Part shown: positions 1 to 64,000 of the stretch, piece by piece | Numbering within the stretch: position 1 is the stretch's first letter | Layout of the letters: every line of letters starts with the position of its first letter | Origin: Minisyncoccota bacterium | GTDB lineage: Bacteria; Patescibacteriota; Minisyncoccia; Phycocordibacterales; UBA5272 | Assembly (NCBI GenBank): GCA_041651055.1 | Contig: JBAZJW010000001.1 | Span: forward strand, 373,325 to 437,324 | DNA length: 64,000 nucleotides | Direction: 5' to 3' | Made by a program: the position numbers and the translations under genes | The notes under the pieces: model-generated | What the model was told of the DNA's origin: nothing | Databases searched by the model: none | The model's input: the letters and a program-made list of their open reading frames with translations, nothing else

Positions 1-2057
1 GTTTTGTGTTGTGAGAATCACGCTATCATCACCCTTCACGAACAATGCAGAGAGAAGCTCATCACCATCTTCGAGGCGAATAGCGATCAAACCATTTCGA
101 CGCACATCCTTAAAGCTCTCGGCTGATGACTTCTTAATCGTACCGTTCTTTGTCACCATCATGAGTGATATACCTTCACTTTCTCCACCCTTTGACTGCT
201 TCATATCCTTCGGCATTGGAAGAATACTTGTCACATGTTCACCATCGGTCAATTGAAGGAAGTTCATGATAGATTTTCCACGAGTAGCACGCTTACCTTC
301 TGGAAGGTCATACATCTTGATCTGATACGCCTTTCCTTTATCTGTAAAGAAGAGCATGTCGCTGTGTGTCGAGGTCGTGAGCGACATCGTTACGAAGTCC
401 TCTTCTTTGGTATTCAAATCCACCACCCCTACACCACCACGTTTCTGTGTGCGGAATTCATCTGGGTCAGTACGCTTTACATAACCACCTGAGGTATAAA
501 CGAGCACTTCTTCACGGTCTGGAATCAAATCTTCTGGGTTGAATTCCTTCGCTTTATGTTTCACGATTTTGGTACGACGAGCGTCACCGTATTTTTCTTT
601 GATATCCGTAAGTTCATCTTTAATGATGCTCATCATTTTCTTAACTGACGCAAGAATTATTTGAAGCTCTGCGATAAGCGCTTGTACTGCTTTCAAATCA
701 TCTTCGATTTTCTTTCGTTCAAGACCAGCGAGACGCTGCAACTTCATTTCAAGAATAGCTGTCGCCTGAATATCTGAAAACTTAAACTTCTTCACAAGGG
801 CAGAATGTGCCTCTGGTGTATCTTTCGACGCACGAATAGTCTTGATGATTTCATCGATGTGATCAAGTGCTTTCTTGAGACCAAGCAAGATGTGTTCCTT
901 TTCAAGTGCACGCTTCAAATCAAATTCCGTACGACGACGCACCACTTCTTTACGGTGTCCAATGAATGCTTCGAGTGCGCCTTTGAGTGCGAGTGTCTGA
1001 GGAACACCGTCGACAAGAGCTACCACGTTGTAATGGAATGTACTTTCGAGTTCTGTATGTTTATATAAATAGTTTAAAATCTTCTGTGGTTGTGCACCAG
1101 ATTTCAAATCGATAACAACACGAATGTCTTTTGTCGATTCGTCGCGAAGTCCTTTAATGCCTTCGATTTTCTTTTCACGTACAAGGTCTGCAATATTTTC
1201 AATCAAATTACTTTTAAGAACACGATATGGAATAGATGTGATAATAATTTGGAATTGTCCACTCTTTGTTTCAAAAATTTCCGCTTCACCACGCACCACC
1301 ACACCTCCACGACCTGTCGCATACGCCGCACGAATATCTGATTGACCAAACGCCACACCTCCTAGTGGAAAATCAGGACCCTTCACGAATTCACAGAGAT
1401 CCTCTGTCGTCGCCGTCGGATTATCAATCAAATGCACCGTTGCATCAAGAACTTCAGTGAGGTTATGTGGAGGAATGTTTGTCGCCATACCCACCGCGAT
1501 ACCAAGCGTTCCATTGAGAAGCAAGTTAGGAACAGCCGTTGGAAGCACGTGAGGTTCTTTTTTTGTACTGTCATAGTTAGGAACCATGAGCACCGTATCT
1601 TTTTCAATATCACGAAGCATTTCCATAGACAGCTTAGCCATCTTCGCTTCGGTATAACGCATAGCAGCTGCACCGTCACCGTCAATTGATCCGAAGTTAC
1701 CTTGTCCCATTACGAGTGGATATCGATACGAAAAGTCTTGTGCGGTTTTTGTCATAGCATCATACACAGAAGCATCACCATGAGGGTGATAGTTACCGAG
1801 CACTTCTCCGACAACGGTCGCGGACTTTCGGAACTTGGCCCCTGGTGTGAGGCCCATATTATTCATCGCAAAAAGAATACGACGGTGCACTGGCTTGAGA
1901 CCATCACGTGCGTCTGGAAGTGCACGAGATGTAATAACCGACATCGCATAATCCAAATACGCAGTACGCATTTCTTCTGCGATATTGACCTGCTGATGAG
2001 CACTGTGAGCTCGTGGTTCTACGGGGGATTCTGAAGAAGAAATAGTCTTTTTTGCCA
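1..2057 (-). CDS. gyrA: DNA gyrase subunit A, N-terminal ~685 aa. Start at 2057; the C-terminus runs off the window edge.
   Basis: Reverse-complement translation from ATG at 2055-2057 gives [62 protein letters not shown]...GNYHPHGD...AAMRYTEA, the type IIA topoisomerase A-subunit signature. Not in the ORF track because no stop lies inside the window. Confidence 0.85.
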
Positions 2058-2234
2058 TAAGAATCAGGTGATAATAATCATTTTAGTATAGCATAAAAGG
2101 GACCGAAAGACCATATGCTTCTACAAAAATATTCAATAAAACAATACTCGATAATTAATGAAATACATGAGAATTATGCATCGTTTAAATATTAAATATT
2201 GTTTTATTGAATATTCTTAATTATGGACGTTCTC

Positions 2235-2573
2235 CTATTTTATGTACGTCTCTTTTCCTTCCAAAAGTGAACCGCTTGATTTACCAATAGAATGGAATTG
2301 GTCGTACGCTTCATTCCAAAAACTGGACAAGGCCTCACCTGGAGATTCCATGTTTGAAGGAGTGCTCGTACTTTGTACAACGAGTGCTGAATCATCCCTG
2401 ACATACCTATCATGCCAAAATCCGTAATCCGTATACAAAATAATCCCCGCTATCAGCACAGTGATACTTCCCGAAAAAATAAATGCATACACATGTTGCA
2501 TGTGTTTCGGCTGTCGCCGCAAAAAATCTATATAATATGCAAGACTTGTATATCGTTTAAGATGACGCTTCAT
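2235..2573 (-). CDS. hypothetical small membrane protein
   Basis: 112-aa ORF with one hydrophobic segment (FIFSGSITVLIAGIILY). No recognisable family. Confidence 0.3.
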   Translation of the reverse strand: MKRHLKRYTSLAYYIDFLRRQPKHMQHVYAFIFSGSITVLIAGIILYTDYGFWHDRYVRDDSALVVQSTSTPSNMESPGEALSSFWNEAYDQFHSIGKSSGSLLEGKETYIK

Positions 2574-2586
2574 GTATCGTTATTCG

Positions 2587-2952
2587 TTAGGACGTTCTTC
2601 GTTCTTCGTTAAATTTCTTAATAAATGCACTCAACATTTTCATAACATCTTCGAGTTTTAATGCAATCATATTAAAATCTTCATCAGCTATATACCCTAA
2701 TTTATGAGCCAACAAAAGTTGTGTTTCTACTTCTGCACCAGACCCATGTGAAATTTTTAAAAACTGAAGAAACTCCTTTTGCCCCCTTTTGCTTCCTTCA
2801 GAAATATTAGAGGGTATAGAAACTGCAGCCCTGCGAATCTGAGATGTTAAACCATATAATTCTTCTTTAGGAAAAGACTTAGTTGACTGATATATATCAA
2901 AACAAACATCAAAAGACTTTTTCCATACATCAAGATCTTTATACGAACTCAT
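2587..2952 (-). CDS. four-helix-bundle protein of the 23S rRNA intervening-sequence protein family
   Basis: 121 aa. DVWKKS...IPSNISEG...EFLQFLKISHGSGAEVETQLLLA matches the TIGR02436 / S23-ribosomal-like family. The gene is bracketed by inverted CGTTCTTCGTTAGG repeats, and its last 8 codons are encoded by the repeat. Confidence 0.7.
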   Translation of the reverse strand: MSSYKDLDVWKKSFDVCFDIYQSTKSFPKEELYGLTSQIRRAAVSIPSNISEGSKRGQKEFLQFLKISHGSGAEVETQLLLAHKLGYIADEDFNMIALKLEDVMKMLSAFIKKFNEERRTS

Positions 2953-3135
2953 GATAGCGTTAGTATATCCCCCTAACGAAGAACGACCTAACGAAGAACG
3001 GATTATCTACATTCCTCTAGTTCAAAAAATTGTTTTAGCTACGAGAAGCGACAATTTTTTGAAAGAAGGCGTACGCATAGTACGACGACTGCCAAAAATG
3101 CAGTCGCGACAAAGCAGATGAAGCAATTTTTTGAA

Positions 3136-3771
3136 CTAGAGTTCGTGGAAGAGAACAATTTCACCAAGCTTCCCATCAATATCCTTCTTCTTAATCGTAA
3201 GCTTCTCCACTGGTTCCACTTTTTCGGACCCCGCTTCTTTCAAAAAGACTGGAAGTGATTGTTCATCATAGTCCATCGGAATAATAAGCTTCGGTTCGAG
3301 TGCGACAGCGAGCTTCTGCGCGTCGTACGCATTAAGAAGGAATCCATCATGTCCAACTGGAACAAAAAGAAGATCTGTCTCATCGATGATTTCTTTGTGC
3401 TCGGAAGCGAGTGCTTGTGAGAGCGCTCCTAAGAACGTAATACGAATACCGTCTAAGGTAAGTACATAACTTGTATTCTGATATTCCTTTTCTTTTTTGC
3501 CGTCCATCAACTTGGTAGTCGTACCGAATCCTTTAATGAAAATATCCTTCACTTCATACTCTCCTGCACCACGAATAACGAAAGGAACTTTTTCTCCATG
3601 CTCTGTCTGTTCAGCGCCGTTGTAATCTGGGTGGTTCGTCGTAATGAGCGTAATATCCGCTCCATATTTGGCAACTTTCCCCTTCCCTTCTTTTGATACT
3701 GGGTTTATAGCCACGACCAAATCCCCGACTGTTAATTTGAAATGCTCTCGTCCGAAATAAGTGATAATCAT
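3136..3771 (-). CDS. MBL-fold metallo-hydrolase
   Basis: ITYFGREHFKL...PVSKEGK...HPDYNGAE...HDGF pattern typical of beta-lactamase-fold Zn hydrolases. The ORF track begins at 3813, but the likely start is MIITYFG at 3771. Confidence 0.55.
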   Translation of the reverse strand: MIITYFGREHFKLTVGDLVVAINPVSKEGKGKVAKYGADITLITTNHPDYNGAEQTEHGEKVPFVIRGAGEYEVKDIFIKGFGTTTKLMDGKKEKEYQNTSYVLTLDGIRITFLGALSQALASEHKEIIDETDLLFVPVGHDGFLLNAYDAQKLAVALEPKLIIPMDYDEQSLPVFLKEAGSEKVEPVEKLTIKKKDIDGKLGEIVLFHEL

Positions 3772-3791
3772 AGATCGCAGTCTACCAAAAT

Positions 3792-3826
3792 TAGTCAAAA
3801 GAAAAAAGCCCACTTGCGCGGGCTTT
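3792..3826 (-). terminator. intrinsic terminator for the 3852..4181 gene
   Basis: On the minus strand, AAAGCCCGCGCAAGTGGGCTTT hairpin followed by TTTTTTCTTTT. Confidence 0.7.
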
Positions 3827-3851
3827 ATTGAACACTGACGAGGTGCAGGTG

Positions 3852-4181
3852 TCAGTGTTTCGCAAAGCAGGATGTCACCTGCTTTGTAACCCGATAGGTC
3901 TCGCGACCATATCGGCCTCTCCGATCAACGGACAGTTTGACAGCCTTCCCTGTCGTTGCAACGCATTCCTGGTTGTTAGCGTGGTAGAAACGGACACCCT
4001 TGATGGTTGCATAGTTTGACTCGCAACCGTCTGAGGTGAAACCGTTAACCACACCACCCTTTTCCTCCACCCACAAACAAGCGTTAGTGAAGTGAAGATT
4101 TGCCGGAGCTTGGAAGTACCAGGCATTAGCACTCGATGCCGCAACAACGAGAACCATCACAAGTGAATTTTTCAGCTTCAT
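3852..4181 (-). CDS. secreted cysteine-rich small protein. Signal peptide MKLKNSLVMVLVVAASSANA; mature part ~88 aa with 4 Cys.
   Basis: Likely start at MKLKNS (4179-4181). Hydrophobic h-region ending in ANA-W. Lies in a ~55% GC island. No family recognised. Confidence 0.5.
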   Translation of the reverse strand: MKLKNSLVMVLVVAASSANAWYFQAPANLHFTNACLWVEEKGGVVNGFTSDGCESNYATIKGVRFYHANNQECVATTGKAVKLSVDRRGRYGRETYRVTKQVTSCFAKH

Positions 4182-4192
4182 GATAGCCCCCA

Positions 4193-4528
4193 TTAGCGAC
4201 GAGGTGTCGCAATGACCTCGTAGAAGCTCCCCGTCTCCGTCTTGCAACGAAAGACCTTGAAGAGCGACGCGTCGAGAGTGTTCACAACCTCAGTCACAGT
4301 GGAAGTGTATTTCCCACCACCGAGGTACAACGTATCTCCGACGGTGACACCAGGGAAATCGTTGATTTGTGCCGTGAGAACCCCCAAGCTATGCGCTTGG
4401 GTACTCGGATGGTAGGTCCGAGAGATCACGGCCGTCATACCTTTGGCGTGACGGTGTACTGGGTTTTTAACGATGCCCCTCGCATCGGGCAACACTTCCA
4501 GTGTTGCCATACGGTTACCGAAGACCAT
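4193..4528 (-). CDS. hypothetical protein in the GC-rich island
   Basis: 111-aa ORF with an AGGAG Shine-Dalgarno 7 nt upstream. Co-directional with, and 11 nt upstream of, the secreted protein gene. Confidence 0.45.
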   Translation of the reverse strand: MVFGNRMATLEVLPDARGIVKNPVHRHAKGMTAVISRTYHPSTQAHSLGVLTAQINDFPGVTVGDTLYLGGGKYTSTVTEVVNTLDASLFKVFRCKTETGSFYEVIATPRR

Positions 4529-4774
4529 TTTGGTGCTCCTAGTTGGTTATGGACCCAAGAAATTTGGGACCAAAAATAATATATCACAAATAAACTGAAA
4601 AGTCAAGTTTAAGATAGCATTGTTGGTCAAAAATACCTGGCGTACATTACGCCGGCGGCTTTTTTATTTGTATATCCATCTCTCAATAACTTGACATTTA
4701 CACTTTATATGATAGTGTAATAAACGAACATTACACGGGCGTGTGATGAATATATTGAAAAAAGGAAAAAGGAA

Positions 4775-5035
4775 ATGACAAAAACAACAGCATGGGAAAC
4801 CTTCACCTGGGCGATCGTGAGCGTCGCGATAGCCTACCTAGCTCTAGCTCTGGGAAGCACGATCACCCCAGACAAGGAACCTGTCCTCAAACTGATTGCA
4901 GGCCTCCTCGGATTGGCGGCCAGCGGAGCCGTCTGCTCCTACATCGTCAAGATGTTCGCCAGTGCCATTCGTGGTACACAGAAAAAGGAGCGCTCGAAAG
5001 ACGACCCCTCGATGCATGGCTGGGGGCCATATTGA
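4775..5035 (+). CDS. small membrane protein, 2 predicted TM helices
   Basis: 86 aa; WAIVSVAIAYLALALG and LIAGLLGLAASGAVCSYIV hydrophobic segments. GC-rich. Confidence 0.45.
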   Translation: MTKTTAWETFTWAIVSVAIAYLALALGSTITPDKEPVLKLIAGLLGLAASGAVCSYIVKMFASAIRGTQKKERSKDDPSMHGWGPY

Positions 5036-5061
5036 AACCAAAACCAACAAAGGAGACCGCC

Positions 5062-5262
5062 ATGAAGGCGTTCAAAGCTATTTTCCAGATCGGAATTAAC
5101 GGACTTTTTGTCTTTCTCTTCTACAAATGGGTGATAGAGCCTTTATGGCAATTCTCGCCACGGCTGACCGTTCTTTTTGCGCTTGCAACACTCTTCGTAT
5201 TCTTGCTTGCAACGAAAGAAGACGAAAGTCCTCACAACGACAACGCGCGGGCCGGACAGTAA
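5062..5262 (+). CDS. small membrane protein, 2 predicted TM helices
   Basis: 66 aa starting MKAFKAIFQIGINGLFVFLFY. Preceded by AACAAAGGAGACCGCC-ATG. Confidence 0.45.
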   Translation: MKAFKAIFQIGINGLFVFLFYKWVIEPLWQFSPRLTVLFALATLFVFLLATKEDESPHNDNARAGQ

Positions 5263-5295
5263 GCCTTTGTGCTTCGCCCCCCTATTAACCGCCTA

Positions 5296-5326
5296 GCGCA
5301 TCACGCCGGCGGTTTTCTTATTTTTG
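5296..5326 (+). terminator. putative terminator: short GC hairpin plus T-run
   Basis: CACGCCGGCGG followed by TTTTCTTATTTTTGT. A near-identical module lies at 4648-4676. Confidence 0.4.
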
Positions 5327-5566
5327 TATTACTTTGTATTCATACTGTTATTCAAATTGAATATTGAATATTTGATTCATTAAATATTTTTGACCCCTAA
5401 CCCCTAACTGTTGACTCCTAACTGTATTTAAAGTAGTATTACTCCCATCTATTAATAGATAATCGTTCTGGCGTAATCCCCGACTTGTGTGTAGTAAACA
5501 ACAAGACGGAGCCCAGACCGCAAGGTTAGCCGCCTTTCGTGGGCGGCCATTTTTTTACCCAACTAT

Positions 5567-6649
5567 ATGACAACAAGTACAGAACAAGTAGTGGCACCGT
5601 TTGCTGTAGGTGCAGTATTCTTTAAGGAAGAAGATATTGTAGAAGGTATCGTCGTTGCTATTGAAAAGGCAGCGCTCTACGTCGACCTCGGTACATCAGG
5701 AACAGGTATCATTTATGGTATCGAATTCATGAATGCGCGAGACGTTATCAAGCGTATTAGTATCGGAGATACTATTTCAGCGAAGATTGTTCTTCGTGAA
5801 AATCCTGAAGGCTACGTAGAACTTTCTCTCAAGGAAGCTCGTCAGGCTCTTATGTGGAATGACGCAGAACAGGCCATCAAAGAGAAGCGTGTTATGGATC
5901 TCGTTGTTAAGGATGCAAACAAGGGTGGACTTATTATCGAATGGCAAGGTATGGCAGGATTCCTTCCAGCGTCACAGCTTAAGGAAGAAAACTATCCTCG
6001 TATCGAAGATGGCGATAAGGACAAAATCCTACGCGAACTTAAGAAGCTTATCGGTAAGCGTGTATCAGTAAGTATTATTTCTGCAATTCCAAAGGAAGGT
6101 AAACTTATCTTCTCAGAAAAAGATGGAGGATCATCAAAGGAAACCAAGGAAGTTGCTATGGGCAATTACCTCGTTGGTGATGAAGTAGAAGGTACAGTAA
6201 CTGGTGTCGTCGAATTCGGTATCTTCGTTAAATTAGAAGACGGTGTCGAAGGTCTCGTTCACAAGAGTGAAATTGACTGGGGGCTTGTTGAAGACACTAA
6301 GGCTCACGCTCGTGTCGGAGAAAAAGTTCGTGCCAAGATCATCGAAGTGAAGGATGGAAAGATTTCACTTTCACTCAAAGCTCTCAAGGAAAATCCTTGG
6401 AAGGAAGCTGCAAAGAAGTACAAGAAAGGAGATGAGGTCGCTGGTGTTGTGATTAAGTTCAACAAGCACGGAGCACTCGTATCTATTGAAGAAGGTGTAG
6501 CAGGACTTGTACATGTATCTGATTTCGGAGACGAAGCAGCACTACGTGCAACACTTTCACTTGGAAAGAGTTACAAGTTTTCAATCACCCTCTTTGATGC
6601 AAATGAAGAGAGAATGACGCTTACATACGGAGAAGTGAAGAAGGCGTAA
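5567..6649 (+). CDS. rpsA: 30S ribosomal protein S1-like, four S1 domains
   Basis: 360 aa with repeated S1-fold segments (GxV.G.V....fG.FV....g.eGLvH.Se). Short S1 as seen in reduced genomes. Confidence 0.7.
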   Translation: MTTSTEQVVAPFAVGAVFFKEEDIVEGIVVAIEKAALYVDLGTSGTGIIYGIEFMNARDVIKRISIGDTISAKIVLRENPEGYVELSLKEARQALMWNDAEQAIKEKRVMDLVVKDANKGGLIIEWQGMAGFLPASQLKEENYPRIEDGDKDKILRELKKLIGKRVSVSIISAIPKEGKLIFSEKDGGSSKETKEVAMGNYLVGDEVEGTVTGVVEFGIFVKLEDGVEGLVHKSEIDWGLVEDTKAHARVGEKVRAKIIEVKDGKISLSLKALKENPWKEAAKKYKKGDEVAGVVIKFNKHGALVSIEEGVAGLVHVSDFGDEAALRATLSLGKSYKFSITLFDANEERMTLTYGEVKKA

Positions 6650-6704
6650 AGATAGAAGCTCGAAGCTTAAGACTGGAAGCTGGAAGAGAAACACAACACA
6701 GAAA

Positions 6705-6738
6705 AAGCGGCGCCTACGGCGCCGCTCTTCCTTTTTAC
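6705..6738 (+). terminator. intrinsic terminator downstream of rpsA
   Basis: AGCGGCGCC-TACG-GCGCCGCT hairpin followed by CTTCCTTTTTAC. Flanked by inverted GGAAGCTGGAAG / CTTCCAGCTTCC arms. Confidence 0.6.
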
Positions 6739-6756
6739 TTCCAGCTTCCCTCTTCC

Positions 6757-6846
6757 AGCTGTTAGCTGTTAGCTGTTAGCTGTTAGCTGTTAGCTGTTAG
6801 CTGTTAGCTGTTAGCTGTTAGCTGTTAGCTGTTAGCTGTTAGCTGT
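6757..6846. repeat. tandem 9-mer repeat (AGCTGTTAG), ~10 copies
   Basis: Direct reading. It overlaps the last 5 codons and the stop codon of pth. Confidence 0.95.
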
Positions 6847-7376
6847 CCATTATATCTCTCCATCGCTTTCTGATATCCATCACTCGCGATAGTTTGCAGT
6901 GCACCTAATACACGAGAAGCAATTTCACGAAGTGATGTCTCCTCATCATCCCTAATCTTTCCCATGACATAATCCTGCACATCAGAACCTGATGGTGCGA
7001 GCACGACTTTACCATCGACATCATGTGGAGCAATACCGATACGAATACGAATAAAATCTTTTTTACCAAGAGACTCAATAATGTTTTTTACACCATTATG
7101 TCCACCATCTCCTCTATCAAATGAAATTCTAAATGTTCCAAACGCTAGATCTTTGTCATCATAAATAACAACAAGCTCGCGACCTTCGTGATAGCGTAAG
7201 TATTCACTCACCGCTTTGCCGCTTTCATTCATAAATGTTTCTGGTACGAATATTTCGTAGTCACTCATATGAGCAATGTCGCTTTCTATAGTCGCAAGCA
7301 TCACACGCGCAGCATTGTGACGTGTGCGCGCATACTTTTCACCAGGGTTGCCGAGCGGAACGAGTGTATAAATCAT
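6825..7376 (-). CDS. pth: peptidyl-tRNA hydrolase
   Basis: MIYTLVPLGNPGEKYARTRHNAARVMLA...HNGVKNII matches the Pth family N-terminal and catalytic-His motifs. Confidence 0.85.
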   Translation of the reverse strand: MIYTLVPLGNPGEKYARTRHNAARVMLATIESDIAHMSDYEIFVPETFMNESGKAVSEYLRYHEGRELVVIYDDKDLAFGTFRISFDRGDGGHNGVKNIIESLGKKDFIRIRIGIAPHDVDGKVVLAPSGSDVQDYVMGKIRDDEETSLREIASRVLGALQTIASDGYQKAMERYNGQLTANS

Positions 7377-7471
7377 ACTCGCAGTCTAGCATTAGCTAGA
7401 CTGCGAGTAAATTTTTAATTTTTAGTTCTTAATTTTTAATGAAACACGTAATGCAGGTATCGGTATTTACC

Positions 7472-7500
7472 TAAAAACTAAAAACTGGAAACTAAAAACT
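7472..7500 (+). promoter_or_regulatory. A-rich AAAACT box, copy 1
   Basis: TAAAAACTAAAAACTGGAAACTAAAAACT. It sits 32 nt before a TATACT -10 (7533-7538) and the lepB ATG (7548). Confidence 0.5.
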
Positions 7501-7523
7501 ATTCATGTGTTGCATAGCAACAC

Positions 7524-8276
7524 ATGAATCTATATACTGACCCCATAATGATTTCTTCTCTTGAACAAACACTGCTCGGTTCGCTCTCTGATGTTCTACA
7601 GAATCCTGTGTCGATGGTTATCTTTGGACTTCTTTCACTACTCATTATCGCTCTTATTTTTGCGAGCGTTTTTCCAACATGGAGACAAGGTCTCGTTGCC
7701 ATTAAAGTGCTCGAAAAAGAAGAAAAACCATCGTCACTCCTTCTTTGGATTATAGGAATAATTATTCTCGTAAAATGTATTCAAGGGTTTCTCATTCAAC
7801 CATTCATTGTCGATGGAGGATCCATGCTTCCAACGTATCATGATAAAGAGTTCCTCCTCGTCGATAAATTTTCATACATTTTTGGAGAACCAAAACGTGG
7901 AGAAGTTATGATTTTCAAACTCTACGAAAGCGACACCAATCCGTATCAAGGGAAACATCTCATCAAACGCGTCATTGGATTACCTGGTGAACGAATCGTT
8001 GTACAAAGTGGTGTGACCACCATTTACAACAAAGAGAACCCTAACGGATTTATTCTTGAAGAACCATACGTATCATACAAAGATTTACAAAAAGATACAG
8101 ATATTACCTTAGATGATCACCATTATTTTATGATGGGAGACAATCGCGCACAGAGTTATGACAGTAGATCGTGGGGAGCGCTCGATGCGAAAGATATCAA
8201 AGGTCAAGTGTTGTTCCGTGTGTATCCGTTCTCTACGGCTGCGTACGAGCCAGGAAGGTTTCTTTATACAAAATAG
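7524..8276 (+). CDS. lepB: signal peptidase I
   Basis: GGSMLPT...KRVIGLPGE...GDNR motifs of the S26 family. The functional start may be ATG 7548 (MISSLEQ...). Confidence 0.8.
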   Translation: MNLYTDPIMISSLEQTLLGSLSDVLQNPVSMVIFGLLSLLIIALIFASVFPTWRQGLVAIKVLEKEEKPSSLLLWIIGIIILVKCIQGFLIQPFIVDGGSMLPTYHDKEFLLVDKFSYIFGEPKRGEVMIFKLYESDTNPYQGKHLIKRVIGLPGERIVVQSGVTTIYNKENPNGFILEEPYVSYKDLQKDTDITLDDHHYFMMGDNRAQSYDSRSWGALDAKDIKGQVLFRVYPFSTAAYEPGRFLYTK

Positions 8277-8304
8277 TATTCGTAATTAATAACCGCCACA
8301 CTGT

Positions 8305-9639
8305 ATGAATGATGAAGTAAAAAAAGAAATAGCAAAAAGTGAGACGAAAGAAATAAAAAAAGAAACGCCTGTTTCTTTGAAAGGAATGGATGATCTTTTC
8401 GATGAAGACTACTACGCCTTCCAAGGTCTCTTTGAAAAGGCCCAAGAGGTCGCGGTGTACTATGGGTTCAAACCAATAGAAACCCCTCTTCTTGAGCAAG
8501 AAGAGGTCTTCGTTTCAGCTATCGGCGAAGGAACAGATATCATCGATAAAGAAATGTACACCTTCAAGACAAAAGGAGGTGAGCGTCTTGCTATTCGTCC
8601 AGAATATACCGCCGCTGTTATGCGCGCATACCTCGAGCACGGCATGCAAAATCTTTCACAGCCGATTCTCCTCTATTCATACGGACAAACCTTTCGCCAC
8701 GACAAGCCACAGCGCGGAAGATGGCGTCAGTTCAGACAATTCAACTTGGAAATTTTGGGTACAACAAAATCAATCGCTGATGCGCTGATTATTCGTACGC
8801 TCATGACTATTCTCGAAGAGTATGGATTCAAAGATCTCGTTATTGATATCAATTCAATGGGAGACAAAGAAACCCGTCCAGCGTTTATCAAAGAGCTCAC
8901 CAATTACTACAAGAAGCATCTCGAGACATTGTGTAAGGACTGTAATGAACGCATCAAAAATAATCCTCTTCGTCTACTCGACTGCAAGCAGCCACAGTGT
9001 CAGCCATTCAAAGAAAATGCACCATCATCGATTTCGTATCTTTCCAACGATGCTCGTAGTCACTTCAAGGAAGTGCTTCAGTACCTCGAAGAAATGGGTA
9101 TTCCGTATCGCGTAAATAATTCTCTTGTTCGTGGACAGAGCTATTACACACGCACAGTCTTTGAAGTTATCAAAGTTGACGTTGGTGAAGATGGAAAAGA
9201 AAAAGAAATCACTATCACAGGAGGAGGAAGATATGACAATCTCGCAAAGATGATGGGAAGCAAAAAGGATGTCCCTGCTGTCGGAACAGGTCTCAGTATG
9301 GAGCGTATTCGTATGTTCCCAGAATGTAAAGCCATCGCGCCGCGCATCATGAAGCCACCGAAAGTATATTTCATTCAGCTTGGGTTCGAAGCGAAGCTAA
9401 AGAGTCTCTGCATTATGGAAGTACTCCGCAAAGCTCGTATTCCAGTACACCAGTCGATCTCAAAAGACTCACTTGGTGCACAGTTAGCTAGTGCTGAAAA
9501 AATGGAAGTGCCTTACTGTATTATTTTCGGACAAAAAGAAGCAATGGATAATACGGTGATTGTGCGCAACATGTCAGTGCACTCACAAGATACCGTGAAG
9601 ATTGATGCTTTGAGTGATTATATTAAACACTTGAAATAG
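8305..9639 (+). CDS. hisS: histidine--tRNA ligase
   Basis: RPEYTAAVMRAY (motif 2 region) and GGGRYDNL (motif 3) of class II HisRS. The K/E-rich N-terminal 27 aa may not be translated; an alternative start is at 8386. Confidence 0.85.
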   Translation: MNDEVKKEIAKSETKEIKKETPVSLKGMDDLFDEDYYAFQGLFEKAQEVAVYYGFKPIETPLLEQEEVFVSAIGEGTDIIDKEMYTFKTKGGERLAIRPEYTAAVMRAYLEHGMQNLSQPILLYSYGQTFRHDKPQRGRWRQFRQFNLEILGTTKSIADALIIRTLMTILEEYGFKDLVIDINSMGDKETRPAFIKELTNYYKKHLETLCKDCNERIKNNPLRLLDCKQPQCQPFKENAPSSISYLSNDARSHFKEVLQYLEEMGIPYRVNNSLVRGQSYYTRTVFEVIKVDVGEDGKEKEITITGGGRYDNLAKMMGSKKDVPAVGTGLSMERIRMFPECKAIAPRIMKPPKVYFIQLGFEAKLKSLCIMEVLRKARIPVHQSISKDSLGAQLASAEKMEVPYCIIFGQKEAMDNTVIVRNMSVHSQDTVKIDALSDYIKHLK

Positions 9640-9666
9640 TCGGTGGTCTATGGCTAATAGACAAAT

Positions 9667-9703
9667 ACGAGCGGCGCCGAAGGCGCCGCTCGTATTTACT
9701 TTA
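9667..9703 (+). terminator. intrinsic terminator after hisS
   Basis: ACGAGCGGCGCC-GAAG-GCGCCGCTCGT hairpin followed by ATTTACTTTAT. Confidence 0.55.
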
Positions 9704-9750
9704 TACCCAAAGGTGATAGTATCTCAGTAAACCAACCAAAGGAGACCATC

Positions 9751-10251
9751 ATGGCCACCCCGCTCATTCAATACGTCGCGCAACCCAACGCTCGCGCTCA
9801 GAAACCAGAAGACACATGTCCCGCGTGTGGAAATCCACACGAAGAAGGAGAACCCCTCGTACCGTATCCAGTCACAGAAAAAGAAGCGGAACTCGTACTC
9901 CCAATTTTCCGGAATATAGGAGCAAAACTTCGTGTGGTTTTTGTTCCAGAACAAATTCCGAAATACCTCGCACGAGGTGTCAAAATCGAAAACGGCGCCG
10001 CTGTTTTTTCTGGGGATTTTCAAATGTTCGAAAACTCCAAGCCGTGTTTCAAGCTTTGGGCAAGTACAGAGGTCGAGGTCTTCAAAGAATTCAGATATGT
10101 GAGTGTTGATCTTGACTGGGACCCTGCAGACATTCTTTCCGTTGGATGGGCTTTTAATCCGAAAGACATCTACTGGAATTCCAAATGGACCGCTGAGGAT
10201 TTCCTTCGTGTCCACGGTCATAGAAACGGCCATCGCCAAAACAGTCAATGA
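9751..10251 (+). CDS. hypothetical protein, GC-rich orphan
   Basis: 166 aa. Strong SD ACCAACCAAAGGAGACCATC-ATG. ~52% GC versus ~40% for neighbours. The overlapping minus-strand ORF 9724..10296 is judged spurious. Confidence 0.5.
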   Translation: MATPLIQYVAQPNARAQKPEDTCPACGNPHEEGEPLVPYPVTEKEAELVLPIFRNIGAKLRVVFVPEQIPKYLARGVKIENGAAVFSGDFQMFENSKPCFKLWASTEVEVFKEFRYVSVDLDWDPADILSVGWAFNPKDIYWNSKWTAEDFLRVHGHRNGHRQNSQ

Positions 10252-10373
10252 ACCAACTGCACAACAACAGCAAGTCCACTCCGCAATCGCCCACACAAGT
10301 GGGCTTTTCTTTTGTCTTACCGTCTTCTAGCTTCTTGCTTCTGGCTTTTTTCTGTGCTAGAATTGTCAAACAT

Positions 10374-10622
10374 ATGTCAAACGTAAACGTAGAAGTAAAA
10401 AAGAACCCGAGCGAAAACGCTCTTTCTCTTGTTCGTCGCTTTCAGAAGCGTGTTCAGGAATCAGGCATCCTTCCTCGTGTTCGTGGAATCCGTTACAGTG
10501 ATCGTCCACTCTCAGAATTAAAAACAAAACGTGCCAAGCTAAAGAAATTAAAGAATCTTGCAAAGTACGAACAGGACAAGAAAATGGGTAAGGTTGTGGA
10601 ACGAAAGAAAGGCCGCAGATAG
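10374..10622 (+). CDS. rpsU: 30S ribosomal protein S21
   Basis: MSNVNVEVKKNPSENALSLVRRFQKRVQESGILPRVRGIRYSDRPLSELKTKRAKLKKL matches the S21 family pattern (ALRRFKR...G.L.E.RRR..YEKP...RKR). Confidence 0.7.
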   Translation: MSNVNVEVKKNPSENALSLVRRFQKRVQESGILPRVRGIRYSDRPLSELKTKRAKLKKLKNLAKYEQDKKMGKVVERKKGRR

Positions 10623-10726
10623 AAATTAGCCAATAGGGTGTAGGGTATAGTAAAATGCATAATACCGAACGTGTTATGCATTTTGCATTTCACTATTGGC
10701 TATACCCTAGTGGCTAACAACTAAAA

Positions 10727-11125
10727 ATGTCTATACTAGAAAAAAATAACTTAACAGTAATTCGTAAGAACGGAAAAATTCCCGCTCTTCCTTTTTTAGA
10801 TCTCAAAGAAAAAATTCTTGGGAAAAGCTACGACCTTACGATTGTTTTTTGTTCACCAGAAGAATCTCGTGAACGAAACAAAACGTATCGAGACAAAGAC
10901 TACCCGACGAATATTCTTTCATTCCCCCTTTCAGATACAGAAGGAGAAATATACATATCGCTCATAACAGCGAGACGTGATGCTCACACATTCGAAATGT
11001 CATACCAAAAATTCCTACATCTCCTTATCATCCACGGCATGCTTCATTTGAAAGGACACGATCATGGTAGTACAATGGAAGAGCTAGAAGATTCGTATGT
11101 ACGCAAATTCTTCGCGATAAACTAA
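10727..11125 (+). CDS. ybeY: rRNA maturation endoribonuclease YbeY
   Basis: HGMLHLKGHDH metal-binding motif (H..LHL.G.DH). Confidence 0.85.
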   Translation: MSILEKNNLTVIRKNGKIPALPFLDLKEKILGKSYDLTIVFCSPEESRERNKTYRDKDYPTNILSFPLSDTEGEIYISLITARRDAHTFEMSYQKFLHLLIIHGMLHLKGHDHGSTMEELEDSYVRKFFAIN

Positions 11126-11152
11126 TACTCTGTGGCACGAACTATACAAGAC

Positions 11153-12298
11153 ATGATTGTGGGTATCGATATCGGAAGCGGAAGCTTGCGTGCAATTGGT
11201 GCGATTCAACAAGAAGGCGTCAGGTTCCCTGTCGTTGTCGCTACTTACAAAAAAAGTATTGAGGGTATTGACCGCGGCACCATCACGGACAGTGCAGAAG
11301 TTACTCATGCTATCATCGATGCCGTTACGACACTCGAAGAAGAGTCTGGTCGCAACACCCTTCACACACTCATCTCTCTCGGAGCGGCGGGTCTTTCATC
11401 ACACCATGCAAATGGTCACGCCCAAGTGTCTCGCGGCGACGCATCAGTGACTGATTTAGATATTGAAAATGCAATTAAAGATGCCAACCGTGGGGTACCA
11501 GACATTCGCAACAAAGCCGTCATACATACGATTCCCATGAAGTACAAGTTAGACGGTGTCGATGTTCCTGGAAATATTATCGGTGTACGCGGTAATAAAC
11601 TTGAAGTACGAACCCTCTTCGTAACCTATCCACTACAATGCATGACCGTGCTCAAAAAAGCCCTCGCTGATGCCGGTGTACGCATCACAGACATCGTTGC
11701 TGGCCCTGTTGCTGAAAGCATTCCCCTTCTTACCAAGAAGCAGAAGGTCGCAGGTGTCGCCCTCATCAATATAGGTGCTGGTGTCACTTCTATTCTCGTG
11801 TATGAAAATAATATTCCCCTCCTTGTCTCCACTATTCCTGTTGGAGGCGATGACATTACCAAAGACATTGCCCTTGGGTTAAAAGTCACACTCGAAGAAG
11901 CTGAAGAAATAAAATGTAGACGAGCACAAACACATTTCGAGCGTCGTGTAGAAGAAATTATCGAAGCACGTCTAGAAGATTTGTGTGTAAAAATAAATAA
12001 AGAACTCTCGCGCATCGGTAGACAAGAACTACTTCCTGCTGGCATCGTCGTGTGTGGTTCTGCCTCACTTGTCTCTCGACTTGAATACGTCTTTCGTAAC
12101 GAACTCAAACTACCAATCAAACTCACCACCAATGAGCTTGTACGGCTAACCAACGATGCGCTTCGCGACAGTGGATGGGCACGTGTTTATGGTCTCACAT
12201 TCCTCGCACCGAACGACAGTGAAAATGATGTTATTCGTGAACTTTTCGCATCGTTCATCACGCGTATCAAAAAAATGGTTACTCAGTTTTTGCCATAG
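11153..12298 (+). CDS. ftsA: cell division protein FtsA
   Basis: MIVGIDIGSGSLRA actin-like ATPase N-terminus; located directly upstream of ftsZ. The ORF track starts at GTG 11132. Confidence 0.8.
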   Translation: MIVGIDIGSGSLRAIGAIQQEGVRFPVVVATYKKSIEGIDRGTITDSAEVTHAIIDAVTTLEEESGRNTLHTLISLGAAGLSSHHANGHAQVSRGDASVTDLDIENAIKDANRGVPDIRNKAVIHTIPMKYKLDGVDVPGNIIGVRGNKLEVRTLFVTYPLQCMTVLKKALADAGVRITDIVAGPVAESIPLLTKKQKVAGVALINIGAGVTSILVYENNIPLLVSTIPVGGDDITKDIALGLKVTLEEAEEIKCRRAQTHFERRVEEIIEARLEDLCVKINKELSRIGRQELLPAGIVVCGSASLVSRLEYVFRNELKLPIKLTTNELVRLTNDALRDSGWARVYGLTFLAPNDSENDVIRELFASFITRIKKMVTQFLP

Positions 12299-12427
12299 GG
12301 CCCAGTTAGGGGTTAACCGTTAGGAGTTAGGGGTACACATAAAAGCCTTATTTTGTTTACTGTTTTCTTACTCCTAACCCCTAACCGCCAACCCCTAACG
12401 GGGTTGGCAACAACACAAATTTTTTCT

Positions 12428-12457
12428 TTGCACAAGCCCTCACTGGTTTGCTATAGT
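12428..12457 (+). promoter_or_regulatory. putative sigma70-type promoter for ftsZ
   Basis: TTGCAC (12428-12433), an 18-nt spacer, then TATAGT (12452-12457), 27 nt before the ATG. Confidence 0.4.
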
Positions 12458-12483
12458 TTTAGTATTAATCAACACATATTCCT

Positions 12484-13752
12484 ATGGCAAAAGTAAATCC
12501 AGAAATTGAAAGCTTCGCTCGTATTAAGGTCATCGGTATCGGTGGTTCTGGTAAAGGTGCACTCAATCATATGATCAATTCAAAACTCCAAGGAGTTGAA
12601 TTCATCGCGATGAACACAGACACACAAGATCTTCATCACTCTCTCGCTGAGAAGAAAATTCATATCGGTAAAAATCTCACCAAAGGACTTGGAGCAGGAA
12701 TGGACCCGGAAATTGGAAAACGTTCTGCTGAAGAAACTCGTGAGGAAGTCCAAGATGTTATTAAAGGGGCAGATATGGTATTCATTGCAAGCGGTATGGG
12801 TGGTGGAACGGGAACAGGCGCCGCGCCTGTGATCGCATCTATTGCAAAGAACGAAGGCATTCTTACTATCGGTGTCGTGACCAAACCATTCTTCTTTGAA
12901 GGAGCGTCCCGTATGAAGCTTGCAGAACGCGGTCTTGAAGAACTCGAGAAGGAAGTGGATGCACTTATTGTTATTCCAAACGATCGACTTCTTTCTGTCA
13001 TTGATAAAAACACATCTGTGAAGCAGGCTTTTGAAATGTGTGATGAAGTTTTGAAACAAGCAGTTGAAGGTATTTCTGATATTATTCGTACAGCCGGAAC
13101 AATCAACCTCGACTTTGCTGATATTAAGAGAATTTTGAAAGACTCAGGAACGGCTCTTATGGGTGTAGGGCGAGGCATGGGTGAAAATCGCGCACGTGAA
13201 GCAGCTACGGCAGCTGTAAATTCCCCTCTTCTTGATGTTTCTATTCATGGAGCAAAGGGTGTACTCTTTGCTATCTACGGAGCAGAAGATCTTGGAATGC
13301 TCGAAGTACAAGAAGCTGCGAAGATTATTACAGAATCAGTTGATAAGGATGCAAAGATTATTTTTGGTATCGCAACAGATCCAACTCTTAAAAAGGATGA
13401 GATCAAGGTGACTGTTATTGCAACAGGATTTCCAAGTGGATTTTCTACACGCGGACATTCTTCCCCTTCATCTCCTGTTATTGAAACACGACGAGAGACA
13501 GAAGCCCTTCACCCAGAACCACGTATCGAAAAGACAGAAACAATTCGTGAGGCAGTAAAGGAAGCCCGTGAATCACATGTCGCACCGACAGATAGACGTA
13601 TTGATCTTGAAATAGGAAATGAAGAAACAAAAGAAGACGAAGATGCGAAGAAACCAAAAGTAGAAGCAAAGAAAACAGTATTTAAATTTGATGACGATGA
13701 AGAGGATGATGAATGGGAAGCATTGCCACCATTCCTCAGGCGAAAGAAGTAA
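12484..13752 (+). CDS. ftsZ: cell division GTPase FtsZ
   Basis: GGGTGTGAAPVIA tubulin signature. Long E/K-rich C-terminal linker. Confidence 0.9.
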   Translation: MAKVNPEIESFARIKVIGIGGSGKGALNHMINSKLQGVEFIAMNTDTQDLHHSLAEKKIHIGKNLTKGLGAGMDPEIGKRSAEETREEVQDVIKGADMVFIASGMGGGTGTGAAPVIASIAKNEGILTIGVVTKPFFFEGASRMKLAERGLEELEKEVDALIVIPNDRLLSVIDKNTSVKQAFEMCDEVLKQAVEGISDIIRTAGTINLDFADIKRILKDSGTALMGVGRGMGENRAREAATAAVNSPLLDVSIHGAKGVLFAIYGAEDLGMLEVQEAAKIITESVDKDAKIIFGIATDPTLKKDEIKVTVIATGFPSGFSTRGHSSPSSPVIETRRETEALHPEPRIEKTETIREAVKEARESHVAPTDRRIDLEIGNEETKEDEDAKKPKVEAKKTVFKFDDDEEDDEWEALPPFLRRKK

Positions 13753-13885
13753 AACAAATAAAATTACTTCATCTGCTTCGTTGCACAAGATTTTTGTTCC
13801 CGCGAAGTACTATTCGTACATCTTGGTCACAAAAATCTTGTGCGCCTTGCATCTAAAGCAATTTTCTTAGTTTTGGTAATTAAAA

Positions 13886-13914
13886 AACCGAGTCGTACGA
13901 CTCGGTTTTTTTAT
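13886..13914 (+). terminator. intrinsic terminator after ftsZ
   Basis: AACCGAGTCGTACGACTCGGTT perfect hairpin followed by TTTTTTTATT. Confidence 0.8.
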
Positions 13915-13989
13915 TACTTCTTTCGGCATCATCAGGTGAATTGATAATTTAAAATTTTTAATTTTTATTAAACACTACCAAAAACGATG

Positions 13990-13998
13990 TGATATAAT
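13990..13998 (+). promoter_or_regulatory. extended -10 element TGATATAAT
   Basis: TGnTATAAT lying 8 nt upstream of ATG 14007, implying a leaderless or near-leaderless transcript. Confidence 0.5.
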
Positions 13999-14006
13999 TG
14001 ACTTCT

Positions 14007-14966
14007 ATGCCCACCACATCCACTCTCTCCTCTTCCCTCTCACCTCTTGCCTACGATTTAATAATCGTAGGAGGTGGTCCCGCTGGTACTGCTGCGGCCG
14101 TCTATGCTGCTCGTAAGCAATTACGCTCGCTTCTCATTGTAAAAGAATGGGGAGGTCAATCAACGGTCTCAGATGATATTCAAAACTGGATTGGCACACC
14201 ACACATTTCTGGTGCGAATCTCGCAGCATCATTCAAGTCTCATATCGATGAATACAGAGGTGATATTCTTTCTGTTGCTGAAGGTTCTGGTGTCACCGCT
14301 ATTACAGGCACAGACGGCGACTTCACCGTCACTCTAGAAAACGGAAACGAACACAAAGGAAAGACCGTGATCATTGCCACAGGATCATCTCGTAGGAAAT
14401 TAGACATACCTGGTGCAGATATTTTCGAAAACAAAGGCATCACCTATTGTGCTTCATGCGATGGGCCACTTTTTTCTGGCATGGATGTAGTTGTTGTTGG
14501 TGGAGGAAATGCAGGCTTTGAATCTGCAGCTCAACTTCTCGCTTACTGTAAATCCGTCACACTTCTTTCACGAAGTGAGCCTCGGGCAGACGCCATTACC
14601 GTTGCAAAATTAAAGCAGCGTGAAAACTTTACCCTCGTTACCAATGCCGTTCCCAAGAATGTGCAGGGTTCAGTCTTTGTAGAATCTATTACCTACACCA
14701 AGTCAGAAACAAACGAAGACGTCACACTCCCTGTAGCTGCTGTCTTTGTCGAAATAGGACAACTTCCAGCCACAGACTTCGCGAAAGCTATTGTGAATCG
14801 TGATGCGACGAATCACATCATCATCAATCCACGTACACAAGAAACCTCTACTGTTGGCATCTGGTCAGCCGGTGACTGTACGGACGTGCTCTATCATCAA
14901 AACAATATCGCAGCTGGAGATGCTGTGCGAGCCTTAGAAGATATCTACCTCCATATTCACGCCTAA
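14007..14966 (+). CDS. trxB: thioredoxin-disulfide reductase-like FAD/NAD(P)-dependent oxidoreductase
   Basis: YDLIIVGGGPAGTAAAVYAAR FAD-binding Rossmann fold, CASC redox-active disulfide, VVVVGGGNAGFESA NADPH site. The ORF track starts at TTG 13998. Confidence 0.7.
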   Translation: MPTTSTLSSSLSPLAYDLIIVGGGPAGTAAAVYAARKQLRSLLIVKEWGGQSTVSDDIQNWIGTPHISGANLAASFKSHIDEYRGDILSVAEGSGVTAITGTDGDFTVTLENGNEHKGKTVIIATGSSRRKLDIPGADIFENKGITYCASCDGPLFSGMDVVVVGGGNAGFESAAQLLAYCKSVTLLSRSEPRADAITVAKLKQRENFTLVTNAVPKNVQGSVFVESITYTKSETNEDVTLPVAAVFVEIGQLPATDFAKAIVNRDATNHIIINPRTQETSTVGIWSAGDCTDVLYHQNNIAAGDAVRALEDIYLHIHA

Positions 14967-15023
14967 GTCGTTAGTCGTTAGTCGTTAGTCGTTAGTCGTT
15001 AGTCGTTAGTCGTTAGTCGTTAG
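14967..15023. repeat. tandem 8-mer repeat (GTCGTTAG), ~7 copies
   Basis: Direct reading. It begins immediately after the trxB stop codon. Confidence 0.95.
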
Positions 15024-15100
15024 GTAAATTGTAATGCGGGATAATTTGCTTTGCAAATTATCCCGCATTACCTAACGAAGAACACCCTAACGTCCTAACT
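15021..15100 (+). repeat. 80-bp hairpin module, copy 1
   Basis: Perfect stem GTAATGCGGGATAATTTG-CTTTG-CAAATTATCCCGCATTAC, followed by CCTAACGAAGAAC-ACCCTAACGTCCTAACT. Confidence 0.9.
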
Positions 15101-15141
15101 GCAAAATGGTCAACGGCTGTCCATTTTGCTATGCTTGAAGG

Positions 15142-16884
15142 ATGCAAAAATATCTCTCTCTTATTGTTCGTCTCTGGAAAATGCTTAAACCTTTCCACAA
15201 AGACTTCTACTTACAGCTCTTCTCAACAATTATTCAACAAGGAATAACCGTATACGTTATTTACCTGACAGCAAAAGTTCTCGACAATCTCATTCATAAA
15301 AATTTTGAGGTAGCTCTTACTTTAGTGGGTATTACCACTACAATTTCTCTTGCGAAAGTCATCATTGCTTACTTCACCGAAATACATGCCCAGAACAATC
15401 TAGACTTTGCAATACAACAACACCTTCAAGAATATTCATTTAAGAAAATATTCAAATTAAACATTTCTCAATACACAGAAGATCACTCAGCAGTTAAACA
15501 GCAAGTTATAGACCGCGGTGAAGCAGCGATAGACACTATCATCTCTACGCTCATACTAAACCTTCTCCCGACAATAACCCAAGTGCTCTTTGCTATTATT
15601 GCTATTTCATTTTACTCAAAAATAGTTGGTATATGGACCTTTACCTCGCTTCTTATTGTGGTTTTGTGGAGTAACTACTTTGCGAAATATCATAGACCAT
15701 TCATAAAACAAGATATTGAAAATGGTGACAGACAAAAGAGAGTGCGAACAGAATCATTCCAACATCTAAGCCTCATTCGAACCCTTGGTGCCGAAGACTT
15801 CTATCTTGAAAAGTACCTCAACAGTAGACAAAAGGTTATGGACTACAAAAAGTTTGTGTGGAACATTGCCATAAAACATGGCCACAGAAGGTATGGATTC
15901 TTCACGGCATCCAGATCCTTTAGCACCGTCATTATTATTTACTTGGCATACATGGGGACAATAACCGTCGGATCAATCTACGCTGTTTGGGCGTATATCA
16001 GCGAAGCCAATAGTCAGATATTTAGTATTATTCAAGCAATACGACAAATGCCGCTTCGCTTTAGTGAGCTCGAAAAGTACCTAGACATTGTCGACAAAGA
16101 AGCTCTCTTTGACGAGCACGGAAAGAAAACAAAACTTGTTGGTGATATTGTTTTAAACAAGCTCACCTTCAAGTATCCACAGGGAAATATCGAGCTCTTC
16201 AATAATCTTTCTCTCACCATCCCCTACGGTAAAAAAGTTGCTTTCGTAGGTTCATCTGGTTCTGGAAAGTCCACCATTGTTAAATTGCTTCTTCGTATAT
16301 ATACCTACGATGAAGGCTCTATCACTATCGGTGGAGTGGAACTAAAAAACATAGAGGGTAAATATCTTCGAGAGAGTATTGGGTATGTTGAGCAGCACGT
16401 AGATCTCTTCGATGAAACCATACGAGAAAATATTTTAGTCGGTATAAAAAATAAAGACAAAAAAAGTGCAGAGAGAAGGTTGGGTGAAGTTGCAGAACAA
16501 TCTCGCATTTCTGAATTCTACCATCGCCTCGGTAAAGAAAAGTTCGACACGTACATCGGTGAACGTGGTGTGAAATTATCAGGTGGCGAACGTCAGCGTA
16601 TCGGTATCGCACGCGCAATTATCAAGAATCCAGACATCCTCATCTTCGACGAAGCAACGGCATCACTGGACGCAGAGAATGAAGCAAAGGTAATGGAAGC
16701 TATCAACGACGTCTCTCATGGAAAAACATCCATCATTATTGCCCATAGACTCTCTACCGTACGAGATGCTGATAAAATCATCGTCATGGATAAAGGGCAC
16801 GTTGTTGGTGAAGGAACTCACGATGAGTTGATGCAATCGTGTGACATATACCAAAATCTCGTCGCACACCAGTTATCAAGTTAA
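15142..16884 (+). CDS. ABC transporter, fused permease/ATP-binding protein (exporter type)
   Basis: Six N-terminal TM helices, then Walker A GSSGSGKST, ABC signature LSGGERQRIGIARA and Walker B ILIFDEATASLD. Confidence 0.8.
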   Translation: MQKYLSLIVRLWKMLKPFHKDFYLQLFSTIIQQGITVYVIYLTAKVLDNLIHKNFEVALTLVGITTTISLAKVIIAYFTEIHAQNNLDFAIQQHLQEYSFKKIFKLNISQYTEDHSAVKQQVIDRGEAAIDTIISTLILNLLPTITQVLFAIIAISFYSKIVGIWTFTSLLIVVLWSNYFAKYHRPFIKQDIENGDRQKRVRTESFQHLSLIRTLGAEDFYLEKYLNSRQKVMDYKKFVWNIAIKHGHRRYGFFTASRSFSTVIIIYLAYMGTITVGSIYAVWAYISEANSQIFSIIQAIRQMPLRFSELEKYLDIVDKEALFDEHGKKTKLVGDIVLNKLTFKYPQGNIELFNNLSLTIPYGKKVAFVGSSGSGKSTIVKLLLRIYTYDEGSITIGGVELKNIEGKYLRESIGYVEQHVDLFDETIRENILVGIKNKDKKSAERRLGEVAEQSRISEFYHRLGKEKFDTYIGERGVKLSGGERQRIGIARAIIKNPDILIFDEATASLDAENEAKVMEAINDVSHGKTSIIIAHRLSTVRDADKIIVMDKGHVVGEGTHDELMQSCDIYQNLVAHQLSS

Positions 16885-16888
16885 ATGT

Positions 16889-16976
16889 TAGTCGTTAGGT
16901 AAACTGTAATGCGGGATAATTTGCTTTGCAAATTATCCCGCATTACCTAACGAAGAACGCCCTAACGTCCTAACTT
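16889..16976 (+). repeat. 80-bp hairpin module, copy 2
   Basis: Near-identical to 15021-15100 and in the same orientation, so the two copies flank the ABC gene as direct repeats. Confidence 0.9.
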
Positions 16977-17306
16977 CCCCTTCGGTAACTTCGCAACCGT
17001 TAGCGCCACATCCAACCATACCTCTCTCTTTGTTCTGTCTTCGTATATTTCTGATGGTACAAGGAAATAATATAAATGCGCATCTTTCCCTTCCTTTGTG
17101 TAGGTAAACTGTTTACTTCCTCGATCTAGATACCATGATGCCAATTCTTTTGATCCCTTGAAATACACTTCGTCGTTTTCGACGAGAGCAAAGGCCTTCC
17201 CTTCATAGTACAAAATATGCGCGCCCATCATGGCGCGAAAGGTAATCGGTTCAGATTCACCGAATATGTCATATACGATATATTCGAGAAAAGGTGTCGT
17301 CTTCAT
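16962..17306 (-). CDS. TfoX N-terminal domain-like protein
   Basis: RAMMGAHILYYEGKAFALVENDEVYFKG resembles the TfoX_N pattern (FGGYGLY.DG..FALI.D..LYLK). Confidence 0.4.
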   Translation of the reverse strand: MKTTPFLEYIVYDIFGESEPITFRAMMGAHILYYEGKAFALVENDEVYFKGSKELASWYLDRGSKQFTYTKEGKDAHLYYFLVPSEIYEDRTKREVWLDVALTVAKLPKGKLGR

Positions 17307-17386
17307 AACGACCAGTCTATAAAGTTAAAAGCAAAAAGTCCATAAAGGGATAAGGGCGGCCACTTCGTGGCCGCCCGTGTTCTCTT

Positions 17387-17413
17387 AAAACTAAAAACTG
17401 GAAACTAAAAACT
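17387..17413 (+). promoter_or_regulatory. A-rich AAAACT box, copy 2
   Basis: AAAACTAAAAACTGGAAACTAAAAACT, 23 nt upstream of TGCTATACT (17437-17445), which lies 7 nt before ATG 17453. Confidence 0.5.
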
Positions 17414-17452
17414 ATTTCATAGACTTTCCACTCTGCTGCTATACTATCTGGT

Positions 17453-18715
17453 ATGAACAATTTAATTGCGCGTTTCAAGAAAGCCATTGGCCCAGGAGTT
17501 ATTACCGGTATCGCAGACGATGATCCGTCCGGCATCGCTACCTACGCTCAGACAGGTGCTATGTTTGGATTTTCTCAACTCTGGCTCGCGCTTTTCTCGT
17601 ACCCTTTTATGGTCGCCATTCAAGAAATGTGTGGACGCATTGGTATGGTCACAGGTAAAGGTCTCGCCGGAGTTATCAAAAAATATTACAGCCGAAAGAT
17701 ACTCTTTGGAGCAGTTGCCGTGCTTGCCATTACAAACATCATCAATATCGGCGCTGACCTGGGTGCCATGGCCTCTGCCACACAACTCATCCTCCCTGTA
17801 ACTTTTGTTCAGGCGCTTTTTGTTCTTACCGCCATCACTATCTTCACTGAAGTATTCATTCCCTATCCGACATATGTTGGTATTCTCAAATATTTAGCAC
17901 TCACAGTGTTTGCGTATGTCATTGCAGCTTTTGCGGTTCATCAAGATTGGCCAAAAATATTTCATCTCACTATTATTCCTCACATTACATGGACAAAGGA
18001 ATATATTTTAAACGTGACAGCGATGCTCGGTACAACCATTTCACCATACCTTTTCTTTTGGCAGGCAGATGAAGAAGTGGAAGAAGAACTTATTAGCAAT
18101 AAGCTTCGCACTATGGGTAAAGGTACTCCCAAGATTCAATCTGAAGACTTGCAACAAATGCGTACAGATACTGCTACAGGCATGCTTATTTCTAATGTCG
18201 TCACCTTTTTCATTATCATCACTACTGCGAGCACTCTCGGTGCACATGGACTCACTACTGTCACCTCTGCGGCCCAAGTAGCTGAATCACTTCGTCCTTT
18301 TGCTGGAGACTTCGCATCGCTACTCTTCACCCTCGGTATTGTCGGCACAGGATTACTCGCGGTGCCCGTACTCGCAGGATCTGCAGCATATGCTATTTCG
18401 GAAATGTTCGGATGGAAAGAAGGGCTTGGCAAAAAGTTCTCTCAAGCAAAGGCGTTTTATGCGGTGATTATTATCTCTACACTCGTCGGACTCCTCGTAA
18501 ACATCTCGTCCATTTCACCAATGGTCATGCTCTACTACGCGGCAATATTAAACGGCCTTCTCGCCCCACCACTTATGATTCTCATTCTCTTGATTGGAAA
18601 TAATAAAAAGATTCTTGGTGATAAAGTAAACGGAAGACTAGGAAACATTCTTGGTATCATCATCACGACTGTTATGTCACTCCTTACACTCTACTTCCTC
18701 TACGGATTATTCTAG
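17453..18715 (+). CDS. NRAMP-family divalent metal cation transporter
   Basis: DDDPSGIATYAQTGAMFGFSQLW resembles the NRAMP DPGN...QAGA motif region; about 11 TM segments. Confidence 0.65.
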   Translation: MNNLIARFKKAIGPGVITGIADDDPSGIATYAQTGAMFGFSQLWLALFSYPFMVAIQEMCGRIGMVTGKGLAGVIKKYYSRKILFGAVAVLAITNIINIGADLGAMASATQLILPVTFVQALFVLTAITIFTEVFIPYPTYVGILKYLALTVFAYVIAAFAVHQDWPKIFHLTIIPHITWTKEYILNVTAMLGTTISPYLFFWQADEEVEEELISNKLRTMGKGTPKIQSEDLQQMRTDTATGMLISNVVTFFIIITTASTLGAHGLTTVTSAAQVAESLRPFAGDFASLLFTLGIVGTGLLAVPVLAGSAAYAISEMFGWKEGLGKKFSQAKAFYAVIIISTLVGLLVNISSISPMVMLYYAAILNGLLAPPLMILILLIGNNKKILGDKVNGRLGNILGIIITTVMSLLTLYFLYGLF

Positions 18716-18770
18716 GGTTTACCCTAAAGTATCGCTATGGTTTCTTTAGATTTTTCGTGTATATTTTTCT

Positions 18771-18798
18771 AAAAACTAAAAACTGGAAACTAAAAACT
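18771..18798 (+). promoter_or_regulatory. A-rich AAAACT box, copy 3
   Basis: Same 27-mer. It lies 39 nt upstream of TGATATACT (18838-18846), which is 6 nt before ATG 18853. Confidence 0.5.
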
Positions 18799-18852
18799 TT
18801 CATGGACGTTCTCCACTTTCACACCATATACCACATGTGATATACTTTTCAT

Positions 18853-20367
18853 ATGCCTCCAAATGACCAAGAAAAGATAGGACTTTTCATCAAGAAACTC
18901 CGTGAAGAAAAAGGAATGACCCAAGGTGAGCTTGCCAAAGCTCTCAAGACTTCCCAGCCCGCAGTGGCCCGTATTGAGTCTGGAAACCAAAATTTGACCA
19001 TAGAGCACATCGAAAAGATAAGCGAGGTACTTGGGCAACAAATCGTAACATTAAACGATACTATTGATTTTAAGGTTCATGGTGGCCGAAAATTATCCGG
19101 CTCTATCACCACCAACACCTCCAAAAATGGCGCAGTTAACATGATGGTCGCTGCCCTTGTAAACTCGGGCACTACCGTACTCCGCGACATTCCCCATATC
19201 GAAGAAGTGTACCGCTACAAAGAGCTTCTCGAGAGTTTGGGTGTGAAGATACGCTGGACACACGATGACACAGCACTTTCTATTACACCACCAAAGAAAC
19301 TTCTGTTTTCAAAAATGAACAAAGACGTCGCTACACGCATCCGGTCATTTACCTTTGCTGGTGCATTCATTCACTTCAGTGATCAGTTCACCCTCCCTCA
19401 TTCCGGTGGATGTAAAATGGGAGAACGCACCGTCGCGTCACATAAGTACGCGCTCGACTATCTCGGCGTTTCAATAGACACCAAAGAAAATCATTACGCT
19501 ATTTCCTACAAAAAATTACATACTGGAACTATTCCTTTATACGAATCATCAGATACAGGTGCCATCACTGCACTCCTCGCGGCATCTCGTATCGAAGGTA
19601 CGACGACAATTATGTTTGCTCCGCCGAACTACCAAGTGCAAGATGTGTGTTTCTTACTTGAACATTTTGGTGTAAAGATCGAAGGTATCGGAAGTACAAC
19701 GCTTATCGTACATGGCAAGAAAGACATTAATGTCGATGTCGAACATTACAATAGTGAAGACCCTATCGAAAGTATGTTTTTCTTGGCTGCCGGAATTGTT
19801 ACAGGATCGAAACTCACCATCACACGTTGTCCGATTGAATTCCTTACTCTTGAAATAGAAAAATTAAAGCGCATGGGATTGAAATATTCTCTTTCAAAGA
19901 AGTACCTCGCGAAGAATGAAAGAACATCTCTCGTTGATATTACTATTTCACCTTCGAAGTTAACCGCACCGACAGACAAAATCCACGCGCAACCTTTCCC
20001 TGGAATCAACAATGATAATCTCCCCTTCTTCGTACCAATTGCATGTTTTGCAGAAGGTCAAACTCTCATCCATGATTGGACATGGGAAAATCGCGCCATC
20101 TATTTTACAGAATTGAATCGCCTCGGCGCTGATATCAAATTACTCGACCCACACCGAGCCCTTGTGACGAGTGTGAAGAAATTACGCGGTGCACAAATCG
20201 TCTCCCCTCCTGCGCTTCGTCCGACCGCTATTATTTTGATCGCTATGCTTGCCGCTGAAGGCACATCATTACTTCGCAATGTGTACTCCATCAAGCGCGG
20301 CTACGCAGACATTGCTGAACGATTAAATTCTATCGGCGCGAAGATTGAAGTGTTAAGAGGAGTGTAA
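18853..20367 (+). CDS. murA: UDP-N-acetylglucosamine 1-carboxyvinyltransferase with an N-terminal XRE-type HTH domain (fusion)
   Basis: Residues 1-60: LRKLREEKGMTQGELAKALKTSQPAVARIESGNQNLTIEHIEKISEVLG (HTH_XRE). From residue 75: KVHGGRKLSGSITTNTSKNGAVNMMVAALV...HSGGCKMGERTV (MurA/EPSP-synthase fold with the active-site Cys). Confidence 0.75.
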   Translation: MPPNDQEKIGLFIKKLREEKGMTQGELAKALKTSQPAVARIESGNQNLTIEHIEKISEVLGQQIVTLNDTIDFKVHGGRKLSGSITTNTSKNGAVNMMVAALVNSGTTVLRDIPHIEEVYRYKELLESLGVKIRWTHDDTALSITPPKKLLFSKMNKDVATRIRSFTFAGAFIHFSDQFTLPHSGGCKMGERTVASHKYALDYLGVSIDTKENHYAISYKKLHTGTIPLYESSDTGAITALLAASRIEGTTTIMFAPPNYQVQDVCFLLEHFGVKIEGIGSTTLIVHGKKDINVDVEHYNSEDPIESMFFLAAGIVTGSKLTITRCPIEFLTLEIEKLKRMGLKYSLSKKYLAKNERTSLVDITISPSKLTAPTDKIHAQPFPGINNDNLPFFVPIACFAEGQTLIHDWTWENRAIYFTELNRLGADIKLLDPHRALVTSVKKLRGAQIVSPPALRPTAIILIAMLAAEGTSLLRNVYSIKRGYADIAERLNSIGAKIEVLRGV

Positions 20368-20446
20368 GAGATAGCTTAGAGTCAACAGTTTATAGTTGAT
20401 AGAAAATACAATTACAAGGTGAGGTCTTGTATTAAAAAAGACAGAA

Positions 20447-20512
20447 CTGTCATAGACGGGATTAGAACTCAGGTGGGTGGAAAATAATTTACCTCACCTC
20501 TATTTACATAGT
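20447..20512. repeat. 65-bp dispersed repeat, copy A
   Basis: CTGTCATAGACGGGATTAGAACTCAGGTGGGTGGAAAATAATTTACCTCACCTCTATTTACAT is about 80% identical to 25391-25455. Confidence 0.8.
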
Positions 20513-20516
20513 AGCT

Positions 20517-21056
20517 TTATATTAATTTTAATAATAAAGGAAATTCTTTATAGGGTTGGTTATATGTAGTAGACCCCATATGTCCTTCACCTTTGAGTAC
20601 TATCAGTTCGCCTCCAAGTTTTTCTTTCATAATCTTTCCTTGTACATCATCACAACCCCAAGGGTCATTGTCTGAATTTATGAAAATAAATTCTTCGGAA
20701 CGTTGTTTAATCTTCCCCCAATCAAGTTCTGGTTTATTTTCTGAAGTTGTACTTTCTCTTAGAGACTCTGCATACCCAGAAACCAAAATAGCTTTTTTAA
20801 TTTTAATCTCAAGATTTTCAAGGATGCTTAAAATTAATTGTGAACCAGCTGAGTGCCCGATAATAATAGTTTCTTCATTAAATTTTTCTTGCCCCAAGAC
20901 GAAAGGAATCCATTCTTGTAAATTGGGAATATCTTCATTTGGAAGCTGGGGGAGCCAAACTTCGTAACCTTTTTCTTCTAACTTTTCTTTTATGTAAGGA
21001 AACCAAAAATCTGTATTTTTTGTTCCTGTCCCATGAAGTATGGTAGCGTTTTTCAT
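20517..21056 (-). CDS. alpha/beta serine hydrolase of the RBBP9/YdeN-like family
   Basis: GHSAG nucleophile elbow; ~180 aa in the size and pattern of PF06821. Confidence 0.55.
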   Translation of the reverse strand: MKNATILHGTGTKNTDFWFPYIKEKLEEKGYEVWLPQLPNEDIPNLQEWIPFVLGQEKFNEETIIIGHSAGSQLILSILENLEIKIKKAILVSGYAESLRESTTSENKPELDWGKIKQRSEEFIFINSDNDPWGCDDVQGKIMKEKLGGELIVLKGEGHMGSTTYNQPYKEFPLLLKLI

Positions 21057-21100
21057 TGTCTTATAGTATATCAGTTCCAGTCTTCCTTGTACTTCTCTTT

Positions 21101-21544
21101 CTATTCCAGAGTTTGGCGCGCTGAGGCCAACAAAATCATAGGTTTTGCGATTGGAGAAATTTCTACATCGTCCAATGCATCGAGACTAACAAATTCTGCT
21201 CCGAGAGAATCCTCTCCATCGGGAATAACTTTAATATCATCCGAAGAAAGGGATACTATAAAATACGTACCGAAATGACGAAAAGGTTTACCCATATAAT
21301 TCTCTGTTGTGTATTCATTCTCAGATAAAAATGTCTGTGTAGAAATTTCACACCCAACTTCCTCAATGAATTCTCTTGTAAGCCCTTCTTCCATTGTTTC
21401 CCCTGCTTCCATTCTTCCACCTGGTAAATCGTACATTCCTTTGTATGGTCCACGAGATTTCTTTATCAACAATACTGCATTATCTTTGATGTAAATTCCG
21501 TACACTCCTTTATGCGAATACTCGGGGGTAGTTTCTTGGTTCAT
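21101..21544 (-). CDS. NUDIX hydrolase
   Basis: Canonical Nudix box GGRMEAGETMEEGLTREFIEEVG. Confidence 0.75.
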   Translation of the reverse strand: MNQETTPEYSHKGVYGIYIKDNAVLLIKKSRGPYKGMYDLPGGRMEAGETMEEGLTREFIEEVGCEISTQTFLSENEYTTENYMGKPFRHFGTYFIVSLSSDDIKVIPDGEDSLGAEFVSLDALDDVEISPIAKPMILLASARQTLE

Positions 21545-21565
21545 AGGAACAGTATAGAAGAAATA

Positions 21566-21594
21566 CTTTTTAGTTTCCAGTTTTTAGTTTTCAG
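21566..21594 (-). promoter_or_regulatory. A-rich AAAACT box, copy 4 (minus orientation)
   Basis: Reverse complement of the 27-mer. On the minus strand it is followed after 10 nt by TATACT, then 5 nt, then the NUDIX ATG. A partial extra copy lies at 21631-21647. Confidence 0.5.
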
Positions 21595-21636
21595 AAGATA
21601 CAAATACAAGGCGAGGCCTTGTATTAAAAATAGTTT

Positions 21637-22374
21637 TTAGTTTTTAGAATCAAGCAGAATGGTAGACGAAGGATTGAATCCTTTAACGACGAGCCAGATA
21701 CCGAGTGAAAATTCAAAGAGTGCTACGAGTAATGCAAATAATCCTGTGATTGGTGCATGTTGTCCGACGACGCCGAATAATATCGCAAGATACCCCACGA
21801 TAAGCACAGGTCCTCCGATGATTCCAATCAAAGAAAGGCCGCGAGGCACGAGGCGTGATTGATACAAAAGGACACCCAACAAAATGTCATTTATTGCTGG
21901 TAAGAAACTTTGACCAAGAAGGAAGATGCGATCATATAATATGGCGAGTGTGTGACCAGTAACGAGAGCCGCTGCTCCCGCACCCTCTTGTCGCAAAGCA
22001 ACAATCGACAAAAGAAAAGCTACACCGACAAACATAGTGCTTGCTTCTAGAATTCTGGATGCAACGAGACCTAATGCGAGTGTTTCATTCTGCTTTTTGA
22101 GCAATGGGAATAATACAATAGCCGTACCGATACCAGCGAGAGCCACGATGATTTCCGAAATACCTCCGATGATCATTGCTGTATCGGGGCCAACGCCGAG
22201 AATATAGCCAGCACTTTTTACTTGTCCATAGAGTGCAAGTGTTGGTATCGAAACAAAAGTGAGTAGATATAGCAAGCCTGCCGTTAATGATATTTTTCTT
22301 GAGGGTGATAAAACTTTCTTATATACCCCTTCCGTTCCAACAGTCTTCTCATTTCCAATTATTTTTTGTTCCAT
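21637..22374 (-). CDS. multi-pass membrane protein, possibly DUF4386-like
   Basis: 245 aa with about 7 hydrophobic helices. Family assignment is tentative. Confidence 0.4.
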   Translation of the reverse strand: MEQKIIGNEKTVGTEGVYKKVLSPSRKISLTAGLLYLLTFVSIPTLALYGQVKSAGYILGVGPDTAMIIGGISEIIVALAGIGTAIVLFPLLKKQNETLALGLVASRILEASTMFVGVAFLLSIVALRQEGAGAAALVTGHTLAILYDRIFLLGQSFLPAINDILLGVLLYQSRLVPRGLSLIGIIGGPVLIVGYLAILFGVVGQHAPITGLFALLVALFEFSLGIWLVVKGFNPSSTILLDSKN

Positions 22375-22436
22375 ATATCAATGGTAACACAGTTCAAATG
22401 AATATGCTGATATGGGATATTTGATATAATCATTGT

Positions 22437-22688
22437 ATGATAAAGAAAAACATCAGTAACGGTGTGGCACATAAAGTGCCGACGGACCTACGAAGCATCA
22501 TCACTTCTATCTCAGATGTACATGAAGTGTGGGAAGATATCACTCCTCTCGCGCGCAATGAATGGATATGTTGGATTGAGTCTGCTAAAAAAGTAGAGAC
22601 CAGAGCTCGCAGAATAAAGACACTCGGTGAGAACCTGAGGGCCGGAAAACGGAGACCTTGTTGCTGGGCGGGGTGCATGCATCGGTAA
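22437..22688 (+). CDS. YdeI/OmpD-associated family protein
   Basis: PLARNEWICWIESAKKVETRARRI...GKRRPCCWAGCMHR matches the OmdA-domain C-terminal motif. Confidence 0.55.
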   Translation: MIKKNISNGVAHKVPTDLRSIITSISDVHEVWEDITPLARNEWICWIESAKKVETRARRIKTLGENLRAGKRRPCCWAGCMHR

Positions 22689-22910
22689 TTTGATCCATTG
22701 CGTACAATACACAGCAGGAGGAGTCGGTCACCACTAGGGTATTTTTGTTTTGCACTTCGTGTTCACAAAAATACTCCTAGTCCTGACCACGGGAAAAACC
22801 GACAAAATTATTTAATAGAGGAGTCGGTCACAAAATCAGCTCCTTTGTCGCAGATGATTTTCCGACCCGTATTCGACTCCTCTCGAAAGCCAAGCAGTTG
22901 GCTTTCTTAT

Positions 22911-22970
22911 CGCCCACTCATATACAAAAAGAAACATCGTATGATGTTTCTTTTTGTATATGAGTGGGCG
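22911..22970. terminator. 60-bp perfect palindrome; terminator hairpin immediately 3' of tRNA-Val
   Basis: CGCCCACTCATATACAAAAAGAAACATC-GTAT-GATGTTTCTTTTTGTATATGAGTGGGCG. One arm includes the tRNA acceptor 3' strand, and T-runs flank both sides. Confidence 0.6.
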
Positions 22971-23037
22971 ATAGAGGAGTCGAACCTCTGACATCCACAA
23001 CGTCAATGTGGCGCTCTACCAACTGAGCTAACCGCCC
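22965..23037 (-). tRNA. tRNA-Val (anticodon GAC)
   Basis: Reverse complement GGGCGGTTAGCTCAGTTGGTAGAGCGCCACATTGACGTTGTGGATGTCAGAGGTTCGACTCCTCTATCGCCCA folds as a cloverleaf with anticodon loop TTGACGT. Confidence 0.85.
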
Positions 23038-23118
23038 TTATTAATATCTCTACTACCTGCAGGTCTTGTACACGTTTTGATATATCTACCAACTGTATCG
23101 AAAGTTTACTAACTTTCG

Positions 23119-23202
23119 GCATCTTCGCGCAATTACACGTCTCGTGTCCTTCGTCTGGTGACTACGGACATCTTCGGTGCTCTTCGCACCTCGAGCTAAC
23201 CG
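23119..23202. repeat. 84-bp exact repeat, copy 1 (partner at 53875-53958)
   Basis: CATCTTCGCGCAATTACACGTCTCGTGTCCTTCGTCTGGTGACTACGGACATCTTCGGTGCTCTTCGCACCTCGAGCTAACCGC is identical at both loci. It ends in a tRNA 5'-end fragment (GCGGTTAGCTCGAG on the minus strand). Confidence 0.95.
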
Positions 23203-23341
23203 CCCCTCCATCATCTCTAACTGTCCTAATACACTAAACTATACCATACAAAAGGAGAGGTCCAAAAGTTGAAAGAAACGACTTTTTGTGGTAGTATATT
23301 TTTTACTTGGCCACCATCTTTTCTGATATGGACAAGAAGAC

Positions 23342-23413
23342 GGCCCCATCGTCTATCGGTTAGGACACCGGCTTTTCATGCCGGTAAGCGGAGTTCGACT
23401 CTCCGTGGGGTCA
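23342..23413 (+). tRNA. tRNA-Glu (anticodon TTC)
   Basis: GGCCCCATCGTCTATCGGTTAGGACACCGGCTTTTCATGCCGGTAAGCGGAGTTCGACTCTCCGTGGGGTCA; anticodon loop TTTTCAT; T-loop TTCGACT. Confidence 0.85.
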
Positions 23414-23695
23414 TGGTACAAAAATGAGCTAAGCAGAAATGCTTGGCCATTTTTGTTCATGACCCCAAGAAAGACAACTGCTTGTCTTTCGACGGAGAGT
23501 CGAAAGGGCACAGTTCAAGGAGCGAAGAGCACCGAAGATGTCCGTAGCCAGCAGGCGTAGGGCAAAAATAGATAGAGCAAGCGAAACCACGAGCGGCGGC
23601 CGGCGAACTTTTTGAGCGGCGGCGAGAAAAGATTTGTCGGAGACTCTCCGTGGGGTCACAATAAGCAAAGTTCATGGTAAAATAAGGTTATATAC

Positions 23696-24388
23696 ATGAT
23701 TAGTTTTTTAGTCACACATCCGTATTTTACGTCCACTTTAATTCTTATTCCTTTTTGGGTAACACTATTCATCACAAGAAAAGAATCCCGTGCAGAAATG
23801 CTTACAATGGGAAAATATTTAGGTCTTTGCGGGTTTATACTTTCTAGCACTTCTTTGAGAGACTACTGGCACCCAGCATTTATCTTTGGGCCATTTCATA
23901 TGGAAGAAATTCTATACGGTTTTTTGTTTGGTGGTGTTTGTGTTGAAGTAGCAAAGATTTTTTTTAAAGAAAAATATAGACACCACCCCAGACGTTTATC
24001 TTTTTTATTTTTTACTATTATTATTTCTTACGTTATGCTGAAAGTTGGTATAACCTACTTGCAGATAAACTCTATCTATATATATTGTATAGTTTTAGTT
24101 TTTATGGGACTTGCCTGCTACACGCTCGACAGAAAAATCTTACCTCTGCAGTTAACATCAGGACTGCTGGCATTGATTCTAACTTTCACAGTTTTTAAGA
24201 TAGCTCTTTTAGTAAGTCCTAATTTTATACATGACACATGGAAACTAGAAAATATTTCTGGAGTACTCTTTTCTGGGATCCCTTTAGAAGAATACATCTT
24301 TGCTTTTCTACTGGGCTTTGGGGGTTCTAGTTACTATGAAACTTATGAGGGGATTGATGTTACTTCTACAAAACTAAGATTCACTTAA
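23696..24388 (+). CDS. lycopene-cyclase-domain-like membrane protein
   Basis: Two repeats carry the PxEE motif (GPFHMEEILYGFLFG and GIPLEEYIFAFLLGF) on a ~7-TM scaffold. Tentative. Confidence 0.35.
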   Translation: MISFLVTHPYFTSTLILIPFWVTLFITRKESRAEMLTMGKYLGLCGFILSSTSLRDYWHPAFIFGPFHMEEILYGFLFGGVCVEVAKIFFKEKYRHHPRRLSFLFFTIIISYVMLKVGITYLQINSIYIYCIVLVFMGLACYTLDRKILPLQLTSGLLALILTFTVFKIALLVSPNFIHDTWKLENISGVLFSGIPLEEYIFAFLLGFGGSSYYETYEGIDVTSTKLRFT

Positions 24389-24485
24389 GTTTATACAGAA
24401 TGCCGTAAAGCCTCTTAAATCTCCAACAATAGCTTTCCAATTTTGGATACATACACATCCCCCTTTGTGCTACCATATCCATATC

Positions 24486-25367
24486 ATGAAAAAAGGTTGG
24501 ATTATCTATAATGGAAACTTGGCGAATCGGCCAGTATTCACTTCTCATGTGAAGTGGTTTATCGATACCGCCAAAGAGCACAATATTCTTCTCGAAGCAA
24601 AGAAGAACACGGATATTTTGTACACGTTATCTAATGACGTAACGACAAATAGTTTCAAAGAATACAAACCGGACTTCGTCATCTTTTTCGATAAAGATGT
24701 CAGACTCGCACAGTCTCTGGAAAATCTAGGAGTAAAAGTCTTCAACACAAGTCGTGCTATAGAAATATGCGACGATAAAACACTCATGCATATTGTCTTA
24801 GCAAAAAATAACATACGAACACCTCGCACCATACTCTGCCCAAAAGCTTTTCGCACATTCACCGAATCAGAGCTTGGATTTTTGAAGGATGTCGCATCAC
24901 AACTCTCCCTCCCTCTCGTGATCAAAGAAGCTTTTGGCTCTGCAGGCAATGAAGTGTATTTGATACACACCAAAGAAGAACTTATACGAAAAACAATAGA
25001 CCTCTCCCCTTCGCCCATATTATTCCAAGAGTACATACAGGAAAGTAAGGGCAAAGACATCAGAGTGTATATCGTAGGAGGAGAATTCGTCGGTGCGGTT
25101 ATGAGAAGCAATACGAATGACTGGAGGGCGAACGCTCCGAGTGGGTGTACCATGACCTCATATACACCAAGTGAAGAAGAAATACTCCTCGCACAAAAAG
25201 CGTGCAAAGCTATCGGGTTGGACTTCGCCGGCGTTGATATTCTTTTCGGGAAAGACGGACCTATTGTGTGTGAAGTAAACAGTAATGCTCACATGCAACG
25301 ATTTTATGAATTCACCGGCATCGATGTGGTCAGAAAAATTGTTGAATATGTGCTTCTTAAAGTCTAG
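24486..25367 (+). CDS. RimK-family ATP-grasp ligase
   Basis: DIRVYIVGGEFVGAVMRSNTNDWRANAPSGCTMTSY...GVDILFGKDGPIVCEVN resembles RimK (DIRVLVVGGEVVAAMKR...DFRSN...G). The ORF track starts at TTG 24465. Confidence 0.65.
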   Translation: MKKGWIIYNGNLANRPVFTSHVKWFIDTAKEHNILLEAKKNTDILYTLSNDVTTNSFKEYKPDFVIFFDKDVRLAQSLENLGVKVFNTSRAIEICDDKTLMHIVLAKNNIRTPRTILCPKAFRTFTESELGFLKDVASQLSLPLVIKEAFGSAGNEVYLIHTKEELIRKTIDLSPSPILFQEYIQESKGKDIRVYIVGGEFVGAVMRSNTNDWRANAPSGCTMTSYTPSEEEILLAQKACKAIGLDFAGVDILFGKDGPIVCEVNSNAHMQRFYEFTGIDVVRKIVEYVLLKV

Positions 25368-25390
25368 AAAACTTACGAAAGATGTGTGTA

Positions 25391-25455
25391 CTGTCGTAGA
25401 CGGGATCAGAACTCAGATGATGAGGAAATAATTTACCCTACTCTTGTTTACATTG
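25391..25455. repeat. 65-bp dispersed repeat, copy B
   Basis: CTGTCGTAGACGGGATCAGAACTCAGATGATGAGGAAATAATTTACCCTACTCTTGTTTACAT. Confidence 0.8.
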
Positions 25456-26011
25456 TATCTTTAATAAATACTTTCATCATCAATATAAATAAAATATGGA
25501 GTATTACTGGCACGACTAAGCTTGTGGTGATATAAAAACTTAGTCCTAAAAAAATACCAGCCAAAAAAGTCATAGCGACTAATTTCCAATTCCAATTTCT
25601 TAGACTGAGACCTTTAGCTCCATTCAGGATGTGGGCAACTCCAAAAATTAGTGAAGATATGACTATGATGGAAATAGTGCTTTGAAAAAACAAGGACAAG
25701 TGTGTCTGGATAATACCCCTAAAAAGAATTTCCTCTGGAACTGCAATCAGTAAACTTGCATACAAAATAATTATAGGTAACCTAGATAAGTTTCTTTTAT
25801 TAAAACCAACTGTTCCAAACTTCAAAAGATAGTTGGCAACAAAGAATACAATTAGTGACACAGCCAACAAAAGAAACAGTACGATTAAGTCCTTAGCATT
25901 AAAAGCAAAGAGTGTTCGTGGTAATTCAGTAAAAAAGAAAAAATATATACAGAAAAGTAAATAGAAAGAAACTATGATTGCATGGTATTTGGACTTAAGT
26001 AGAGCCTTCAT
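25448..26011 (-). CDS. CPBP-family intramembrane glutamic endopeptidase (CAAX protease / Abi)
   Basis: VPEEILFRG...FGVAHILNG, motifs 1 and 3 of the CPBP family; several TM helices. Confidence 0.65.
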   Translation of the reverse strand: MKALLKSKYHAIIVSFYLLFCIYFFFFTELPRTLFAFNAKDLIVLFLLLAVSLIVFFVANYLLKFGTVGFNKRNLSRLPIIILYASLLIAVPEEILFRGIIQTHLSLFFQSTISIIVISSLIFGVAHILNGAKGLSLRNWNWKLVAMTFLAGIFLGLSFYITTSLVVPVILHILFILMMKVFIKDTM

Positions 26012-26135
26012 TTTGAAATAAAGTATACCAGTTCCAATCCTCTTTGTTTTTCTAAACGGTATACGAGAGTAGGCCGTATTCCTTTATAGACTTTCAACTT
26101 TATGAACTTTTCACTCCTCTTGGTATACTCTCTCT

Positions 26136-26390
26136 ATGATTGAACCAGAATTACAAGCACACCTAGAAAGCATCGAAAAAGAAATTATCGCCTTTCGAAA
26201 TGAATCCAACGGACTCGCTAGCACATTTACGCGTGGCGTTGTTCATGGTGCAGGATACGTCATCGGCGTTGTCCTCATCATTATCGTCATCGGATGGATT
26301 TTGAATATTGTCGGCGTTATTCCTGCCCTTAATACACAAGTATCAGAATTCCGTGCAGCACTCGATCGTATTGGTGGCCCAGTGAAATAG
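26136..26390 (+). CDS. small single-TM protein flanked by direct repeats
   Basis: 84 aa; hydrophobic core GAGYVIGVVLIIIVIGWILNIVGVIPAL. GACTTTATRGACTTT-type direct repeats lie at 26083-26125 and 26418-26456. Confidence 0.35.
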   Translation: MIEPELQAHLESIEKEIIAFRNESNGLASTFTRGVVHGAGYVIGVVLIIIVIGWILNIVGVIPALNTQVSEFRAALDRIGGPVK

Positions 26391-26456
26391 TAAATATTTA
26401 TTTGTATTTATTGTATTTCCTTTATGGACTTTCGACTTTATAGACTTTTAACTAGT

Positions 26457-26903
26457 CTAGTTATGGTGGTACTTCTCTCCTTTTAGAATAGTAAAGGCTC
26501 TGTAGAGTTGCTCCACGAGAATCACTCGCACAAGCATATGAGGAAAAACAAGGTTGGATAATTTCCATGTGTAATTCGCACGTTCCATGATCATGTCTGA
26601 TACACCGTAGGCCCCACCAATAATAAATAGCATTCGTCTCACAGAATCCACCATGCGATTTTCCACCAACTCTGCCAAGGCTTCACTTTTTATATCCCTC
26701 CCTTTTTCGTCAAGCAGCACCACATAATCTTCTTTCTTAAGGAGTGACATTATTTTTTCCCCTTCTTTTTCCTTCGTACTATCGTGTGGGATATATATCC
26801 ATTCAATGGGCACATATCGTAAAATACGCATTTCAAAATGCTTAATTATTTCCTGCGACAGGTCATCTTTTTCTTTTCCCACGCTCATTATGGCGAGTTT
26901 CAT
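26457..26903 (-). CDS. rlmH: 23S rRNA (pseudouridine1915-N3)-methyltransferase RlmH
   Basis: SPOUT-fold C-terminus IIGGAYGVSD...WKLSNLVFPHMLVRVILVEQLYRAFTI. Confidence 0.8.
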   Translation of the reverse strand: MKLAIMSVGKEKDDLSQEIIKHFEMRILRYVPIEWIYIPHDSTKEKEGEKIMSLLKKEDYVVLLDEKGRDIKSEALAELVENRMVDSVRRMLFIIGGAYGVSDMIMERANYTWKLSNLVFPHMLVRVILVEQLYRAFTILKGEKYHHN

Positions 26904-26945
26904 TATGCTATACTCTACGACATATAGACGAACTAGGCAACCCCT

Positions 26946-27962
26946 ATGACACGACGAATCACCCTTTCATTCACCTTTTACACGATGATCATAAGCACTA
27001 TGATTATTCTTATTTTGTTCATAGGAATGAGTTTTGCTGGATACAAACTGTACAAAAAAGTACTCGCTACCGAGGCAGCGCAAAAAGCAATTCTCGAAAC
27101 ACAAGATAAAGAACGCCTCGCCCAAGAACAAAAAGCTGAAAGCCTTTTACAGACACAACAGCAAGCCCTTGATCAAGCAAAGGCAGAACTTGTACAAACC
27201 AAAACAGAAGCAGCCAAGACAAGCGCTCAAATAAAAACACTCAGTAAGACATTGGATGAACAAGTAAAAGCTCCAAAAGATATTATCATCTCATCGTCTG
27301 ATCTCTCATCCTATGTGACAGGCGTCGTACAAGTAATCTGTGCGAACCCAACAGGTATATCAAGTGGTAGTGGTACTTTGTGGACATTTAAAGAAGTACC
27401 ACATGCTGTCGTCACGAATTATCATGTAGTGAAGGATGCGACCAAGTGTGCTATTTCTATCACCAACAGTGCGAACGCTACGACAGGACTCTTCGCTGTA
27501 AAAGGCTCAATACTGACATTTAATAAAAATACCGATGAAGCTATTCTTGAAATAGGGGCATCTATCTCACCGACGAGCGTGCCACTTGATAATTACAATT
27601 ACGCACTCTCCAAGCTTCGTCAGTGCACCACAAATATGGCCGTCGGCTCCCCTACCGTTATCATAGGTTACCCCGCATATGCAAAGAGAGATTCAACTAT
27701 CACAGTGGACTCTATCGGTACGGTTAATGTAATTTATCGTACGACAACCAACGGGATTATTTCTGGATACGATACATCACAAAAAGGAGAGCCGAACTAT
27801 TTCGTCTCTGCAAAAATAGATAACGGAAACTCAGGCGGTATGGCTATTGCTAAAGATTCTTCTGGCCTCTGTATCTTGGGTCTTCCAACATGGCTCACGG
27901 TGGGTAATTACGAAACGCAAGGTCTCGTTCAAAATATAAAAAATATACTTCCCGCAAATTAA
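26946..27962 (+). CDS. membrane-anchored trypsin-like (S1) serine peptidase
   Basis: N-terminal TM helix, Q/A-rich coiled segment, then TNYHVV (catalytic His), D.AIL, GNSGG (catalytic Ser). Confidence 0.65.
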   Translation: MTRRITLSFTFYTMIISTMIILILFIGMSFAGYKLYKKVLATEAAQKAILETQDKERLAQEQKAESLLQTQQQALDQAKAELVQTKTEAAKTSAQIKTLSKTLDEQVKAPKDIIISSSDLSSYVTGVVQVICANPTGISSGSGTLWTFKEVPHAVVTNYHVVKDATKCAISITNSANATTGLFAVKGSILTFNKNTDEAILEIGASISPTSVPLDNYNYALSKLRQCTTNMAVGSPTVIIGYPAYAKRDSTITVDSIGTVNVIYRTTTNGIISGYDTSQKGEPNYFVSAKIDNGNSGGMAIAKDSSGLCILGLPTWLTVGNYETQGLVQNIKNILPAN

Positions 27963-27988
27963 AATATAGATTCTGGTATACTGCTCTT

Positions 27989-29170
27989 ATGATTTTACTC
28001 GCCATTGAAACAAGTTGCGATGAGACCGCTGTGTCCATTGTAAAACGAGTACGAGGTAATCGTCTCCGTTTTGAAGTACTGTCACACAAAGTACTATCTC
28101 AAACAGATCTCCACGCAGAATACGGAGGAGTTTTTCCCATGCTCGCAAAACGTGAACATGCGAAAGCGCTCACCCAGCTCATAGCGGAATGTCTCGAAGA
28201 GGCAGACCTTCTTGTTGAACGTGCGAATACCTATCACATTCCAAACACCGAACGTAAAAAATTAGAAACACTTTTTGAACGTGAACCGGATATGCTTGCA
28301 GCTATGAAGATTCTTTTTGAAGGAATACAAAAACCAGCAATCGACGCGATAGCGGTCACCCAAGGACCAGGACTTGAGCCAGCGCTATGGGTGGGCATCA
28401 ATGGTGCTCTTGCACTCCATATGGTGTGGGATGTCCCATTGTATCCAATAAATCACATGGAAGGCCATATTATGGCCAGCACGTTATCTCACAAGGACGG
28501 TGTGTACGAAATGCCAGAAATCGCCTATCCGGCCTGTGCGCTTCTCATTTCTGGAGGACATACAGAGCTCGTACGTATTGCTAAACTTCGTTCATATAAA
28601 GTGATAGGAAAAACACGTGATGATGCTGTTGGTGAAGCGTTTGATAAAGCAGCTCGCATGCTTGGACTACCTTACCCTGGAGGCCCAGAAATATCTCGCC
28701 TTGCCGAACATGCTCGTAATGAAAGTCTTGTCGTTGATGAAGACCTTCGACTACCTAGGCCCATGCTACACAGTGGCGACCTAGCCTTTTCATTTAGTGG
28801 ACTGAAAACTGCGGTACTTGTGCGTGTAAATAAGAGGCAACCCCTTAATGATGCGACGAAGAAAATGCTCGCACTTGAATTTGAAAATGCAGTAACCGAT
28901 GTGCTTGTTACAAAAGTAAAACAAGCTATGTATGAATTGCGTGCCGAGACACTTATTGTCGGTGGTGGGGTGAGTGCGAATACACACATACGAGAAGCAC
29001 TGCTGTCGCTTTCTGAAAGCGAAAATTTTACACTCTTTGTTCCAGAAAAATCCCTATCGACAGACAACGGCCTTATGATCGCAGCAACAGGGTTACTTCA
29101 CGTCGCCGTAGATGTCGAATCAAAAGTAAAGCTGAAAGCGAACGGAGCGTGGTCAATAGAGAACAGTTAG
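27989..29170 (+). CDS. tsaD: tRNA N6-adenosine threonylcarbamoyltransferase TsaD (Kae1/YgjD)
   Basis: ILLAIETSCDETAVSIV N-terminus, HMEGHIMAS metal site, GGGVSAN. About 40 aa of insertions relative to the typical length. Confidence 0.85.
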   Translation: MILLAIETSCDETAVSIVKRVRGNRLRFEVLSHKVLSQTDLHAEYGGVFPMLAKREHAKALTQLIAECLEEADLLVERANTYHIPNTERKKLETLFEREPDMLAAMKILFEGIQKPAIDAIAVTQGPGLEPALWVGINGALALHMVWDVPLYPINHMEGHIMASTLSHKDGVYEMPEIAYPACALLISGGHTELVRIAKLRSYKVIGKTRDDAVGEAFDKAARMLGLPYPGGPEISRLAEHARNESLVVDEDLRLPRPMLHSGDLAFSFSGLKTAVLVRVNKRQPLNDATKKMLALEFENAVTDVLVTKVKQAMYELRAETLIVGGGVSANTHIREALLSLSESENFTLFVPEKSLSTDNGLMIAATGLLHVAVDVESKVKLKANGAWSIENS

Positions 29171-29174
29171 GGGA

Positions 29175-29204
29175 AGTTTTTAGTTTCCAGTTTTTAGTTT
29201 TTAG
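29175..29204 (-). promoter_or_regulatory. A-rich AAAACT box, copy 5 (minus orientation, no downstream -10 found)
   Basis: Reverse complement of the 27-mer, directly after the tsaD stop and facing back into tsaD. No TATACT follows on the minus strand. Confidence 0.4.
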
Positions 29205-29222
29205 AAAAATACACAGACTAAT

Positions 29223-29270
29223 AACAAGGGGTACCCTTGTAGTCCAAATTTACAAGGGTACCCCTTGTTA
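29223..29270. terminator. bidirectional hairpin between convergent genes
   Basis: AACAAGGGGTACCCTTGTA-N9-TACAAGGGTACCCCTTGTT, a 19-bp perfect inverted repeat. Confidence 0.5.
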
Positions 29271-29742
29271 TATGATACAGAGACGAAAGAAAAGCGATAT
29301 CTTACGATATCGCTTTTCTTCTGCCTCGCACCCAATTGTGGTGAGCGTGGCATGCTCCAAAGATAAATGCCTTATGTGAGCGCGGTCGCCCACCGCAATT
29401 GCTTGCGAGGGGGTTCCACAGGATCCAGTTTACAATTTTTAGTTTCAAGTTACAAGTAAGCTAGTCCATAAAGTCCTTAAGGTTTGTAAAGTCTACAAAG
29501 TAATACAAATACTTTAAGCGCCATTTCAGGTCTAAAATTGTACCGAATACGAGGCGGTGAATATTTTTTCGACTAAGACGTACAAGAGTACGTTGCATGG
29601 AGAAAAAAATATTCACCAACAAAGTAGGCGGTATGATTTTAGACCTGAAACGTAAATGGCCATCTTTCGATGACCATTTGCGCAGGCATTCATTTATCTT
29701 GTAAGCACACCGTTTACGCGGCTCACGTATATGAGTGTACTA

Positions 29743-31962
29743 CTACTTTTTACCTGGAGCAAGTAGTTGCTTGATATACGCATCTACCTGAGCACTGTAT
29801 TCTGGATTCGTACGCTTCACTTCTGCAAGAAGCTCGAGAGCAAGAGGTATCTGTCCTGTTGTTACGACGGCGTTTAAGATGTCGCCATCAAACGGTACAG
29901 TAAGTCCACTTTCTTTAATGTGCGCACGAGCATCTTTGAATGAACCCGCATATACAGCTGTTAGGACATACCACTTTTGTGCATCAGGATAGATTGGCTG
30001 AAGATCATACACTTCACGTGCGAGTGCGTACGCTTCCGTATACTTACGTTGCATCAAGTACGAACGAATAAGATCAAAAGATATGAGCTGTTTTTTCGGA
30101 GCAATTACGTGCGCCATTCCGATGACCTGTTCTCCAGAAATCGCATCTCCAATACCGTTGTAAAACATTCCATAAATAGTAAGCATGCGCACATCTTCTT
30201 TGTGTGCAGAAAGTGATGCTGTCACATCATCACGAACGGCTTTGATGAAATTATTAATCGCCTGAGTACCTGCTTGCTTGTCAGCAGCTGGTGTTTCTGC
30301 TGGAATATTCACCTGAGAAAGACGCACACCCATTTGAAGAAACTGTTCGCGTGATTCTTCGCTACCAAGTGTATGGAGAGCGATGGCACTTGTGAACGCC
30401 TCCTGCTGTATTTTTATCGCATCCGCAAACGGCATCTTTTGCACAAGCTGACCAACGCTCATCCCTTGAATGAGAAGTGTATTCACAAGGTATGGACGAT
30501 AGTTAACGAAGTATAGTGTCACGAGGAGAACGACACCAACAATTGGCATCCAGATATAATTCATCTGTTCTTCTGTTACAATCCCTTTACTGTGATGCGC
30601 CACCTGTCCACCTTTTGTTCTCATCACGATGTATGCAAGTAATGCGAAGAAAAGAATGTAACTTGTTAAGTTATCAAACACGAAAATGTTGTGAACAAAG
30701 TATCCAACAAGCGCACCTGTAAGGATTGCTTTTTCACGAGTAGGCATATCGTGTTTCTTACTTCTCCACATAAGCGAAAGTGCTACGACGTACAGCGACA
30801 AGTATGAGAGTAGGCCAAGGATTCCAGCTGCAACAAGCCAGTCGAAGAACACGTCATGAGAACGGTCATACCATGGCTCGAGATTCCACATCTTTTCAGG
30901 CATAAACTTTCGAGCATAAATATAACTAAAATTATCTTGTCCGTATCCGAGTATTGGTCGTTCAAGAAACGCTTCATAACTAATCGTCCAAATAGAAAGA
31001 CGACTCATGCTTGTAAGTTCTGTTGGTGAAATACTTGCGAGACGAGCAAGTGTCGGTGTTGATTGTACAAATGAACTATTCTTAAATGTTACGAGTGATC
31101 CCACGAGAATAACAACAGCAACAAGCACTCCGGCAAAAACTTTTCGTGCATGCCCTTTTTCTCGCCATGCAATAAGCCCAATCGTTACCATTACACCTGC
31201 GACGAGTCCGATCATCGTCCCTCTCGTACCAGAGTAAAAGAGTGCAATCAAGTTAAGTGCGATAAGTACCGGATATCCCCATGCACGTTTTGCATTCGGT
31301 GTCTGTGACCAGAGTAGTGCTGCAATAAATGCGAACATGAGACAATAAATAGCAAAGTATGCGGAGTTTCCAATCGTTGCATCGAGTCGGTTTTCACTTT
31401 GGTGAATCGGGAATCGTGCAGAGAACCATGCTCCAAGTTCTGGGAGTTTTTGTGCAAAGATGTATCCTTTCGCTCCGAACATTTGTCCGTAACCATAAAT
31501 AAGCACGAGAAGGTTTGAGGCAAAGAATACCTTAAACATTTTCTGCCAGTCCTTAAGTGTTGGGAGCATTGCCGTAAGTACAAAGAAATATGCAAAGAAG
31601 TGAATGTGGCCAACGAATCCTTCCATGCGTTCATAATTACTCCACATACTTCTTTCTCGATCGACACCGAAAATATCCGCAAGCAAAAGTACAACCATGA
31701 AAATCGCATACGCAATAGTCAGTGGTGACTTCTTGAGATTCGGACGGTAGGACACATCACGCAGTGCGAGCAGTGCCCATCCAGCAAATGCAATTTCTAC
31801 AAGAACTCTAAAAACGAGATTCTTGCCAGAAATAAATGGGAAGTAAAGTCCCGATGTTCCCCAGTTGAGAAAATCAAAAGTTCCTCCGTCGGCTACATAG
31901 AGCGCCAAAAATGGAATAAGTGCAAGCGAAACCCAAACTATTTTTTTAATAATACTTTGCAT
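29743..31962 (-). CDS. O-antigen-ligase-like polytopic membrane protein with a C-terminal TPR/soluble domain
   Basis: 739 aa with more than 12 TM helices, including a Wzy_C-like segment (YSGTRGTMIGLVAGVMV), then a ~250-aa hydrophilic tail with TPR-like repeats. Confidence 0.5.
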   Translation of the reverse strand: MQSIIKKIVWVSLALIPFLALYVADGGTFDFLNWGTSGLYFPFISGKNLVFRVLVEIAFAGWALLALRDVSYRPNLKKSPLTIAYAIFMVVLLLADIFGVDRERSMWSNYERMEGFVGHIHFFAYFFVLTAMLPTLKDWQKMFKVFFASNLLVLIYGYGQMFGAKGYIFAQKLPELGAWFSARFPIHQSENRLDATIGNSAYFAIYCLMFAFIAALLWSQTPNAKRAWGYPVLIALNLIALFYSGTRGTMIGLVAGVMVTIGLIAWREKGHARKVFAGVLVAVVILVGSLVTFKNSSFVQSTPTLARLASISPTELTSMSRLSIWTISYEAFLERPILGYGQDNFSYIYARKFMPEKMWNLEPWYDRSHDVFFDWLVAAGILGLLSYLSLYVVALSLMWRSKKHDMPTREKAILTGALVGYFVHNIFVFDNLTSYILFFALLAYIVMRTKGGQVAHHSKGIVTEEQMNYIWMPIVGVVLLVTLYFVNYRPYLVNTLLIQGMSVGQLVQKMPFADAIKIQQEAFTSAIALHTLGSEESREQFLQMGVRLSQVNIPAETPAADKQAGTQAINNFIKAVRDDVTASLSAHKEDVRMLTIYGMFYNGIGDAISGEQVIGMAHVIAPKKQLISFDLIRSYLMQRKYTEAYALAREVYDLQPIYPDAQKWYVLTAVYAGSFKDARAHIKESGLTVPFDGDILNAVVTTGQIPLALELLAEVKRTNPEYSAQVDAYIKQLLAPGKK

Positions 31963-32069
31963 ACGTAATAACTATTTTTAATAAAGATTACCTTTTAGTG
32001 TAACATATATAGCTCGTTGCAAGCAGTACGTAAAAGACCAAAAAGAGCCTGTAATGGTATACTGAAACC

Positions 32070-32111
32070 TAGCAAGGCGAGGCCTTGTAGCTACAAGGCC
32101 TCGCCTTGCTA
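32070..32111. promoter_or_regulatory. 42-bp perfect palindrome in a divergent intergenic region
   Basis: CTAGCAAGGCGAGGCCTTGTAG|CTACAAGGCCTCGCCTTGCTAG, ending 11 nt upstream of the GT32 ATG. Confidence 0.5.
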
Positions 32112-32121
32112 GACTACCATC

Positions 32122-32820
32122 ATGATTCCCAAAATAATCCATTACTGTTGGTTTGGTGACAATCCTAAAAATGAGGAGATTCTTGACTGTATCGAAAGTT
32201 GGAAAAAAACCTGCCCAGATTTTGAAATAAAAGAATGGAACGAACTCAACTTCCCTCTTGAGCAATTTCCTTTCGCTAGCCGCATGTACAATGAAAAAAA
32301 ATGGGCCTTCGTTGTGGACTACGTACGTCTCGATATTCTGTATCGTGAAGGCGGCTTCTACCTTGATACCGATATGTTACTCTTGCAGTCTCTCTCACCC
32401 CTCACTGAGCACACCTGCGCGCTCGGTGAAGAATCTGTCGGAGTGATCAGTGCAGGAATGATAGGGGCAGAAGCAAAGAACCCTTTTATTGCTGCGTGTA
32501 AGAAATTTTATGATGAAGATCCGAAAGGTCTCGTCACTATTCCCCGCGTACTTTCAACGGTATACGAAACATACACCGACAAAGAATCTCTCACTGTCTA
32601 TCCACCGAAAACATTTTATCCATTTAACAGCGAGCACATCAAAGAATTTCATGGGCAAAAACTCGGACCAGATGTTGTCGGTGTACATTTATGGCACTAC
32701 TCATGGGGAAGCCCACTGAATAAGTTTTTCAAAAAAATTGGCATCTATAGTTTTGGTAAAAGAGTCACAGAAATTCTTGGTATTAAACCTTTGCTTAAAA
32801 AGCTCTTCGGTTTTATCTAA
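32122..32820 (+). CDS. glycosyltransferase, GT32-like (DXD sugar-binding region)
   Basis: IPKIIHYCWFG...W.....P.FE..EW N-terminal signature of PF04488; LDTDM DXD motif. Confidence 0.65.
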   Translation: MIPKIIHYCWFGDNPKNEEILDCIESWKKTCPDFEIKEWNELNFPLEQFPFASRMYNEKKWAFVVDYVRLDILYREGGFYLDTDMLLLQSLSPLTEHTCALGEESVGVISAGMIGAEAKNPFIAACKKFYDEDPKGLVTIPRVLSTVYETYTDKESLTVYPPKTFYPFNSEHIKEFHGQKLGPDVVGVHLWHYSWGSPLNKFFKKIGIYSFGKRVTEILGIKPLLKKLFGFI

Positions 32821-32825
32821 TACCC

Positions 32826-33596
32826 ATGCGATTCTCCATCATCACCCCCACCTACAAACGTGCAGATCTTTTGACTCGTGCAGTCGAGTCTCTTCTTCGT
32901 CAAACCTACACTGATTGGGAAATGATTATTGTGAACGACTCCCCTACTGATATGTCGTACACAGCGTTTGCTTCATCTATTAATGACGCCCGCATTCATT
33001 ATCACGTCAATGAAATAAATAGCGGTGTGAACTTCAGTCGCAATCGCGCGCTTGATAATATCACCATAGACTCTGATTGGATTATTTTCTTAGACGATGA
33101 TGACTACCTCGCACCAGACGCACTAGAAACATTCTATGATCTCATTCTTTCAAAACAAGAAGCAAAGTGGCTCGTGACCAACCGTGCAAAAAAAGATGGC
33201 ACACCGCTTACACTCTTCCCTAAAGACGATAACTGGTACTCATACGCATGGCAGTACCTCATTCTCAAACGCTGTAAAGGCGATGCAACACACTGCATCG
33301 ACACCAAGACGGTCAATGCCATCAGATTCTCAAAGCATGTAAAACAGGCTGAGGAATGGTTCTTTTTCTATCAACTCGGACTCCACCAGAAGTTTTTCTA
33401 CCATTCACACAACAGTACCATCACTGATGGTTATGATGCGAAGGCCGGCCTCAATTTCCGCAAGCGCACTCGTGGCGAACAGTTCGAAACACTTTCCATT
33501 CTCGGCTACGAAGGCCTCGCTCTTGGCATTCTCTACCATCCATCCTTCCTCGTCTACCTCACCCTTCGTCTTATTCGTATTGCATTAAAGCCGTAA
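32826..33596 (+). CDS. glycosyltransferase family 2
   Basis: FSIITPTYKRADLLTRAVESLLRQTY...DDDD. Confidence 0.7.
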   Translation: MRFSIITPTYKRADLLTRAVESLLRQTYTDWEMIIVNDSPTDMSYTAFASSINDARIHYHVNEINSGVNFSRNRALDNITIDSDWIIFLDDDDYLAPDALETFYDLILSKQEAKWLVTNRAKKDGTPLTLFPKDDNWYSYAWQYLILKRCKGDATHCIDTKTVNAIRFSKHVKQAEEWFFFYQLGLHQKFFYHSHNSTITDGYDAKAGLNFRKRTRGEQFETLSILGYEGLALGILYHPSFLVYLTLRLIRIALKP

Positions 33597-33705
33597 ATAA
33601 TTACGGAAGTTGCGCCTCTACAAGGAAACCACAGATCTCCTAAAACTCTATTTCTGAAAAGAAATAAGCTATACTCTTCTAGAATAATAAACAACATAAC
33701 GCACC

Positions 33706-34530
33706 ATGAACCAAGAGCCTCTCAAAGTTAGAATCAAGCTTCTTTTAAAGAAAATATTGCCTGTAATTATTTTTAGTTTAATTCTAAAAATATGGCGATC
33801 TACACTTTCAAAGATATCTAGTTCTGGTGATACGAAAATTGTTGAAACATATACAAAAGAATTTTTAGCAATTCATGGATACAGTGTTGTTGGTGGGCCA
33901 TTTAAAGGTATGAAATACATACATGAAGCTGCTGGCAGTGGATATCTCATAAAACTCATCGGGGTCTACGAAGAAGTGCTTCACCCAATAATTAATTTGG
34001 CTGTATCTAGGGAATACACTACGATGATCGACATAGGGTGTGCTGAGGGGTATTACTTAGTCGGTATTGGAATGAAAAGCAAAAAGACAAAACTGGTAGG
34101 GTATGATATAGACAAGAAAGCCTTAGATCTTACAAAAGAACTCTATACTCTTAACAGGCTTACAAACGAACTCCTTCTTCTAGAAGACTGTACTCCCAAG
34201 GACTTAAACAGTCGCATCGACGATAAGACGTTTTTGATATGTGATGCGGAGGGTTTTGAAGAAGAGATACTCAACCCTACGAGTTCCCCTGCCCTTCTTG
34301 AGGTTCAAACACTACTCATCGAGCTTCATGAATTCGTTGTCCCTAATGTTAAAAAGGTACTCATACATCGTTTTGAGAAAACCCACAGCATTGAAACCGT
34401 TGTATTTAAAAATGGCAACCCTAATAATTATCCATTTCTAAAAAAGATTACCAATAAAACAGACCTCTATACCCTCCTCCGTGAACGAGGTGAGCAAGAA
34501 CAAGAGTGGCTAATCTTAGAAAAGAGATAA
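33706..34530 (+). CDS. class I SAM-dependent methyltransferase
   Basis: MIDIGCAEGYYLVGIG (motif I) ... VGYDID (motif II). Confidence 0.5.
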   Translation: MNQEPLKVRIKLLLKKILPVIIFSLILKIWRSTLSKISSSGDTKIVETYTKEFLAIHGYSVVGGPFKGMKYIHEAAGSGYLIKLIGVYEEVLHPIINLAVSREYTTMIDIGCAEGYYLVGIGMKSKKTKLVGYDIDKKALDLTKELYTLNRLTNELLLLEDCTPKDLNSRIDDKTFLICDAEGFEEEILNPTSSPALLEVQTLLIELHEFVVPNVKKVLIHRFEKTHSIETVVFKNGNPNNYPFLKKITNKTDLYTLLRERGEQEQEWLILEKR

Positions 34531-34620
34531 TTCTGAATATACTAAAAGTTGTGTTAAAATTAAGACCACATTAGTGAAATAAAGACAATTTTGTACTCCC
34601 TTGCCTAAACAAAAACTACT

Positions 34621-35421
34621 ATGAAAAACAATCTCGTCATCGGTTCTGATGGTTTTATTGGAAAGCCTTTTTGTGATTTTTTAGAAAAAAAAGGTGAAGC
34701 AGTAACTCGTTTTGATATAAAGCGTGGAGCAGAAGAAGATGCTCGAATATCCATATTACCCCTTGAAGACATTGACTGTGTTTATTTTCTTGCGTGGGAT
34801 GTTGGTGGTGCAAAATATTTATACAAAGAAGATGCCCAGCTCGGTCAATTAGACTGGAATCTGAAACTTCTTTCCAACGTAATGACACAACTAGAAAAGA
34901 GTAAAAAACCTTTTCTTTTTATCTCGAGTCAACTTGCAGAAGAGCATGATACGGTTTATGGTGTAACAAAAAGATTAGGTGAAGTTTGGACCAGAATTAT
35001 TGGTGGCACGTTCATTAGGCAGTGGAATGTATACGGGCCAATGGAAGAAGAAAGTCTTCGAAGTCACGTGGTTGCCGATTTTGTCCACCAAGCATTAACT
35101 ACAAAAGAAATAAAAATGATGACGACAGGTGAAGAAAAGAGGCAGTTTATATATATTGACGATGTTTGTGAGGCTTGGTACAAAGCCCTAAATGAAAAGC
35201 ATAAAGGAATACATGATGTCACAAGTTTTGAGTGGGTAAAAATTATAGATATTGCAAATATTATAGGCAAGTTAACAGGTGCAAAAGTAATACCAGGAGA
35301 AAAAGTTGGATCCACGCCAATAACACCGATAAAAGGCAAGATTCCGGGATGGTCCCCTAAGGTAGAACTAGAGGAGGGTCTGAGGAGAACTATTGAGTTA
35401 TACAAAAAAATAAATGAATAA
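34621..35421 (+). CDS. NAD-dependent epimerase/dehydratase (SDR)
   Basis: LVIGSDGFIG Rossmann motif; YGVTK catalytic YxxxK. Confidence 0.7.
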   Translation: MKNNLVIGSDGFIGKPFCDFLEKKGEAVTRFDIKRGAEEDARISILPLEDIDCVYFLAWDVGGAKYLYKEDAQLGQLDWNLKLLSNVMTQLEKSKKPFLFISSQLAEEHDTVYGVTKRLGEVWTRIIGGTFIRQWNVYGPMEEESLRSHVVADFVHQALTTKEIKMMTTGEEKRQFIYIDDVCEAWYKALNEKHKGIHDVTSFEWVKIIDIANIIGKLTGAKVIPGEKVGSTPITPIKGKIPGWSPKVELEEGLRRTIELYKKINE

Positions 35422-36223
35422 AGTAATATCAATTATCACTCCAACTTTTAACAGTGAGAAGGCTCTCGAAAAATGTCTTCTCAGTGTTAAAAAACAGACA
35501 TACCAAAACATTGAACATATTGTTGTGGATGGTCTTTCGACAGATGGCACTGTGGAAATTTTAAAAAGATATGAAGGCACCTATAATTTAAAATGGATAT
35601 CAGAAAAAGACTCTGGAGTTGCCGATGCGATGAACAAAGGTTTTAACCTTGCGACCGGGGAAGTTTTTACATGGATTGATTCTGACAACTATTACTTAGA
35701 GGGTACTTTTATCGCAGAAGTGATGGCGGCTTACAACAATGACCAAGACGTTAACATGGTCTTAACAAACTGCCTATCTCAGTATGAAACCTCTGAAAAA
35801 AGAACTCTTGTAAATCCACAAAAAGTAACGTATGCCAAACTCTTAGCGGAAGGCAGTATGTTTACCCCAGAGTGTGTTTATTTTAGCAAAGATCTATTTT
35901 TTAATGCTGGAGGATTTAACCTTAAGAACAAGCTTCTTGCGGACTATGAGTTATGGCTAAACATATTCAAACAGAACCCGAAGTACGTAAAGTTACCAAT
36001 ACTTTCTACGGTGTATGTTTCAAATGAAGATTCATTACTTCACAGAAAACCCATTCTTGCCTACAAAGAAATGCTTAGAATAGGAAAAGAATATCACAGA
36101 GAAAGATTGCCTCAGATAATAATCTGGATAAACTACTATATATTTTTAACAAAATACCCATTTCTAAAATTTATCAAACGCCACAAGATTTTAAAAGATT
36201 TTTTTGTAAAGTATTTCCGGTAA
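35414..36223 (+). CDS. glycosyltransferase family 2
   Basis: ISIITPTFNSEKALEKCLLSVKKQTY...VVDGLSTDGT. Confidence 0.7.
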   Translation: MNKVISIITPTFNSEKALEKCLLSVKKQTYQNIEHIVVDGLSTDGTVEILKRYEGTYNLKWISEKDSGVADAMNKGFNLATGEVFTWIDSDNYYLEGTFIAEVMAAYNNDQDVNMVLTNCLSQYETSEKRTLVNPQKVTYAKLLAEGSMFTPECVYFSKDLFFNAGGFNLKNKLLADYELWLNIFKQNPKYVKLPILSTVYVSNEDSLLHRKPILAYKEMLRIGKEYHRERLPQIIIWINYYIFLTKYPFLKFIKRHKILKDFFVKYFR

Positions 36224-36334
36224 AAGCAGAAAAACTATTAAAGAGAAGTTTTTTGGGTACTGATTAAGGTTGACATTAATCAGAATACATGCCATAGTTT
36301 TATTCGTAAGTTCAATAAAGAAAGGAGAGCAACT

Positions 36335-36820
36335 ATGTGCTTCAAGGGCTTGGTTACAGGTAGACTTCCTCGCGAGGTATATATCTCAGGTCTCGAAAAT
36401 TTCATCATCTCCACAGTCGACTTCGTTCTCAGAAGAGGTCTCCAGTTCTTTCTGATTAAACGAAAAGGTGGGGCTTTCTCTGGCGAATGGTTCGTCGCTG
36501 GCGGCCGCCAAAACCGTGGAGAGGAAGAATTGACGGCTCTCCACCGCATCGCCAAGCGTGAGCTTGGTGTAAACGAAAAAGATGTCGTCACCGTCAGATT
36601 CTCTCATTGCCAGGATGTATGTAATCCTGCCAGCAAAAATGATGAAGGATCTCTTCCTGAATGGCATTCGAAGTGGCACTTCTACGTGGTCGAAGTGACC
36701 CCTGATTTCAAGCTGAAGCTTGATGAAACCTCTAGCGAGGGGCAATGGTTCACAGAACTTCCAGTCGAAGGGGTCCCGGAGCCCGTCATTCGCGCTCTAA
36801 GAAAATCAGGAATGATTTAA
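36335..36820 (+). CDS. gmm: GDP-mannose mannosyl hydrolase-like Nudix enzyme
   Basis: VDFVLRRG.LQFFLIKRKGGAFSGEWFVAGGR...EELTALHRIAKRELG aligns with E. coli Gmm/WcaH (LDFIVEN..GEFLLGKR...GYWFVPGGR...ETLEAAFERLTMAELG). ~52% GC. Confidence 0.55.
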   Translation: MCFKGLVTGRLPREVYISGLENFIISTVDFVLRRGLQFFLIKRKGGAFSGEWFVAGGRQNRGEEELTALHRIAKRELGVNEKDVVTVRFSHCQDVCNPASKNDEGSLPEWHSKWHFYVVEVTPDFKLKLDETSSEGQWFTELPVEGVPEPVIRALRKSGMI

Positions 36821-36850
36821 CAGGAACAAGGTCCACCTCAGTGGACCTTT

Positions 36851-37642
36851 TTATATAAGATACTGAATTGATTTTCCTGTAAAGATAACTTCTACCGCCA
36901 TGCCTGGATCTATACCCTGATACCCTTTTTTCGTATATTCAAAAATCAAATACTTACCGACGGGACCCATTGCCACAAGCAAGACCACATCCTTTACTAT
37001 TGCGTGTTCTAATTCCCTGTCTAGCTGTTTAGTGATTTCATCATACGAAGCAATAGCGTCAGATTCTGGTGTTTCTATGTAGACAATATTCTTCCACGGA
37101 AGGCTGCCATTACTTTTCAAGCGCTCAGTTGTTTCTCGTCTCGTTATACAAATAATTTTCTTATCTTGTATAACAGGGGCAATTACGTTCTCAAAATACG
37201 TATCATAATAAAAGTTATGGGCATCCATGTAACCTATTTTCTTAGGAAACATAAGAAAGAACATTACCTTAAGAGGTAACCACACGTTGAACTTTCCAAT
37301 CTTTTTTAATTCCTCATTTGAAAAATTAATAAACTGTGGGACAGATAATACATAGTTACTTTCTTGTTTGTACGATGTAACTATTTCCTTGATCATCGTC
37401 TTCAATCTCGGATTAAATGTATGATAGTGATTGTTTAAATCTAGTAGTAGGTTTATTTCCCCATCACCAAGACGGATAATAGATTTACCCTCCTGTGCTA
37501 ATTTAATAATTTCTTCTTTTGTATAAAAATGTTCACTGAAAGAAAAGCCCTTTAGAAAATACGTACACACATACACAATCACATAGAGGGGGTGTTTAAA
37601 TACATACCTTGATAAGAAATTAAAAATTCTTGTAACTGACAT
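36851..37642 (-). CDS. GT-D type glycosyltransferase (DUF1792)
   Basis: SIIRLGDGE matches the DUF1792 hallmark S.IR.GDGE. Confidence 0.55.
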   Translation of the reverse strand: MSVTRIFNFLSRYVFKHPLYVIVYVCTYFLKGFSFSEHFYTKEEIIKLAQEGKSIIRLGDGEINLLLDLNNHYHTFNPRLKTMIKEIVTSYKQESNYVLSVPQFINFSNEELKKIGKFNVWLPLKVMFFLMFPKKIGYMDAHNFYYDTYFENVIAPVIQDKKIICITRRETTERLKSNGSLPWKNIVYIETPESDAIASYDEITKQLDRELEHAIVKDVVLLVAMGPVGKYLIFEYTKKGYQGIDPGMAVEVIFTGKSIQYLI

Positions 37643-37652
37643 GGCGGAAGAC

Positions 37653-39416
37653 TTAGCTTCGTTTTGAAATTAAATAATTACCTAACGCTACATGTGGAAG
37701 ACCTGAATGTTCGAAAGTACGAAGTGCGTCTTCTGGCGTTTCTACGTTTGGTTCACCGTGCAAGTTAAAGCTGGTATTAAGAATACCACCTGAACCCGTT
37801 AATGTCTCATAGTGAGTGATGAGTGCATGATAGTCAGGGTTTACATCCTTCTTAACCATTTGTGGACGAGAGGTAAGATCGTATGGATGAAGTGCCGCAA
37901 TAAGTTCTGTATGTGCTAATTCTTTTGTCGGAAAAGTGATAGCCATAAATGGCGCATACTCATCTTTTTTCAAAACAAGGTAATCATGTCGTCGTTCATA
38001 GAGCATTGACGTAGCAAACGGCATCCAAAAGTCACGACCCTTTATCATTTCATTGATAAGCTTCACATTATCACGCGACGACGGATTCGCAAGAATAGAG
38101 CGGTTACCGAGGGCACGTGCACCCCATTCTGATCTTCCTTTCAATCGTCCGACGACACTGTTATTTGCAAGCAATTCTGCTACTTTTTTCTCCACAGTTA
38201 TTTCACTTTTTGGATCAAAATATTCTACGTCACAATGTTTACAAAACTCGTATTCATCTATTACCTTTTTTATTTCTTCATCAGAATATTCTGACCCAAG
38301 GTAGAGATTATTTATTTTCTTTAAACCTGACAAATCGTGATCATGTAACTTCGCATATCCATGCACCACGTCTCCAATGGCGATTGATTCATCTCCACCT
38401 GATGGCATAACAACGAGGGATCTCACTTCTTTCATCTCGGAAAGATATTGATTTGCCTTCACATTCATAAACACACCACCACCAACAACAATATCAAAAC
38501 AACCGTACTTCTTAATTGAAGCTCTAGCTAAATCTTTTATGATTTCTTCAGTTAACTTTTGTATTCCGTATGCAAGAGAATCGAAGCGGTGCTGATGATA
38601 ATCATGAGCGATAAGATATGGGGTCGCACGACGCATATCTATCGTTGCAACGAGCTGCATCGTATCTTCATCAAACCAGATTAACTCTTTCAACTTCTCA
38701 TATACTTTTTCACCGGAGGATTTTTTTGCATATGGTGCGAGACCCATCACTTTAAATTCATGCTCATTACGAGACATGCCCAGCAAATCTACAAATGACG
38801 CATACAGTAGCCCGAGAGAATTCTCACGTGCAAATCGATGCAGAACTTTAATATCTCCATTTTCAAAAAGATTGATTGATCCACAAAATGTATCCCCTTC
38901 ACCATCTAAAATAAGAATAAGCCGACGAGTGCGTACATCGTCAAGAAGCGGAATAGATGCCCAAGCATGAGAATCGTGATGTGCCATATTTACTATTTCA
39001 GCCCCAGGAAATTCATGAGCCAAAAACTTCTGAACAACTCCAGCAGGATTCTTAAGAGAGAGTCTCCAAGAATTAAGAGTTTCGTTTATCGTATATAATA
39101 AACCACTCAGTGGAATACGATCAATAACGGCTCGCATGAACCACACATTTTGTGTTGGTCGATTTCTATACTCGATAACATCTTGCTTTGTATTCGTTAT
39201 ATGAAGACCCAAGTCCATCCCATCAATAAAAACAAGCCTGAAATTCTCAATGCCATATTTCTTAATAAGGTATGCCAGTGCTTCATGTGGAAATCCTATG
39301 TACTTTTTTACACGAGTAATACGCTCTTCCATCATTGCTTCCACAATTTCACCATCCTTCATCAAAACGACTGTTGCGTCGTGACCAAAATTAACCCCAA
39401 GGAGATATTCACTCAT
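37653..39416 (-). CDS. carbamoyltransferase (NodU/CmcH family)
   Basis: YLLGVNFGHDATVVLMKDGEIVEAMMEERITRVK N-terminal Kae1/YgjD-like domain plus a C-terminal carbamoyltransferase domain. Confidence 0.8.
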   Translation of the reverse strand: MSEYLLGVNFGHDATVVLMKDGEIVEAMMEERITRVKKYIGFPHEALAYLIKKYGIENFRLVFIDGMDLGLHITNTKQDVIEYRNRPTQNVWFMRAVIDRIPLSGLLYTINETLNSWRLSLKNPAGVVQKFLAHEFPGAEIVNMAHHDSHAWASIPLLDDVRTRRLILILDGEGDTFCGSINLFENGDIKVLHRFARENSLGLLYASFVDLLGMSRNEHEFKVMGLAPYAKKSSGEKVYEKLKELIWFDEDTMQLVATIDMRRATPYLIAHDYHQHRFDSLAYGIQKLTEEIIKDLARASIKKYGCFDIVVGGGVFMNVKANQYLSEMKEVRSLVVMPSGGDESIAIGDVVHGYAKLHDHDLSGLKKINNLYLGSEYSDEEIKKVIDEYEFCKHCDVEYFDPKSEITVEKKVAELLANNSVVGRLKGRSEWGARALGNRSILANPSSRDNVKLINEMIKGRDFWMPFATSMLYERRHDYLVLKKDEYAPFMAITFPTKELAHTELIAALHPYDLTSRPQMVKKDVNPDYHALITHYETLTGSGGILNTSFNLHGEPNVETPEDALRTFEHSGLPHVALGNYLISKRS

Positions 39417-39494
39417 AATTATTCAATTATACCATACGCATGTTGGTCTGTATGAATTAAAGGTTTGAACAAAACCACACAGAGAAGCAGCCTT

Positions 39495-40286
39495 TTACCT
39501 TACAACTTTTGCCCAATCTTCCTCTGATTTTCCCGTACCCGTCTCAAAATCAACAGTGTTCTGTTTAACAATAAGAGGCACATACCCGTACAAATTAAAG
39601 TTAGTCTTAAATCGCGCCACGTTCGGTACCTGATCTGCCGTAAGACGAAGTGGTTGTGTAAATGGAAGAAGTTTCTTTGCTCCTTCAAGGGTCAAAATAT
39701 ACGCTCCAGCGTTGTACAATGGACGATAAAATCTTTTTCCAGAAGCATACCAGCTTATTTTCCTAGCAAAAAAGCTCCTGACTTCTTCGAAAATGGAAAG
39801 CGCAATTATGTACGGCGCTTTTATTATTGCATACAAAAAGAATAATGGTTTCTTTTGTATTGTTATGATAGTCGCAATAAACCAGTGATACAAAAAAGTA
39901 ATTCCGTCATAGCGATAATCAAACGACAGCCAATCCCATTTTTTATTCTTAGTATTAATTTCTTTTTCTATGATCAAAATAAAATCCGCGGGTAGCATAA
40001 TATCATCTTCCAGAATAACAGCGTATGGAATTTTTTCTTGTACAATTCTCTCATACACTAACGCATGAGCCACTGCACACCCCTTCTCACCAAAGTAGAG
40101 GGGTTTACCATGCTCCTCTATAGCACGCACAGCGTCATACCTTTCCACAACACGTGCGTCATCTCCATAAATACCATCAACAAATTCGTACTTCGCACCA
40201 AGTGCTTGTAGCTGCTTTTCGACAGCTTCTTTTTTCTTTACATCTATCGGCAAGTTGATGACAAAAATGGGAAATGATTGAATCAT
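39495..40286 (-). CDS. glycosyltransferase family 25 (LPS-type)
   Basis: FPIFVINLPIDVKKKEAVEKQL...YEFVDG matches the GT25 N-terminal pattern. Confidence 0.65.
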   Translation of the reverse strand: MIQSFPIFVINLPIDVKKKEAVEKQLQALGAKYEFVDGIYGDDARVVERYDAVRAIEEHGKPLYFGEKGCAVAHALVYERIVQEKIPYAVILEDDIMLPADFILIIEKEINTKNKKWDWLSFDYRYDGITFLYHWFIATIITIQKKPLFFLYAIIKAPYIIALSIFEEVRSFFARKISWYASGKRFYRPLYNAGAYILTLEGAKKLLPFTQPLRLTADQVPNVARFKTNFNLYGYVPLIVKQNTVDFETGTGKSEEDWAKVVR

Positions 40287-40292
40287 ATATCT

Positions 40293-41579
40293 CTATTTCT
40301 TATTAAGATTAAAGTAAAACAGCAGGGCGGAAAACGTATACGCAATGACTGTCGCAGATGCCGTCCCAACAATACCATATATAGGAGTTAACATATAAAT
40401 TAAAACTACATTTACGATTAAAGAACTGCCAAAAATCATAACCTGATGATGGTATTTATCTTTAACCCCATAAACGTTAATAAAAAAAGATATTAAAAAC
40501 ATAGCGGGTATAGAAAGAGAATAGACACGCAAAACTGGGACAGACTCAATAAATTTACTACCGTACAAAATTTTAACAGCTAACGGTGCGAATATTAAGA
40601 AAATAAAAAATATGAAAAATCCAATTCCTACATAATAAAACATTATTTTTTTTAAATTACTTTTTGACTCATCATTATCTTTAGTGGAAATATAAGCTAT
40701 ACGCGAAACCAGCGCGTTAGACAAAACACCAGCTAAAAAATTTGGAACATCCGAAATTCTAACTGCGGCAGAATAAATACCCAAAGTGTAAGCATTCGAC
40801 ACTGTCGCAAGAATTAATTGGTCAATACGAAGTAATAATTGCCAAAATATCAAAGAGGCAATACTTAAACGAATAGAATACAAAAAAATAAAAGAACTAA
40901 TAAGAGAAGGTAACCTAAAAGAATAAAAAACTTTTCTCCACTCTGACGATTTCAAAAAATACGTGCTAAAAATAAGACCGGCTAAAATTAAATCAAACGC
41001 TGAAATAACAATAAACCAAATTAGAGGAGCTTTGAGAAGCACAAAAGACACTTTCAAAATAAGCATGATGCCTGCATTAAGCATTTGTACAATTGAAACC
41101 AATTTTGCACGATTATTTACAATCGCATAAATTGAAAAAGTATTTAAGGACTGTAAAGAAATTGTGACAAGGATTATACTAACAAAAGTTGCAACGTCTT
41201 TTGGCAATACATACCATGCAGAAATAAGACCCATCAAAGACAATACTATATAAATATTAAACTTGTGCCCAAGGTATACTTTAAAATCTTCATGTTGGTG
41301 CTGACTTCTTACTAATTTCCAACCAAAGTAAAAATCCATTCCACTGATCACTGTCAAAAAAGCCCCAACATAATTTATAACGAAACTATAAAGACCTAAA
41401 TTTGTAGGGCCGAGATACCGGGAAACAATAATTACACTAATAAAGCTGGCTCCTTGTATAAAAACTTGAGCCAAAGTATACCAAGACAACTCCTTAAAAA
41501 GGGGCCTTAATAAAAGATTTTTAACACTAGAAACTAGTTTTGTATACATAATTACCTTCTTATACGCACATTGTAGCAT
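40293..41579 (-). CDS. oligosaccharide flippase (Wzx / MOP superfamily)
   Basis: 428 aa with about 12 TM helices; polysaccharide-biosynthesis-protein-like pattern. Confidence 0.6.
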   Translation of the reverse strand: MLQCAYKKVIMYTKLVSSVKNLLLRPLFKELSWYTLAQVFIQGASFISVIIVSRYLGPTNLGLYSFVINYVGAFLTVISGMDFYFGWKLVRSQHQHEDFKVYLGHKFNIYIVLSLMGLISAWYVLPKDVATFVSIILVTISLQSLNTFSIYAIVNNRAKLVSIVQMLNAGIMLILKVSFVLLKAPLIWFIVISAFDLILAGLIFSTYFLKSSEWRKVFYSFRLPSLISSFIFLYSIRLSIASLIFWQLLLRIDQLILATVSNAYTLGIYSAAVRISDVPNFLAGVLSNALVSRIAYISTKDNDESKSNLKKIMFYYVGIGFFIFFIFLIFAPLAVKILYGSKFIESVPVLRVYSLSIPAMFLISFFINVYGVKDKYHHQVMIFGSSLIVNVVLIYMLTPIYGIVGTASATVIAYTFSALLFYFNLNKK

Positions 41580-41617
41580 TTAGACTTGAATAAGGACTAT
41601 CTTTACAAATACCCTTC

Positions 41618-42430
41618 TTAAATTAAAGATTTTAATAAACCTCTTATTTTTTTACCCAAAATAACTAAAAAGAAAAACCCTCTCTTCCAGAGCTGAATAT
41701 GATTACTCAAAACTAAACTCTTAAGAAAGAAAAGGTTGCTACCAATAGCCAAAGATTCTGTACCATGTTTTCTGAGTCCTGTTACATTATTCAAATGCTG
41801 TCTGTAATCTTGTAAATATTCATCTATAAAAAATGGTTTAGCTGGCCAAATCGCTAACTGAATCCAAGAATCATGACTCGGTGTGTGTGGAGGGGCTGGC
41901 CAAATATTTTTTAAAAGGGAAGCTCTAAATGATGTAGCACATCCTAATATGCATGAACCCCATGTATAATACGAAAGCCTTCTTCTTTCCTTGTCATAAT
42001 AATTACTACCTATAAAATCTTTTAAGCACCCTATTGGTTTATTTTCTTCATTAGTAACCACCACTTTATTGTATACCCACTGGATTGATTTATCCTTATA
42101 TTTATCCATATGAAGTTGTATTTTATTTGAATACCAAACATCGTCGCAATCGCATAAAAAAATGATCTCACCGTTACAACGAGATATGGCTTCTGTAAAA
42201 TTCGAAAGAACTCCACGTTCTCGAAGGCTAGCAGACCAACGAATTCTTTTATCCTTACCCGCATATTCTGATAAAATATTTTGAGTATTATCCGTACTAC
42301 CATCATCACTAATAACAACTTCAATATTTGAATAAGTCTGAGAAAGCAGTGAATCTAACTGATCACGTATAAACCGTTCACTGTTGTAAACAGTCATAGC
42401 AACTGAAACAAGTGGATTTTTAATGCTCAT
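41618..42430 (-). CDS. glycosyltransferase family 2
   Basis: VSVAMTVYNSERFIRDQLDSLLSQTY...VVISDDGSTDNT. Confidence 0.7.
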   Translation of the reverse strand: MSIKNPLVSVAMTVYNSERFIRDQLDSLLSQTYSNIEVVISDDGSTDNTQNILSEYAGKDKRIRWSASLRERGVLSNFTEAISRCNGEIIFLCDCDDVWYSNKIQLHMDKYKDKSIQWVYNKVVVTNEENKPIGCLKDFIGSNYYDKERRRLSYYTWGSCILGCATSFRASLLKNIWPAPPHTPSHDSWIQLAIWPAKPFFIDEYLQDYRQHLNNVTGLRKHGTESLAIGSNLFFLKSLVLSNHIQLWKRGFFFLVILGKKIRGLLKSLI

Positions 42431-42469
42431 ATTTTATGATTTATAGACATGAACTCATACGTTCATATG

Positions 42470-43480
42470 TTACTGACGACACATTGTTACACAGATAATA
42501 TTAGATTTTCTCAAACATAACGATGAGTTAGAAAAAAGAATATTCAGGAATTCACGAACTTTCTTTATCATATGAAGTATCATTTTCAAAAAGACATACA
42601 TATGAAATTTTTCTGTTAAAATTCGTAATTTTGATTTTACATAACGAGGATATAAAACATCTCCATTTTTTGTAAAAAAACTTGTTCGCACAGAAAGATT
42701 TGGTATCTCTGGTTTTAATAAAGTACCAAAAAAAATATTATAAAAACCAAATGAGAAGAAAGAAGCTTTCAAGCCCAACATCTCAGCAAAGGAACTAATA
42801 CCTTTTTCAGAAAACCATGTCAAATGAACAGGAGGTAGATCTGTTCCCCATAATGTTTTATCGGGATGCCATGAACGGTTCGGAGTAGTAAGAATTAATA
42901 TACCTTCTGGACTAAGCAAAGTCATGGCATGTTCAATATATTTCTTAGGGTCATGAACATGTTCTATTAACTCAAGCATACAGATTGCATCATAACCACC
43001 CCCTATTCCTTTAAAACTAAAAAAATTTTCGCATACAAAATAATCACCGTACCTGCTGGTGGCTTTCTCTATAGCATTACTGGAAATATCTAAACCTGTG
43101 GCTTTATATCCTCCTTTAACTAAGGCATATGTCATGTAACCAAGACCACAACCAACATCTAAAATGTTACCGTTTTTCGTTATGTTTTTATCAATACTTT
43201 TTACAACGCTGTAATACATCTCCTCTTTAAACTTCAAAAACCTAAGAGGGTTACTTGAATAAAGAATTTCTTCAGCATATTCGTTATACCTCATATACCC
43301 TGGCGTATCTTTTTCTGAATAAATAAGATTATACACAGAACTCTCTTCTGTGTGTGGCGAAGACCATTTTGTGCCACAGGAAAAGCAAGAACATATAAAA
43401 TAAAAAGCCCCTTGAACATATCCTTCTATTTGAGATTCTTTTAAGATATTTTGACTGCCGCACGCTATACAAGTTTCCAT
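42470..43480 (-). CDS. class I SAM methyltransferase with an N-terminal Zn-ribbon
   Basis: CIACGS...CSCFSCG ribbon; ILDVGCGLGYMTYAL motif I. Paralog of 44564..45568. Confidence 0.65.
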   Translation of the reverse strand: METCIACGSQNILKESQIEGYVQGAFYFICSCFSCGTKWSSPHTEESSVYNLIYSEKDTPGYMRYNEYAEEILYSSNPLRFLKFKEEMYYSVVKSIDKNITKNGNILDVGCGLGYMTYALVKGGYKATGLDISSNAIEKATSRYGDYFVCENFFSFKGIGGGYDAICMLELIEHVHDPKKYIEHAMTLLSPEGILILTTPNRSWHPDKTLWGTDLPPVHLTWFSEKGISSFAEMLGLKASFFSFGFYNIFFGTLLKPEIPNLSVRTSFFTKNGDVLYPRYVKSKLRILTEKFHMYVFLKMILHMIKKVREFLNILFSNSSLCLRKSNIICVTMCRQ

Positions 43481-43626
43481 AATTAACCAACAGTATAAAA
43501 CAATAATTCATTTATCGCTATTATCGTCACATTTCTTTTCATTATTATATTAATACGAAAGTAGTTTTACCCATTCATAACATTATGGCATTAGTCTAAT
43601 TGAATATATGGTAAAATTAAAGCACA

Positions 43627-44574
43627 ATGAAAAACATAGCTCTCGTAACAGTAACCTACAACGCCGGTAAAAACCTCCCATTTTTCCTCCCCTCTCTCGT
43701 GCAAAATAAAGAGATAATCTCTCATGTTTACTTTGTCGATAACAATTCTAAGGACACTACACTCTCGACACTTGAGACGTTTAAAAAACTAGAAGAAGAA
43801 AGTTTTGATGTACATATTATTTCCAATAGAAAAAATTACGGGTACACACATGCGGTAAACAGTGGTATTCAAAAAGCTCTTGATGATGGATTTAAATATA
43901 TCTGTGTAACCAACAACGACATTGCTTTTGAACATGGATTCTTTGCCAAAATGCTAAGCGAGTTCACAGAAAACACCATAGACGCTCTCGGTGTACCAGC
44001 AAGTATCAATGAACACGACCTTGGTCTCGGCTATAGTTTGGACAGCACAACGTATGCGCCGAAAAAAGATCAACCAATAAAAAGAAAAGATATACAGAGA
44101 GAAATTCTCAAAAACCCCCTACCTTCAATCGACTTCCCTCATGGTGGCACCATTCTTTTCAGCAGATACTTTTTTGAAAATATCGGCCTCTATGATCACC
44201 ATTTATTCTTCGGTGGCGATGAACTAGATTTTTTGTATCGTGTCACCGCATACAATGCTGCACATGATACAAAAATAAAATGCGCCGTCTCGCTTACTTC
44301 TTTTTTAAAACTAGACAATCTCTCTCATCATAATAATGGTAATAAATTCATAAAAGCCAGAGGCATGCTACAAGGAAATGCTCGTGTACATTTGAAACAC
44401 ACATCCACACCATTTCAATCAAAACTTTATAGAGAGCAGCATTCGCTCATTCAATCATTAGCAAAAGGAAGCCTCATGAGATACATTGCACTTTATCTCT
44501 TTGCACTTCGTGGACTCTGTATAGAAATATATAGGTACTATCGAGATTCTATGGTACAAAAAATTACTTCGTAA
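43627..44574 (+). CDS. glycosyltransferase family 2
   Basis: IALVTVTYNAGKNL...YFVDNNSKD. Confidence 0.6.
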   Translation: MKNIALVTVTYNAGKNLPFFLPSLVQNKEIISHVYFVDNNSKDTTLSTLETFKKLEEESFDVHIISNRKNYGYTHAVNSGIQKALDDGFKYICVTNNDIAFEHGFFAKMLSEFTENTIDALGVPASINEHDLGLGYSLDSTTYAPKKDQPIKRKDIQREILKNPLPSIDFPHGGTILFSRYFFENIGLYDHHLFFGGDELDFLYRVTAYNAAHDTKIKCAVSLTSFLKLDNLSHHNNGNKFIKARGMLQGNARVHLKHTSTPFQSKLYREQHSLIQSLAKGSLMRYIALYLFALRGLCIEIYRYYRDSMVQKITS

Positions 44575-45568
44575 TTACAATACACATCGAGGAAGATCGT
44601 GAAGAAGGTGTCTTGTGTTTCAATCGAAGCTTTATGTACGCTAACAGCGAATGTAATCTTACACCGAGTAATTTCGATTTCCAACTATACACGACTTGCT
44701 TGGGATCAACGTCTCCACTCGCGAGCAGACGTGGCAAACTTGCCTGTATCTGCTCCATGGAAGAGTCTGCGCCATAGTCGAAGAACTTTGTTGTGTATGG
44801 AGTAAAATCAATAAACTCACATTTCTTACCAAAACTCTTTGCGACAGTAGAGAGACTTTCTTCGGCAAACCACCATAAGTGAACGGGCGGCACATCACTC
44901 TGCCACACGGTTCCTTGTTTAGATTTATTTTTATTTGGTGTCGTCATTATCAACGTACCTCCGTCTTTAAGCAGAGAAAGTGCGGCTTCTATAAAAGCTT
45001 TAGGATCTTCTACGTGCTCTATCAATTCTGTCATGATTACACAATCAAATAATTCTTTTTTATTCTTAGCCACCACAAACAAATCCCCTGCTTCATAAAA
45101 GTTTCCATATCGTTCTGTTGCCTTTGCCACAGCTTCTTTAGAAAGATCTAAGCCTGTCGTCGCATACCCCGCTTTATTCAAGCTGTAGGTTAAATACCCC
45201 AAACCACTTCCTATTTCCAAAACAGAAATATCTTTTTTATTTGGAAAGCTTTTTTGTAATGCTTCTCGTACTGCCCAGTAGGTATTCTCTAAATTAGCTA
45301 AAACATCAAGTGGGTTCTTCACTTTTTTTACAAGCTCCGCAAACCGGTGATACCTCATGTATCCTGGAATAATCTCGACTTGTCGATAAATGTGATTATA
45401 TATTCTTTCGTCTGATTTTGCAGGATCCACAAAACTCGCCTTACAATTTACACATTCATAAATATCAAACTTTGAATTTTCAATATAGCCAAGCATTCCT
45501 ATATACGTACGTTTTACTTCACCGTCACACAAAGAGCATTTTTTAGTATGCATAATAGTATTATTCAT
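44564..45568 (-). CDS. class I SAM methyltransferase with an N-terminal Zn-ribbon (paralog)
   Basis: CSLCDG...CVNCKA ribbon; VLEIGSGLGYLTYSL motif I. The domain order is shared with 42470..43480. Confidence 0.65.
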   Translation of the reverse strand: MNNTIMHTKKCSLCDGEVKRTYIGMLGYIENSKFDIYECVNCKASFVDPAKSDERIYNHIYRQVEIIPGYMRYHRFAELVKKVKNPLDVLANLENTYWAVREALQKSFPNKKDISVLEIGSGLGYLTYSLNKAGYATTGLDLSKEAVAKATERYGNFYEAGDLFVVAKNKKELFDCVIMTELIEHVEDPKAFIEAALSLLKDGGTLIMTTPNKNKSKQGTVWQSDVPPVHLWWFAEESLSTVAKSFGKKCEFIDFTPYTTKFFDYGADSSMEQIQASLPRLLASGDVDPKQVVYSWKSKLLGVRLHSLLAYIKLRLKHKTPSSRSSSMCIVITK

Positions 45569-45601
45569 GGGAATGATTATACCAATATTTTTTGGTCTAC
45601 A

Positions 45602-46948
45602 CTATCTCCCAAACAACCCCTTAAACCATGCGACGATTCGGGTGTCTTTTTGTGTGTGGACAACTCGTGTGACAGATGTAGTGCTGGCGACGATAGTGGA
45701 TGTCGCAGCAGATGCGTGGGGCACTGTTTTCACTATAACCTTTTGATATACACGAGCAGGTGCTTGTATGAGAATGCTTTTTATCGGCATGGTCGTAGCA
45801 ATCGTCGTAGTCGCAGCACCCAACACCAACCCTTCATCTTTAATGTATTTCGTCACTTCTTCTTGATTCGGAAAAAGAATTTGAACAACCGTGCCAGACG
45901 AAATAGTACTACTTGCGAATCCCATCGCTACACCAGAAAAATGTGTTACACCACCGGCAGCGAGTAATGTGTTTTTTGGAAAAGGAAAAGCAGAACCATT
46001 TATCAAAAGTTTCCATTGAGAAAAATCTAAGTCGTACGGGTTCGGATTCGTAATATCTACATACGTGCCATATTTGCCAGAAGCAATAGCACTGATGGCA
46101 ATATCTGGAGGCACGACACGCACCGTCATACGACCTGTACCAGCCACGTATCCATTCGTACCTTCCACTTGCGCGACGTACCTGCCGGCATACGCATACC
46201 GATACTTTGTCGACGTGCCGACGGCTTGTCCCCCATCACCAAAGGCCCATGTGCATGTGAGTCCATCAATAGTTTTGCCAGCGCGCGTCATACCATACGT
46301 ACTGAATTCTGTTTCAGCACCAGCGACGACGGTTTTTTCAAACGGCATATACAAAATAATATCAGGCGATGGTGGAGACATTTGTGCGACGGTCACTTGA
46401 TGCTCTGTCGTTGTGGTCGCTGTCGTATCTGTCGGAGTCGTTGTGTCGACGACAGCTGGCGCACTATTTTCTGATCCCGGTGTCGGCGTCGTTTGAATAA
46501 AGCTTCCGTTCACACGTGATAAAGTCATACCCTCTTTTGCTGCCGTATAGGACGAAAGAATGTCTAAGGAGACACCGTTTAGTTTTATTTCAATCGATGT
46601 AACACCAGTGTTCACTAAACTTATAGAACTTTTAAAAAGTGAACCATTGTATAGTGGGTAGTCCTGCAAAAATTTCGTCACCCCACTTACGGTCGAAGCA
46701 ATAATCGCATACTCTCCCGCATTAAGCGTCGTACCCCCTGAAAGGGGTGTAGTCACGATTGCTGCACCTCCTTTTATGGAAATAGTAAGCGCAGAAATAT
46801 CCACCGGTACTGTCGTATCGTTATACAATTCCACCCACTCTCTCCCTCCATCATCTCCTGTCGGATTAGACATAATCTCACTTATCAAAAGCGCATGTGT
46901 ACTCATGGTGCCGCTCATAAAAAGTGAAAGGATGAGGAGTTTTTTCAT
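45602..46948 (-). CDS. secreted lamin-tail-domain (LTD) protein
   Basis: Signal peptide MKKLLILSLFMSGTMSTHA. Two LTD-like segments (LISEIMSNPTGDDGGREWVELYN...ISALTI and YVDITNPNPYDLDFSQWKLL) and a T-rich linker. Confidence 0.6.
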   Translation of the reverse strand: MKKLLILSLFMSGTMSTHALLISEIMSNPTGDDGGREWVELYNDTTVPVDISALTISIKGGAAIVTTPLSGGTTLNAGEYAIIASTVSGVTKFLQDYPLYNGSLFKSSISLVNTGVTSIEIKLNGVSLDILSSYTAAKEGMTLSRVNGSFIQTTPTPGSENSAPAVVDTTTPTDTTATTTTEHQVTVAQMSPPSPDIILYMPFEKTVVAGAETEFSTYGMTRAGKTIDGLTCTWAFGDGGQAVGTSTKYRYAYAGRYVAQVEGTNGYVAGTGRMTVRVVPPDIAISAIASGKYGTYVDITNPNPYDLDFSQWKLLINGSAFPFPKNTLLAAGGVTHFSGVAMGFASSTISSGTVVQILFPNQEEVTKYIKDEGLVLGAATTTIATTMPIKSILIQAPARVYQKVIVKTVPHASAATSTIVASTTSVTRVVHTQKDTRIVAWFKGLFGR

Positions 46949-46952
46949 AGTG

Positions 46953-48788
46953 TTATGACTCCTCTTCTATAAGTTTACGCAAAACTTCTTCGGCTATTTC
47001 TTTTTGCACACGCTTATTTTCTTCTACCACCGTTTCTTTCTTTGTATCATGCGTGCGATCTGTATTTTCTGTTATCTGTCGACTGTCAGCTGATGACTGT
47101 CTATTCTCTTCCATTGCTTTTGCTAGAGCTTCTTTGAGTGATAGCGCCGGCTTTTCATCAAAGGTTTTTGGATATTCTATGCGAGAACGTTCTTCAGGTA
47201 CACCTTTTGTTGGTTGGGTACGCACTTGCTCTTGTGGCACACGCCTCTCTTCCGTATGCTGACGAGGTCTATCTTCTTGATGGCCACCTCTTTGGCTATT
47301 TGCGTGTGAAGGAGTGTCTCTTCGTGGATCCTGACTTCTTTCTCCTTGTACGCTCCCTTTTCCATTATCTAATGGCCTACTTTCTGGTTGTCTTCGTGGT
47401 GCAGGTGCATCGTGTCGGATTTCGCGCACTTTCATATCTCGCTCATCTCGTGGTTTTCCTTCGTCTCTTTTTGTTTCAGCTTTTTCTATTGGTTTGTAGA
47501 AGGCATTAATTTCTTCTTCAACTTCAGCGATTGGTTTACCATAGCTTTTACGCGAATAGGCAATAACCTCATCACTAAATGAGCGTGCAGGCTTTTGTAT
47601 TGGACCAAGAGTGTGTGCTGAGAACGGCTTCGAGCCTTGCCCATCAATCATCAAGCGAAGATAAATTTGAAACGCGGAGAGGTTCACAATGTCGTCCAAA
47701 ATGAAATATGGCGCAAATTCTTTTTCAAAAATTTCTGCATCAGTCGCACCAACACGAAATACAATCATGGTACCTACGTTTCCAAAGACGGCCGCCTTTA
47801 CCTCGTCTGTCATTTGTTCGACATACTGATGTGCAACGGTGAGAGCAAGATTGTACTTACGCGCTTCCGAAAGAATGTTTGCAAAAGATTCATTGGCAAA
47901 GTTTTGGAATTCATCTACGTACACATAAAATGGTGGTAACTTTTCTAGTTCGTATGGACCGACATCGGCACGAGACATGGCTGCAAGGTATATTTTTGTA
48001 ATCAAGAGTGAACCGATCAAATTCGCATTTCCTTCTCCAACTTTTCCTTTAGAAAGGTTCACGATAATAATCTTTTTTGTATCCATCGCATCACGCAAAT
48101 CAATAGATGTTTTTTGTTGTCCGACAATATTTCTAATCAGTGGATTGCCGACGAATTGTCCAACTTTGTTCTGGATGGCAGGTGCAGCTTCTGCTGCGAA
48201 CTTCTCTGTATAGGACGCATATTCTTTTTCCCAAAAATCTTTCACCGTCGGATCTGTCACATTCGAAACAATAAACTTACGATACTCTTTATCTACCAAC
48301 ATTCTATTCACACCGAGCAGACTTTGATTATCATTTTCAAGAAGAGCGAGGATAATGTTCGTCAAAATATATTCCATACGCGCACTCCATGCATCAACCC
48401 AAATCTTTTTGAAAGCCGCCATGATACCGTTTGCCACCAAGTGACGCTTTTCTTTTTCTACTTTTTCAAGAACGTTCAATCCTATAGGACTATCGACATC
48501 AAACGGAGCAAAGTAGATAACATCTTTTACACGAGATTCTGGTATGTGGTCGAGCAACTTTTCAGCAAGTGATCCGTGTGGGTCAATAACACAAACACCT
48601 TCACCGTTGTTGATATCTTGAATAATGAGATTCTCGAGAAGGGTTGATTTTCCCATACCTGTCTTTCCAATGACATAAGTGTGGCGAGTGCGATCGTTTT
48701 CTTTGATGCCGAAAGTAAGCTGTTTATTTCTGTAATCAACCTTACCGATGTAGGTTACTTTTTCTTTATGCGGCTCTTGATCTGACAT
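46953..48788 (-). CDS. VirD4/TraG/TraD-like P-loop ATPase (TraM-recognition/TrwB family) with a ~170-aa disordered R/E/Q-rich C-tail
   Basis: Walker A VIGKTGMGKST, DEFQNF Walker B region, HQYVEQ motif. Tail from residue ~440 is low complexity. Confidence 0.55.
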   Translation of the reverse strand: MSDQEPHKEKVTYIGKVDYRNKQLTFGIKENDRTRHTYVIGKTGMGKSTLLENLIIQDINNGEGVCVIDPHGSLAEKLLDHIPESRVKDVIYFAPFDVDSPIGLNVLEKVEKEKRHLVANGIMAAFKKIWVDAWSARMEYILTNIILALLENDNQSLLGVNRMLVDKEYRKFIVSNVTDPTVKDFWEKEYASYTEKFAAEAAPAIQNKVGQFVGNPLIRNIVGQQKTSIDLRDAMDTKKIIIVNLSKGKVGEGNANLIGSLLITKIYLAAMSRADVGPYELEKLPPFYVYVDEFQNFANESFANILSEARKYNLALTVAHQYVEQMTDEVKAAVFGNVGTMIVFRVGATDAEIFEKEFAPYFILDDIVNLSAFQIYLRLMIDGQGSKPFSAHTLGPIQKPARSFSDEVIAYSRKSYGKPIAEVEEEINAFYKPIEKAETKRDEGKPRDERDMKVREIRHDAPAPRRQPESRPLDNGKGSVQGERSQDPRRDTPSHANSQRGGHQEDRPRQHTEERRVPQEQVRTQPTKGVPEERSRIEYPKTFDEKPALSLKEALAKAMEENRQSSADSRQITENTDRTHDTKKETVVEENKRVQKEIAEEVLRKLIEEES

Positions 48789-48875
48789 GAAAATAGTATA
48801 CCAAGAATAGGTTTTAGGTGATAGGTTTTAGGCTGTAGATAGGGGTAGGAATATTCAATGAAACAATATTCAACA

Positions 48876-50093
48876 CTAGTTAGTGTGCAGTGCTGCCGGA
48901 GTGTAATGATTTGCAGGATCCCATAGCATCCATGAATCTATTCCAAGCCTCTCCCCTGCTGTTATCTGTGCTCGAACCATTTCTGCTGTATAGGTCGCCC
49001 CCATATCAAAGTCCTGATACCATGGTCGATACTTCGCACGAATAGTCGATGTCGCCTGCCCTGTACTACTTGCCACTTCATCTGCTATCTCTATTCCTTT
49101 TTTCATTGAATACGAAATGATTGGCCCAGGATTTGCTGCAGGGTTTTGATATCCCGCAGTGCCTGCATAAAAATGTGAAGGATAAATCATCGGGGCGACG
49201 TAATCAAATGTTTCAAGTGCTGTATGCATATCTTGACCGAGCACAGCGATGTCTACCTTGGTCACCATGATGATGCCGAACAAGTCTCCGGACACAGGTA
49301 TGCCGTCTTTACGAAGTGAGTCAGTGATGTAGTGATAAAACTCAGACACGATGCCAGGCTTATCAACTTTTGCCCTCTCCCCACTAATTGGAAATGTCAT
49401 ATCTGAAAGCGCTCCATCTGTAGGGAAGCGGATATAATCCAGATTCACCTCATCGAATCCACGAGCGTAAGAATCTTTTGAAATATTTTCCAAGTATCTC
49501 CACATTTTTTTTGAACCAGTATCTACCCATGGAATACCCTTATGATCTTTCCATATATCCCCTGTCTTCTTGGAACGAACAGCTTCTTCTGGATATCTCT
49601 TTACATACAAAGGATCCTGGAATGCTGCGATGCGTGCAATAACATAAATATTTTTTGCATGAAGTTCATCTAAAAATGCATCAAGGTCACGTATTCTTCC
49701 ATCCCACGAAACAAGCCCTGTATTATCTTTGACGTCAATAACCACTGAGTTGATTTCAGTATCGTCGATAAGTTTTACAAGTTTTGTTCGCACAGAAGGT
49801 GAGCCCGCCACCCAGCTCGACATATATATTGCCTTCACATGCTCTGGAGTTTTGATATGCGTAACGACACGCACAGCTTCTGTGGTTGTAGGTGCCGACA
49901 CTGTTTCATCTTTTACATTTGTTTGTGCAAATGCTTTAGCCATTGAGGATGTAGATGTCGCCAGATCTCCTCCATGTTTACTATACGCAACAGTTCCTAA
50001 CCCCTTTGAAAAAGGAAGATACTGATAACCACTATCTAATATCCAGAAAAAGGCTAATAATCCCGCCACGAGTCCTGCTGTTACTATCTTCAT
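48876..50093 (-). CDS. putative glycoside hydrolase of the DUF4015/GH-like TIM-barrel family
   Basis: N-terminal signal anchor; GFDEVNLDYIRFP motif typical of DUF4015 proteins. Confidence 0.5.
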   Translation of the reverse strand: MKIVTAGLVAGLLAFFWILDSGYQYLPFSKGLGTVAYSKHGGDLATSTSSMAKAFAQTNVKDETVSAPTTTEAVRVVTHIKTPEHVKAIYMSSWVAGSPSVRTKLVKLIDDTEINSVVIDVKDNTGLVSWDGRIRDLDAFLDELHAKNIYVIARIAAFQDPLYVKRYPEEAVRSKKTGDIWKDHKGIPWVDTGSKKMWRYLENISKDSYARGFDEVNLDYIRFPTDGALSDMTFPISGERAKVDKPGIVSEFYHYITDSLRKDGIPVSGDLFGIIMVTKVDIAVLGQDMHTALETFDYVAPMIYPSHFYAGTAGYQNPAANPGPIISYSMKKGIEIADEVASSTGQATSTIRAKYRPWYQDFDMGATYTAEMVRAQITAGERLGIDSWMLWDPANHYTPAALHTN

Positions 50094-50311
50094 GCCGATA
50101 CCGTTGTGTGCATTACAGGAGTGCTTTCGGTTTCTTGGTGTTCTGGATGGTCTCCGTGATGAATAACTTTCTTACGTAAATCAAGAGTGCTAATGAAAAG
50201 AAGAACGCCTGCGACAATAAAAGCAACATCTTTGAAAAGTCCTGGTATAAAAATCCATGGAGAGAGAACAAGGAGGATGGCGACTGCGCGTTTGATTCCG
50301 AGAGGTGACAT
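50090..50311 (-). CDS. small membrane protein, 2 TM helices
   Basis: 73 aa. Its stop overlaps the start of the downstream GH-like gene. On the minus strand the sequence runs TATACT, 10 nt, then ATG. Confidence 0.4.
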   Translation of the reverse strand: MSPLGIKRAVAILLVLSPWIFIPGLFKDVAFIVAGVLLFISTLDLRKKVIHHGDHPEHQETESTPVMHTTVSA

Positions 50312-50334
50312 AGTGAGACCAGTATACCTTAACT

Positions 50335-50364
50335 AGTTTTTAGTTTCCAGTTTTTAGTTTTCAG
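50335..50364 (-). promoter_or_regulatory. A-rich AAAACT box, copy 6 (minus orientation)
   Basis: Reverse complement of the 27-mer, 5 nt upstream of TATACT, which lies 10 nt before ATG 50311. Confidence 0.5.
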
Positions 50365-50559
50365 AGAATGCGAAAAGCGAAATCGGCAGATTTCGCTTTT
50401 AGTTTCCGCATTTCCTAACGAAGAACGACCAACGATTAACGAGTAACGAGAGCCTTCTATAATAGTCAGGAATATTCAATAACTTAATATCTAATATTCA
50501 AATCAAATGCATTGCATTTCTTTGAATATTGGTTATTAAAACATTGAATATTGTTGTTA

Positions 50560-51243
50560 TTATTTTCCAGAAATAATAACAACAAACTCCCCTCGTATAT
50601 GATCCTTGTTGGCCTCGAAGTAAGCTTTCACTTCTTTCGCGCTGCCGCGGACCACTTCCTCATGCATCTTGGTCAATTCTCGTGCAATAACAATGAGACG
50701 AGTGTCCTCGAGAATGGTTGCGAGCGATTCCAAATTCTTTTCGATGCGATGCACAGACTCATAGTACACAGAGGCCATGTCGCTTTCGGCAATTGTCTTG
50801 AAAAGTGTTTCTCTCCCCTTCTTATGTGGAAAGAATCCGTAGAATGTAAATGTGGCCGACGAAATACCAGAAGCAGATAGTGCGGTCGTAAGTGCTGCCG
50901 CACCAGGAAGTGCCACCACGGTCACGTCCGGTAATTCTTTTCGCACTCTATCGACGAGCAATACTCCAGGATCGGAAATGGTCGGAGTACCTGCATCTGA
51001 TACGAGAGCTATCTGCTTTCCTTCTTCGAGCAACTGCAATGTCTTCTCAATATTTTTGATCCCTGTGTTGGCATAAAAAATACTTGTCTTGGTCGTGATG
51101 TCGTATTCTTTGAAAAGTCGCTGCGTGACAGATGTATCCTCACACAATACTAAATCTACTTCTTTCAAAATACGAATAGCACGAAGTGTCATATCTTCGA
51201 GATTTCCAATTGGTGTCGGTACGACGTAGAGGGTTCCGTTCAT
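50560..51243 (-). CDS. rsmI: 16S rRNA (cytidine1402-2'-O)-methyltransferase RsmI
   Basis: LYVVPTPIGNLEDMTLRAIRILKEVDLVLCEDT, the tetrapyrrole-methylase-fold RsmI signature. Confidence 0.85.
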   Translation of the reverse strand: MNGTLYVVPTPIGNLEDMTLRAIRILKEVDLVLCEDTSVTQRLFKEYDITTKTSIFYANTGIKNIEKTLQLLEEGKQIALVSDAGTPTISDPGVLLVDRVRKELPDVTVVALPGAAALTTALSASGISSATFTFYGFFPHKKGRETLFKTIAESDMASVYYESVHRIEKNLESLATILEDTRLIVIARELTKMHEEVVRGSAKEVKAYFEANKDHIRGEFVVIISGK

Positions 51244-51334
51244 ATAAACCTGATACTACCACAAAAAAGAAAAACCGCGACAGCAAAAGCTGCGCGGCGG
51301 TAAAGGCGGTAAAAACCGCGAATGTCCTGGTCGA

Positions 51335-51625
51335 TTATTCGAACGAGTCGAACTGGTCGAGTGGGAACCAAAACACATGTTCCGGATGAAGGAATGGCAA
51401 AATGCCGAAATTCACAACGATGGCGTCCTGCAGTGTGCAAACCCCACAGACGACCAACCCTTCACGAAGAGGCAGCAGGGTTTTCCCGTTCGCCTCAACG
51501 ATCACAGAAGATACTGTGTGTGCCTTGAAAAAGACAACAGGTCTTCGCATTTCCGGTAAACGAAGAACATCGCCGACTTGAACACCTTGTTGGGTGGTGC
51601 TCGCCCCACTTCTCGATAGTTCCAT
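51335..51625 (-). CDS. hypothetical protein, GC-rich
   Basis: 96-aa ORF at ~50% GC. No family recognised. Confidence 0.35.
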   Translation of the reverse strand: MELSRSGASTTQQGVQVGDVLRLPEMRRPVVFFKAHTVSSVIVEANGKTLLPLREGLVVCGVCTLQDAIVVNFGILPFLHPEHVFWFPLDQFDSFE

Positions 51626-51752
51626 GATGGACTCTCCTTTTCTGGCGCCATTGTACTAGTGAATAAAGCCTAGGTCAATTATATGGTGTTTGAATATAAA
51701 AAAGCCGCCAGGATTCTGGCAGCAGAAAAGGATCACCTTCTAAGAGACATCT

Positions 51753-52163
51753 TCATCTCGCCGCACGGCATTTACCCCGGCGAGGAGAGATACGGTGACC
51801 GTATCTATTCATGACATGTTCCGGCAGGATAAGTCCTTGCCTGTTCCACTCACAAACAACGAGCCATTTTTTTATCCCTCTTTCTGTTATCACAGAGAGG
51901 AGAGAATACCGGAGCCCATTCGGCCCATACAAAAAAGTCAGGCCTTGCTTCGGTACCTGGAGGTTGACCTGCCTTCCCGTTCCCGCATAAGAGCAGTGAA
52001 CCGGAAACAAGTCTTCTTTGTCGGCGCAACGAGCGATCGTCACAATCTTCGGCCCTTCGCAAAGCTTTGCAGTTGCAAAGGCTTCAAACAAGATAATTTT
52101 AAAGGTCCCGTTTTCGGACATGCCGTGTATTGATGGCACATGTTTCAGTTCATCCATACCCAT
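51753..52163 (-). CDS. hypothetical protein, GC-rich
   Basis: 136-aa ORF at ~50% GC. No family recognised. Confidence 0.35.
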   Translation of the reverse strand: MGMDELKHVPSIHGMSENGTFKIILFEAFATAKLCEGPKIVTIARCADKEDLFPVHCSYAGTGRQVNLQVPKQGLTFLYGPNGLRYSLLSVITERGIKKWLVVCEWNRQGLILPEHVMNRYGHRISPRRGKCRAAR

Positions 52164-52330
52164 TTTTTACTCCTTTTCTTCTGGAAAACAAAATTCGCAC
52201 TAGAAGTATTTCAGGTGCGACACTTTCTAATAATAACACGAAAAGACACTTTTTGCAAGCCCTCTCTTTTTGTCCAGATCTTGCCTAGATTTCATAGTTT
52301 TTTCTTACATAGGGCCACCCTATGTAAGAA

Positions 52331-53356
52331 CTACCCGATAAAGTTCACTTCCCTTTCCAGATGAATATCCGTTGCTTCGGAAACTTTTTCGGTAATTAAT
52401 GTAGCAAAAGCGTCAAGTTCCTCATACGTCGCATCGCCATAATTTACGATTACAAGCGGCTGTGCTGGCCATGTGCCGACATTTCCCACTGTCACCCCTT
52501 TCATCTGTGTCACGTGCTCTATAAGCCATGCTGAGGGCACCTTGTATCCGCCCTCTACATCGTGAATAGGCATATCACACCACTTCGCACGCATAGCATA
52601 TGCTTGAGACCTCGTTACAATAGGATTCTTAAAAAATGACCCCGCATTCGGATAGGTTTTGTAATCTGGAAGCTTCTCGGCACGTGTACGGAGAACAAGA
52701 TCTCGCACGTCGTTCGGTGTCAGGTCTTGTTTTAAAGTAAGTGTATCGAGTGGCTTGTAGGTAAGTTTTGGATTCTTGGTTTTGGAAAGTTTCATCGTTG
52801 CCTCTGTGATGATGTATCTCCCTTTTTCACGCTTGAATAGTGAATCGCGATATCCGAACTGACACGCATCATTTGAAAAAGAAACGAATTCCATGGTTGT
52901 GATGTCATATGCGCGGAGTGATACGAATACATCTTTAAGCTCCACTCCATACGCGCCGATATTTTGTACAGGAGAAGCACCGACTGTCCCTGGTACACCA
53001 GAAAGATTTTCTATTCCCCACAAATTAGCATCTACGGAAAACTTCACCACATCATCCCACTTCTCCCCTGCTCCGACAGTGAGAAGCACCTCGTCGGCTT
53101 CTGTTTTTTCTGTTGACTGCTGATTGCTGACTGTTGACTGTTTTTTAATTTCCATTTTTACAATCAACAGGTCCGGAAGTATATTTTTAAAAACAGTGTT
53201 CGTTCCTTCACCGAGAACATGAACGCGTAGATTGTTGGCCTTCGCATAATCACACGCTTCACCGAGAGAAACCTCCGAGGTCACGGTCACCATATCTGCC
53301 TCTCCACCAATGTGAAGCGATGTGTAATCTTTAAGAGAGACGTGCTGTATATTCAT
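52331..53356 (-). CDS. murB: UDP-N-acetylenolpyruvoylglucosamine reductase
   Basis: LKDYTSLHIGGEADMVT...VLGEGTNTVF FAD-binding PCMH N-terminus; C-terminal MurB domain. About 20 aa Q/S/T-rich insertion. Confidence 0.8.
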   Translation of the reverse strand: MNIQHVSLKDYTSLHIGGEADMVTVTSEVSLGEACDYAKANNLRVHVLGEGTNTVFKNILPDLLIVKMEIKKQSTVSNQQSTEKTEADEVLLTVGAGEKWDDVVKFSVDANLWGIENLSGVPGTVGASPVQNIGAYGVELKDVFVSLRAYDITTMEFVSFSNDACQFGYRDSLFKREKGRYIITEATMKLSKTKNPKLTYKPLDTLTLKQDLTPNDVRDLVLRTRAEKLPDYKTYPNAGSFFKNPIVTRSQAYAMRAKWCDMPIHDVEGGYKVPSAWLIEHVTQMKGVTVGNVGTWPAQPLVIVNYGDATYEELDAFATLITEKVSEATDIHLEREVNFIG

Positions 53357-53376
53357 ATCTCCATGATATCAAAACA

Positions 53377-53404
53377 AATACACTTCGTATACGAAGTGTA
53401 TTTG
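53377..53404. promoter_or_regulatory. 28-bp perfect palindrome 21 nt upstream of the murB start
   Basis: AAATACACTTCGTATACGAAGTGTATTT. Confidence 0.5.
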
Positions 53405-53607
53405 TTGGTGGTGCGCGGTCCTGGATTCTCCGACAAGTTTCGTCTCGTCGCCACTCAACGAACTCGCCGGCCGCCGCTCGTGGTTTTTCTTGCTAGAAAA
53501 ACATCACTGCGCCCTTTCGAATCCAGACGAAACATGTGCAGACATGTTTCTGACCGCGCACTAAAAAGAAAAACCCCTCCTCTGTCGAGGGGGATTTTTC
53601 TTTTTAG

Positions 53608-53680
53608 TGCGCGGTCCTGGATTCGAACCAGGGACCGCTCGAGTATCAGTCGAGTGCTCTACCAGCTGAGCTAACCGCGC
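53608..53680 (-). tRNA. tRNA-Ile (anticodon GAT)
   Basis: Reverse complement GCGCGGTTAGCTCAGCTGGTAGAGCACTCGACTGATACTCGAGCGGTCCCTGGTTCGAATCCAGGACCGCGCA; anticodon loop CTGATAC. A terminator hairpin (CCCCTC..GAGGGGG plus T-run) follows at 53560-53607. Confidence 0.85.
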
Positions 53681-53874
53681 TTTTTTATATTACTACCTAC
53701 CGACTTTGTGCACGTTTTAACAATCTACCACCTGTGTCAAAAGTTTGCTAACTTTTGACATCTTCGCGGCCGAGCCATCTCGAGCTAACCGCGCATATTT
53801 TATTTAACTACCCACACACTTCATACACGTTTGAACAATCTACCAGCTTGCGTCTTGTTCTTGCTGAACCAAGA

Positions 53875-53958
53875 CATCTTCGCGCAATTACACGTCTCGT
53901 GTCCTTCGTCTGGTGACTACGGACATCTTCGGTGCTCTTCGCACCTCGAGCTAACCGC
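53875..53958. repeat. 84-bp exact repeat, copy 2 (partner at 23119-23202)
   Basis: Identical sequence, in the same relative position upstream of a minus-strand tRNA. Confidence 0.95.
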
Positions 53959-54107
53959 ACTCTCCCAGATAAAACATAACTTTCAACGCACGTGTCACAA
54001 AATACTACCATAAAAATGACGAAGTAGAAAGCCCTTGGGCACGACTTGATTAATATGATATTTTGTTGTAGAAATAGACCACAGTTCATTCAACTAAGGA
54101 GACCACT

Positions 54108-54524
54108 ATGGCAACGGGATTCCAAAAATCAACGACCAAAACAAAGAGGGCTGCAACCGCAATAACACAGCAAAGCAATCAAACAATGGAGCACCACATT
54201 TGGTGCATACATACGGAGGACGATATAACCCAAAACGAAATCACTGTCTATTTCTCAAACAAAGGAGAGTCCGGCTTTAGCAAGACAAGAATTTTCTACA
54301 ACTGCAAAGAGCTTCATGTGTTCATGGTTTCATTTGCATTTGTCATGCACTTAAACAAAAATGAAGCTCAGAGGCCATACAAATTCACAGCCTATCATAA
54401 AGAAAGCAAAGGGAGACCTTGGGCGTTATGGAAAGGCGGAGAGAAGACAGTGCCGAAACAACTCAGAAAGGTTACACACCTCATCTTCGGCAAAGGTTCT
54501 CCTCTCAAAACAAAAAATGGATAG
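54108..54524 (+). CDS. hypothetical protein
   Basis: 138 aa. Strong SD CTAAGGAGACCACT-ATG. Sits between the 16S and tRNA-Ile genes on the opposite strand. Confidence 0.45.
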   Translation: MATGFQKSTTKTKRAATAITQQSNQTMEHHIWCIHTEDDITQNEITVYFSNKGESGFSKTRIFYNCKELHVFMVSFAFVMHLNKNEAQRPYKFTAYHKESKGRPWALWKGGEKTVPKQLRKVTHLIFGKGSPLKTKNG

Positions 54525-54799
54525 GCAAGAACGGAGAAAGCCGGATCGCAATGACGCGTCCGGCTTTTATATTAGTTTACACTAATACATATCGCAAGTA
54601 TTCAAACTATGAGGGTTCATAATTAAGATACTTCTGATATCTATTAAGGAAAACATCTTTCTACACAAAGACAAGGGTAGGCCACGTTTTTTGTAGTGAT
54701 TGTTTTATACATTACTAACATTGTGCTTTCTATTGATCTTTCTTTTGTCACACTCTAGCGCTTGCGCGACTTTTGTTACATTTCGTAGTAACACGAACT

Positions 54800-56633
<1,834 letters not shown>

Positions 56634-56944
56634 ATTTAATAGAGTGTGACAAAAGAAAAAACAAAAAAATGCACAATGTTTATGTAATGTATTGTGAAGC
56701 GTCACTTCAGTTCTTTTTTATGTTTAGAATTTCTAAAACAAAAAAGGAGCTGAACAGCTTCTATTAAAATTTCAAATGACTACAATTACTGCTCACTGCT
56801 TATGAGTAAGAAGTAGGACTATTCTATACTGTGCAGCACGTAAAGTCAAGCTTCTAATCAACAACACAAGCCATAACAGACAAACTTTTACAATATCCAC
56901 AGATATGCTTGCCATTTAAGGCTATTTTGATTAAACTCGTAGCA

Positions 56945-57622
56945 ATGAATCCCCATCCGATTCCTATCATAGCTATCGATGGGACAACTGCCTCTGGGAA
57001 AGGAACCATCGCTTACAAGCTTGCTCAACATTTTGGATTCAATTACTTAAATTCAGGAGCACTCTACAGACTCGTTGCATATGAAGCAATGACACAAGGA
57101 GTGGCACTTGATGATAAAGAAGGTCTTATTGAAATAGCAAAACATATCGACCCACATTTTCATAACAAAGAAGTTATTATTAATGGTGACGATGTGTGGC
57201 CAATCATAGGAACACAAACCTATGGAAACCCTGCGAGCATTGTGAGTCGTATCCCTGAAGTCAGAGATGCTATTTTCGGTAGGCAGCGCGACATGATACA
57301 GCCCCCAGGTCTTGTGGCTGAAGGACGAGATATGTGCACAAACGTATTTCAAGATGCTGGTATAAAAATTTACTTCGATGCAGATGCAAAAATTCGCGCA
57401 GAAAGACGATATAAAGACGAACAGGAAAGTAAAAGCGGAAAAACCTTTGAACAAATACTTGAAGAAGTGCACTCGCGAGACGAACGAGACAAAAACAAAC
57501 CTGTTGGAAGGCTATACCCTGACCCAGAAGCTCTTATTCTCGACTCTACACGCATGACACGAGAAGAAGTACTGGAAGCATGTATCGGGTGGTGTGAAGA
57601 GAAAGGTTTGGTTAAGTCTTAA
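56945..57622 (+). CDS. cmk: cytidylate kinase
   Basis: IIAIDGTTASGKGTIAYKLAQHFGFNYLNSGALYR P-loop plus CMP-binding signature. The ORF track starts at TTG 56909. Confidence 0.85.
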   Translation: MNPHPIPIIAIDGTTASGKGTIAYKLAQHFGFNYLNSGALYRLVAYEAMTQGVALDDKEGLIEIAKHIDPHFHNKEVIINGDDVWPIIGTQTYGNPASIVSRIPEVRDAIFGRQRDMIQPPGLVAEGRDMCTNVFQDAGIKIYFDADAKIRAERRYKDEQESKSGKTFEQILEEVHSRDERDKNKPVGRLYPDPEALILDSTRMTREEVLEACIGWCEEKGLVKS

Positions 57623-57680
57623 AAATAAAAACACAAAGAGCGGCCACGAAGTGGCCGCTCTTTGTGTTTTTACCTATAAA

Positions 57681-58136
57681 TTATTTACCTTTTGTTTGAT
57701 AAAAACGCACACTCATAATCATGAGTACACTGAGAAACCCGAATAGTACAAACGACATGAACGGGAAGGTTACGAAGCCATATTCAACGAACGATGGCTT
57801 GGCACAATCAACAGCAAACGGTGCCGTAGAGCATGGTTTGTAAATGTTGTAGCCCAATTGAAGTATGTGGTGATACCCTGCCAAAACAAGTCCTAAAACC
57901 GAAAGCAAAAGCGTATACGGAATAACAGCTCTATCCTTTCGCAACCATGCATAGCCAAACAAGAACATTTGAGGGTACAAGAATATTCTTTGATACCAGC
58001 ACAGTTCACACGGAGCGTAATGAAATACTTCAGAGTATACAAGAGAAAGAACAACACCGAGTAGCGATAATGCGAAACCAAGAGGAAGAATGTTTTTTGC
58101 GACGCATGAGAAATAGTTGTTTTCTTTTTTGTTCAT
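57681..58136 (-). CDS. dsbB: disulfide bond formation protein B (DsbB/BdbC family)
   Basis: TM1 followed by PCELCWYQRIFLYP (redox-active CxxC). The ORF track extends to 58316, but a start at MNKKENNYF fits BdbC topology. Confidence 0.55.
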   Translation of the reverse strand: MNKKENNYFSCVAKNILPLGFALSLLGVVLSLVYSEVFHYAPCELCWYQRIFLYPQMFLFGYAWLRKDRAVIPYTLLLSVLGLVLAGYHHILQLGYNIYKPCSTAPFAVDCAKPSFVEYGFVTFPFMSFVLFGFLSVLMIMSVRFYQTKGK

Positions 58137-58340
58137 AATCGCGTAGATAACAAACAAAAATAAACCTGCGACAAATACAGCCCCGGCAACTGTAACACCC
58201 GATAGAAAATGAGTAGCAGCCAAATCAAACGCGGTATGTTCTTGCATATGGGGTAAGTATATAGCAAACAGCGGGAAGCTGGAAGCCAAAAGATAGAGGC
58301 TGAAAACTTGGAACACAAAAACACACTGAAAGATTATGTA

Positions 58341-58868
58341 CTAAACAGCAAGAGATTCTTTTATGAATGTAATTTCTGGAGCAATGTGTTTACCGAGAAG
58401 AAGCACTTCTGCCACAAATTTATCACCAGATAACATTTTCTCAAAAAGAATTTTATCTGCGGGCATCATTTCTTCATATGGCATATCCTGTGGTGCGAAA
58501 AATAGAGGAGGACCCATTTCCCTTCCCTCCACCATATCGCCAGACCATGTATGTAAGAAGAAAAAAGATACTGTCATAAAAGGAGAGGTCGTTTCTTCTT
58601 TTTGTATATAAAAGTATGCACGAAATGCAAGATCCAAATCTTCTTTCTTTGCATTCACTCCGGACTCATCGTGCAACTCACGGATAGCAGTGTCAAAAAT
58701 ATCTCCGTCGATATCTTCCTTCTTCCCTCCATAGCCGTTGTAAAGTCCGAGACTGTATTCTATTTCTCCACTTTCGTGATGTATGGCCTGCTTTTTACGA
58801 GCCAGACACACCTGCCCAGACTCGTTTACGAGAAGCACGACGGTAGCTTCTGTTTTTGGGCGTTCCAT
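58341..58868 (-). CDS. NUDIX-like hydrolase
   Basis: GGKKEDIDGDIFDTAIRELHDESGV, a degenerate Nudix box. Confidence 0.55.
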   Translation of the reverse strand: MERPKTEATVVLLVNESGQVCLARKKQAIHHESGEIEYSLGLYNGYGGKKEDIDGDIFDTAIRELHDESGVNAKKEDLDLAFRAYFYIQKEETTSPFMTVSFFFLHTWSGDMVEGREMGPPLFFAPQDMPYEEMMPADKILFEKMLSGDKFVAEVLLLGKHIAPEITFIKESLAV

Positions 58869-58889
58869 GTCTTGTAGTGTACTCTATTG

Positions 58890-59111
58890 TTAAAAAATAT
58901 CCTTATCCAATCTTGACTGGCGAACAATAGATAAAAAAGTTCCTACTGGTATCTCTCTTTTGTTCATCGGAACAATAACCACATATGATAATGACACATT
59001 GCAAAACTTTCCATGGCTCCCCTTTTGGGAAACAAAAATAAACCCATGATTCTCAAGAGTTTTTATGATTTCTTTAGATGATTTTAGCCTAGGCATACAA
59101 AGAAGTTTCAA
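58890..59111 (-). CDS. hicA: type II toxin-antitoxin system HicA-family toxin
   Basis: SKEIIKTLENHGFIFVSQKGSHGKF matches the HicA/YcfA-like motif. Confidence 0.65.
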   Translation of the reverse strand: MKLLCMPRLKSSKEIIKTLENHGFIFVSQKGSHGKFCNVSLSYVVIVPMNKREIPVGTFLSIVRQSRLDKDIF

Positions 59112-59307
59112 AAATAGCCGGAGTCCCTATTTTTGTTATCTTCTTAAGAGCGCTTATATCTTCAAAATAAAGCTCTAACGCTTCTTGTAAATTATTCTCT
59201 GCAGTTTTTTTAGTAGAACCAAAAGAAGAAACATCTACGTTTAGACACTGTGCAACGTAGTGCTTTCCTTCTTTCCAAACGACATTTCTTAAACTGATTT
59301 TTTTCAT
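59089..59307 (-). CDS. hicB: HicB-family antitoxin (UPF0150)
   Basis: KEGKHYVAQCLNVDVSSFGSTKKTAENNLQEALELYFE. Overlaps hicA by 23 nt. The start is probably MKKISL. Confidence 0.6.
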   Translation of the reverse strand: MKKISLRNVVWKEGKHYVAQCLNVDVSSFGSTKKTAENNLQEALELYFEDISALKKITKIGTPAIFETSLYA

Positions 59308-59561
59308 AATGTTATTATACAATAATAACCAACAGCCCACAAAAGCGCGACCCTTCGGGTCGCGCTTTTGTATTGTATCTGTATTCTAAAAAGTCAGAAA
59401 TTGTTTTAGCTACAAGGCACAGAAAATTTTTACGACTAAGGCGTACACCTAGTACGACGCATGTCTAGGAGCGAAGAGCGACGAAGAGTTCTGGGGCTAG
59501 CAAGCAAAAGAACACGAAAAATTTTCTGTAACGCAGTAGATGAAATAATTTATGACTTTTT

Positions 59562-60434
59562 TTACTTTTTACTGTTCCAGACGGTTAGTAGTGGTGAAGC
59601 CACAAAGATTGAAGAATATGTTCCCACAATCATTCCCACAATGAGTGTTAAAGTAAACCACTTCGTCATTTCAGGACCAAAGAAGAAGAGAGCGAGAAGC
59701 GCAAGAACCACAGTCACCGATGTGTTAATCGACCGTGTGAAAGTCTGCCTCAAACTCATTCCCACAATCTCTTCGAAGGAAGATTTCTTACTGCCATTCT
59801 TTAAGTTCTCACGAATTCTATCGAACACCACAATTTTATCCGAAATAGAAATACCGATAATAGTAAGGAGCGCAATAATAAACAATGTATCTATCTCTGC
59901 TCCATACTTGTGCGAGAGAAGTACATACACCCCTGTCGGCACCGTGATGTCATGAAGCAGTGTCACCATAGCAATCACTCCATATTTCCACGATGAAACC
60001 GGCTCTGACACTTCACGGAACGAGAATGCGATGAAAGCGAGAATTGCCAAGACTACGACAATAAGTGCAATGATGGCTTTCTTTGTCATTTCAGCACCAA
60101 GTGTTGGGCCGACAGTGTTTACCTGTGTGAACTGGAATGGAGTCCTATTGTTCACATTTCCAAGTGAAGAAATAATAGGACTGATGGCTTCGTATGTCTT
60201 TGCAGATACGAAACGATATGTTGTGTCTCCTGTTTTGTAGAGAGTGATGCCGTCTGCTTCAAATGATGAAGAAGAAAGTGCAGGAACTTCTTTCTCATAC
60301 GTAATATCAACAACAGATCCTCCTGTAAAATCGATGCCACGTTTTATTCCATATGAAGACATAAGGAATAAAGAACCGATAACAAGGGCGATTGAGAGAC
60401 CGATGAAGAATGTTTTATATTTAAGGATGTACAT
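59562..60434 (-). CDS. secF: protein translocase subunit SecF
   Basis: GIDFTGGSVVDITYEKE SecF N-terminus; 6 TM helices. Confidence 0.8.
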   Translation of the reverse strand: MYILKYKTFFIGLSIALVIGSLFLMSSYGIKRGIDFTGGSVVDITYEKEVPALSSSSFEADGITLYKTGDTTYRFVSAKTYEAISPIISSLGNVNNRTPFQFTQVNTVGPTLGAEMTKKAIIALIVVVLAILAFIAFSFREVSEPVSSWKYGVIAMVTLLHDITVPTGVYVLLSHKYGAEIDTLFIIALLTIIGISISDKIVVFDRIRENLKNGSKKSSFEEIVGMSLRQTFTRSINTSVTVVLALLALFFFGPEMTKWFTLTLIVGMIVGTYSSIFVASPLLTVWNSKK

Positions 60435-60488
60435 AATGTTAGGAGTTAAGGGTTAGGAGCTGTGAGCAAATACATGCAATACACACGA

Positions 60489-61778
60489 TTACTTTGTGTG
60501 AAATCCTGAACTAAAGAAGAACTTCATCAATCGACTTGTTGATTTATTTGCTATCGCTCGCATAAATACGCGAGTAACTAACTGTGCTGAGATAAGTGAC
60601 ACGACAGCACCCAAGAAGAACGTAAAGGCGAAACCTTTCACAACGGATGTTCCCATCCAGAAAAGAATTACCGATACGATAATCGCCGCAATGTGTGAGT
60701 CACGAATAGACGTCCACGCTCGTGCGAAGCCTGCCTCCACCGCATCAATAAGTCCTTTACCATTTCGTATTTCTTCTTTCATACGTTCGAAAGTGAGAAC
60801 GTTCGCGTCCACTGCGAGCCCTACCGAAATAATAAATCCTGCGATACCTGCTGAGGTAAGCGTAACGGGAATCACCTTAAAGAGCGCAAGCATAATCGCA
60901 GAGTAGGTTACAAGACCGAGTGACGCCATTACACCTGGCAATCTATACCATACAATCATGAAGATAATAACGAGAAGGAATCCGATAACCGCAGCCTTCA
61001 CACCAGCGTCCACTGCAGACGTACCAAGTGTCGGACCGACAATAGTCGTACCTGAAAGTGTGATCGGAAGTGGAAGAGCTCCAGCATTCAATCGTCCGAC
61101 CAAGGTGCGAGCCTCTTCTACGGTAAAGCTTCCAGAGATGACGGCTTTACCTCCCGTAATTTCTTCATTAACGGTTGGAGCTGAAATTGGCATACCGTCC
61201 AAGAAGATGGCTACCTGCTTACCGATATTTGCTTTTGTAATTGCTGCAAAAAGATTACTTCCTTCATTGTTGAACTGAAGAGAAACTTGTGGCTTGTTCG
61301 TTGTCTGATCAAAAACAAGTGTTGCCTTATCCAAGTAACGACCAGTAAGTGGTGATGGTTCGAAACTTTGAATGAATTCTAAAGTCGAAGTCCCTGTTGT
61401 AGCTGCACCCTTCTTTGGTGTACGGAATTCAAGCACTGGAGTCTCTCCGATCATCTTGGAAGCCTGTGCGACGTCAGTCACGCCAGGAAGTTCTACGATT
61501 AGACGCCATTCACTTGAAAGTCGCGAATACTGCGTAGTCACCGTCGGTTCACGCACACCGAAGAGATTCACACGACGTTCCACCACGTCACGAAGTGATG
61601 AAACACTTTCTGTGACATCAGTACCCTCCGGTAATGTTCCTGTTTCTATTTTATAGGTAAGAGCAGAACCTCCTGCGAGATCAAGCCCTAAAACGAAATC
61701 CTTTCCTCCTTTTACTAAAAAATATCCAATCGCAACCGTTGCCAAAATAACCCATACTGCCTTGATTTTTTGCTTCAT
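60489..61778 (-). CDS. secD: protein translocase subunit SecD
   Basis: LGLDLAGGSALTYK periplasmic-domain motif; C-terminal 6-TM SecDF core. Confidence 0.8.
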   Translation of the reverse strand: MKQKIKAVWVILATVAIGYFLVKGGKDFVLGLDLAGGSALTYKIETGTLPEGTDVTESVSSLRDVVERRVNLFGVREPTVTTQYSRLSSEWRLIVELPGVTDVAQASKMIGETPVLEFRTPKKGAATTGTSTLEFIQSFEPSPLTGRYLDKATLVFDQTTNKPQVSLQFNNEGSNLFAAITKANIGKQVAIFLDGMPISAPTVNEEITGGKAVISGSFTVEEARTLVGRLNAGALPLPITLSGTTIVGPTLGTSAVDAGVKAAVIGFLLVIIFMIVWYRLPGVMASLGLVTYSAIMLALFKVIPVTLTSAGIAGFIISVGLAVDANVLTFERMKEEIRNGKGLIDAVEAGFARAWTSIRDSHIAAIIVSVILFWMGTSVVKGFAFTFFLGAVVSLISAQLVTRVFMRAIANKSTSRLMKFFFSSGFHTK

Positions 61779-61843
61779 ATGGGATGTATTCTAGCACAAA
61801 AACTACCGCAAAAAAATAGACCAAATACTATACCGCATATCTA

Positions 61844-63475
61844 CTATTCTGGTATATATTTCCCTGGCGACAGAATATTTTGTGGATCAATTGCTTTTTT
61901 TATTCTTTTAAGAAAATTAAAGAAATTTTGAGAGTCACCTTCAAGAAACTTCATCGAATGGTTCCCGGCGCGATACAAGATATATCCATTTTTTATCAGC
62001 ACGGCAACCACGTCGTCATGACACTTTTTCGCTCTTTCACTCTCCTCTTTATTTCTTGCATCAAAACAAATCGTCATAACGGCGCACACAGACCTGTCAG
62101 ATACCATCGATATGGTTTGTAGCAGATCAAAATTATAGGTATTAAAAATAGGCTCGACCAACACAGTAAGGGTGTGAATGTCATCGCCCCTCATTGGCAA
62201 GATGGGAGAAATCCAATAAAAACCGGAACCATACTCGTACAAATCTTTTTTTCCACCTTCACTTCCATGAGAATCTTTCTTTATACGCCATAGCCCTCCT
62301 AACAAACTCGACGGAGGAGTCTTTCCTTTAAGGAGATCAAATGCCATTTTTACCTTTCTGGACAAATGCATGCTGTTTTTAGAAAAACCGAACCTTCTCA
62401 TCACATAAACATATTTCTCAAAAAGAAATAACCGAAACTCATCCATAATCAAAAGATGTCTTACCCCTTCGACATTCTTGAGTTTCTTCATAACTTTTAG
62501 AAGGTCTGCTTTATTTTGCTCTTTTGAACCATAAAATCCAGCAGTACCAGTCCAAAAACCAACACCATGTCTATCTCGCAATTCCCTTCTTTTCTCTTTG
62601 GAAAGATATGACCCTGAAGCCACTTCATCAAAAGGAAAGCGCTGTAGTGTAGAAATAGTACGCAAATCATTACTAATATGAACGACGGATTTTAACGTAC
62701 CGTCTATTTTAAGTGATCGGATATTCTCTATGAATGCGATGATGTCATTTTCTTCCTTTAAGACAAAGAAAAGAACCTTAAAATCTTCTGGTTTAGGAAG
62801 TAGCCATATAGTCATCTTTGTTACAACTCCGAGATTCGACTGCGTAAAAAGTCCATCTATGGACGGACCAACACCCCACTTGTAAACCTCGGAGACTTTA
62901 GAGTTTTCGTAGTGGCCGAACCCTGTATGTAATACCTCTCCAGTGGGAAGAACGACCTCGTAAGCACAACTGTGCGCGTACCTATCACCGTGTGGAGAAT
63001 GACCGAATCCTCTTTCCATTATATTTCCGATAATGCTCGTATCTGGACCTGCACCTGTGGCATCCATCCATACATTTACATGGTTATGTTCAAGATACTC
63101 ATACAGCTGCCCTTGCGTAACACCTGGCTCAATTGTTGCATAACACAATTCTTCATTGACCTCGATAATAGAGTTCATTCTGCTCAGGTCCAGTATGAGA
63201 TTCCCGTCATTCGGAGCGCACGCATCCGAATATCCCCAATTTTTACCTGTACTTATGGTGTGAACTTTTAATCCATGCGCGGAGGCAATTTTCAAAATAC
63301 TTTCTATTTCTTCTCTTGTTCTTGGTTTAACAATGGCACTTGGCACTGTACCTGTAGACAAGGTGCTACGAGAATACATCTCCCTGCTCTTTATATCAAT
63401 AAGGAGAAAAGATTTGCCAACAATATCTTCCAATTCTTTAATTGCCGCATCCAACATAGTGTGCTCGTGTCTCAT
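61844..63475 (-). CDS. FAD-binding oxidoreductase (PCMH-type, FAD-linked oxidase family)
   Basis: VPSAIVKPRTREEIESILKIASAHGLKVHTISTGKNWGYSDA FAD-binding-4 domain. Confidence 0.6.
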   Translation of the reverse strand: MRHEHTMLDAAIKELEDIVGKSFLLIDIKSREMYSRSTLSTGTVPSAIVKPRTREEIESILKIASAHGLKVHTISTGKNWGYSDACAPNDGNLILDLSRMNSIIEVNEELCYATIEPGVTQGQLYEYLEHNHVNVWMDATGAGPDTSIIGNIMERGFGHSPHGDRYAHSCAYEVVLPTGEVLHTGFGHYENSKVSEVYKWGVGPSIDGLFTQSNLGVVTKMTIWLLPKPEDFKVLFFVLKEENDIIAFIENIRSLKIDGTLKSVVHISNDLRTISTLQRFPFDEVASGSYLSKEKRRELRDRHGVGFWTGTAGFYGSKEQNKADLLKVMKKLKNVEGVRHLLIMDEFRLFLFEKYVYVMRRFGFSKNSMHLSRKVKMAFDLLKGKTPPSSLLGGLWRIKKDSHGSEGGKKDLYEYGSGFYWISPILPMRGDDIHTLTVLVEPIFNTYNFDLLQTISMVSDRSVCAVMTICFDARNKEESERAKKCHDDVVAVLIKNGYILYRAGNHSMKFLEGDSQNFFNFLKRIKKAIDPQNILSPGKYIPE

Positions 63476-63591
63476 CGTATAGTAAGTTTACAGGTATTGC
63501 TCCACTCTGCAAACATAAAGTGTATGTCCCTGTATGCATGCACGACTACTGCTATTCATGTAATACTGTGGAGAAGATTACACAAAAAACC

Positions 63592-64000
63592 ATGTCCCAG
63601 AAATTTTGGCAAAATGTATCAACTAATGCGTGGGAAGAAACTCCGTATCCATGGAGACCATGTTACAAAGACCTGGCTATTTTTATGTTTTATGTTCTAA
63701 GAAAAACAACAAAGAAAAAAGATGCTGTCGTGCTTCTCATAGGAGCAACCCGAGAGCTACGTTTTCTATTGTCATTTTTTAAAATAAAATATGACCTTAT
63801 CGATTACAGTGAAAATATGATAGCAGTAACCACTCCCAAACATGATGCCTCCGTGCGTGCGATATATCACCAGGACTGGTTCGAGACAATTCCTTCGCCG
63901 ACAAGGTATGATGTAATTTTAGGAGATCTCATTTTGAACCTCATACATAAAGAGGGTGTTGCCACCTTTTTCTCCATCTATAGAGAGCATATGGCGAAAG
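63592..64000 (+). CDS. hypothetical protein, 5' partial (continues beyond the window)
   Basis: Open frame from ATG 63592 to the window end (MSQKFWQNVSTNAWEETPYPW...). Possibly a methyltransferase. Confidence 0.3.
   Translation, partial: MSQKFWQNVSTNAWEETPYPWRPCYKDLAIFMFYVLRKTTKKKDAVVLLIGATRELRFLLSFFKIKYDLIDYSENMIAVTTPKHDASVRAIYHQDWFETIPSPTRYDVILGDLILNLIHKEGVATFFSIYREHMAK

Follow-up and report, generated by a model that had tools for sequence, protein, structure and literature searches.

Why should a gene of the IVP/S23p family lie among protein-coding genes, far from any 23S rRNA, and why should it be bounded there by inverted repeats? To our knowledge, members of this family carry merely the annotation "four helix bundle protein" and have since 1993 been treated almost solely as cargo of 23S IVSs. 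The gene considered here lies in a 64,000-nt stretch of a Minisyncoccota genome (contig JBAZJW010000001.1, positions 373,325 to 437,324), which we call the window and within which all coordinates are given. We propose that gene and repeats together form an IVS-type cassette that sits in an operon spacer, rides on host transcription and is closed by the pairing of its two arms. To this model as a whole we give a probability of roughly 60%; that the unit is a cassette, whatever its arms do, we regard as very probable.

The product of 121 amino acids exceeds the curated cutoffs of both family profiles, PF05635 (E 1.3e-38; 131.9 bits, cutoff 33.8) and TIGR02436 (E 1.3e-37; 128.3 bits, cutoff 24), as well as the cutoff of NF008911 (148.6 bits, cutoff 137). 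It thus belongs to the 23S rRNA IVP (S23p) family, as the original prediction of a four-helix-bundle gene had claimed. It shows a four-helix-bundle fold like that of XCC0516 and BT_0352 and carries the conserved family motif GxxRxxxSxxxNxxE (Zhang and Ye 2014; Lin et al. 2006; quoted in PMC3936711). In our alignment A1, Q38, R40, P47, S48, N49, E52 and G53 never vary, and G34 hardly does. The protein is under strong purifying selection, since its dN/dS is 0.06-0.075, and it is probably an Avd-like, pentameric four-helix bundle. The family is very large, with at least 7,939 members at E <= 1e-10 among 8,000 candidates scored, and a phmmer search of all six-frame ORFs found no second IVP gene in the window. 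The gene and its surroundings are made up as follows.

2587..2952, minus strand: IVP/S23p-type four-helix-bundle gene, 121 aa (PF05635 and TIGR02436 profile matches)
2969..3003, minus strand: 5' arm, arm-L (direct repeat D1; inverted repeats I1, I3, I6 and I7)
2962..2967, minus strand: TATACT -10-type box within the arms, its start 15 nt ahead of the ATG
2577..2611, minus strand: 3' arm, arm-R, a degenerate array of heptamers, on the plus strand TCGTTAT/TCGTTAG/.../TCGTTAA (TRF period 7, 4.9 copies)
2235..2573, minus strand: downstream host gene TM112, a 112-aa membrane protein, starting 13 nt after the IVP stop
3015..3141, unstranded: adjoining 127-bp inverted-repeat (MITE-like) element, separate from the cassette (I2, 26-nt arms, 88% complementary; fold z -6.6)

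Read along the gene strand, the cassette runs from the 5' arm through the TATACT box and the ORF to the 3' arm; it is a unit of ~430 bp (about window 2577-3003) between ordinary genes, an MBL-hydrolase gene on one side and the 112-aa membrane-protein gene on the other. The 3' arm is the reverse complement of the 5' arm: a repeat search of the region returned inverted arms of 26 nt, 92% complementary, at 2578-2603 and 2975-3000, and CCTAACGAAGAACG is found as two tandem copies at 2972-3000 and as an inverted copy at 2577-2611. On the gene strand arm-L reads CCGTTCTTCGTTAGG TCGTTCTTCGTTAGG, two 15-nt units composed of GTTCTTC/GTTAGG heptamer-like subunits, and it pairs with arm-R in both the MFE and the centroid folds of 2570-3010, giving a stem of about 24 bp. 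That a repeat precedes the gene and that its inverted copy closes it had been predicted and holds, but arm-R encodes the last 7 codons and the stop (NEERRTS*) instead of the last 8 codons. No other of the 57 window genes reaches the flank-complementarity score of the IVP gene (42 vs a median of 15). The arms, moreover, differ at 7 of 78 nt as compared with 36% of synonymous sites (p 7e-5), and so change about four times more slowly. The 127-bp element next to the cassette is not part of it, being present without the IVP gene in two relatives (L098, L099) and absent beside it in another (L003).

A TATACT-type box stands 12-17 nt before the ATG in 19 of 56 window genes, and the one in the cassette, kept in all 8 of the 8 aligned cassettes and turned round with the ORF in L015, is a putative promoter of the leaderless type. 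Next to the cassette TM112 has no -10 box of its own; in IVP-less relatives a TATACT box of its own stands before it.

Terminal inverted repeats that form an enclosing stem are what an rRNA IVS has, and the cassette has them; insertion within a 23S (or 16S) gene, the other mark of such an IVS, it lacks. The sole rRNA in the window is a 16S gene at 54893-56640 (Rfam), 52 kb from the cassette, no similarity to 23S was found in the window, and nothing ribosomal overlaps the gene, which had been described from the start as lying outside any rRNA. The window's 16S does carry an insertion of 217 nt, without heptamer arms and without an IVP ORF, and 16S insertions were rejected as carriers of the cassette arms, which are absent there. 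The companion claim, that the family is usually found inside 23S rRNA, fared differently: blastn with E. coli 16S and 23S, which detected the window's 16S as a positive control, gave no 16S or 23S similarity at any of 104 homologue-bearing loci, on metagenome-assembled contigs that under-represent rRNA operons. For the IVP family a location outside rRNA appears, from these loci, to be the norm and not the exception.

The same build accompanies the family well beyond this genome. The homologues compared were the best 80 protein matches of the first 600 pattern matches, a sample picked regardless of flanks and not at random. Among 84 homologues drawn from many phyla, none of them close to rRNA genes, the median flank-complementarity score is 30, vs 14 for mismatched pairs, and 82% of these IVP genes lie above the control's 95th percentile, compared with 2.6% of 268 other genes at the same loci. 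MFE folds pair the flanks by at least 18 bp at 66 of 84 loci; with a swapped downstream flank the number falls to 21 of 84. The median arm is 30 nt long, and arms end about 18 nt before the ATG on one side and start at the stop codon on the other. Tandem arrays are 12-fold enriched near IVP genes, arm arrays have a period of 7 or 8 in 105 of 110 cases, and the period is equal on both sides at 36 of 39 loci; the unit sequence of the arrays differs widely between loci while the invariant residues of the protein do not. Among operon-embedded copies both neighbours are co-oriented with the gene in 63 of 66 and both opposed in 3 of 66. The armed build, with ~30-nt arms of period 7-8 that hug an ORF co-oriented with its host operon, is therefore family-wide, and its recurrence across many phyla suggests that such cassettes, selfish or mobile, form a widespread class that has been little described.

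Comparison of close homologues shows that the arms belong to the cassette, since they follow the lineage of the ORF and not the insertion site. Close homologues are enclosed by the ends CCTAACGAAGAACGACCTAAC at each of three unrelated sites, namely MBL-hydrolase/gyrA, UvrD/RsmA (where both orientations occur) and within the genes of a T4SS cluster, and arm-L is kept at all three. When cassettes from different sites are aligned (alignment A3), homology begins 35-45 nt before the ATG and stops at CCTAAC just past the stop codon. Two arm types track two IVP lineages, each of them present at the MBL as well as the UvrD site, and the 13-mer CCTAACGAAGAAC occurs only in the cassette ends of the close-homologue loci (L001-L014, L106, L107) and in solo elements of the window. 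The MBL site is filled in the window, L003 and L109, and the MBL/TM112/gyrA arrangement is found without an IVP gene in six relatives (L096-L100, L104), whose MBL hydrolases are 79-84% identical and one of which (L097) has a spacer of just 3 bp. At the UvrD site the cassette is flipped between the same neighbours in L015 as compared with L011 (UvrD 81%, RsmA 67% and IVP 71% identical), with its arms unchanged. A query with UvrD for the source genome's own UvrD/RsmA site gave no match from the 559-kb source contig.

In having defined ends that move with their cargo and in being present or absent at orthologous sites, the cassette behaves as a transposable or MITE-like element does. Because the spacers of empty and filled MBL sites have strongly diverged, with other hairpin elements in them, no target-site duplication is definable. 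The IVP gene is the only ORF of the cassette, and the annotation of cassette and window contains no transposase, integrase, recombinase or reverse transcriptase. Repeat copy number showed no change, as would mark phase variation, in the 10 independent assemblies compared. The arms do not differ within sets of 8 and of 2 independent samples, so recent activity is not evident. The gene is syntenic in close relatives (93% identity), and the pattern of sites can also be read as ancient occupancy followed by repeated loss.

Beyond the cassette, the window holds a number of related repeats.

14966..15099, unstranded: ORF-less relative, (TCGTTAG)x8 followed by a perfect hairpin of 16 bp and by CCTAACGAAGAACACCCTAACGTCCTAAC; fold a single extended hairpin, z -8.3
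16886..16975, unstranded: ORF-less relative, second copy of the 14966..15099 hairpin element, right arm CCTAACGAAGAACGCCCTAACGTCCTAAC; fold z -10.1
50334..50450, unstranded: ORF-less relative, (TAGTTTT)x4, a hairpin, CCTAACGAAGAACG, then TAACGAN heptamers; two arms not complementary
12299..12400, unstranded: inverted GTTAGGG/CCCTAAC heptamer arms between ftsA and ftsZ; fold z -4.1
6655..6846, unstranded: GAAGCTG array, GC hairpin, CTTCCAG array and (AGCTGTT)x12.9 (TRF and sequence)

Period 7 accounts for 25 of 49 TRF rows of the window, and arrays of this period stand in about 14 of its spacers, several as array-hairpin-array. The right arm of the element at 14966..15099 matches the cassette end with 1 mismatch; that at 16886..16975 contains an exact 14-mer match and agrees at 21 of 22 nt with the plus strand of the cassette arm at 2972-2993. 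Cassette ends of 13-21 nt thus also occur on ORF-less hairpins, at 15071, 16946 and 50414, where the original prediction had rightly seen related units and had placed them at 15069, 16947 and 50410. Its wider repeat family is real in so far as the window has 9 occurrences of the cassette-end 14-mer, at up to 2 mismatches, vs 0.38 expected (0 of 100 shuffles reach 9), but GTTAG and CTAAC are not enriched across the window (49 and 42 found vs 47 and 64 expected); their units cluster in a few intergenic arrays. Some details need correction: the array given as (AGCTGTTAG)x10 is really the heptamer AGCTGTT x12.9 at 6757-6846, which supplies the final 7 codons of pth, and (GTCGTTAG)x7 is really AGTCGTT x8.3 at 14966-15023. 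Of the two inverted arrays proposed, the ftsA/ftsZ spacer does contain a true pair (12305-12334 / 12374-12399), but 5393-5422 holds CTAAC-type units only, with no inverted partner seen. The central claim, an inverted-repeat-bounded cassette in a repeat-seeded genome, is borne out by the ends shared at three sites and by the ORF-less hairpins bearing the same ends; the strain comparison suggested along with it finds the MBL site empty in six relatives, the repeats flank other copies of the family, and the gene is not stably syntenic.

The model that we favour takes the cassette to be an IVS-type element that landed in an operon spacer instead of an rRNA gene. In read-through transcripts from the upstream host gene the arms would pair and the ~24-bp stem would close the cassette as a loop. 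RNase III would then cut the arm stem, as it does in the 23S rRNA IVSs of Coxiella, Leptospira and Salmonella, releasing a cassette RNA with paired ends and uncoupling the flanking host messages. This step, drawn from that analogy, we hold at a little under even odds; the stem is in principle long enough for RNase III, and no gene for the enzyme is annotated in the window. As the TATACT box lies inside the arms, a transcript from the cassette's own promoter would lack the 5' arm, and the stem would form only in read-through RNA; the same promoter may also drive the downstream host gene, with which co-transcription is presumed. Within the DGR ribonucleoprotein Avd binds a stem-loop of RNA, and by analogy the arm duplex is the probable ligand of the IVP protein. 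Movement would most plausibly proceed by recombination of the arms with other, similar hairpins of the genome that have heptamer arms and are candidate ORF-less derivatives or landing pads.

The strongest competitor, though an unlikely one, places the function of the arms in DNA: they would be recombination or hairpin substrates by which the ORF is moved, flipped or exchanged, the RNA stem would be incidental and the solo hairpins would be landing pads or empty cassettes. The flip between unchanged neighbours with unchanged arms, the three occupied sites with two lineages sharing sites, the empty sites, the solo elements with the same ends and the position of the promoter inside the arms all fit such a role. 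In a test for selection on RNA pairing, moreover, stem mismatches showed no strand bias (G.T 88 vs A.C 95) and hence no excess of G.U; the count, uninformative or negative, does not demonstrate such selection, and a DNA-level role fits equally well. It does not, however, predict the co-orientation with host transcription (63 vs 3), the stems of canonical IVSs are proven RNase III substrates (PMC4990558), no enzyme for such a reaction was identified, and no polymorphism was seen within populations.

Less likely again is a resident host gene whose repeats are operator or attenuator sites, the ring-shaped IVP oligomer binding its own message or promoter region and so regulating itself and the gene downstream. 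The strong selection on the protein and the conservation of arm sequence beyond what pairing needs would suit an autoregulator, as would a 5' arm that abuts the -10 box, a 3' arm just before the start of the next gene, the stable synteny at 93% identity and the binding of RNA by Avd; a period of 7-8 nt that stays constant while the unit sequence varies could reflect the geometry of the ring. That very variation, beside residues that are invariant, argues against sequence-specific recognition, however, while presence and absence, change of site and the flip argue against a fixed gene, and the complementarity of the arms is left unexplained.

A by-product of heptamer arrays growing genome-wide beside hairpins or terminators, with the gene merely between two such spacers, would account for the many period-7 spacers of the window, several of them array-hairpin-array, and for the non-complementary arms at 50334-50450. 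It is largely refuted, and so very improbable, by the family-wide association (arms around 82% of IVP genes in many phyla vs 2.6% of other genes) and the conservation of the same arms with the ORF at other sites in other organisms, as well as by the top rank of the IVP gene among the 57 window genes. An Avd accessory gene or remnant of a diversity-generating retroelement is the least probable and was rejected, the protein scoring far below the cutoffs of NF033474 (24.4 bits, cutoff 80) and PF22296 (25.8 bits, cutoff 40), with no reverse transcriptase (RVT family) among called genes of the window +-10 kb, no TR/VR pair or long imperfect direct repeat seen near the gene, and housekeeping genes as neighbours.

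If the gene is normally a repeat-armed, operon-embedded cassette, then the rRNA IVS is only a special case of something more general, and where IVP genes have been reported in "association" with cas operons or with phage regions (PMC3936711, PMC5524665), the reason may simply be that a cassette has inserted there. It would also give a testable handle on Avd relatives outside DGRs, as proteins that bind or guard long-range duplexes, of RNA or of DNA, built from short tandem repeats, offer a possible origin for intergenic heptamer arrays and allow genome annotation to flag such cassettes from sequence alone. More tentatively, and with the odds somewhat against it, we suggest that the rRNA IVS is one niche of a larger, hitherto undescribed class of IVP/S23p cassettes with inverted arrays of 7-8 nt, co-directional in operons, rRNA genes and phage genomes, which would be cut from host transcripts at the arm stem and handled by their own Avd-like ring protein, and whose ORF-less derivatives would have given rise to the intergenic heptamer arrays of this CPR genome and perhaps to the TAACTGA/STRR-type arrays of Cyanobacteria, Bacteroidetes and Beggiatoaceae.

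Of the systems already known, the 23S IVS with an S23p/IVP ORF (the Coxiella burnetii, Leptospira, Brucella and Xanthomonas type) is the closest: it shares the ORF family, the terminal inverted repeats that enclose the ORF in a long stem and the sense orientation of the ORF within the host transcript. The IVS of Coxiella has a 28-bp terminal stem and, like the cassette, tandem heptamers in its 5' part just before the S23p start codon, in this case GACAGAT, with RNase III cutting at the first repeat (PMC4990558). This heptamer observation was the only link between the IVP family and flanking tandem repeats that we found in open-access papers, a search that is no proof of novelty. The 23S IVSs lie in helix 25 or 45 of 23S rRNA, whereas the cassette lies between protein-coding genes, has its own -10-type box and gives promoter context to a downstream host gene. 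The Coxiella ORF is decaying and probably untranslated, in contrast to the strongly selected ORF of the cassette, and RNase III cleavage, proven for the canonical stems, is for the cassette, known as sequence, proposed by analogy. Insertion sequences encoding 23S_rRNA_IVP have been described in the 16S and 23S rRNA of CPR bacteria (Tsurumaki et al., bioRxiv 10.1101/2024.02.27.582315); they share with the cassette the broad host group (Patescibacteria) and the protein family, but lie inside rRNA genes, and a search of that paper's text found no description of heptamer arms.

Avd (PDB 4DWL, 8UB7) is a pentameric RNA-binding ring whose target is an RNA stem-loop; in the DGR RNA, a long-range duplex that flanks TR brackets the functional core (bioRxiv 10.1101/2023.10.23.563531). 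The IVP protein is only 11% identical to Avd in sequence, with HMM scores below the cutoffs, and the cassette, unlike a DGR, has no reverse transcriptase and no TR/VR pair, the bracketed core being the protein's own ORF. The TAACTGA heptamer repeats of Beggiatoaceae, Cyanobacteria and Bacteroidetes (MacGregor 2015, PMC4679880), a paper in whose text neither "S23" nor "intervening" occurs, resemble the cassette arms in being tandem 7-nt units, mostly intergenic and often just before start codons, with stop codons in all frames and an overlap of a few codons with gene ends; they are described as direct repeats with one inverted set only, whereas the cassette arrays are complementary pairs around a gene or a hairpin. 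With MITEs and other transposase-less inverted-repeat elements, finally, the cassette shares terminal inverted repeats, small size, presence and absence among relatives and ORF-less copies in the genome. It differs from them in lacking a definable target-site duplication, in carrying an ORF that is conserved and under selection but encodes no known transposase, and in having as its ends tandem-repeat arrays whose unit sequence differs between lineages.

The open reading frame that we call the IVP gene encodes 121 amino acids by gene call, and profile searches match its product to PF05635 (23S_rRNA_IVP; E 1.3e-38) and TIGR02436 (four helix bundle protein; E 1.3e-37). No second IVP gene is present in the 64-kb window. 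The AlphaFold model is confident (four helices, pLDDT 92), and the exact protein is also encoded in a second assembly. The gene order, all on one strand, is MBL-fold hydrolase (MBL), IVP, TM112 and gyrA. Between the window and L003, a related locus in another genome, dN/dS of the ORF is 0.065, and in two other pairs it is 0.06-0.075; values this low (0.06-0.075) mean that the protein is functional.

Features of the locus
2235..2573, minus strand: TM112, gene for a 112-aa membrane protein
2587..2952, minus strand: IVP gene
2578-2603 and 2975-3000: inverted arms
3015-3141: 127-bp MITE-like element

On the gene strand, the sequence 5' of the IVP ATG is CCGTTCTTCGTTAGG-TCGTTCTTCGTTAGG and next GGGA-TATACT-AACGCTATC, and the ORF ends in AAC GAA GAA CGA AGA ACG TCC TAA, followed by CGAATAACGA. 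The inverted repeat that the original prediction saw around the gene is real, a repeat search giving 26-nt arms that are 92% complementary, and so is the related repeat family, the 14-mer CCTAACGAAGAACG (at most 2 mismatches) occurring 9 times in the window against 0.38 expected. The gene has the highest flank-complementarity score of the 57 window genes (42; median 15), and the predicted RNA fold of 2570-3010 is closed by a terminal stem of ~24 bp, alike in the MFE and centroid structures.

When relatives were compared for presence or absence of the cassette (the ORF with its two arms), filled, empty and flipped sites were all seen. Homologues with 93% identity are syntenic and share the window's arms, and eight assemblies carry them in identical form. 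Six relatives, with an MBL hydrolase 79-84% identical, have MBL, TM112 and gyrA without an IVP gene, and their MBL/TM112 spacers, from 3 bp (L097) up to 272 bp, are occupied by a long palindrome, by unrelated terminators, or by a homologue of the window's 127-bp inverted-repeat element, which is separate from the cassette. At L109 (MBL 76% identical) an IVP gene is again found at the MBL site, 64% identical to that of the window and with different arms. At other sites, homologues of 70-81% identity lie in sense between UvrD and RsmA genes in L011, L107 and L108; a further one is inverted at that same site in L015, and another is antisense within T4SS-like genes in L106. Between L011 and L015 (UvrD 81%, RsmA 67% and IVP 71% identical) the ORF and its TATACT box are flipped, and the arms look alike on the host strand. 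The IVP identity matrix does not group the cassettes by site.

Cassette lineages
Lineage A, arms of CGTTCTTCGTTAGG / CCTAACGAAGAAC type: window and L003 (MBL site); L011, L107 and L108 (UvrD site); L106 (T4SS)
Lineage B, arms of GTTAGGnGTTAG type: L109 (MBL site); L015 (UvrD site)

A DNA alignment of eight cassettes shows cross-site homology from 35-45 nt before the ATG to CCTAAC just past the stop, limits that give a unit of ~430 bp at about 2577-3003 of the window. The 13-mer CCTAACGAAGAAC, searched for in all 130 loci, is confined to lineage-A cassette ends and the three ORF-less elements of the window. The cassette is a discrete unit whose arms travel with the ORF from site to site, which supports its original description as an inverted-repeat-bounded cassette, and it has been gained, lost or flipped among relatives. 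In L108 the UvrD gene has a cassette on each side (154-531 and 2626-2985); these two share only 36% identity, each with complementary arms of its own.

Small hairpin elements have a hot spot in the MBL/TM112 spacer, whose occupants vary among relatives: a ~150-nt palindrome, simple terminators, the 127-bp element, the IVP cassette, or nothing (examples are L096 3455-3610 and L097 637-640; in L097 the two genes share a single base). The 127-bp element has 26-nt terminal inverted repeats, CTCTAGTTCAAAAAATTG...CAATTTTTTGAACTAGAG; its insertion at the MBL-hydrolase 3' end supplies the new last codons CTC TAG, and just beyond it the older end of the gene survives as a relic, GAATGTAG. L098 and L099, which lack the IVP gene, have homologues at this site, and L003 has the IVP gene and no homologue of the element.

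The build of the cassette at this locus is typical of the IVP family. Loci were sampled by a profile search of contigs with a 27-homologue alignment, the best 80 of the first 600 pattern matches being taken with flanks disregarded; these 80 represent Bacteroidota, Patescibacteria, Clostridia, Desulfobacterota, Acidobacteriota, Nitrospirota, Chlorobiota and others, with one contig labelled archaeal. Flank complementarity was scored for the 90 nt upstream against the final 30 nt of the ORF together with the 90 nt that follow. For 84 sampled IVP genes the median is 30, where mismatched locus pairs give 14, and the 95th percentile of that control is exceeded by 82% of the genes; 268 other genes of the same loci have a median of 15, with only 2.6% above that level. 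Significant arrays flank the gene on at least one side in 71/81 loci (within-ORF control, 0/81), with a period of 7 or 8 in 105/110 arrays, and at 36 of 39 loci both flanks share the period. The unit sequence varies between loci with complementarity kept (GGTTAGT/ACTAACC, GGATTCAAG/CTTGAATCC, TAGTCGA/TCGACTA), and array density within 120 nt of IVP genes is 12 times that in the rest of those loci. Median arm length is 30 nt; the 5' arm stops ~18 nt before the ATG, and the 3' arm starts at the stop codon and overlaps the end of the ORF in 27 of 72 loci. RNAfold pairs the flanks over at least 18 bp in 66/84 loci, versus 21/84 with the downstream flank swapped. Copies on IMG/VR viral contigs have the same arms.

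The original prediction that the family lies mainly within 23S rRNA was not borne out: none of 104 loci shows 16S/23S similarity, with a working positive control and with the caveat that rRNA operons are under-sampled in metagenome-assembled contigs. Contigs of only 0.5-2 kb carry a large share of the close IVP homologues, as fits assemblies that break at or near cassettes that are armed with repeats and may be multi-copy; rRNA-borne copies that the locus sample misses could be among these contigs. In the window, the 16S rRNA gene (54893-56640, minus strand) is 1748 nt long, with an ORF-less insertion of 217 nt at 55252-55469, near model position 1158; helix 6 is longer by ~57 nt (about 56494-56569), and both insertions have stems and neither has heptamer arms. 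A tRNA-Ile follows, and the 23S gene is absent from the window, so that the rRNA genes are apparently unlinked.

Comparison of the window with L003 finds 7/78 nt changed in the arms against 36% of synonymous sites (Fisher p 7e-5), with 4/9 nt different in the TATACT-to-ATG spacer; as the arms diverge less than synonymous sites, they are under constraint. Mismatches in arm pairing show no strand bias (G.T 88 vs A.C 95), and the constraint is therefore not specifically attributable to pairing in the RNA of one strand. An action of the arms at the DNA level is a tentative possibility, compatible with the cassette reading; the cassette encodes no known recombinase. Equally compatible, and rather unlikely, is a role of the arms as an autoregulatory operator. 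Chance or by-product origin of the arms is effectively excluded by the 82% of IVP genes against 2.6% of other genes with such flanks. A DGR (diversity-generating retroelement) is effectively excluded too, models of the DGR accessory protein Avd giving weak matches under cutoff and the Pfam annotation of called genes across the whole window holding no reverse transcriptase; transposase, integrase and RNase III were likewise absent from it. For the cassette itself, we infer that it rides host transcription, since its orientation agrees with that of both neighbours at 63 loci and opposes both at 3; the median gaps to the neighbours are 67 and 45 nt. The arms would form a stem in read-through RNA, to be cut by RNase III as in rRNA IVSs (intervening sequences), and the Avd-like IVP protein probably binds the arm duplex.

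A TATACT, TAGACT or TATAAT box begins 12-17 nt 5' of the ATG in 19/56 window genes, often preceded by TG or GG (for example 17438-17443, 18839-18844, 27975-27980), and a few other genes have AAGGAG Shine-Dalgarno sites instead; the boxes suggest leaderless-type promoters, with leaderless or near-leaderless mRNAs probably common in this genome. The IVP gene has a TATACT-type box, TM112 has none, and gyrA has its own further upstream; in IVP-less relatives TM112 has its own TATACT box. The box of the cassette may now serve TM112 too in this genome.

Heptamer arrays recur elsewhere in the window, with period 7 in 25/49 Tandem Repeats Finder rows and 7 strong arrays in a stricter scan (0 in shuffled sequence); GTTAG and CTAAC are clustered and show no overall enrichment. 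Units first read as 9-mers and 8-mers are heptamers, AGCTGTT x12.9 at 6757-6846 and AGTCGTT x8.3 at 14966-15023, and of the inverted GTTAG/CCTAAC arrays that at 12299-12400 stands, with complementary arms, one other having been misread as inverted. The usual intergenic layout is a heptamer array, a perfect hairpin and a complementary heptamer array.

Array-hairpin elements
7410-7501: single extended hairpin, fold z-score -1.8
12299-12400: single extended hairpin, fold z-score -4.1
14966-15099: single extended hairpin, fold z-score -8.3
16886-16975: single extended hairpin, fold z-score -10.1
50334-50450: ORF-less element, arms of different unit with no complementarity between them

Arrays of the TTTTTAG / CTAAAAA family
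7410-7501, 17387-17414, 18769-18798, 21567-21647, 29175-29204, 48808-48832, 50334-50361

The cassette arm shares 21/22 nt with the right arm of the ORF-less element at 16946, and such heptamer-armed hairpins sharing cassette ends may be derivatives or landing pads. The ABC-transporter gene 15142-16884, second-highest in flank complementarity in the window, lies between two copies (15020-15100, 16886-16975) of one ~90-nt palindromic element, GTAATGCGGGATAATTTGC TTT GCAAATTATCCCGCATTAC plus heptamer arms. The array at 6757-6846 adds seven array-encoded codons (QLTANS plus stop) to pth (6825-7376, minus strand), giving a peptidyl-tRNA hydrolase of 183 aa versus 176 aa in the close relative L003; AGCTGTT-type units carry a TAG on one strand and a TAA on the opposite one, so that translation through such arrays is stopped in each of the six frames. 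A (CTGTTGA)x4.7 array (53110-53142) lies within the annotated N-terminal part of murB (52331-53356, minus strand); on the gene strand its unit lacks a stop codon, and either the array is translated or the true start lies downstream of it. The second heptamer family, TTTTTAG / CTAAAAA with variants, occupies many spacers, often immediately 5' of a TATACT box, where a -35 or UP element would sit.

Set beside known systems, the cassette is an IVS-type S23p element outside rRNA. IVP ORFs are reported in 16S and 23S insertion sequences of CPR bacteria and termed functionally uncharacterised (bioRxiv 10.1101/2024.02.27.582315). Eighteen IVP genes reported inside cas operons, for example in the cmr3-cmr2 interval, were read as functional association (PMC3936711), and in Flavobacterium gmk-IVP-nadD is listed in a region termed phage (PMC5524665); both cases fit plain cassette insertion in operon spacers. 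Intergenic TAACTGA heptamer repeats have been described in Beggiatoaceae, Cyanobacteria and Bacteroidetes, in a text containing neither 'S23' nor 'intervening' (PMC4679880). We found no description in the open-access literature of inverted 7-8-nt tandem arrays as a general IVP-family feature, and the family-wide repeat-arm architecture appears undescribed. The single locus is of modest interest; the generalisation, which can be tested directly, matters for work on mobile elements, RNA processing and DGR/Avd biology. Avd, the only relative with a known role, is a positively charged pentameric barrel needed by the DGR reverse transcriptase; it binds an RNA stem-loop, and a long-range duplex brackets the core of the RNA on which it works (bioRxiv 10.1101/2023.10.23.563531). 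Nearest in build is the 23S IVS of Coxiella, an S23p ORF with a 28-bp terminal inverted-repeat stem and two or three tandem GACAGAT heptamers, depending on strain, just 5' of the start codon; RNase III cuts the stem at the first of these repeats, and IVSs had earlier been proposed to be transposition remnants, or mobile elements with a mobility-aiding ORF (PMC4990558). The Coxiella IVS differs from the cassette in being a single case, inside rRNA, with an ORF that is apparently decaying.

Follow-up and report, generated by a model that had tools for sequence, protein, structure and literature searches.

Near the start of the window analyzed here (the whole stretch of DNA, 64,000 nucleotides long), a perfect pair of 18-bp inverted repeats bounds an element of about 125 nt. 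The question raised by this locus is whether the repeats are the ends of a miniature mobile element or a part of a structured RNA, the two readings offered by the initial annotation. The CPR/Patescibacteria have tiny, streamlined genomes from which, to our knowledge, almost no regulatory RNAs or repeat families have been described. We find that the element, here called c1, is a real member of a new family that is strand-specific, hugs stop codons, and is occasionally mobile.

The c1 element and its copies in the window

The left arm of c1, CTCTAGTTCAAAAAATTG at positions 3015-3032, is the exact reverse complement of the sequence at 3124-3141. The arms had been recognized correctly, with the start placed one base late, and a repeat search extends them to 26 nt at 88% complementarity (3015-3040 and 3116-3141). 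The outer pairs of the helix they form are the last codon and the TAG stop codon of a gene on the minus strand (3136-3813) encoding an MBL-fold protein (Lactamase_B_3, Pfam PF13483, E = 1.9e-26), which in relatives has the same ending, ...HE[L/M]-stop. The fold energy of c1 is -51 kcal/mol on the plus strand and -45.9 kcal/mol on the minus strand (z = -6.7), and the covariance model scores it at 112-113 bits.

A core sequence of c1, AAGGCGTACNNNNAGTACGAC, is found at 3066-3086 and again at 59438-59458, against a chance expectation of 0.05 matches, and the pattern common to these two copies is AAGGCGTAC-N4-AGTACGAC. Recurrence of the core had been noted for positions 59375-59465. That span takes in only the 5' half of a second copy, c2, which in fact occupies 59387-59563 and carries an additional insert of about 50 nt near the apex, in the apical domain. 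A partial core reported at 29571 is the variant CGACTAAGACGTACAAGAGTACG, and it does lie inside an inverted repeat (29524-29550 and 29624-29650) whose outer pairing extends to 29519-29660, where it borrows from the conserved Wzy_C/TPR terminator; this is the third copy, c3. A fourth full copy, c4 (13749-13875, minus strand), had been missed and was found with a covariance model built from the first copies.

The window copies are mutually only 53-65% identical. Their covariance-model E-values range from 1e-14 to 1e-25, and the fold z-scores of c1 to c3 range from -5.7 to -11.6 relative to dinucleotide shuffles. No further copies were found in the window with a second covariance model and a filter-free search, and the weak covariance-model matches in the window proved on inspection to be ordinary symmetric hairpins. 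The genome is AT-rich, with many long hairpins and long perfect palindromes. Coordinates are collected in Table 1.

Table 1. Coordinates of the hairpin copies, their parts, and adjoining features in the window
Feature	Position	Strand	Basis or remark
c1, whole hairpin element	3015..3141	+	sequence, fold, covariance model
c1 P1 and P1b, 5' strand (includes the 18-nt arm 3015-3032)	3015..3037	+	pairs with 3119-3141
c1 P1 and P1b, 3' strand	3119..3141	+	holds arm 3124-3141 and conserved GATGAAGCAATTTT
MBL-fold gene, last codon CTC and TAG stop	3136..3141	-	ORF list
c1 P1c 5' strand CTAC (3039-3042) and purine-rich internal loop GAGAA (3043-3047)	3039..3047	+	alignments
c1 internal loop 3' side (GACAAA) and P1c 3' strand (GCAG)	3108..3117	+	alignments
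c1 P2 (3048-3060 with 3094-3107) around the apical domain	3048..3107	+	fold, alignment
c1 apical domain: AAGG lead-in and hairpin P3 (CGTAC 3070-3074 / GTACG 3080-3084)	within 3048..3107	+	
ftsZ	12484..13752	+	Pfam Tubulin/FtsZ_C
c4	13749..13875	-	118-127 bits; directly after ftsZ stop codon
127-nt insertion (c4 and one TAA/GTAA copy)	13753..13879	.	excision test, repeats, empty orthologous site
ftsZ intrinsic, bidirectional-looking terminator and outer arm copying the last ftsZ codons	13876..13925	+	terminator scan
c3	29524..29651	+	118-121 bits
Wzy_C/TPR gene	29743..31962	-	
GC-rich terminator hairpin	59339..59371	.	terminator scan
c2	59387..59563	+	77-82 bits; adjoins TAA stop of secF
secF	59562..60434	-	Pfam SecD_SecF_C

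Relatives and novelty of the family

A strict pattern search detected the family in four species-representative assemblies labeled Candidatus Saccharibacteria and in two metagenome contigs; viral contigs gave no pattern match. More relatives were reached via FtsZ and SSB homologs, which led to their contigs and syntenic loci, and the covariance model identified copies in about 12 further Patescibacteria assemblies, labeled "Saccharibacteria". The window and its relatives share approximately 74-79% amino acid identity. Copies and loci in these other genomes are referred to below by L numbers.

Searches of Rfam 15 with the whole window and two loci returned no family at gathering thresholds, and E-value mode up to E = 10 returned no match around c1 and c3. 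A literature search on noncoding RNA, antisense RNA, inverted repeats, and MITEs in Saccharibacteria, Patescibacteria, and CPR found nothing relevant. The copies constitute a previously undescribed hairpin family in a Patescibacteria lineage.

A shared fold with compensatory changes

Alignment of the copies revealed a shared rod-like fold of about 125 nt. From base to apex it is composed of helices P1 and P1b, a G.A mismatch, helix P1c, an internal loop, helix P2, and an apical domain containing the hairpin P3. P1b pairs UUGUUUUA with UGAARYAA and includes two conserved G-U pairs, P1c pairs CUAC with GUAG, and P3 has the form CGUAC-loop-GUACG. The purine-rich internal loop has RAGG on its 5' side, the family consensus for P1c and this side of the loop being TAC-RAGG, and RACAAAG on its 3' side; a G-C pair inside the loop is invariant in all 16 of 16 copies. 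The helices vary in sequence but stay paired, and the loops are conserved.

What had been taken for 18-bp terminal inverted repeats is the basal helix, P1, of this long hairpin; the arms are not transposon ends. P1 arms vary from copy to copy, yet within each copy the two arms are complementary. Outer P1 is wholly different among c1, c2, c3, L016, L017, L021, and L023 with pairing kept, and a shared P1 is limited to one subtype, represented by c4 and L002-L005. A classical MITE with conserved terminal inverted repeats is not supported, because the ends differ between copies, co-vary, and are in part the last codon and stop codon of a gene. The locus is a caution against reading inverted repeats as transposon ends, since here they are a helix that is partly the stop codon of a neighboring gene.

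The final alignment comprises 16 copies and 44 base pairs. Paired cells make up 92.5% of it, compared with 72.7% in shuffles, none of which (0 of 500) reached the observed value, and with only 39-48% in slid-partner controls. Both sides have changed in 34 of the 44 pairs; in helix 1 (the P1/P1b columns) this is the case for 19 of 23 pairs and in P2 for 11 of 13. P3 co-varies as well, from CGUAC/GUACG to UGUAG/CUACA and ACGUAG/CUACGU in L017 and L019. The check for covariation across copies that the initial annotation proposed has come out in favor of a conserved structure.

It could be that a DNA-level process that matches palindrome arms inflates apparent covariation in palindrome-rich genomes. 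Such a process would not create conserved G-U or G.A pairs. The copies might also be unrelated hairpins with a chance AT-rich similarity, the outcome against which the locus had been flagged at the outset and one that an AT-rich genome full of long hairpins would invite. This is almost certainly not the case: covariation is present and was matched by none of the shuffles, the core occurs twice where 0.05 matches are expected, the covariance-model E-values are far beyond chance, and the architecture recurs in about 12 other assemblies.

Several known motifs were compared with the element by eye and rejected. A small ORF, AUG-AAR-stop, is present in just some of the copies and has no ribosome-binding site before it; a standard K-turn is incompatible with four extra bases in the non-bulged strand; and GTTTTAGCTAC as a Cas9 repeat is accompanied by no array, cas gene, or tracr partner. 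From the sequence, UACGAGA as a sarcin-ricin loop was also rejected, as was a tigRNA array; PMC12045711 describes such arrays as tandem units processed to 36-nt RNAs.

Selection on one strand

Folding favors the model strand in every one of the 19 copies tested, with a margin of 0.8 to 25 kcal/mol. For the other window copies the energies are -55.2 versus -45.5 kcal/mol on the opposite strand (c2), -67.1 versus -57.2 kcal/mol (c3), and -52.4 versus -39.0 kcal/mol (c4). Among the paired cells of the 16 copies, G-U and A-C occur in a ratio of 46 to 11, where base composition alone predicts about 1.2 to 1, and among the eight ssb-site orthologs the ratio is 29 to 2. The corresponding ratios of G.A to C.U are 14 to 5 and 10 to 2. 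Tandem G.A mismatches are present in the family fold, and 78% of unpaired positions are purines.

A functional single-stranded fold is usually recognized by conserved G-U pairs, tandem G.A pairs, and A-rich loops. The element shares this signature, together with covariation, with the structured RNAs of Rfam. The fold is selected on one strand only, and the folding strand is antisense to the gene whose stop codon is touched by the 3' end of the element. A control set of 64 structured segments that lie downstream of genes and lack the element showed a slight opposite tendency, with the sense strand more stable in 39 cases and the antisense strand in 25, a comparison made noisy by crude ORF calls. 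With its strong covariation and strand-specific fold, the element appears to be better described by the structured-RNA reading of the initial annotation than by the mobile-element reading.

Position relative to genes

In 19 of 21 copies, the 3' end of the element either overlaps a convergent gene's stop codon or is no more than 10 nt away from it, and 11 different genes are involved. In the window these are the MBL-fold gene (c1), secF (c2), and ftsZ (c4), and elsewhere they are rpsR, ssb, ndk, an LDcluster4 gene, tsaD, ybeY, and two unnamed genes. Two copies depart from this rule: c3, which lies 83 nt from the stop codon of the Wzy_C gene and past that gene's terminator, and L001b, a weak match that is apparently within the end of an ORF. 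Four loci show the order gene, element, and then the gene's own GC-rich terminator, which at c2, reading from secF, is the hairpin at 59339-59371. An operon arrangement, rpsF-ssb-[element]-rpsR, is found in eight assemblies, where the ssb-site element is separated from the rpsR start codon by 36-95 nt. Other hairpin families fill the same kind of slot.

The orientation of the element flips with the local gene, c4 being on the minus strand and c1, c2, and c3 on the plus strand. It follows that the placement rule concerns transcription or translation of the neighboring gene and not the direction of replication. Folding of single-stranded DNA linked to replication was rejected for the same reason, as c4 is inverted relative to c1-c3 and tracks the local gene direction.

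Such a rule of position and orientation would be expected of an element that works in the sense mRNA, as a 3'-UTR or intercistronic hairpin that stabilizes the message, serves as an RNase III processing site, or modulates termination or ribosome release. The REP sequences of Escherichia coli and the intercistronic hairpins of phage T7 are sense-mRNA elements of this kind. The element starts at the stop codon, stands before the gene's own terminator in the four loci, and is internal to the rpsF-ssb-rpsR operon. There is no doubt that the sense strand is transcribed, whether as 3' UTR or as operon spacer, and P1, P2, and P3 pair on this strand too. However, none of the 19 copies tested folds as well on the sense strand, the deficit reaching 25 kcal/mol, and on this strand there are 46 C.A against 11 G-U (29 against 2 at the ssb site), the tandem G.A mismatches become C.U, and the loops are 78% pyrimidine. 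This asymmetry is the opposite of what selection on a sense helix would produce, and we consider a role in the sense mRNA improbable.

The element could alternatively be an elaborate intrinsic terminator, possibly a polar one that acts strongly on transcription coming into the gene from its 3' end and weakly in the sense direction. A direction-specific hairpin is achievable only by strand asymmetry, an A-tract and a U-tract flank the conserved core (AAAAUUG ... CAAUUUU), and the MBL site of relatives has a plain GC-rich terminator in place of the element. Yet there is no GC-rich stem beside the U-tract, the element is AU-rich at its base, and what comes after P1 is coding sequence and no U-tract. 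Ordinary terminators adjoin the element in four loci, and terminator scans call the neighboring hairpins at 13882-13911 and 59339-59371 and not the element itself. Intrinsic termination needs neither conserved purine-rich loops nor P3, and we consider this explanation very improbable.

Turnover and persistence

The search for empty sites that had been suggested for this locus was successful at four places, ftsZ, ssb-rpsR, MBL, and Wzy, where orthologous sites in related genomes are empty. The ftsZ stop codon in L007 and L008 is followed directly by the same terminator as in the window, and L013 and L015 have a plain palindromic terminator at this site instead. The ssb-rpsR spacer is just 9-12 nt in L019 and L020. 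Plain terminators are found at the MBL and Wzy sites in L007 and L013.

The c4 copy is a clean 127-nt insertion into the palindromic ftsZ terminator. The last codons of ftsZ (13741-13752) are complementary to 13914-13925, beyond the terminator, and excision of 13753-13879 in silico restores a 29-bp palindromic ftsZ terminator of -39.1 kcal/mol; a duplicated TAA/GTAA flanks c4. The P1 subtype of c4 is the same as that of copies behind ssb and rpsR in other genomes (L002-L005). Taken together, the c4 insertion, the empty sites, and the shared P1 subtype indicate that the family reaches new sites.

Copies at the ssb site share the flank landmarks TAAAAC..TCAG and AATTAAAAC in eight assemblies and are therefore orthologous, deriving from one ancestral insertion. 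They are 53-99% identical, with a mean of 64%, and all keep the fold and the G-U pairs; the helices have fully diverged yet are still paired. This form of persistence points to purifying selection at the level of the locus and not to the decay of a dead transposon.

A selfish mobile element is also compatible with the c4 insertion and with sites that are filled in some genomes and empty in others. The family would then be nonautonomous mobile DNA, with behavior like that of MITEs, REPINs, or PATEs, mobilized in trans as folded single-stranded DNA by a structure-reading HUH or tyrosine recombinase, as for the ends of IS200/IS605 or integron attC sites, and the host would tolerate only post-stop insertions that leave the weaker hairpin in the mRNA. 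Orthologous ftsZ, ssb-rpsR, and MBL sites are empty in relatives, and removal of c4 with one TAA/GTAA restores the terminator that it interrupts. The c4 P1 subtype is found in L002-L005, which sit at a different gene, and TAA or TAG often recurs just past the far arm (seen by eye in flank sequences and scored against no control). Similar slots are taken by other hairpin families, and the folding strand has no detected promoter.

A different picture is given by the ends of the element, where the outermost positions are variable although ends recognized by a transposase should be the most conserved. Across 15 copies, a consistent fixed-length (9-bp) target-site duplication was not above control, the best 9-mer flank match being 5.87 compared with 5.44 in mismatched-locus controls, and the surrounding gene tables list no transposase or recombinase next to any copy. 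The orientation tracks the local gene, with c4 inverted within 64 kb, which argues against replication-linked transposition of single-stranded DNA. Furthermore, fixed-site orthologs keep their G-U pairs and loops over deep divergence, as a dead insertion would not. We regard selfish mobile DNA as rather unlikely. What survives of the mobile-element reading in the initial annotation is that the family is small, noncoding, and multicopy (four copies in 64 kb), has filled and empty sites, and includes the c4 insertion; conserved terminal inverted repeats do not survive, and no consistent duplication was found across copies.

A possible antisense role at gene 3' ends

The explanation that we favor, at a probability of roughly 0.45, is that the fold works as an antisense RNA upon the 3' end of the facing gene, whether as an RNase III substrate, as a protein scaffold, or as a barrier to antisense transcription. 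The working molecule would most likely be RNA from the antisense strand. With more than 22 bp, the long helix would make a natural substrate for RNase III, and the purine-rich loops, together with the tandem G.A pairs, resemble a scaffold that a protein could bind. At the facing gene's 3' end, the RNA might pair with the end of that mRNA or process it; alternatively, it might halt transcription running into the gene in the wrong direction.

A wider form of this proposal is possible but doubtful. According to it, the family would be a new class of structured antisense RNA module found at many housekeeping stop codons in ultra-small CPR genomes. Its spread would be structure-dependent and targeted to stop codons, and it would serve as a "3'-end guard", by processing or pairing with the message opposite or by stopping antisense transcription, through a protein that reads the conserved G.A-rich loops.

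For an antisense RNA there is a conflict in that the structure points to the antisense strand, whereas the context points to the sense strand as the transcribed one. The antisense strand may not be transcribed. Neither an automated promoter scan nor a separate scan of 13 upstream regions for -35/-10 elements revealed a conserved promoter of the sigma-70 type ahead of the element on the model strand. At the ssb site, conservation is lacking in the upstream regions, and no more than 36-95 nt lie between the element and the start codon of the next gene. A bidirectional-looking terminator is located 5-30 nt upstream on the folding strand of c2, c4, the L013 mini copy, and the L019 copy, so in these four loci read-through from outside would be blocked. 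A U-tract is absent after P1, which leaves the putative RNA without an obvious 3' end. The L001a copy lies between convergent genes, 13 nt past the stop codon of a gene on the same strand, and could thus be transcribed as the 3' UTR of that gene, although it is a single case.

Many genes, among them ftsZ, ssb, secF, and ndk, are followed by a 125-nt member of this family, in a fixed orientation and with an RNA-like fold that is kept over deep divergence. The family must then be a functional system of antisense RNAs or else mobile DNA recognized by its structure. Either reading provides a handle on the organization of gene 3' ends in the CPR/Patescibacteria.

Comparison with known systems

The Correia elements of Neisseria and the ERIC/IRU elements of enterobacteria are MITE-like palindromic repeats of bacteria that are transcribed into hairpin RNA. 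The element resembles them as a noncoding, imperfect palindrome of about 100-150 bp that is multicopy, intergenic or in 3' regions, and polymorphic in its insertions between relatives, with TA-type duplications, as at c4, and a long hairpin as a would-be RNase III substrate. Correia and ERIC/IRU elements have conserved terminal repeats and near-identical copies. In the family described here, by contrast, the ends vary, the loops are conserved, and the helices compensate; the orientation relative to the neighboring gene is fixed, and no consistent duplication was found.

REP, BIME, and REPIN sequences are similar in being extragenic palindromes concentrated just after stop codons and forming strand-asymmetric hairpins. 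They are thought to be mobilized as folded single strands by RAYT transposases, and they affect mRNA 3' ends. REPs are 20-40 nt long, with a conserved 5' tetranucleotide (GT[AG]G), and exist as hundreds of near-identical copies in both orientations. The element instead is 125 nt long with three helices and conserved internal loops, and no RAYT gene was seen among the genes around the copies.

The attC sites of integrons lie directly after the stop codon of an ORF, are 57-141 nt long, and have a variable sequence and a conserved structure; their folding strand is antisense to the ORF and contains extrahelical and mismatched bases. The likeness to the element extends to the post-stop position, the length, the conservation of structure over sequence, the antisense folding strand, and the mismatched bases. 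An attC site was nevertheless rejected, as the R''/R' core consensus (RYYYAAC / GTTRRRY) is absent, by eye, from the ends of the element. There is also no integrase or cassette array at the element, the apical domain is conserved here and variable in attC, and the neighbors ftsZ, ssb, and secF are housekeeping genes that remain in place when the element is absent.

Cis-antisense RNAs such as that of the GadY/gadX pair and the type I antitoxins RatA and SR4 are encoded opposite the 3' end of their target gene, as the element is. RNAs of this type should pair with the 3' end of the mRNA as a duplex and thereby recruit RNase III, and they are single-locus RNAs with mapped promoters and terminators. 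The element has no evident promoter or terminator and, unlike these RNAs, belongs to a family in which a common scaffold is found at many housekeeping genes.

Divergent relatives of the hairpin family

Beyond the close copies of the hairpin family that abuts stop codons, more divergent relatives were found at loci of other assemblies, each following a gene (Table). A "mini" form after tsaD lacks the apical P3 domain, and two forms after an MBL-fold gene and ybeY are GC-richer. At the ybeY site the 15-bp P1 arm is the final 15 nt of ybeY itself. A weaker match, scoring 37-39 bits with the covariance model built from family copies, apparently lies within the last ~145 nt of an ORF (3733..4434) whose stop codon lies 3 nt upstream of the start of the next gene; this match may represent an in-frame insertion or a shift of the stop codon. 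Within the window, the apical domain of c2, the copy abutting the secF stop codon, contains ~50 nt of additional sequence with GAGCGA, AGAGCGA and CGAAGAG repeats, which could have arisen by nested insertion or by local duplication.

Family relatives and other features of the window and of other assemblies
Feature	Locus	Positions	Strand	Context
Mini form	L013	19109-19192	-	after tsaD
GC-richer form	L010	546-639	+	after MBL-fold gene
GC-richer form	L007	8575-8693	-	after ybeY
Weak match	L001	4289-4410	-	apparently within ORF end
Extra stretch in c2	window	59459-59515		apical domain
Three-genome block	window	~29325-29430		
Three-genome block	L007	~19830-19930		
Three-genome block	L013	~19220-19320		
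Long terminator hairpins	window	22899-22983, 53552-53616		
GCAGAC hairpin	L002	1450-1632		ssb-rpsR spacer
Heptamer-type repeats	window	6757-6846, 14966-15021		intergenic
96-nt repeat	window	15005-15100, 16880-16975		
CCTAACGAAGAAC motif	window	2972-3008, 50406-50435		
AGTTTTTAGTTTCCAGTTTTTAGTTTT motif	window	7464-7500, 17377-17413, 18762-18798	one	intergenic
AGTTTTTAGTTTCCAGTTTTTAGTTTT motif	window	21567-21596, 29177-29207, 50337-50367	other	intergenic
84-bp repeat	window	23120-23203, 53875-53958		
tRNA-Val	window	22964-23037		
tRNA-Ile	window	53607-53680		
16S rRNA	window	54893-56640	-	

Other hairpins and repeats

Very long and perfect terminator hairpins with arms of 26-31 bp occur twice in the window and directly 3' of ftsZ in L013 and L015. 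The arm farther from the upstream gene repeats that gene's final bases in inverted form; the sequences copied in this way include the acceptor 3' ends of tRNA-Val and tRNA-Ile and the terminal codons of ftsZ. Palindromes seem to have grown outward over gene ends in this lineage. In L002 the ssb-rpsR spacer, a family site in eight assemblies, is filled by another long hairpin family with arms of GCAGAC repeats, the sense strand of which is predicted by folding to be the more stable (-59.5 vs -50.9 kcal/mol).

A sequence block (GCCTCGCACCCAATTGTGGTGAGCGTGGCATGCTCC...GCGAGG) conserved across three genomes, positioned between the tsaD terminator and a Wzy_C gene, looks like an unannotated structured RNA; it had no match in Rfam at E values up to 1.

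Heptamer-type tandem repeats, such as (AGCTGTT)n, (AGTCGTT)n and TAGTTAGG / TTAGGGAC-like runs, occupy spacers in the window and upstream of rpsR in L005, L016, L017 and L023. The motif CCTAACGAAGAAC and a perfect 19-bp hairpin (GTAATGCGGGATAATTTGC) both lie within a 96-nt repeat, the two copies of which are 95% identical and flank a 580-aa ORF (15142..16884). The same motif recurs at two further sites, the first of which lies where family copy c1 faces the start of the 23S-rRNA-IVP/bAvd-like gene (2587..2952), between the two. The intergenic motif AGTTTTTAGTTTCCAGTTTTTAGTTTT is found in either orientation, with six or more copies in total.

tRNA-associated repeat and 16S rRNA

An exact 84-bp repeat lies ~80-200 bp away from tRNA-Val and tRNA-Ile. 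The Rfam match to 16S rRNA spans 1748 nt vs 1533 nt for the model, and the gene therefore contains insertions. At its 3' end the match reads GGATTAATTCAATGTG, whereas the usual sequence is GGATCACCTCCTT; AAGGAG-N8-ATG motifs are nonetheless present in the window (e.g., 5040-5064).

Follow-up and report, generated by a model that had tools for sequence, protein, structure and literature searches.

The window analysed here, a 64-kb stretch of the genome of an ultra-small, Paceibacteria-like CPR bacterium, carries four small genes between the gene for an MBL-fold hydrolase and rpsA. All four open reading frames proposed in an earlier note on this DNA were found, and genes called independently on an identical Logan contig (L001) agreed with them. 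The locus tags of this MAG here are WC444_01990 to WC444_02000, and the cys113 protein is MFA5132080.1. They lie as two divergent pairs, p111-cys113 and tm86-tm66, among the following features:

3136..3771, minus strand: MBL-fold hydrolase, core gene of the left flank (Pfam Lactamase_B_3, 1.5e-26)
3797..3831, minus strand: terminator of the p111-cys113 unit (hairpin 3805-3826 plus T-run; -18.9 kcal/mol, z -3.5)
3852-4193, minus strand: cys113, 113 aa (109 aa from an alternative start at 4181)
4193-4528, minus strand: p111, 111 aa, of a rare, unannotated family of ~100-125-aa proteins
4536..4606, minus strand: p111 promoter and 5'UTR (promoter scan, folds, alignment)
4637..4675, both strands: bidirectional terminator-like hairpin between the divergent units (4637-4666 scores on both strands)
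4691..4774, plus strand: candidate tm86-tm66 promoter and 5'UTR (TTGACA 4691-4696, TAGTGT 4713-4718)
4775-5035, plus strand: tm86, 86 aa, predicted 2-TM hairpin protein with a basic C-terminal tail
5062-5262, plus strand: tm66, 66 aa, predicted 2-TM hairpin protein with an acidic C-terminal tail
5287..5329, plus strand: tm86-tm66 terminator (hairpin 5287-5313 plus T-run; -14.4 kcal/mol)
5411..5566, plus strand: rpsA promoter and leader RNA on the right flank (conserved promoter, structured leader of ~115 nt)
5567..6649, plus strand: rpsA, ribosomal protein S1, core gene of the right flank (Pfam S1, four domains, 3.8e-41)

The neighbours of the block are housekeeping genes, and no integrase, transposase, tRNA or att-type site was detected at it; positions 1-16000 hold no tRNA gene. 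Downstream of rpsA lie pth, lepB, hisS, ybeY, ftsA, ftsZ, trxB and an ABC transporter, and beyond the MBL gene on the other side lie gyrA and genes for an AIPR protein, a methyltransferase and an SBP. No paralogues of cys113, p111, tm86 or tm66 occur elsewhere in the 64-kb window, and literature searches returned no description of the four proteins or of the rpsA leader.

No other 1,430-nt stretch of the 64 kb is richer in GC than the interval 3850-5280 (about 2.3 SD; within the top 0.08% of sliding windows). The earlier note put its GC content at 55-57%; the measured value is lower, 49.1%. GC was 41.2% for the whole window and 42.9 and 43.1% for the flanking genes; the four block genes reached 50.4, 55.0, 56.2 and 47.0%, and the internal spacer (4529-4774) 33.7%. 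GC3 of the block genes was 0.55-0.65, compared with 0.37 ± 0.07 for 46 long open reading frames (z 2.4-3.8), and their codon usage was also atypical (z -2.2 to -4.0). Windowed GC, GC3 and codon-usage outliers therefore bear out the proposal that the block looks compositionally foreign.

Variability of the MBL-rpsA spacer

We compared the window with 80 related loci, whose RpsA proteins are up to 92% identical to the window copy (closest available relative). The MBL hydrolase gene adjoins rpsA in nearly all relatives, and the two are kept as divergent neighbours in about 65 of the 80 loci. Among close relatives the intervening spacer can be as short as 175 nt or as long as 4,113 nt. Its contents are mostly unrelated, with cargo families rarely common to two relatives; the smallest spacers (L014, L062, L033) contain nothing beyond the rpsA leader and the promoter region of the MBL gene. 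At the DNA level, blastn found conservation in the spacer only in the ~135 nt before rpsA and the ~30 nt before the MBL gene. Spacer GC exceeds locus GC in many relatives. cys113, p111 and tm66 are absent from all 80 loci, and the block as such is missing from them; neither the conserved synteny of the block nor the ordinary composition that had been named beforehand as grounds for dropping the original reading was found. The MBL-rpsA spacer is thus a genuine gene-swapping hot spot with species-specific cargo. Genomic islands and horizontal gene transfer, mostly within the phylum, have been documented in Patescibacteria (PMC12455944).

The right-hand edge of the variable region is the rpsA leader, a previously undescribed RNA with no match in Rfam. 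It is conserved in about 30 relatives (blastn and alignments) and ends in a terminator-like hairpin (5529-5547) immediately 5' of rpsA. Covariation counts on the alignments showed covariation in this leader. On the left, the MBL start lies ~26 nt from the T-run of the terminator at 3797..3831, which also insulates the MBL gene; between T-run and start, a TGn-TAGACT extended -10-like box, read by eye, may be the MBL promoter.

Two transcription units and their relatives

The p111-cys113 unit is preceded by a sigma70-like promoter, with TTGACT (4606-4601), a 17-nt spacer and TATATT (4583-4578) with TG, followed by a 5'UTR hairpin (4550-4572) and an AGGAG Shine-Dalgarno (SD) sequence (4536-4540). 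TTGAC, the -10 box and the SD sequence are kept in an alignment of four p111-family loci, and folding puts a UTR hairpin, of differing sequence, at a common position in L082, L097 and the window. The TAA stop of p111 overlaps the ATG of cys113 (TAATG), and the pair shares with type II toxin-antitoxin loci the layout of two small, overlapping, co-transcribed genes. At its far end the unit is closed by the intrinsic terminator that the earlier note had described, recovered by both terminator scan and folding. Over 35 nt this terminator is 86% identical to the one that follows the p111 homologue of L082, and over 31 nt it matches a hairpin near the MBL gene of L027 at 93.5% identity. Because it resembles both a p111 terminator and a locus-resident hairpin, its origin is ambiguous, and so is the order in which the unit was assembled.

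The signal peptide and four cysteines claimed for cys113 are both present, the former as a heuristic prediction: the N-terminus reads MGAIMKLKN-SLVMVLVVAASS-ANA, followed by W, and combines Lys residues, a hydrophobic core (Kyte-Doolittle 11-residue mean 2.57) and an AXA site. Signal peptides and TM segments were called by hydropathy heuristics throughout and are predictions. Cleavage is predicted after ANA24, leaving a mature protein of 89 aa with four Cys, a pI of 9.2, a net charge of +5 and a mass of about 10 kDa. Among 5.8e9 proteins cys113 matched only itself; no family was found in Pfam, PHROGs, NCBIfam or PADLOC and no PDB match with the mature part, and its AlphaFold2 model (pLDDT 38) was unusable. 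We regard cys113 as a probable orphan add-on to the p111 unit, predicted to be exported, cationic and equipped with four Cys.

p111 is a small, cytoplasmic, beta-rich protein. Its so far unnamed family, defined in this analysis as stand-alone proteins of ~100-125 aa that match the profile, shares the motifs G-M-T-x-x-I-S-R-x-Y-H...H-x-L-G-V...F-x-G-V-x-V-G-D...K-V-[FY]-R-C-x-T-x-x-G-S-x-Y-E-V-I. An exhaustive HMMER search with the profile retrieved nine genuine representatives at 50% clustering among 1.84e9 proteins; further matches of 2,911, 808, 461 and 380 aa were discarded as repeat-protein artefacts (Big_9/cadherin, Kelch-like and similar). The p111 frame of the window scores 7.8e-44 against the family profile (hmmsearch). 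A Pfam scan of 12 family members gave sub-threshold matches only, a PDB search with the profile returned only designed-repeat artefacts, and the AlphaFold2 model, built from a four-sequence alignment, reached a pLDDT of 56. With ω between 0.13 and 0.17, p111 is a real gene under purifying selection (ω≈0.15), fast-evolving yet constrained.

Related p111 loci, searched for with a six-sequence alignment, place the gene at various chromosomal positions. It lies between RpoC and DnaG in L082-L085 and L094, after RpoC in L092 and L105, next to DnaG in L104, between TrmD and RpoB in L098 and before DnaX in L097; the window copy thus sits at a different locus from most family members. None of these relatives is accompanied by cys113, tm86 or tm66, and about 10 of 13 contexts show p111 on its own. 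Where a downstream partner exists it varies: cys113 here, a 121-aa signal-peptide protein with no similarity to cys113 in L106, and a 92-aa soluble protein in L097. A terminator hairpin closes the unit in the loci read (L082, L106, L107), and the unit is a compact promoter-hairpin-gene module, often beside rpoC, dnaG or rpoB in other CPR-like genomes. At the same rpoC-downstream site, p111 alleles range from about 75% to about 30% identity, whereas the adjacent RpoC proteins are 86-91% identical; rpoC, dnaG and related genes, which a comparison of core divergence with the p111 contigs would use, are absent from the window and from the rpsA loci sequence. GC3 of p111-family genes is 0.56-0.72 in most AT-rich contexts, with synonymous sites between members saturated, and is host-like in the distant members L104, L105 and L107.

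The two small 2-TM proteins said to face the other way are indeed both on the plus strand, with hydrophobic segments by hydropathy at residues 8-32 and 36-62 of tm86 and at 7-25 and 30-53 of tm66. The hexamers of their candidate promoter were read by eye, and the promoter scan did not return them. A 5'UTR hairpin at 4729-4748 (-9.0 kcal/mol, z -3.3) and an AGGAAA SD-like stretch precede the tm86 ATG. In the large protein database tm86 matched only itself. At the same position in relatives we found divergent tm86-like genes in L022 (phmmer 3e-9) and L009 (1.8e-4), and tm86 aligns with 2-TM proteins of L025 and L029; these occur at the MBL-rpsA locus without p111 or cys113. Measured against the rpsA of the same genome, three of the four have a higher GC3 and that of L009 an equal one. 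tm86 is thus probably a divergent member of a family of small 2-TM hairpin proteins that is sited here in some relatives. tm66 had no relatives among the fetched loci and no family match in Pfam, PHROGs, NCBIfam or PADLOC. A match of tm86 to Pfam PF18895 T4SS_pilin (E 2.6e-5) aligned one TM segment and, at 24.6 bits, fell below the gathering cut-off of 26.6; membership was rejected, and the relatives in L009, L025, L029 and L022 had no such match. In size and 2-TM hairpin layout tm86 is like T4SS_pilin proteins and class II holins, but unlike those systems it has no T4SS or lysis genes near it.

The two hairpin and T-run modules previously described as related form a genuine 31-nt direct repeat (4645-4675 and 5299-5329, 84% identical), with a third, weaker partial copy at 4728-4742 (3 matches versus 0.57 expected). 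It is the only direct repeat and brackets just the tm86-tm66 unit. The element also occurs once in the relative L020, at the end of that locus's own cargo.

Origin and possible functions of the block

We consider it probable (roughly 60%) that the block is lineage-specific cargo in the hypervariable MBL-rpsA spacer, a mosaic of two autonomous, terminator-insulated units with separate histories. The idea of one four-gene cassette has to be given up, since p111 occurs elsewhere without the other three genes, tm86-like genes occur here without p111 or cys113, and each pair has its own promoter and terminator. Homologous recombination through the conserved flanks, following DNA uptake, would have exchanged the cargo, a mechanism we infer because mobility genes are lacking and the flanks are conserved. 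Thanks to the terminators, foreign units may then be expressed while the MBL gene and the rpsA leader stay undisturbed. The exported and membrane products might work at the cell envelope, whether in competition, in host contact or in varying the surface, and p111 could be a cytoplasmic partner (an immunity protein, chaperone or regulator) that can be joined to one exported protein or another. In its structural and evolutionary part this explanation is strong, drawing directly on the anatomy of the block, its absence from relatives, the spacer variability, the outlying GC3 and codon usage, the fact that the parts are distributed separately, and the selection on p111; the functional proposals for the four proteins are weak.

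Of a classical genomic island, the block has the atypical composition and the presence/absence pattern, with no mobility gene, att site or repeat flanking the whole. It more closely resembles flexible genomic islets or recombination hot spots in its short spacer, syntenic core flanks, differing and unannotated atypical cargo, and lack of dedicated mobility genes. It differs from the usual flexible islets in its very small size (four genes in about 1.6 kb), its streamlined CPR host genome, the promoters and terminators that its units bring with them, and a cargo higher in GC than the host, whereas acquired DNA is as a rule AT-rich.

A point against the preferred explanation is that the GC3 excess could stem from GC-biased gene conversion at a recombination hot spot, an idea said to have been put forward for bacteria by Lassalle et al. 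in 2015, and not from a GC-rich donor. The genes might accordingly be native, fast-evolving residents of the hot spot, their high GC3 due to such conversion or to local constraint. The tm86-like genes at the same position in four relatives, three of them GC3-enriched, argue that part of the block is resident and not foreign, and the p111 family keeps its high GC3 in most AT-rich contexts despite saturated synonymous sites. We nonetheless judge a native origin of the block unlikely: the other three genes are missing from 80 of 80 related loci, p111 occupies a different locus from most of its family, and the host-like GC3 of its distant members fits amelioration after transfer. As cys113 has no homologues and tm66 none among the fetched loci, the coding status of both rests on open reading frames, SD sequences or coupling, signal features and GC3. 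That one or both are chance-open spacer, with p111 and perhaps tm86 the only real genes, agrees with this lack of homologues and with the structure model of cys113, which shows no confident fold. It is nevertheless very unlikely given the TAATG coupling of cys113, its textbook signal peptide and its stop about 26 nt before a strong terminator; tm66 has a well-spaced AAGGAG SD 7 nt upstream and two clean TM segments, and its stop is followed about 25 nt later by a terminator. In both genes GC3 exceeds GC2 and an independent gene finder made the call.

The earlier note likened the block to a toxin/immunity or bacteriocin cassette, and cys113 could be a Sec-dependent bacteriocin or exported toxin stabilised by disulfides, with self-protection by tm86 and tm66, by p111, or by both. 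Among Sec-dependent class II bacteriocins, the enterocin P and lactococcin 972 types have loci that include small membrane immunity proteins, and the block resembles these loci in setting a small cationic protein with a predicted Sec signal (the export leader, Sec signal or double-glycine, expected of bacteriocins) beside small multi-TM proteins; it is, moreover, species-specific and compositionally atypical. Against such a role, searches of Pfam, PHROGs, NCBIfam and PADLOC gave only sub-threshold matches for the four proteins and nothing homologous to bacteriocin, toxin, immunity, phage, T4SS or defence proteins. cys113 thus belongs to no recognised bacteriocin family, and as a protein with a predicted signal peptide and no toxin/antitoxin-family homology it does not look like a cytoplasmic toxin. 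The block differs from class II loci also in that its membrane genes are divergent with their own promoter and terminator, never occur alongside p111 elsewhere and have tm86 relatives where cys113 is lacking, and in that the conserved element is an extra cytoplasmic protein, p111. Processing and export genes are wanting, the nearest ABC transporter lying about 10 kb off among housekeeping genes. Overall we find the toxin/immunity or bacteriocin reading speculative and unlikely.

p111 itself recalls polymorphic toxin/immunity pairs and orphan immunity genes in its variable downstream partners (the L106 homologue is likewise paired with an exported protein), its frequent solitude and its quick divergence beside a conserved RpoC, as is typical of immunity-like loci. 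Its loci differ in that no toxin domain, secretion system or PT-delivery domain was found, the L097 partner has no signal peptide, and the conserved gene comes first, which is atypical; its solitude in most contexts also weighs against a toxin partnership. A still bolder scheme, which we hold to be quite unlikely, would make p111 the conserved cytoplasmic part (immunity protein, export chaperone or regulator) of a new, CPR-restricted polymorphic exported-effector system, whose unit spreads by homologous recombination beside rpoC, dnaG, rpoB and rpsA and acquires partners such as cys113, with tm86 and tm66 giving envelope protection.

A decayed prophage or phage moron remnant, with tm86 and tm66 holin/antiholin-like and p111 head-tail attachment-like, is the least probable source, and we think it extremely unlikely. 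Autonomous promoter-gene-terminator units are moron-like, and the p111 unit shares with phage morons a compact promoter, UTR hairpin, gene and terminator at differing chromosomal sites; tm86 is class-II-holin-like (small, two TM segments, charged C-tail), and Pfam offers hints, all very weak (p111 to Phage_attach, E 0.079; the tm86 relative in L009 to Phage_holin_3_6, E 0.059). The Phage_attach hint, however, appears in only one of 12 p111 family members; endolysin, integrase and other phage genes are absent within about 10 kb, and unlike a moron the p111 unit lies outside any phage context, between essential cellular genes. PHROGs gave no significant match for the four proteins (best E 0.066), tblastn of p111 and cys113 in 50,697 phage genomes (INPHARED) and plasmids and scans of IMG/VR returned nothing, and a BFVD fold search likewise gave no prophage homology.

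CPR/Patescibacteria have tiny genomes, live attached to other cells, and carry accessory genes that are mostly uncharacterised. As it stands, the lineage-specific cargo described here is a well-documented accessory islet, and the locus shows how CPR genomes vary, with a spacer between essential genes serving as a landing pad for terminator-insulated mini-operons of predicted exported and membrane proteins. p111 adds a small new protein family with a persistent, unusual GC3 excess, often found beside genes for primase and RNA polymerase. Should p111 and the exported proteins with which it is variably paired turn out to form an effector/immunity pair, they would become candidate mediators of competition or host contact in these uncultivated bacteria.

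Gene content and transcription signals of the islet

Between the gene for an MBL-fold hydrolase (MBL) and rpsA, positions 3797-5329 of the window carry four short genes arranged as two divergent pairs, and the same four-gene call was obtained independently on a Logan contig (L001) identical to the window. The following features were called.

Genes and signals of unit 1 (p111, cys113) and unit 2 (tm86, tm66)
4193-4528, minus strand: p111, ORF of 111 aa, upstream partner of cys113
3852-4193, minus strand: cys113, ORF of 113 aa, its start overlapping the p111 stop as TAATG
4606-4578, minus strand: sigma70-like p111 promoter, TTGACT-17-TATATT (promoter scan)
3805-3826, minus strand: strong terminator ending unit 1 (z -3.5)
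4637-4666, scoring on both strands: terminator-like hairpin (terminator scan and fold)
4775-5035, plus strand: tm86, ORF with two hydrophobic segments and a Shine-Dalgarno-like sequence
5062-5262, plus strand: tm66, ORF with two hydrophobic segments and a Shine-Dalgarno-like sequence
5287-5313, plus strand: terminator ending unit 2 (terminator scan and fold)

The N-terminus of cys113 (MGAIMKLKN-SLVMVLVVAASS-ANA, followed by WYF) has the layout of a signal peptide, in which Lys residues precede a hydrophobic core (KD11 2.57) and an AXA site follows it, and the predicted mature protein would have 89 aa, four Cys, a pI of 9.2 and a net charge of +5. Folds place a 5'UTR hairpin in each unit. The hairpin at 4637-4666 and the terminator at 5287-5313 share a 31-nt direct repeat (4645-4675 versus 5299-5329, 84% identical), and this repeated element occurs once in a related locus (L020), where it ends that genome's own cargo. 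At 86% identity the left terminator resembles the one that follows p111 in locus L082, and over 31 nt it is 93.5% identical to an MBL-proximal hairpin of L027. The terminators of both units would shield MBL and the rpsA leader from the islet.

Upstream of MBL (window 3772-3800, minus strand, and likewise in L014, L062 and L027), reading by eye found apparently only an extended -10-like box (TGnTAGAAT or TAGACT) 7 nt ahead of the ATG, a spacing that would mean a leaderless or near-leaderless MBL mRNA. This candidate promoter abuts the T-run of the islet's terminator.

A variable spacer next to a structured rpsA leader

Scanning with RpsA gave 80 related loci from Paceibacterota, Nomurabacteria and Parcubacteria-type CPR MAGs (identity up to 92%), and by tblastn the divergent MBL/rpsA neighbourhood is kept in nearly all of them. 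None of the 80 encodes cys113, p111 or tm66, and tm86 has a single weak match, in L022 (tblastn). Among close relatives, spacer length spans 175 to 4,113 nt; the shortest spacers (L014, L062, L033) hold the MBL promoter region and the conserved rpsA leader, nothing more, and conservation at the DNA level is limited to window 5425-5562 plus about 30 nt adjoining MBL. Other spacers carry unrelated small ORFs, 2-TM proteins, IS fragments and large surface proteins, their cargo families seldom cluster together across relatives, and their GC content is often above the locus average. Given this spread in length and the rarely shared cargo, the MBL-rpsA site is a hypervariable hot spot. The downstream neighbours of rpsA are pth, lepB, hisS, ybeY, ftsA, ftsZ and trxB, and the far side of MBL carries gyrA, AIPR, methyltransferase and SBP genes.

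One protein, of 95-169 aa and strongly basic at its C-terminus (...RGRK.KYKDRR...), recurs in the spacers of at least nine relatives; the window lacks it, and the two members scanned (L020, L021) matched no Pfam family.

Spacer genes for the KYKDRR-type protein (all plus strand)
L002 8391-8849; L004 8783-9109; L005 9167-9592; L011 9107-9463
L012 8686-9075; L020 8986-9495; L021 9143-9562; L034 2835-3260; L060 6175-6462

In the spacer of L024 (9208-9682, minus strand), two adjacent small ORFs of 84 and 72 aa have, by eye, the look of a RelE/ParE-type toxin and antitoxin. Window 2587-2952 (minus strand), between MBL and a 112-aa gene, encodes a 23S rRNA-intervening-sequence protein (PF05635, 1.3e-38) that has no counterpart in the 80 related loci; in these, MBL and the 112-aa homologue are usually close together. 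The gene, in a low-GC (~35%) stretch, is a second lineage-specific insertion, on the opposite side of MBL.

Immediately 5' of rpsA lies a conserved structured RNA of about 115 nt with strong covariation (window 5411-5566, plus strand), with homologues in about 30 loci (e.g. L014 9884-9995, L020 9885-10000, L027 8700-8812). Its layout comprises a promoter-like TTGACT-17-TAGTAT and a palindrome (ATCTATTAATAGAT), continues with helix P1 (CGTTCTGG/CCAGACCG) and a P2 of variable length, and ends in a terminator-like hairpin (5529-5547) with a T-run 10 nt before the ATG, a gap without a Shine-Dalgarno sequence or space for a separate promoter. Paired cells amounted to 89.8% versus 27-49% in slid controls, and double (compensatory) changes occurred in 14 of 18 pairs versus 4-7 in the controls. 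It matches nothing in Rfam 15 and does not figure in a 2020 survey of ribosomal leaders (PMC7247131). The element is a candidate new S1 (rpsA) leader or attenuator, or a candidate sRNA. Six loci (L010-L013, L017, L031) have an additional 60-70 nt with a -10-like box between the RNA and rpsA. Short tandem CCCTAAC-type repeats (ACCCCTAACCCCTAACTGTTGACTCCTAACTGT; window 5396-5425, plus strand) occupy the AT-rich spacer between the last islet terminator and the rpsA-leader promoter.

Composition and the p111 family

The earlier note had put the block at 55-57% GC, which is too high: 3850-5280 measures 49.1%, with 50.4, 55.0, 56.2 and 47.0% for the four genes and 33.7% for the internal spacer. The anomaly itself is real: this is the GC-richest 1.43-kb stretch in 64 kb (top 0.08% of windows), against about 43% in flanking genes and 41.2% overall. 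GC3 is 0.55-0.65 versus 0.37±0.07 in 46 long ORFs (z 2.4-3.8), and codon usage in the block genes is atypical (z -2.2 to -4.0). Other window ORFs with high GC3 (0.50-0.60), at 9724-10296 (minus) and 9751-10251 (plus), which overlap on opposite strands, and at 36335-36820 and 32826-33596 (both plus), may be additional acquired genes; the plus-strand ORF at 9751-10251 has no Pfam match.

For p111, four close relatives were found, and nine of the sequences recovered by an exhaustive profile search of 1.84e9 proteins are genuine representatives, each of 100-125 aa; four long repeat-protein matches were set aside as artefacts. A further distant member occurs in L039. The p111 gene is under purifying selection (ω 0.13-0.17 against L082 and L092, dS > 1). 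The 78-aa form annotated by NCBI from an internal Met (P0002, WC444_01995) is probably truncated, since the N-terminal region (RGIVK...R.AKGMT) is conserved among homologues; the 111-aa form is favoured by this conservation of the N-terminal 30 residues and by the Shine-Dalgarno and promoter layout.

Contexts of p111-family members in other loci
L082-L085, L094: RpoC, p111, a 191-aa ORF and DnaG, in this order
L092, L105: immediately 3' of RpoC
L104: downstream of the divergently transcribed DnaG; the opposite flank has a 27-aa ORF fragment (RpoC-like motif at its end, by eye)
L098: TrmD, p111, RpoB
L097: preceding DnaX
L106, L107, L108, L100: beside a CCA-adding enzyme gene, a tRNA, an oxidoreductase gene and a PDT-like gene, respectively

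With the p111 family in such other contexts, the single cassette proposed in the earlier note gives way to a mosaic. The window, L082, L097 and L106 share one layout (TTGAC, -10 box, UTR hairpin, AGGAG...CAAAATG) in which the hairpin keeps its position and differs in sequence. The gene downstream of p111 varies. In the window it is cys113; in L106 it encodes a 121-aa protein that has 2 Cys, a signal-peptide-like N-terminus and no similarity to cys113; in L097 an overlapping gene encodes a soluble protein of 92 aa; elsewhere there is none. At the rpoC-downstream site, neighbouring RpoC C-termini are 86-91% identical and p111 alleles range from ~75% down to ~30% identity; this is a fast-evolving or often-replaced allele.

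Most family members (L082 4199-4531, L092 703-1026, L093 180-497, L097 91-462, L098 223-552, L100 981-1307, L106 125-451) have a GC3 of 0.56-0.72 versus 0.18-0.47 in neighbouring core genes of the same contigs. GC3 is host-like in the distant members (L104, L105, L107), and synonymous sites are saturated between members. Neither cys113 nor tm86 has relatives among 5.8e9 clustered proteins. ORFs related to tm86 do occur at the matching position of L022 (3e-9) and L009 (1.8e-4), and 2-TM proteins from L025 and L029 can be aligned with it (invariant A23, G27, P32, G43, I57); three of these four are enriched in GC3. Part of unit 2 thus seems to be a fast-diverging resident of the locus.

Origin and possible roles

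On the sequence evidence, we interpret the block as an accessory islet within a recombination hot spot, built of two autonomous transcription units. Integrase, transposase, phage and T4SS genes are lacking near the block, as are tRNAs within 16 kb. Cargo exchange would proceed by homologous recombination across the conserved flanks, given the lack of mobility genes and the frequent position of the p111 unit beside very conserved essential genes; this also fits published Patescibacteria, in which genomic islands are documented and horizontal transfer is mostly intra-phylum (PMC12455944). Prophage origin is unlikely; searches of phages and plasmids found nothing, and neither did those of IMG/VR. 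For the composition, native origin with GC-biased gene conversion is a live alternative to acquisition. The GC3 excess of the p111 family could reflect repeated acquisition from a GC-rich pool, such conversion, or selection.

Neither homology nor fold allowed a function to be assigned to the block proteins. Scans against Pfam, PHROGs, NCBIfam and PADLOC returned sub-threshold matches only, namely tm86 to T4SS_pilin (24.6 bits, cut-off 26.6) and p111 to Phage_attach (E 0.079) and Avs2 (E 0.011); PDB sequence searches returned no matches or artefacts, and the predicted structure model of cys113 was unusable. The bacteriocin or toxin-immunity system suggested in the earlier note is possible but of low probability; the predicted signal peptide of cys113 is the sole defining feature present. 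A CPR-specific polymorphic system of exported effectors and partners, spreading beside essential genes, is likewise of low probability. With one exported and two membrane proteins, the islet products most plausibly act at the envelope, and variable exported proteins may have p111 as their cytoplasmic partner. As a kind of locus, the accessory islet is ordinary: it is variable, carries orphan genes and belongs to a little-studied phylum. What is new here is the delineation of one small protein family, p111, and its curious, persistent GC3 excess.
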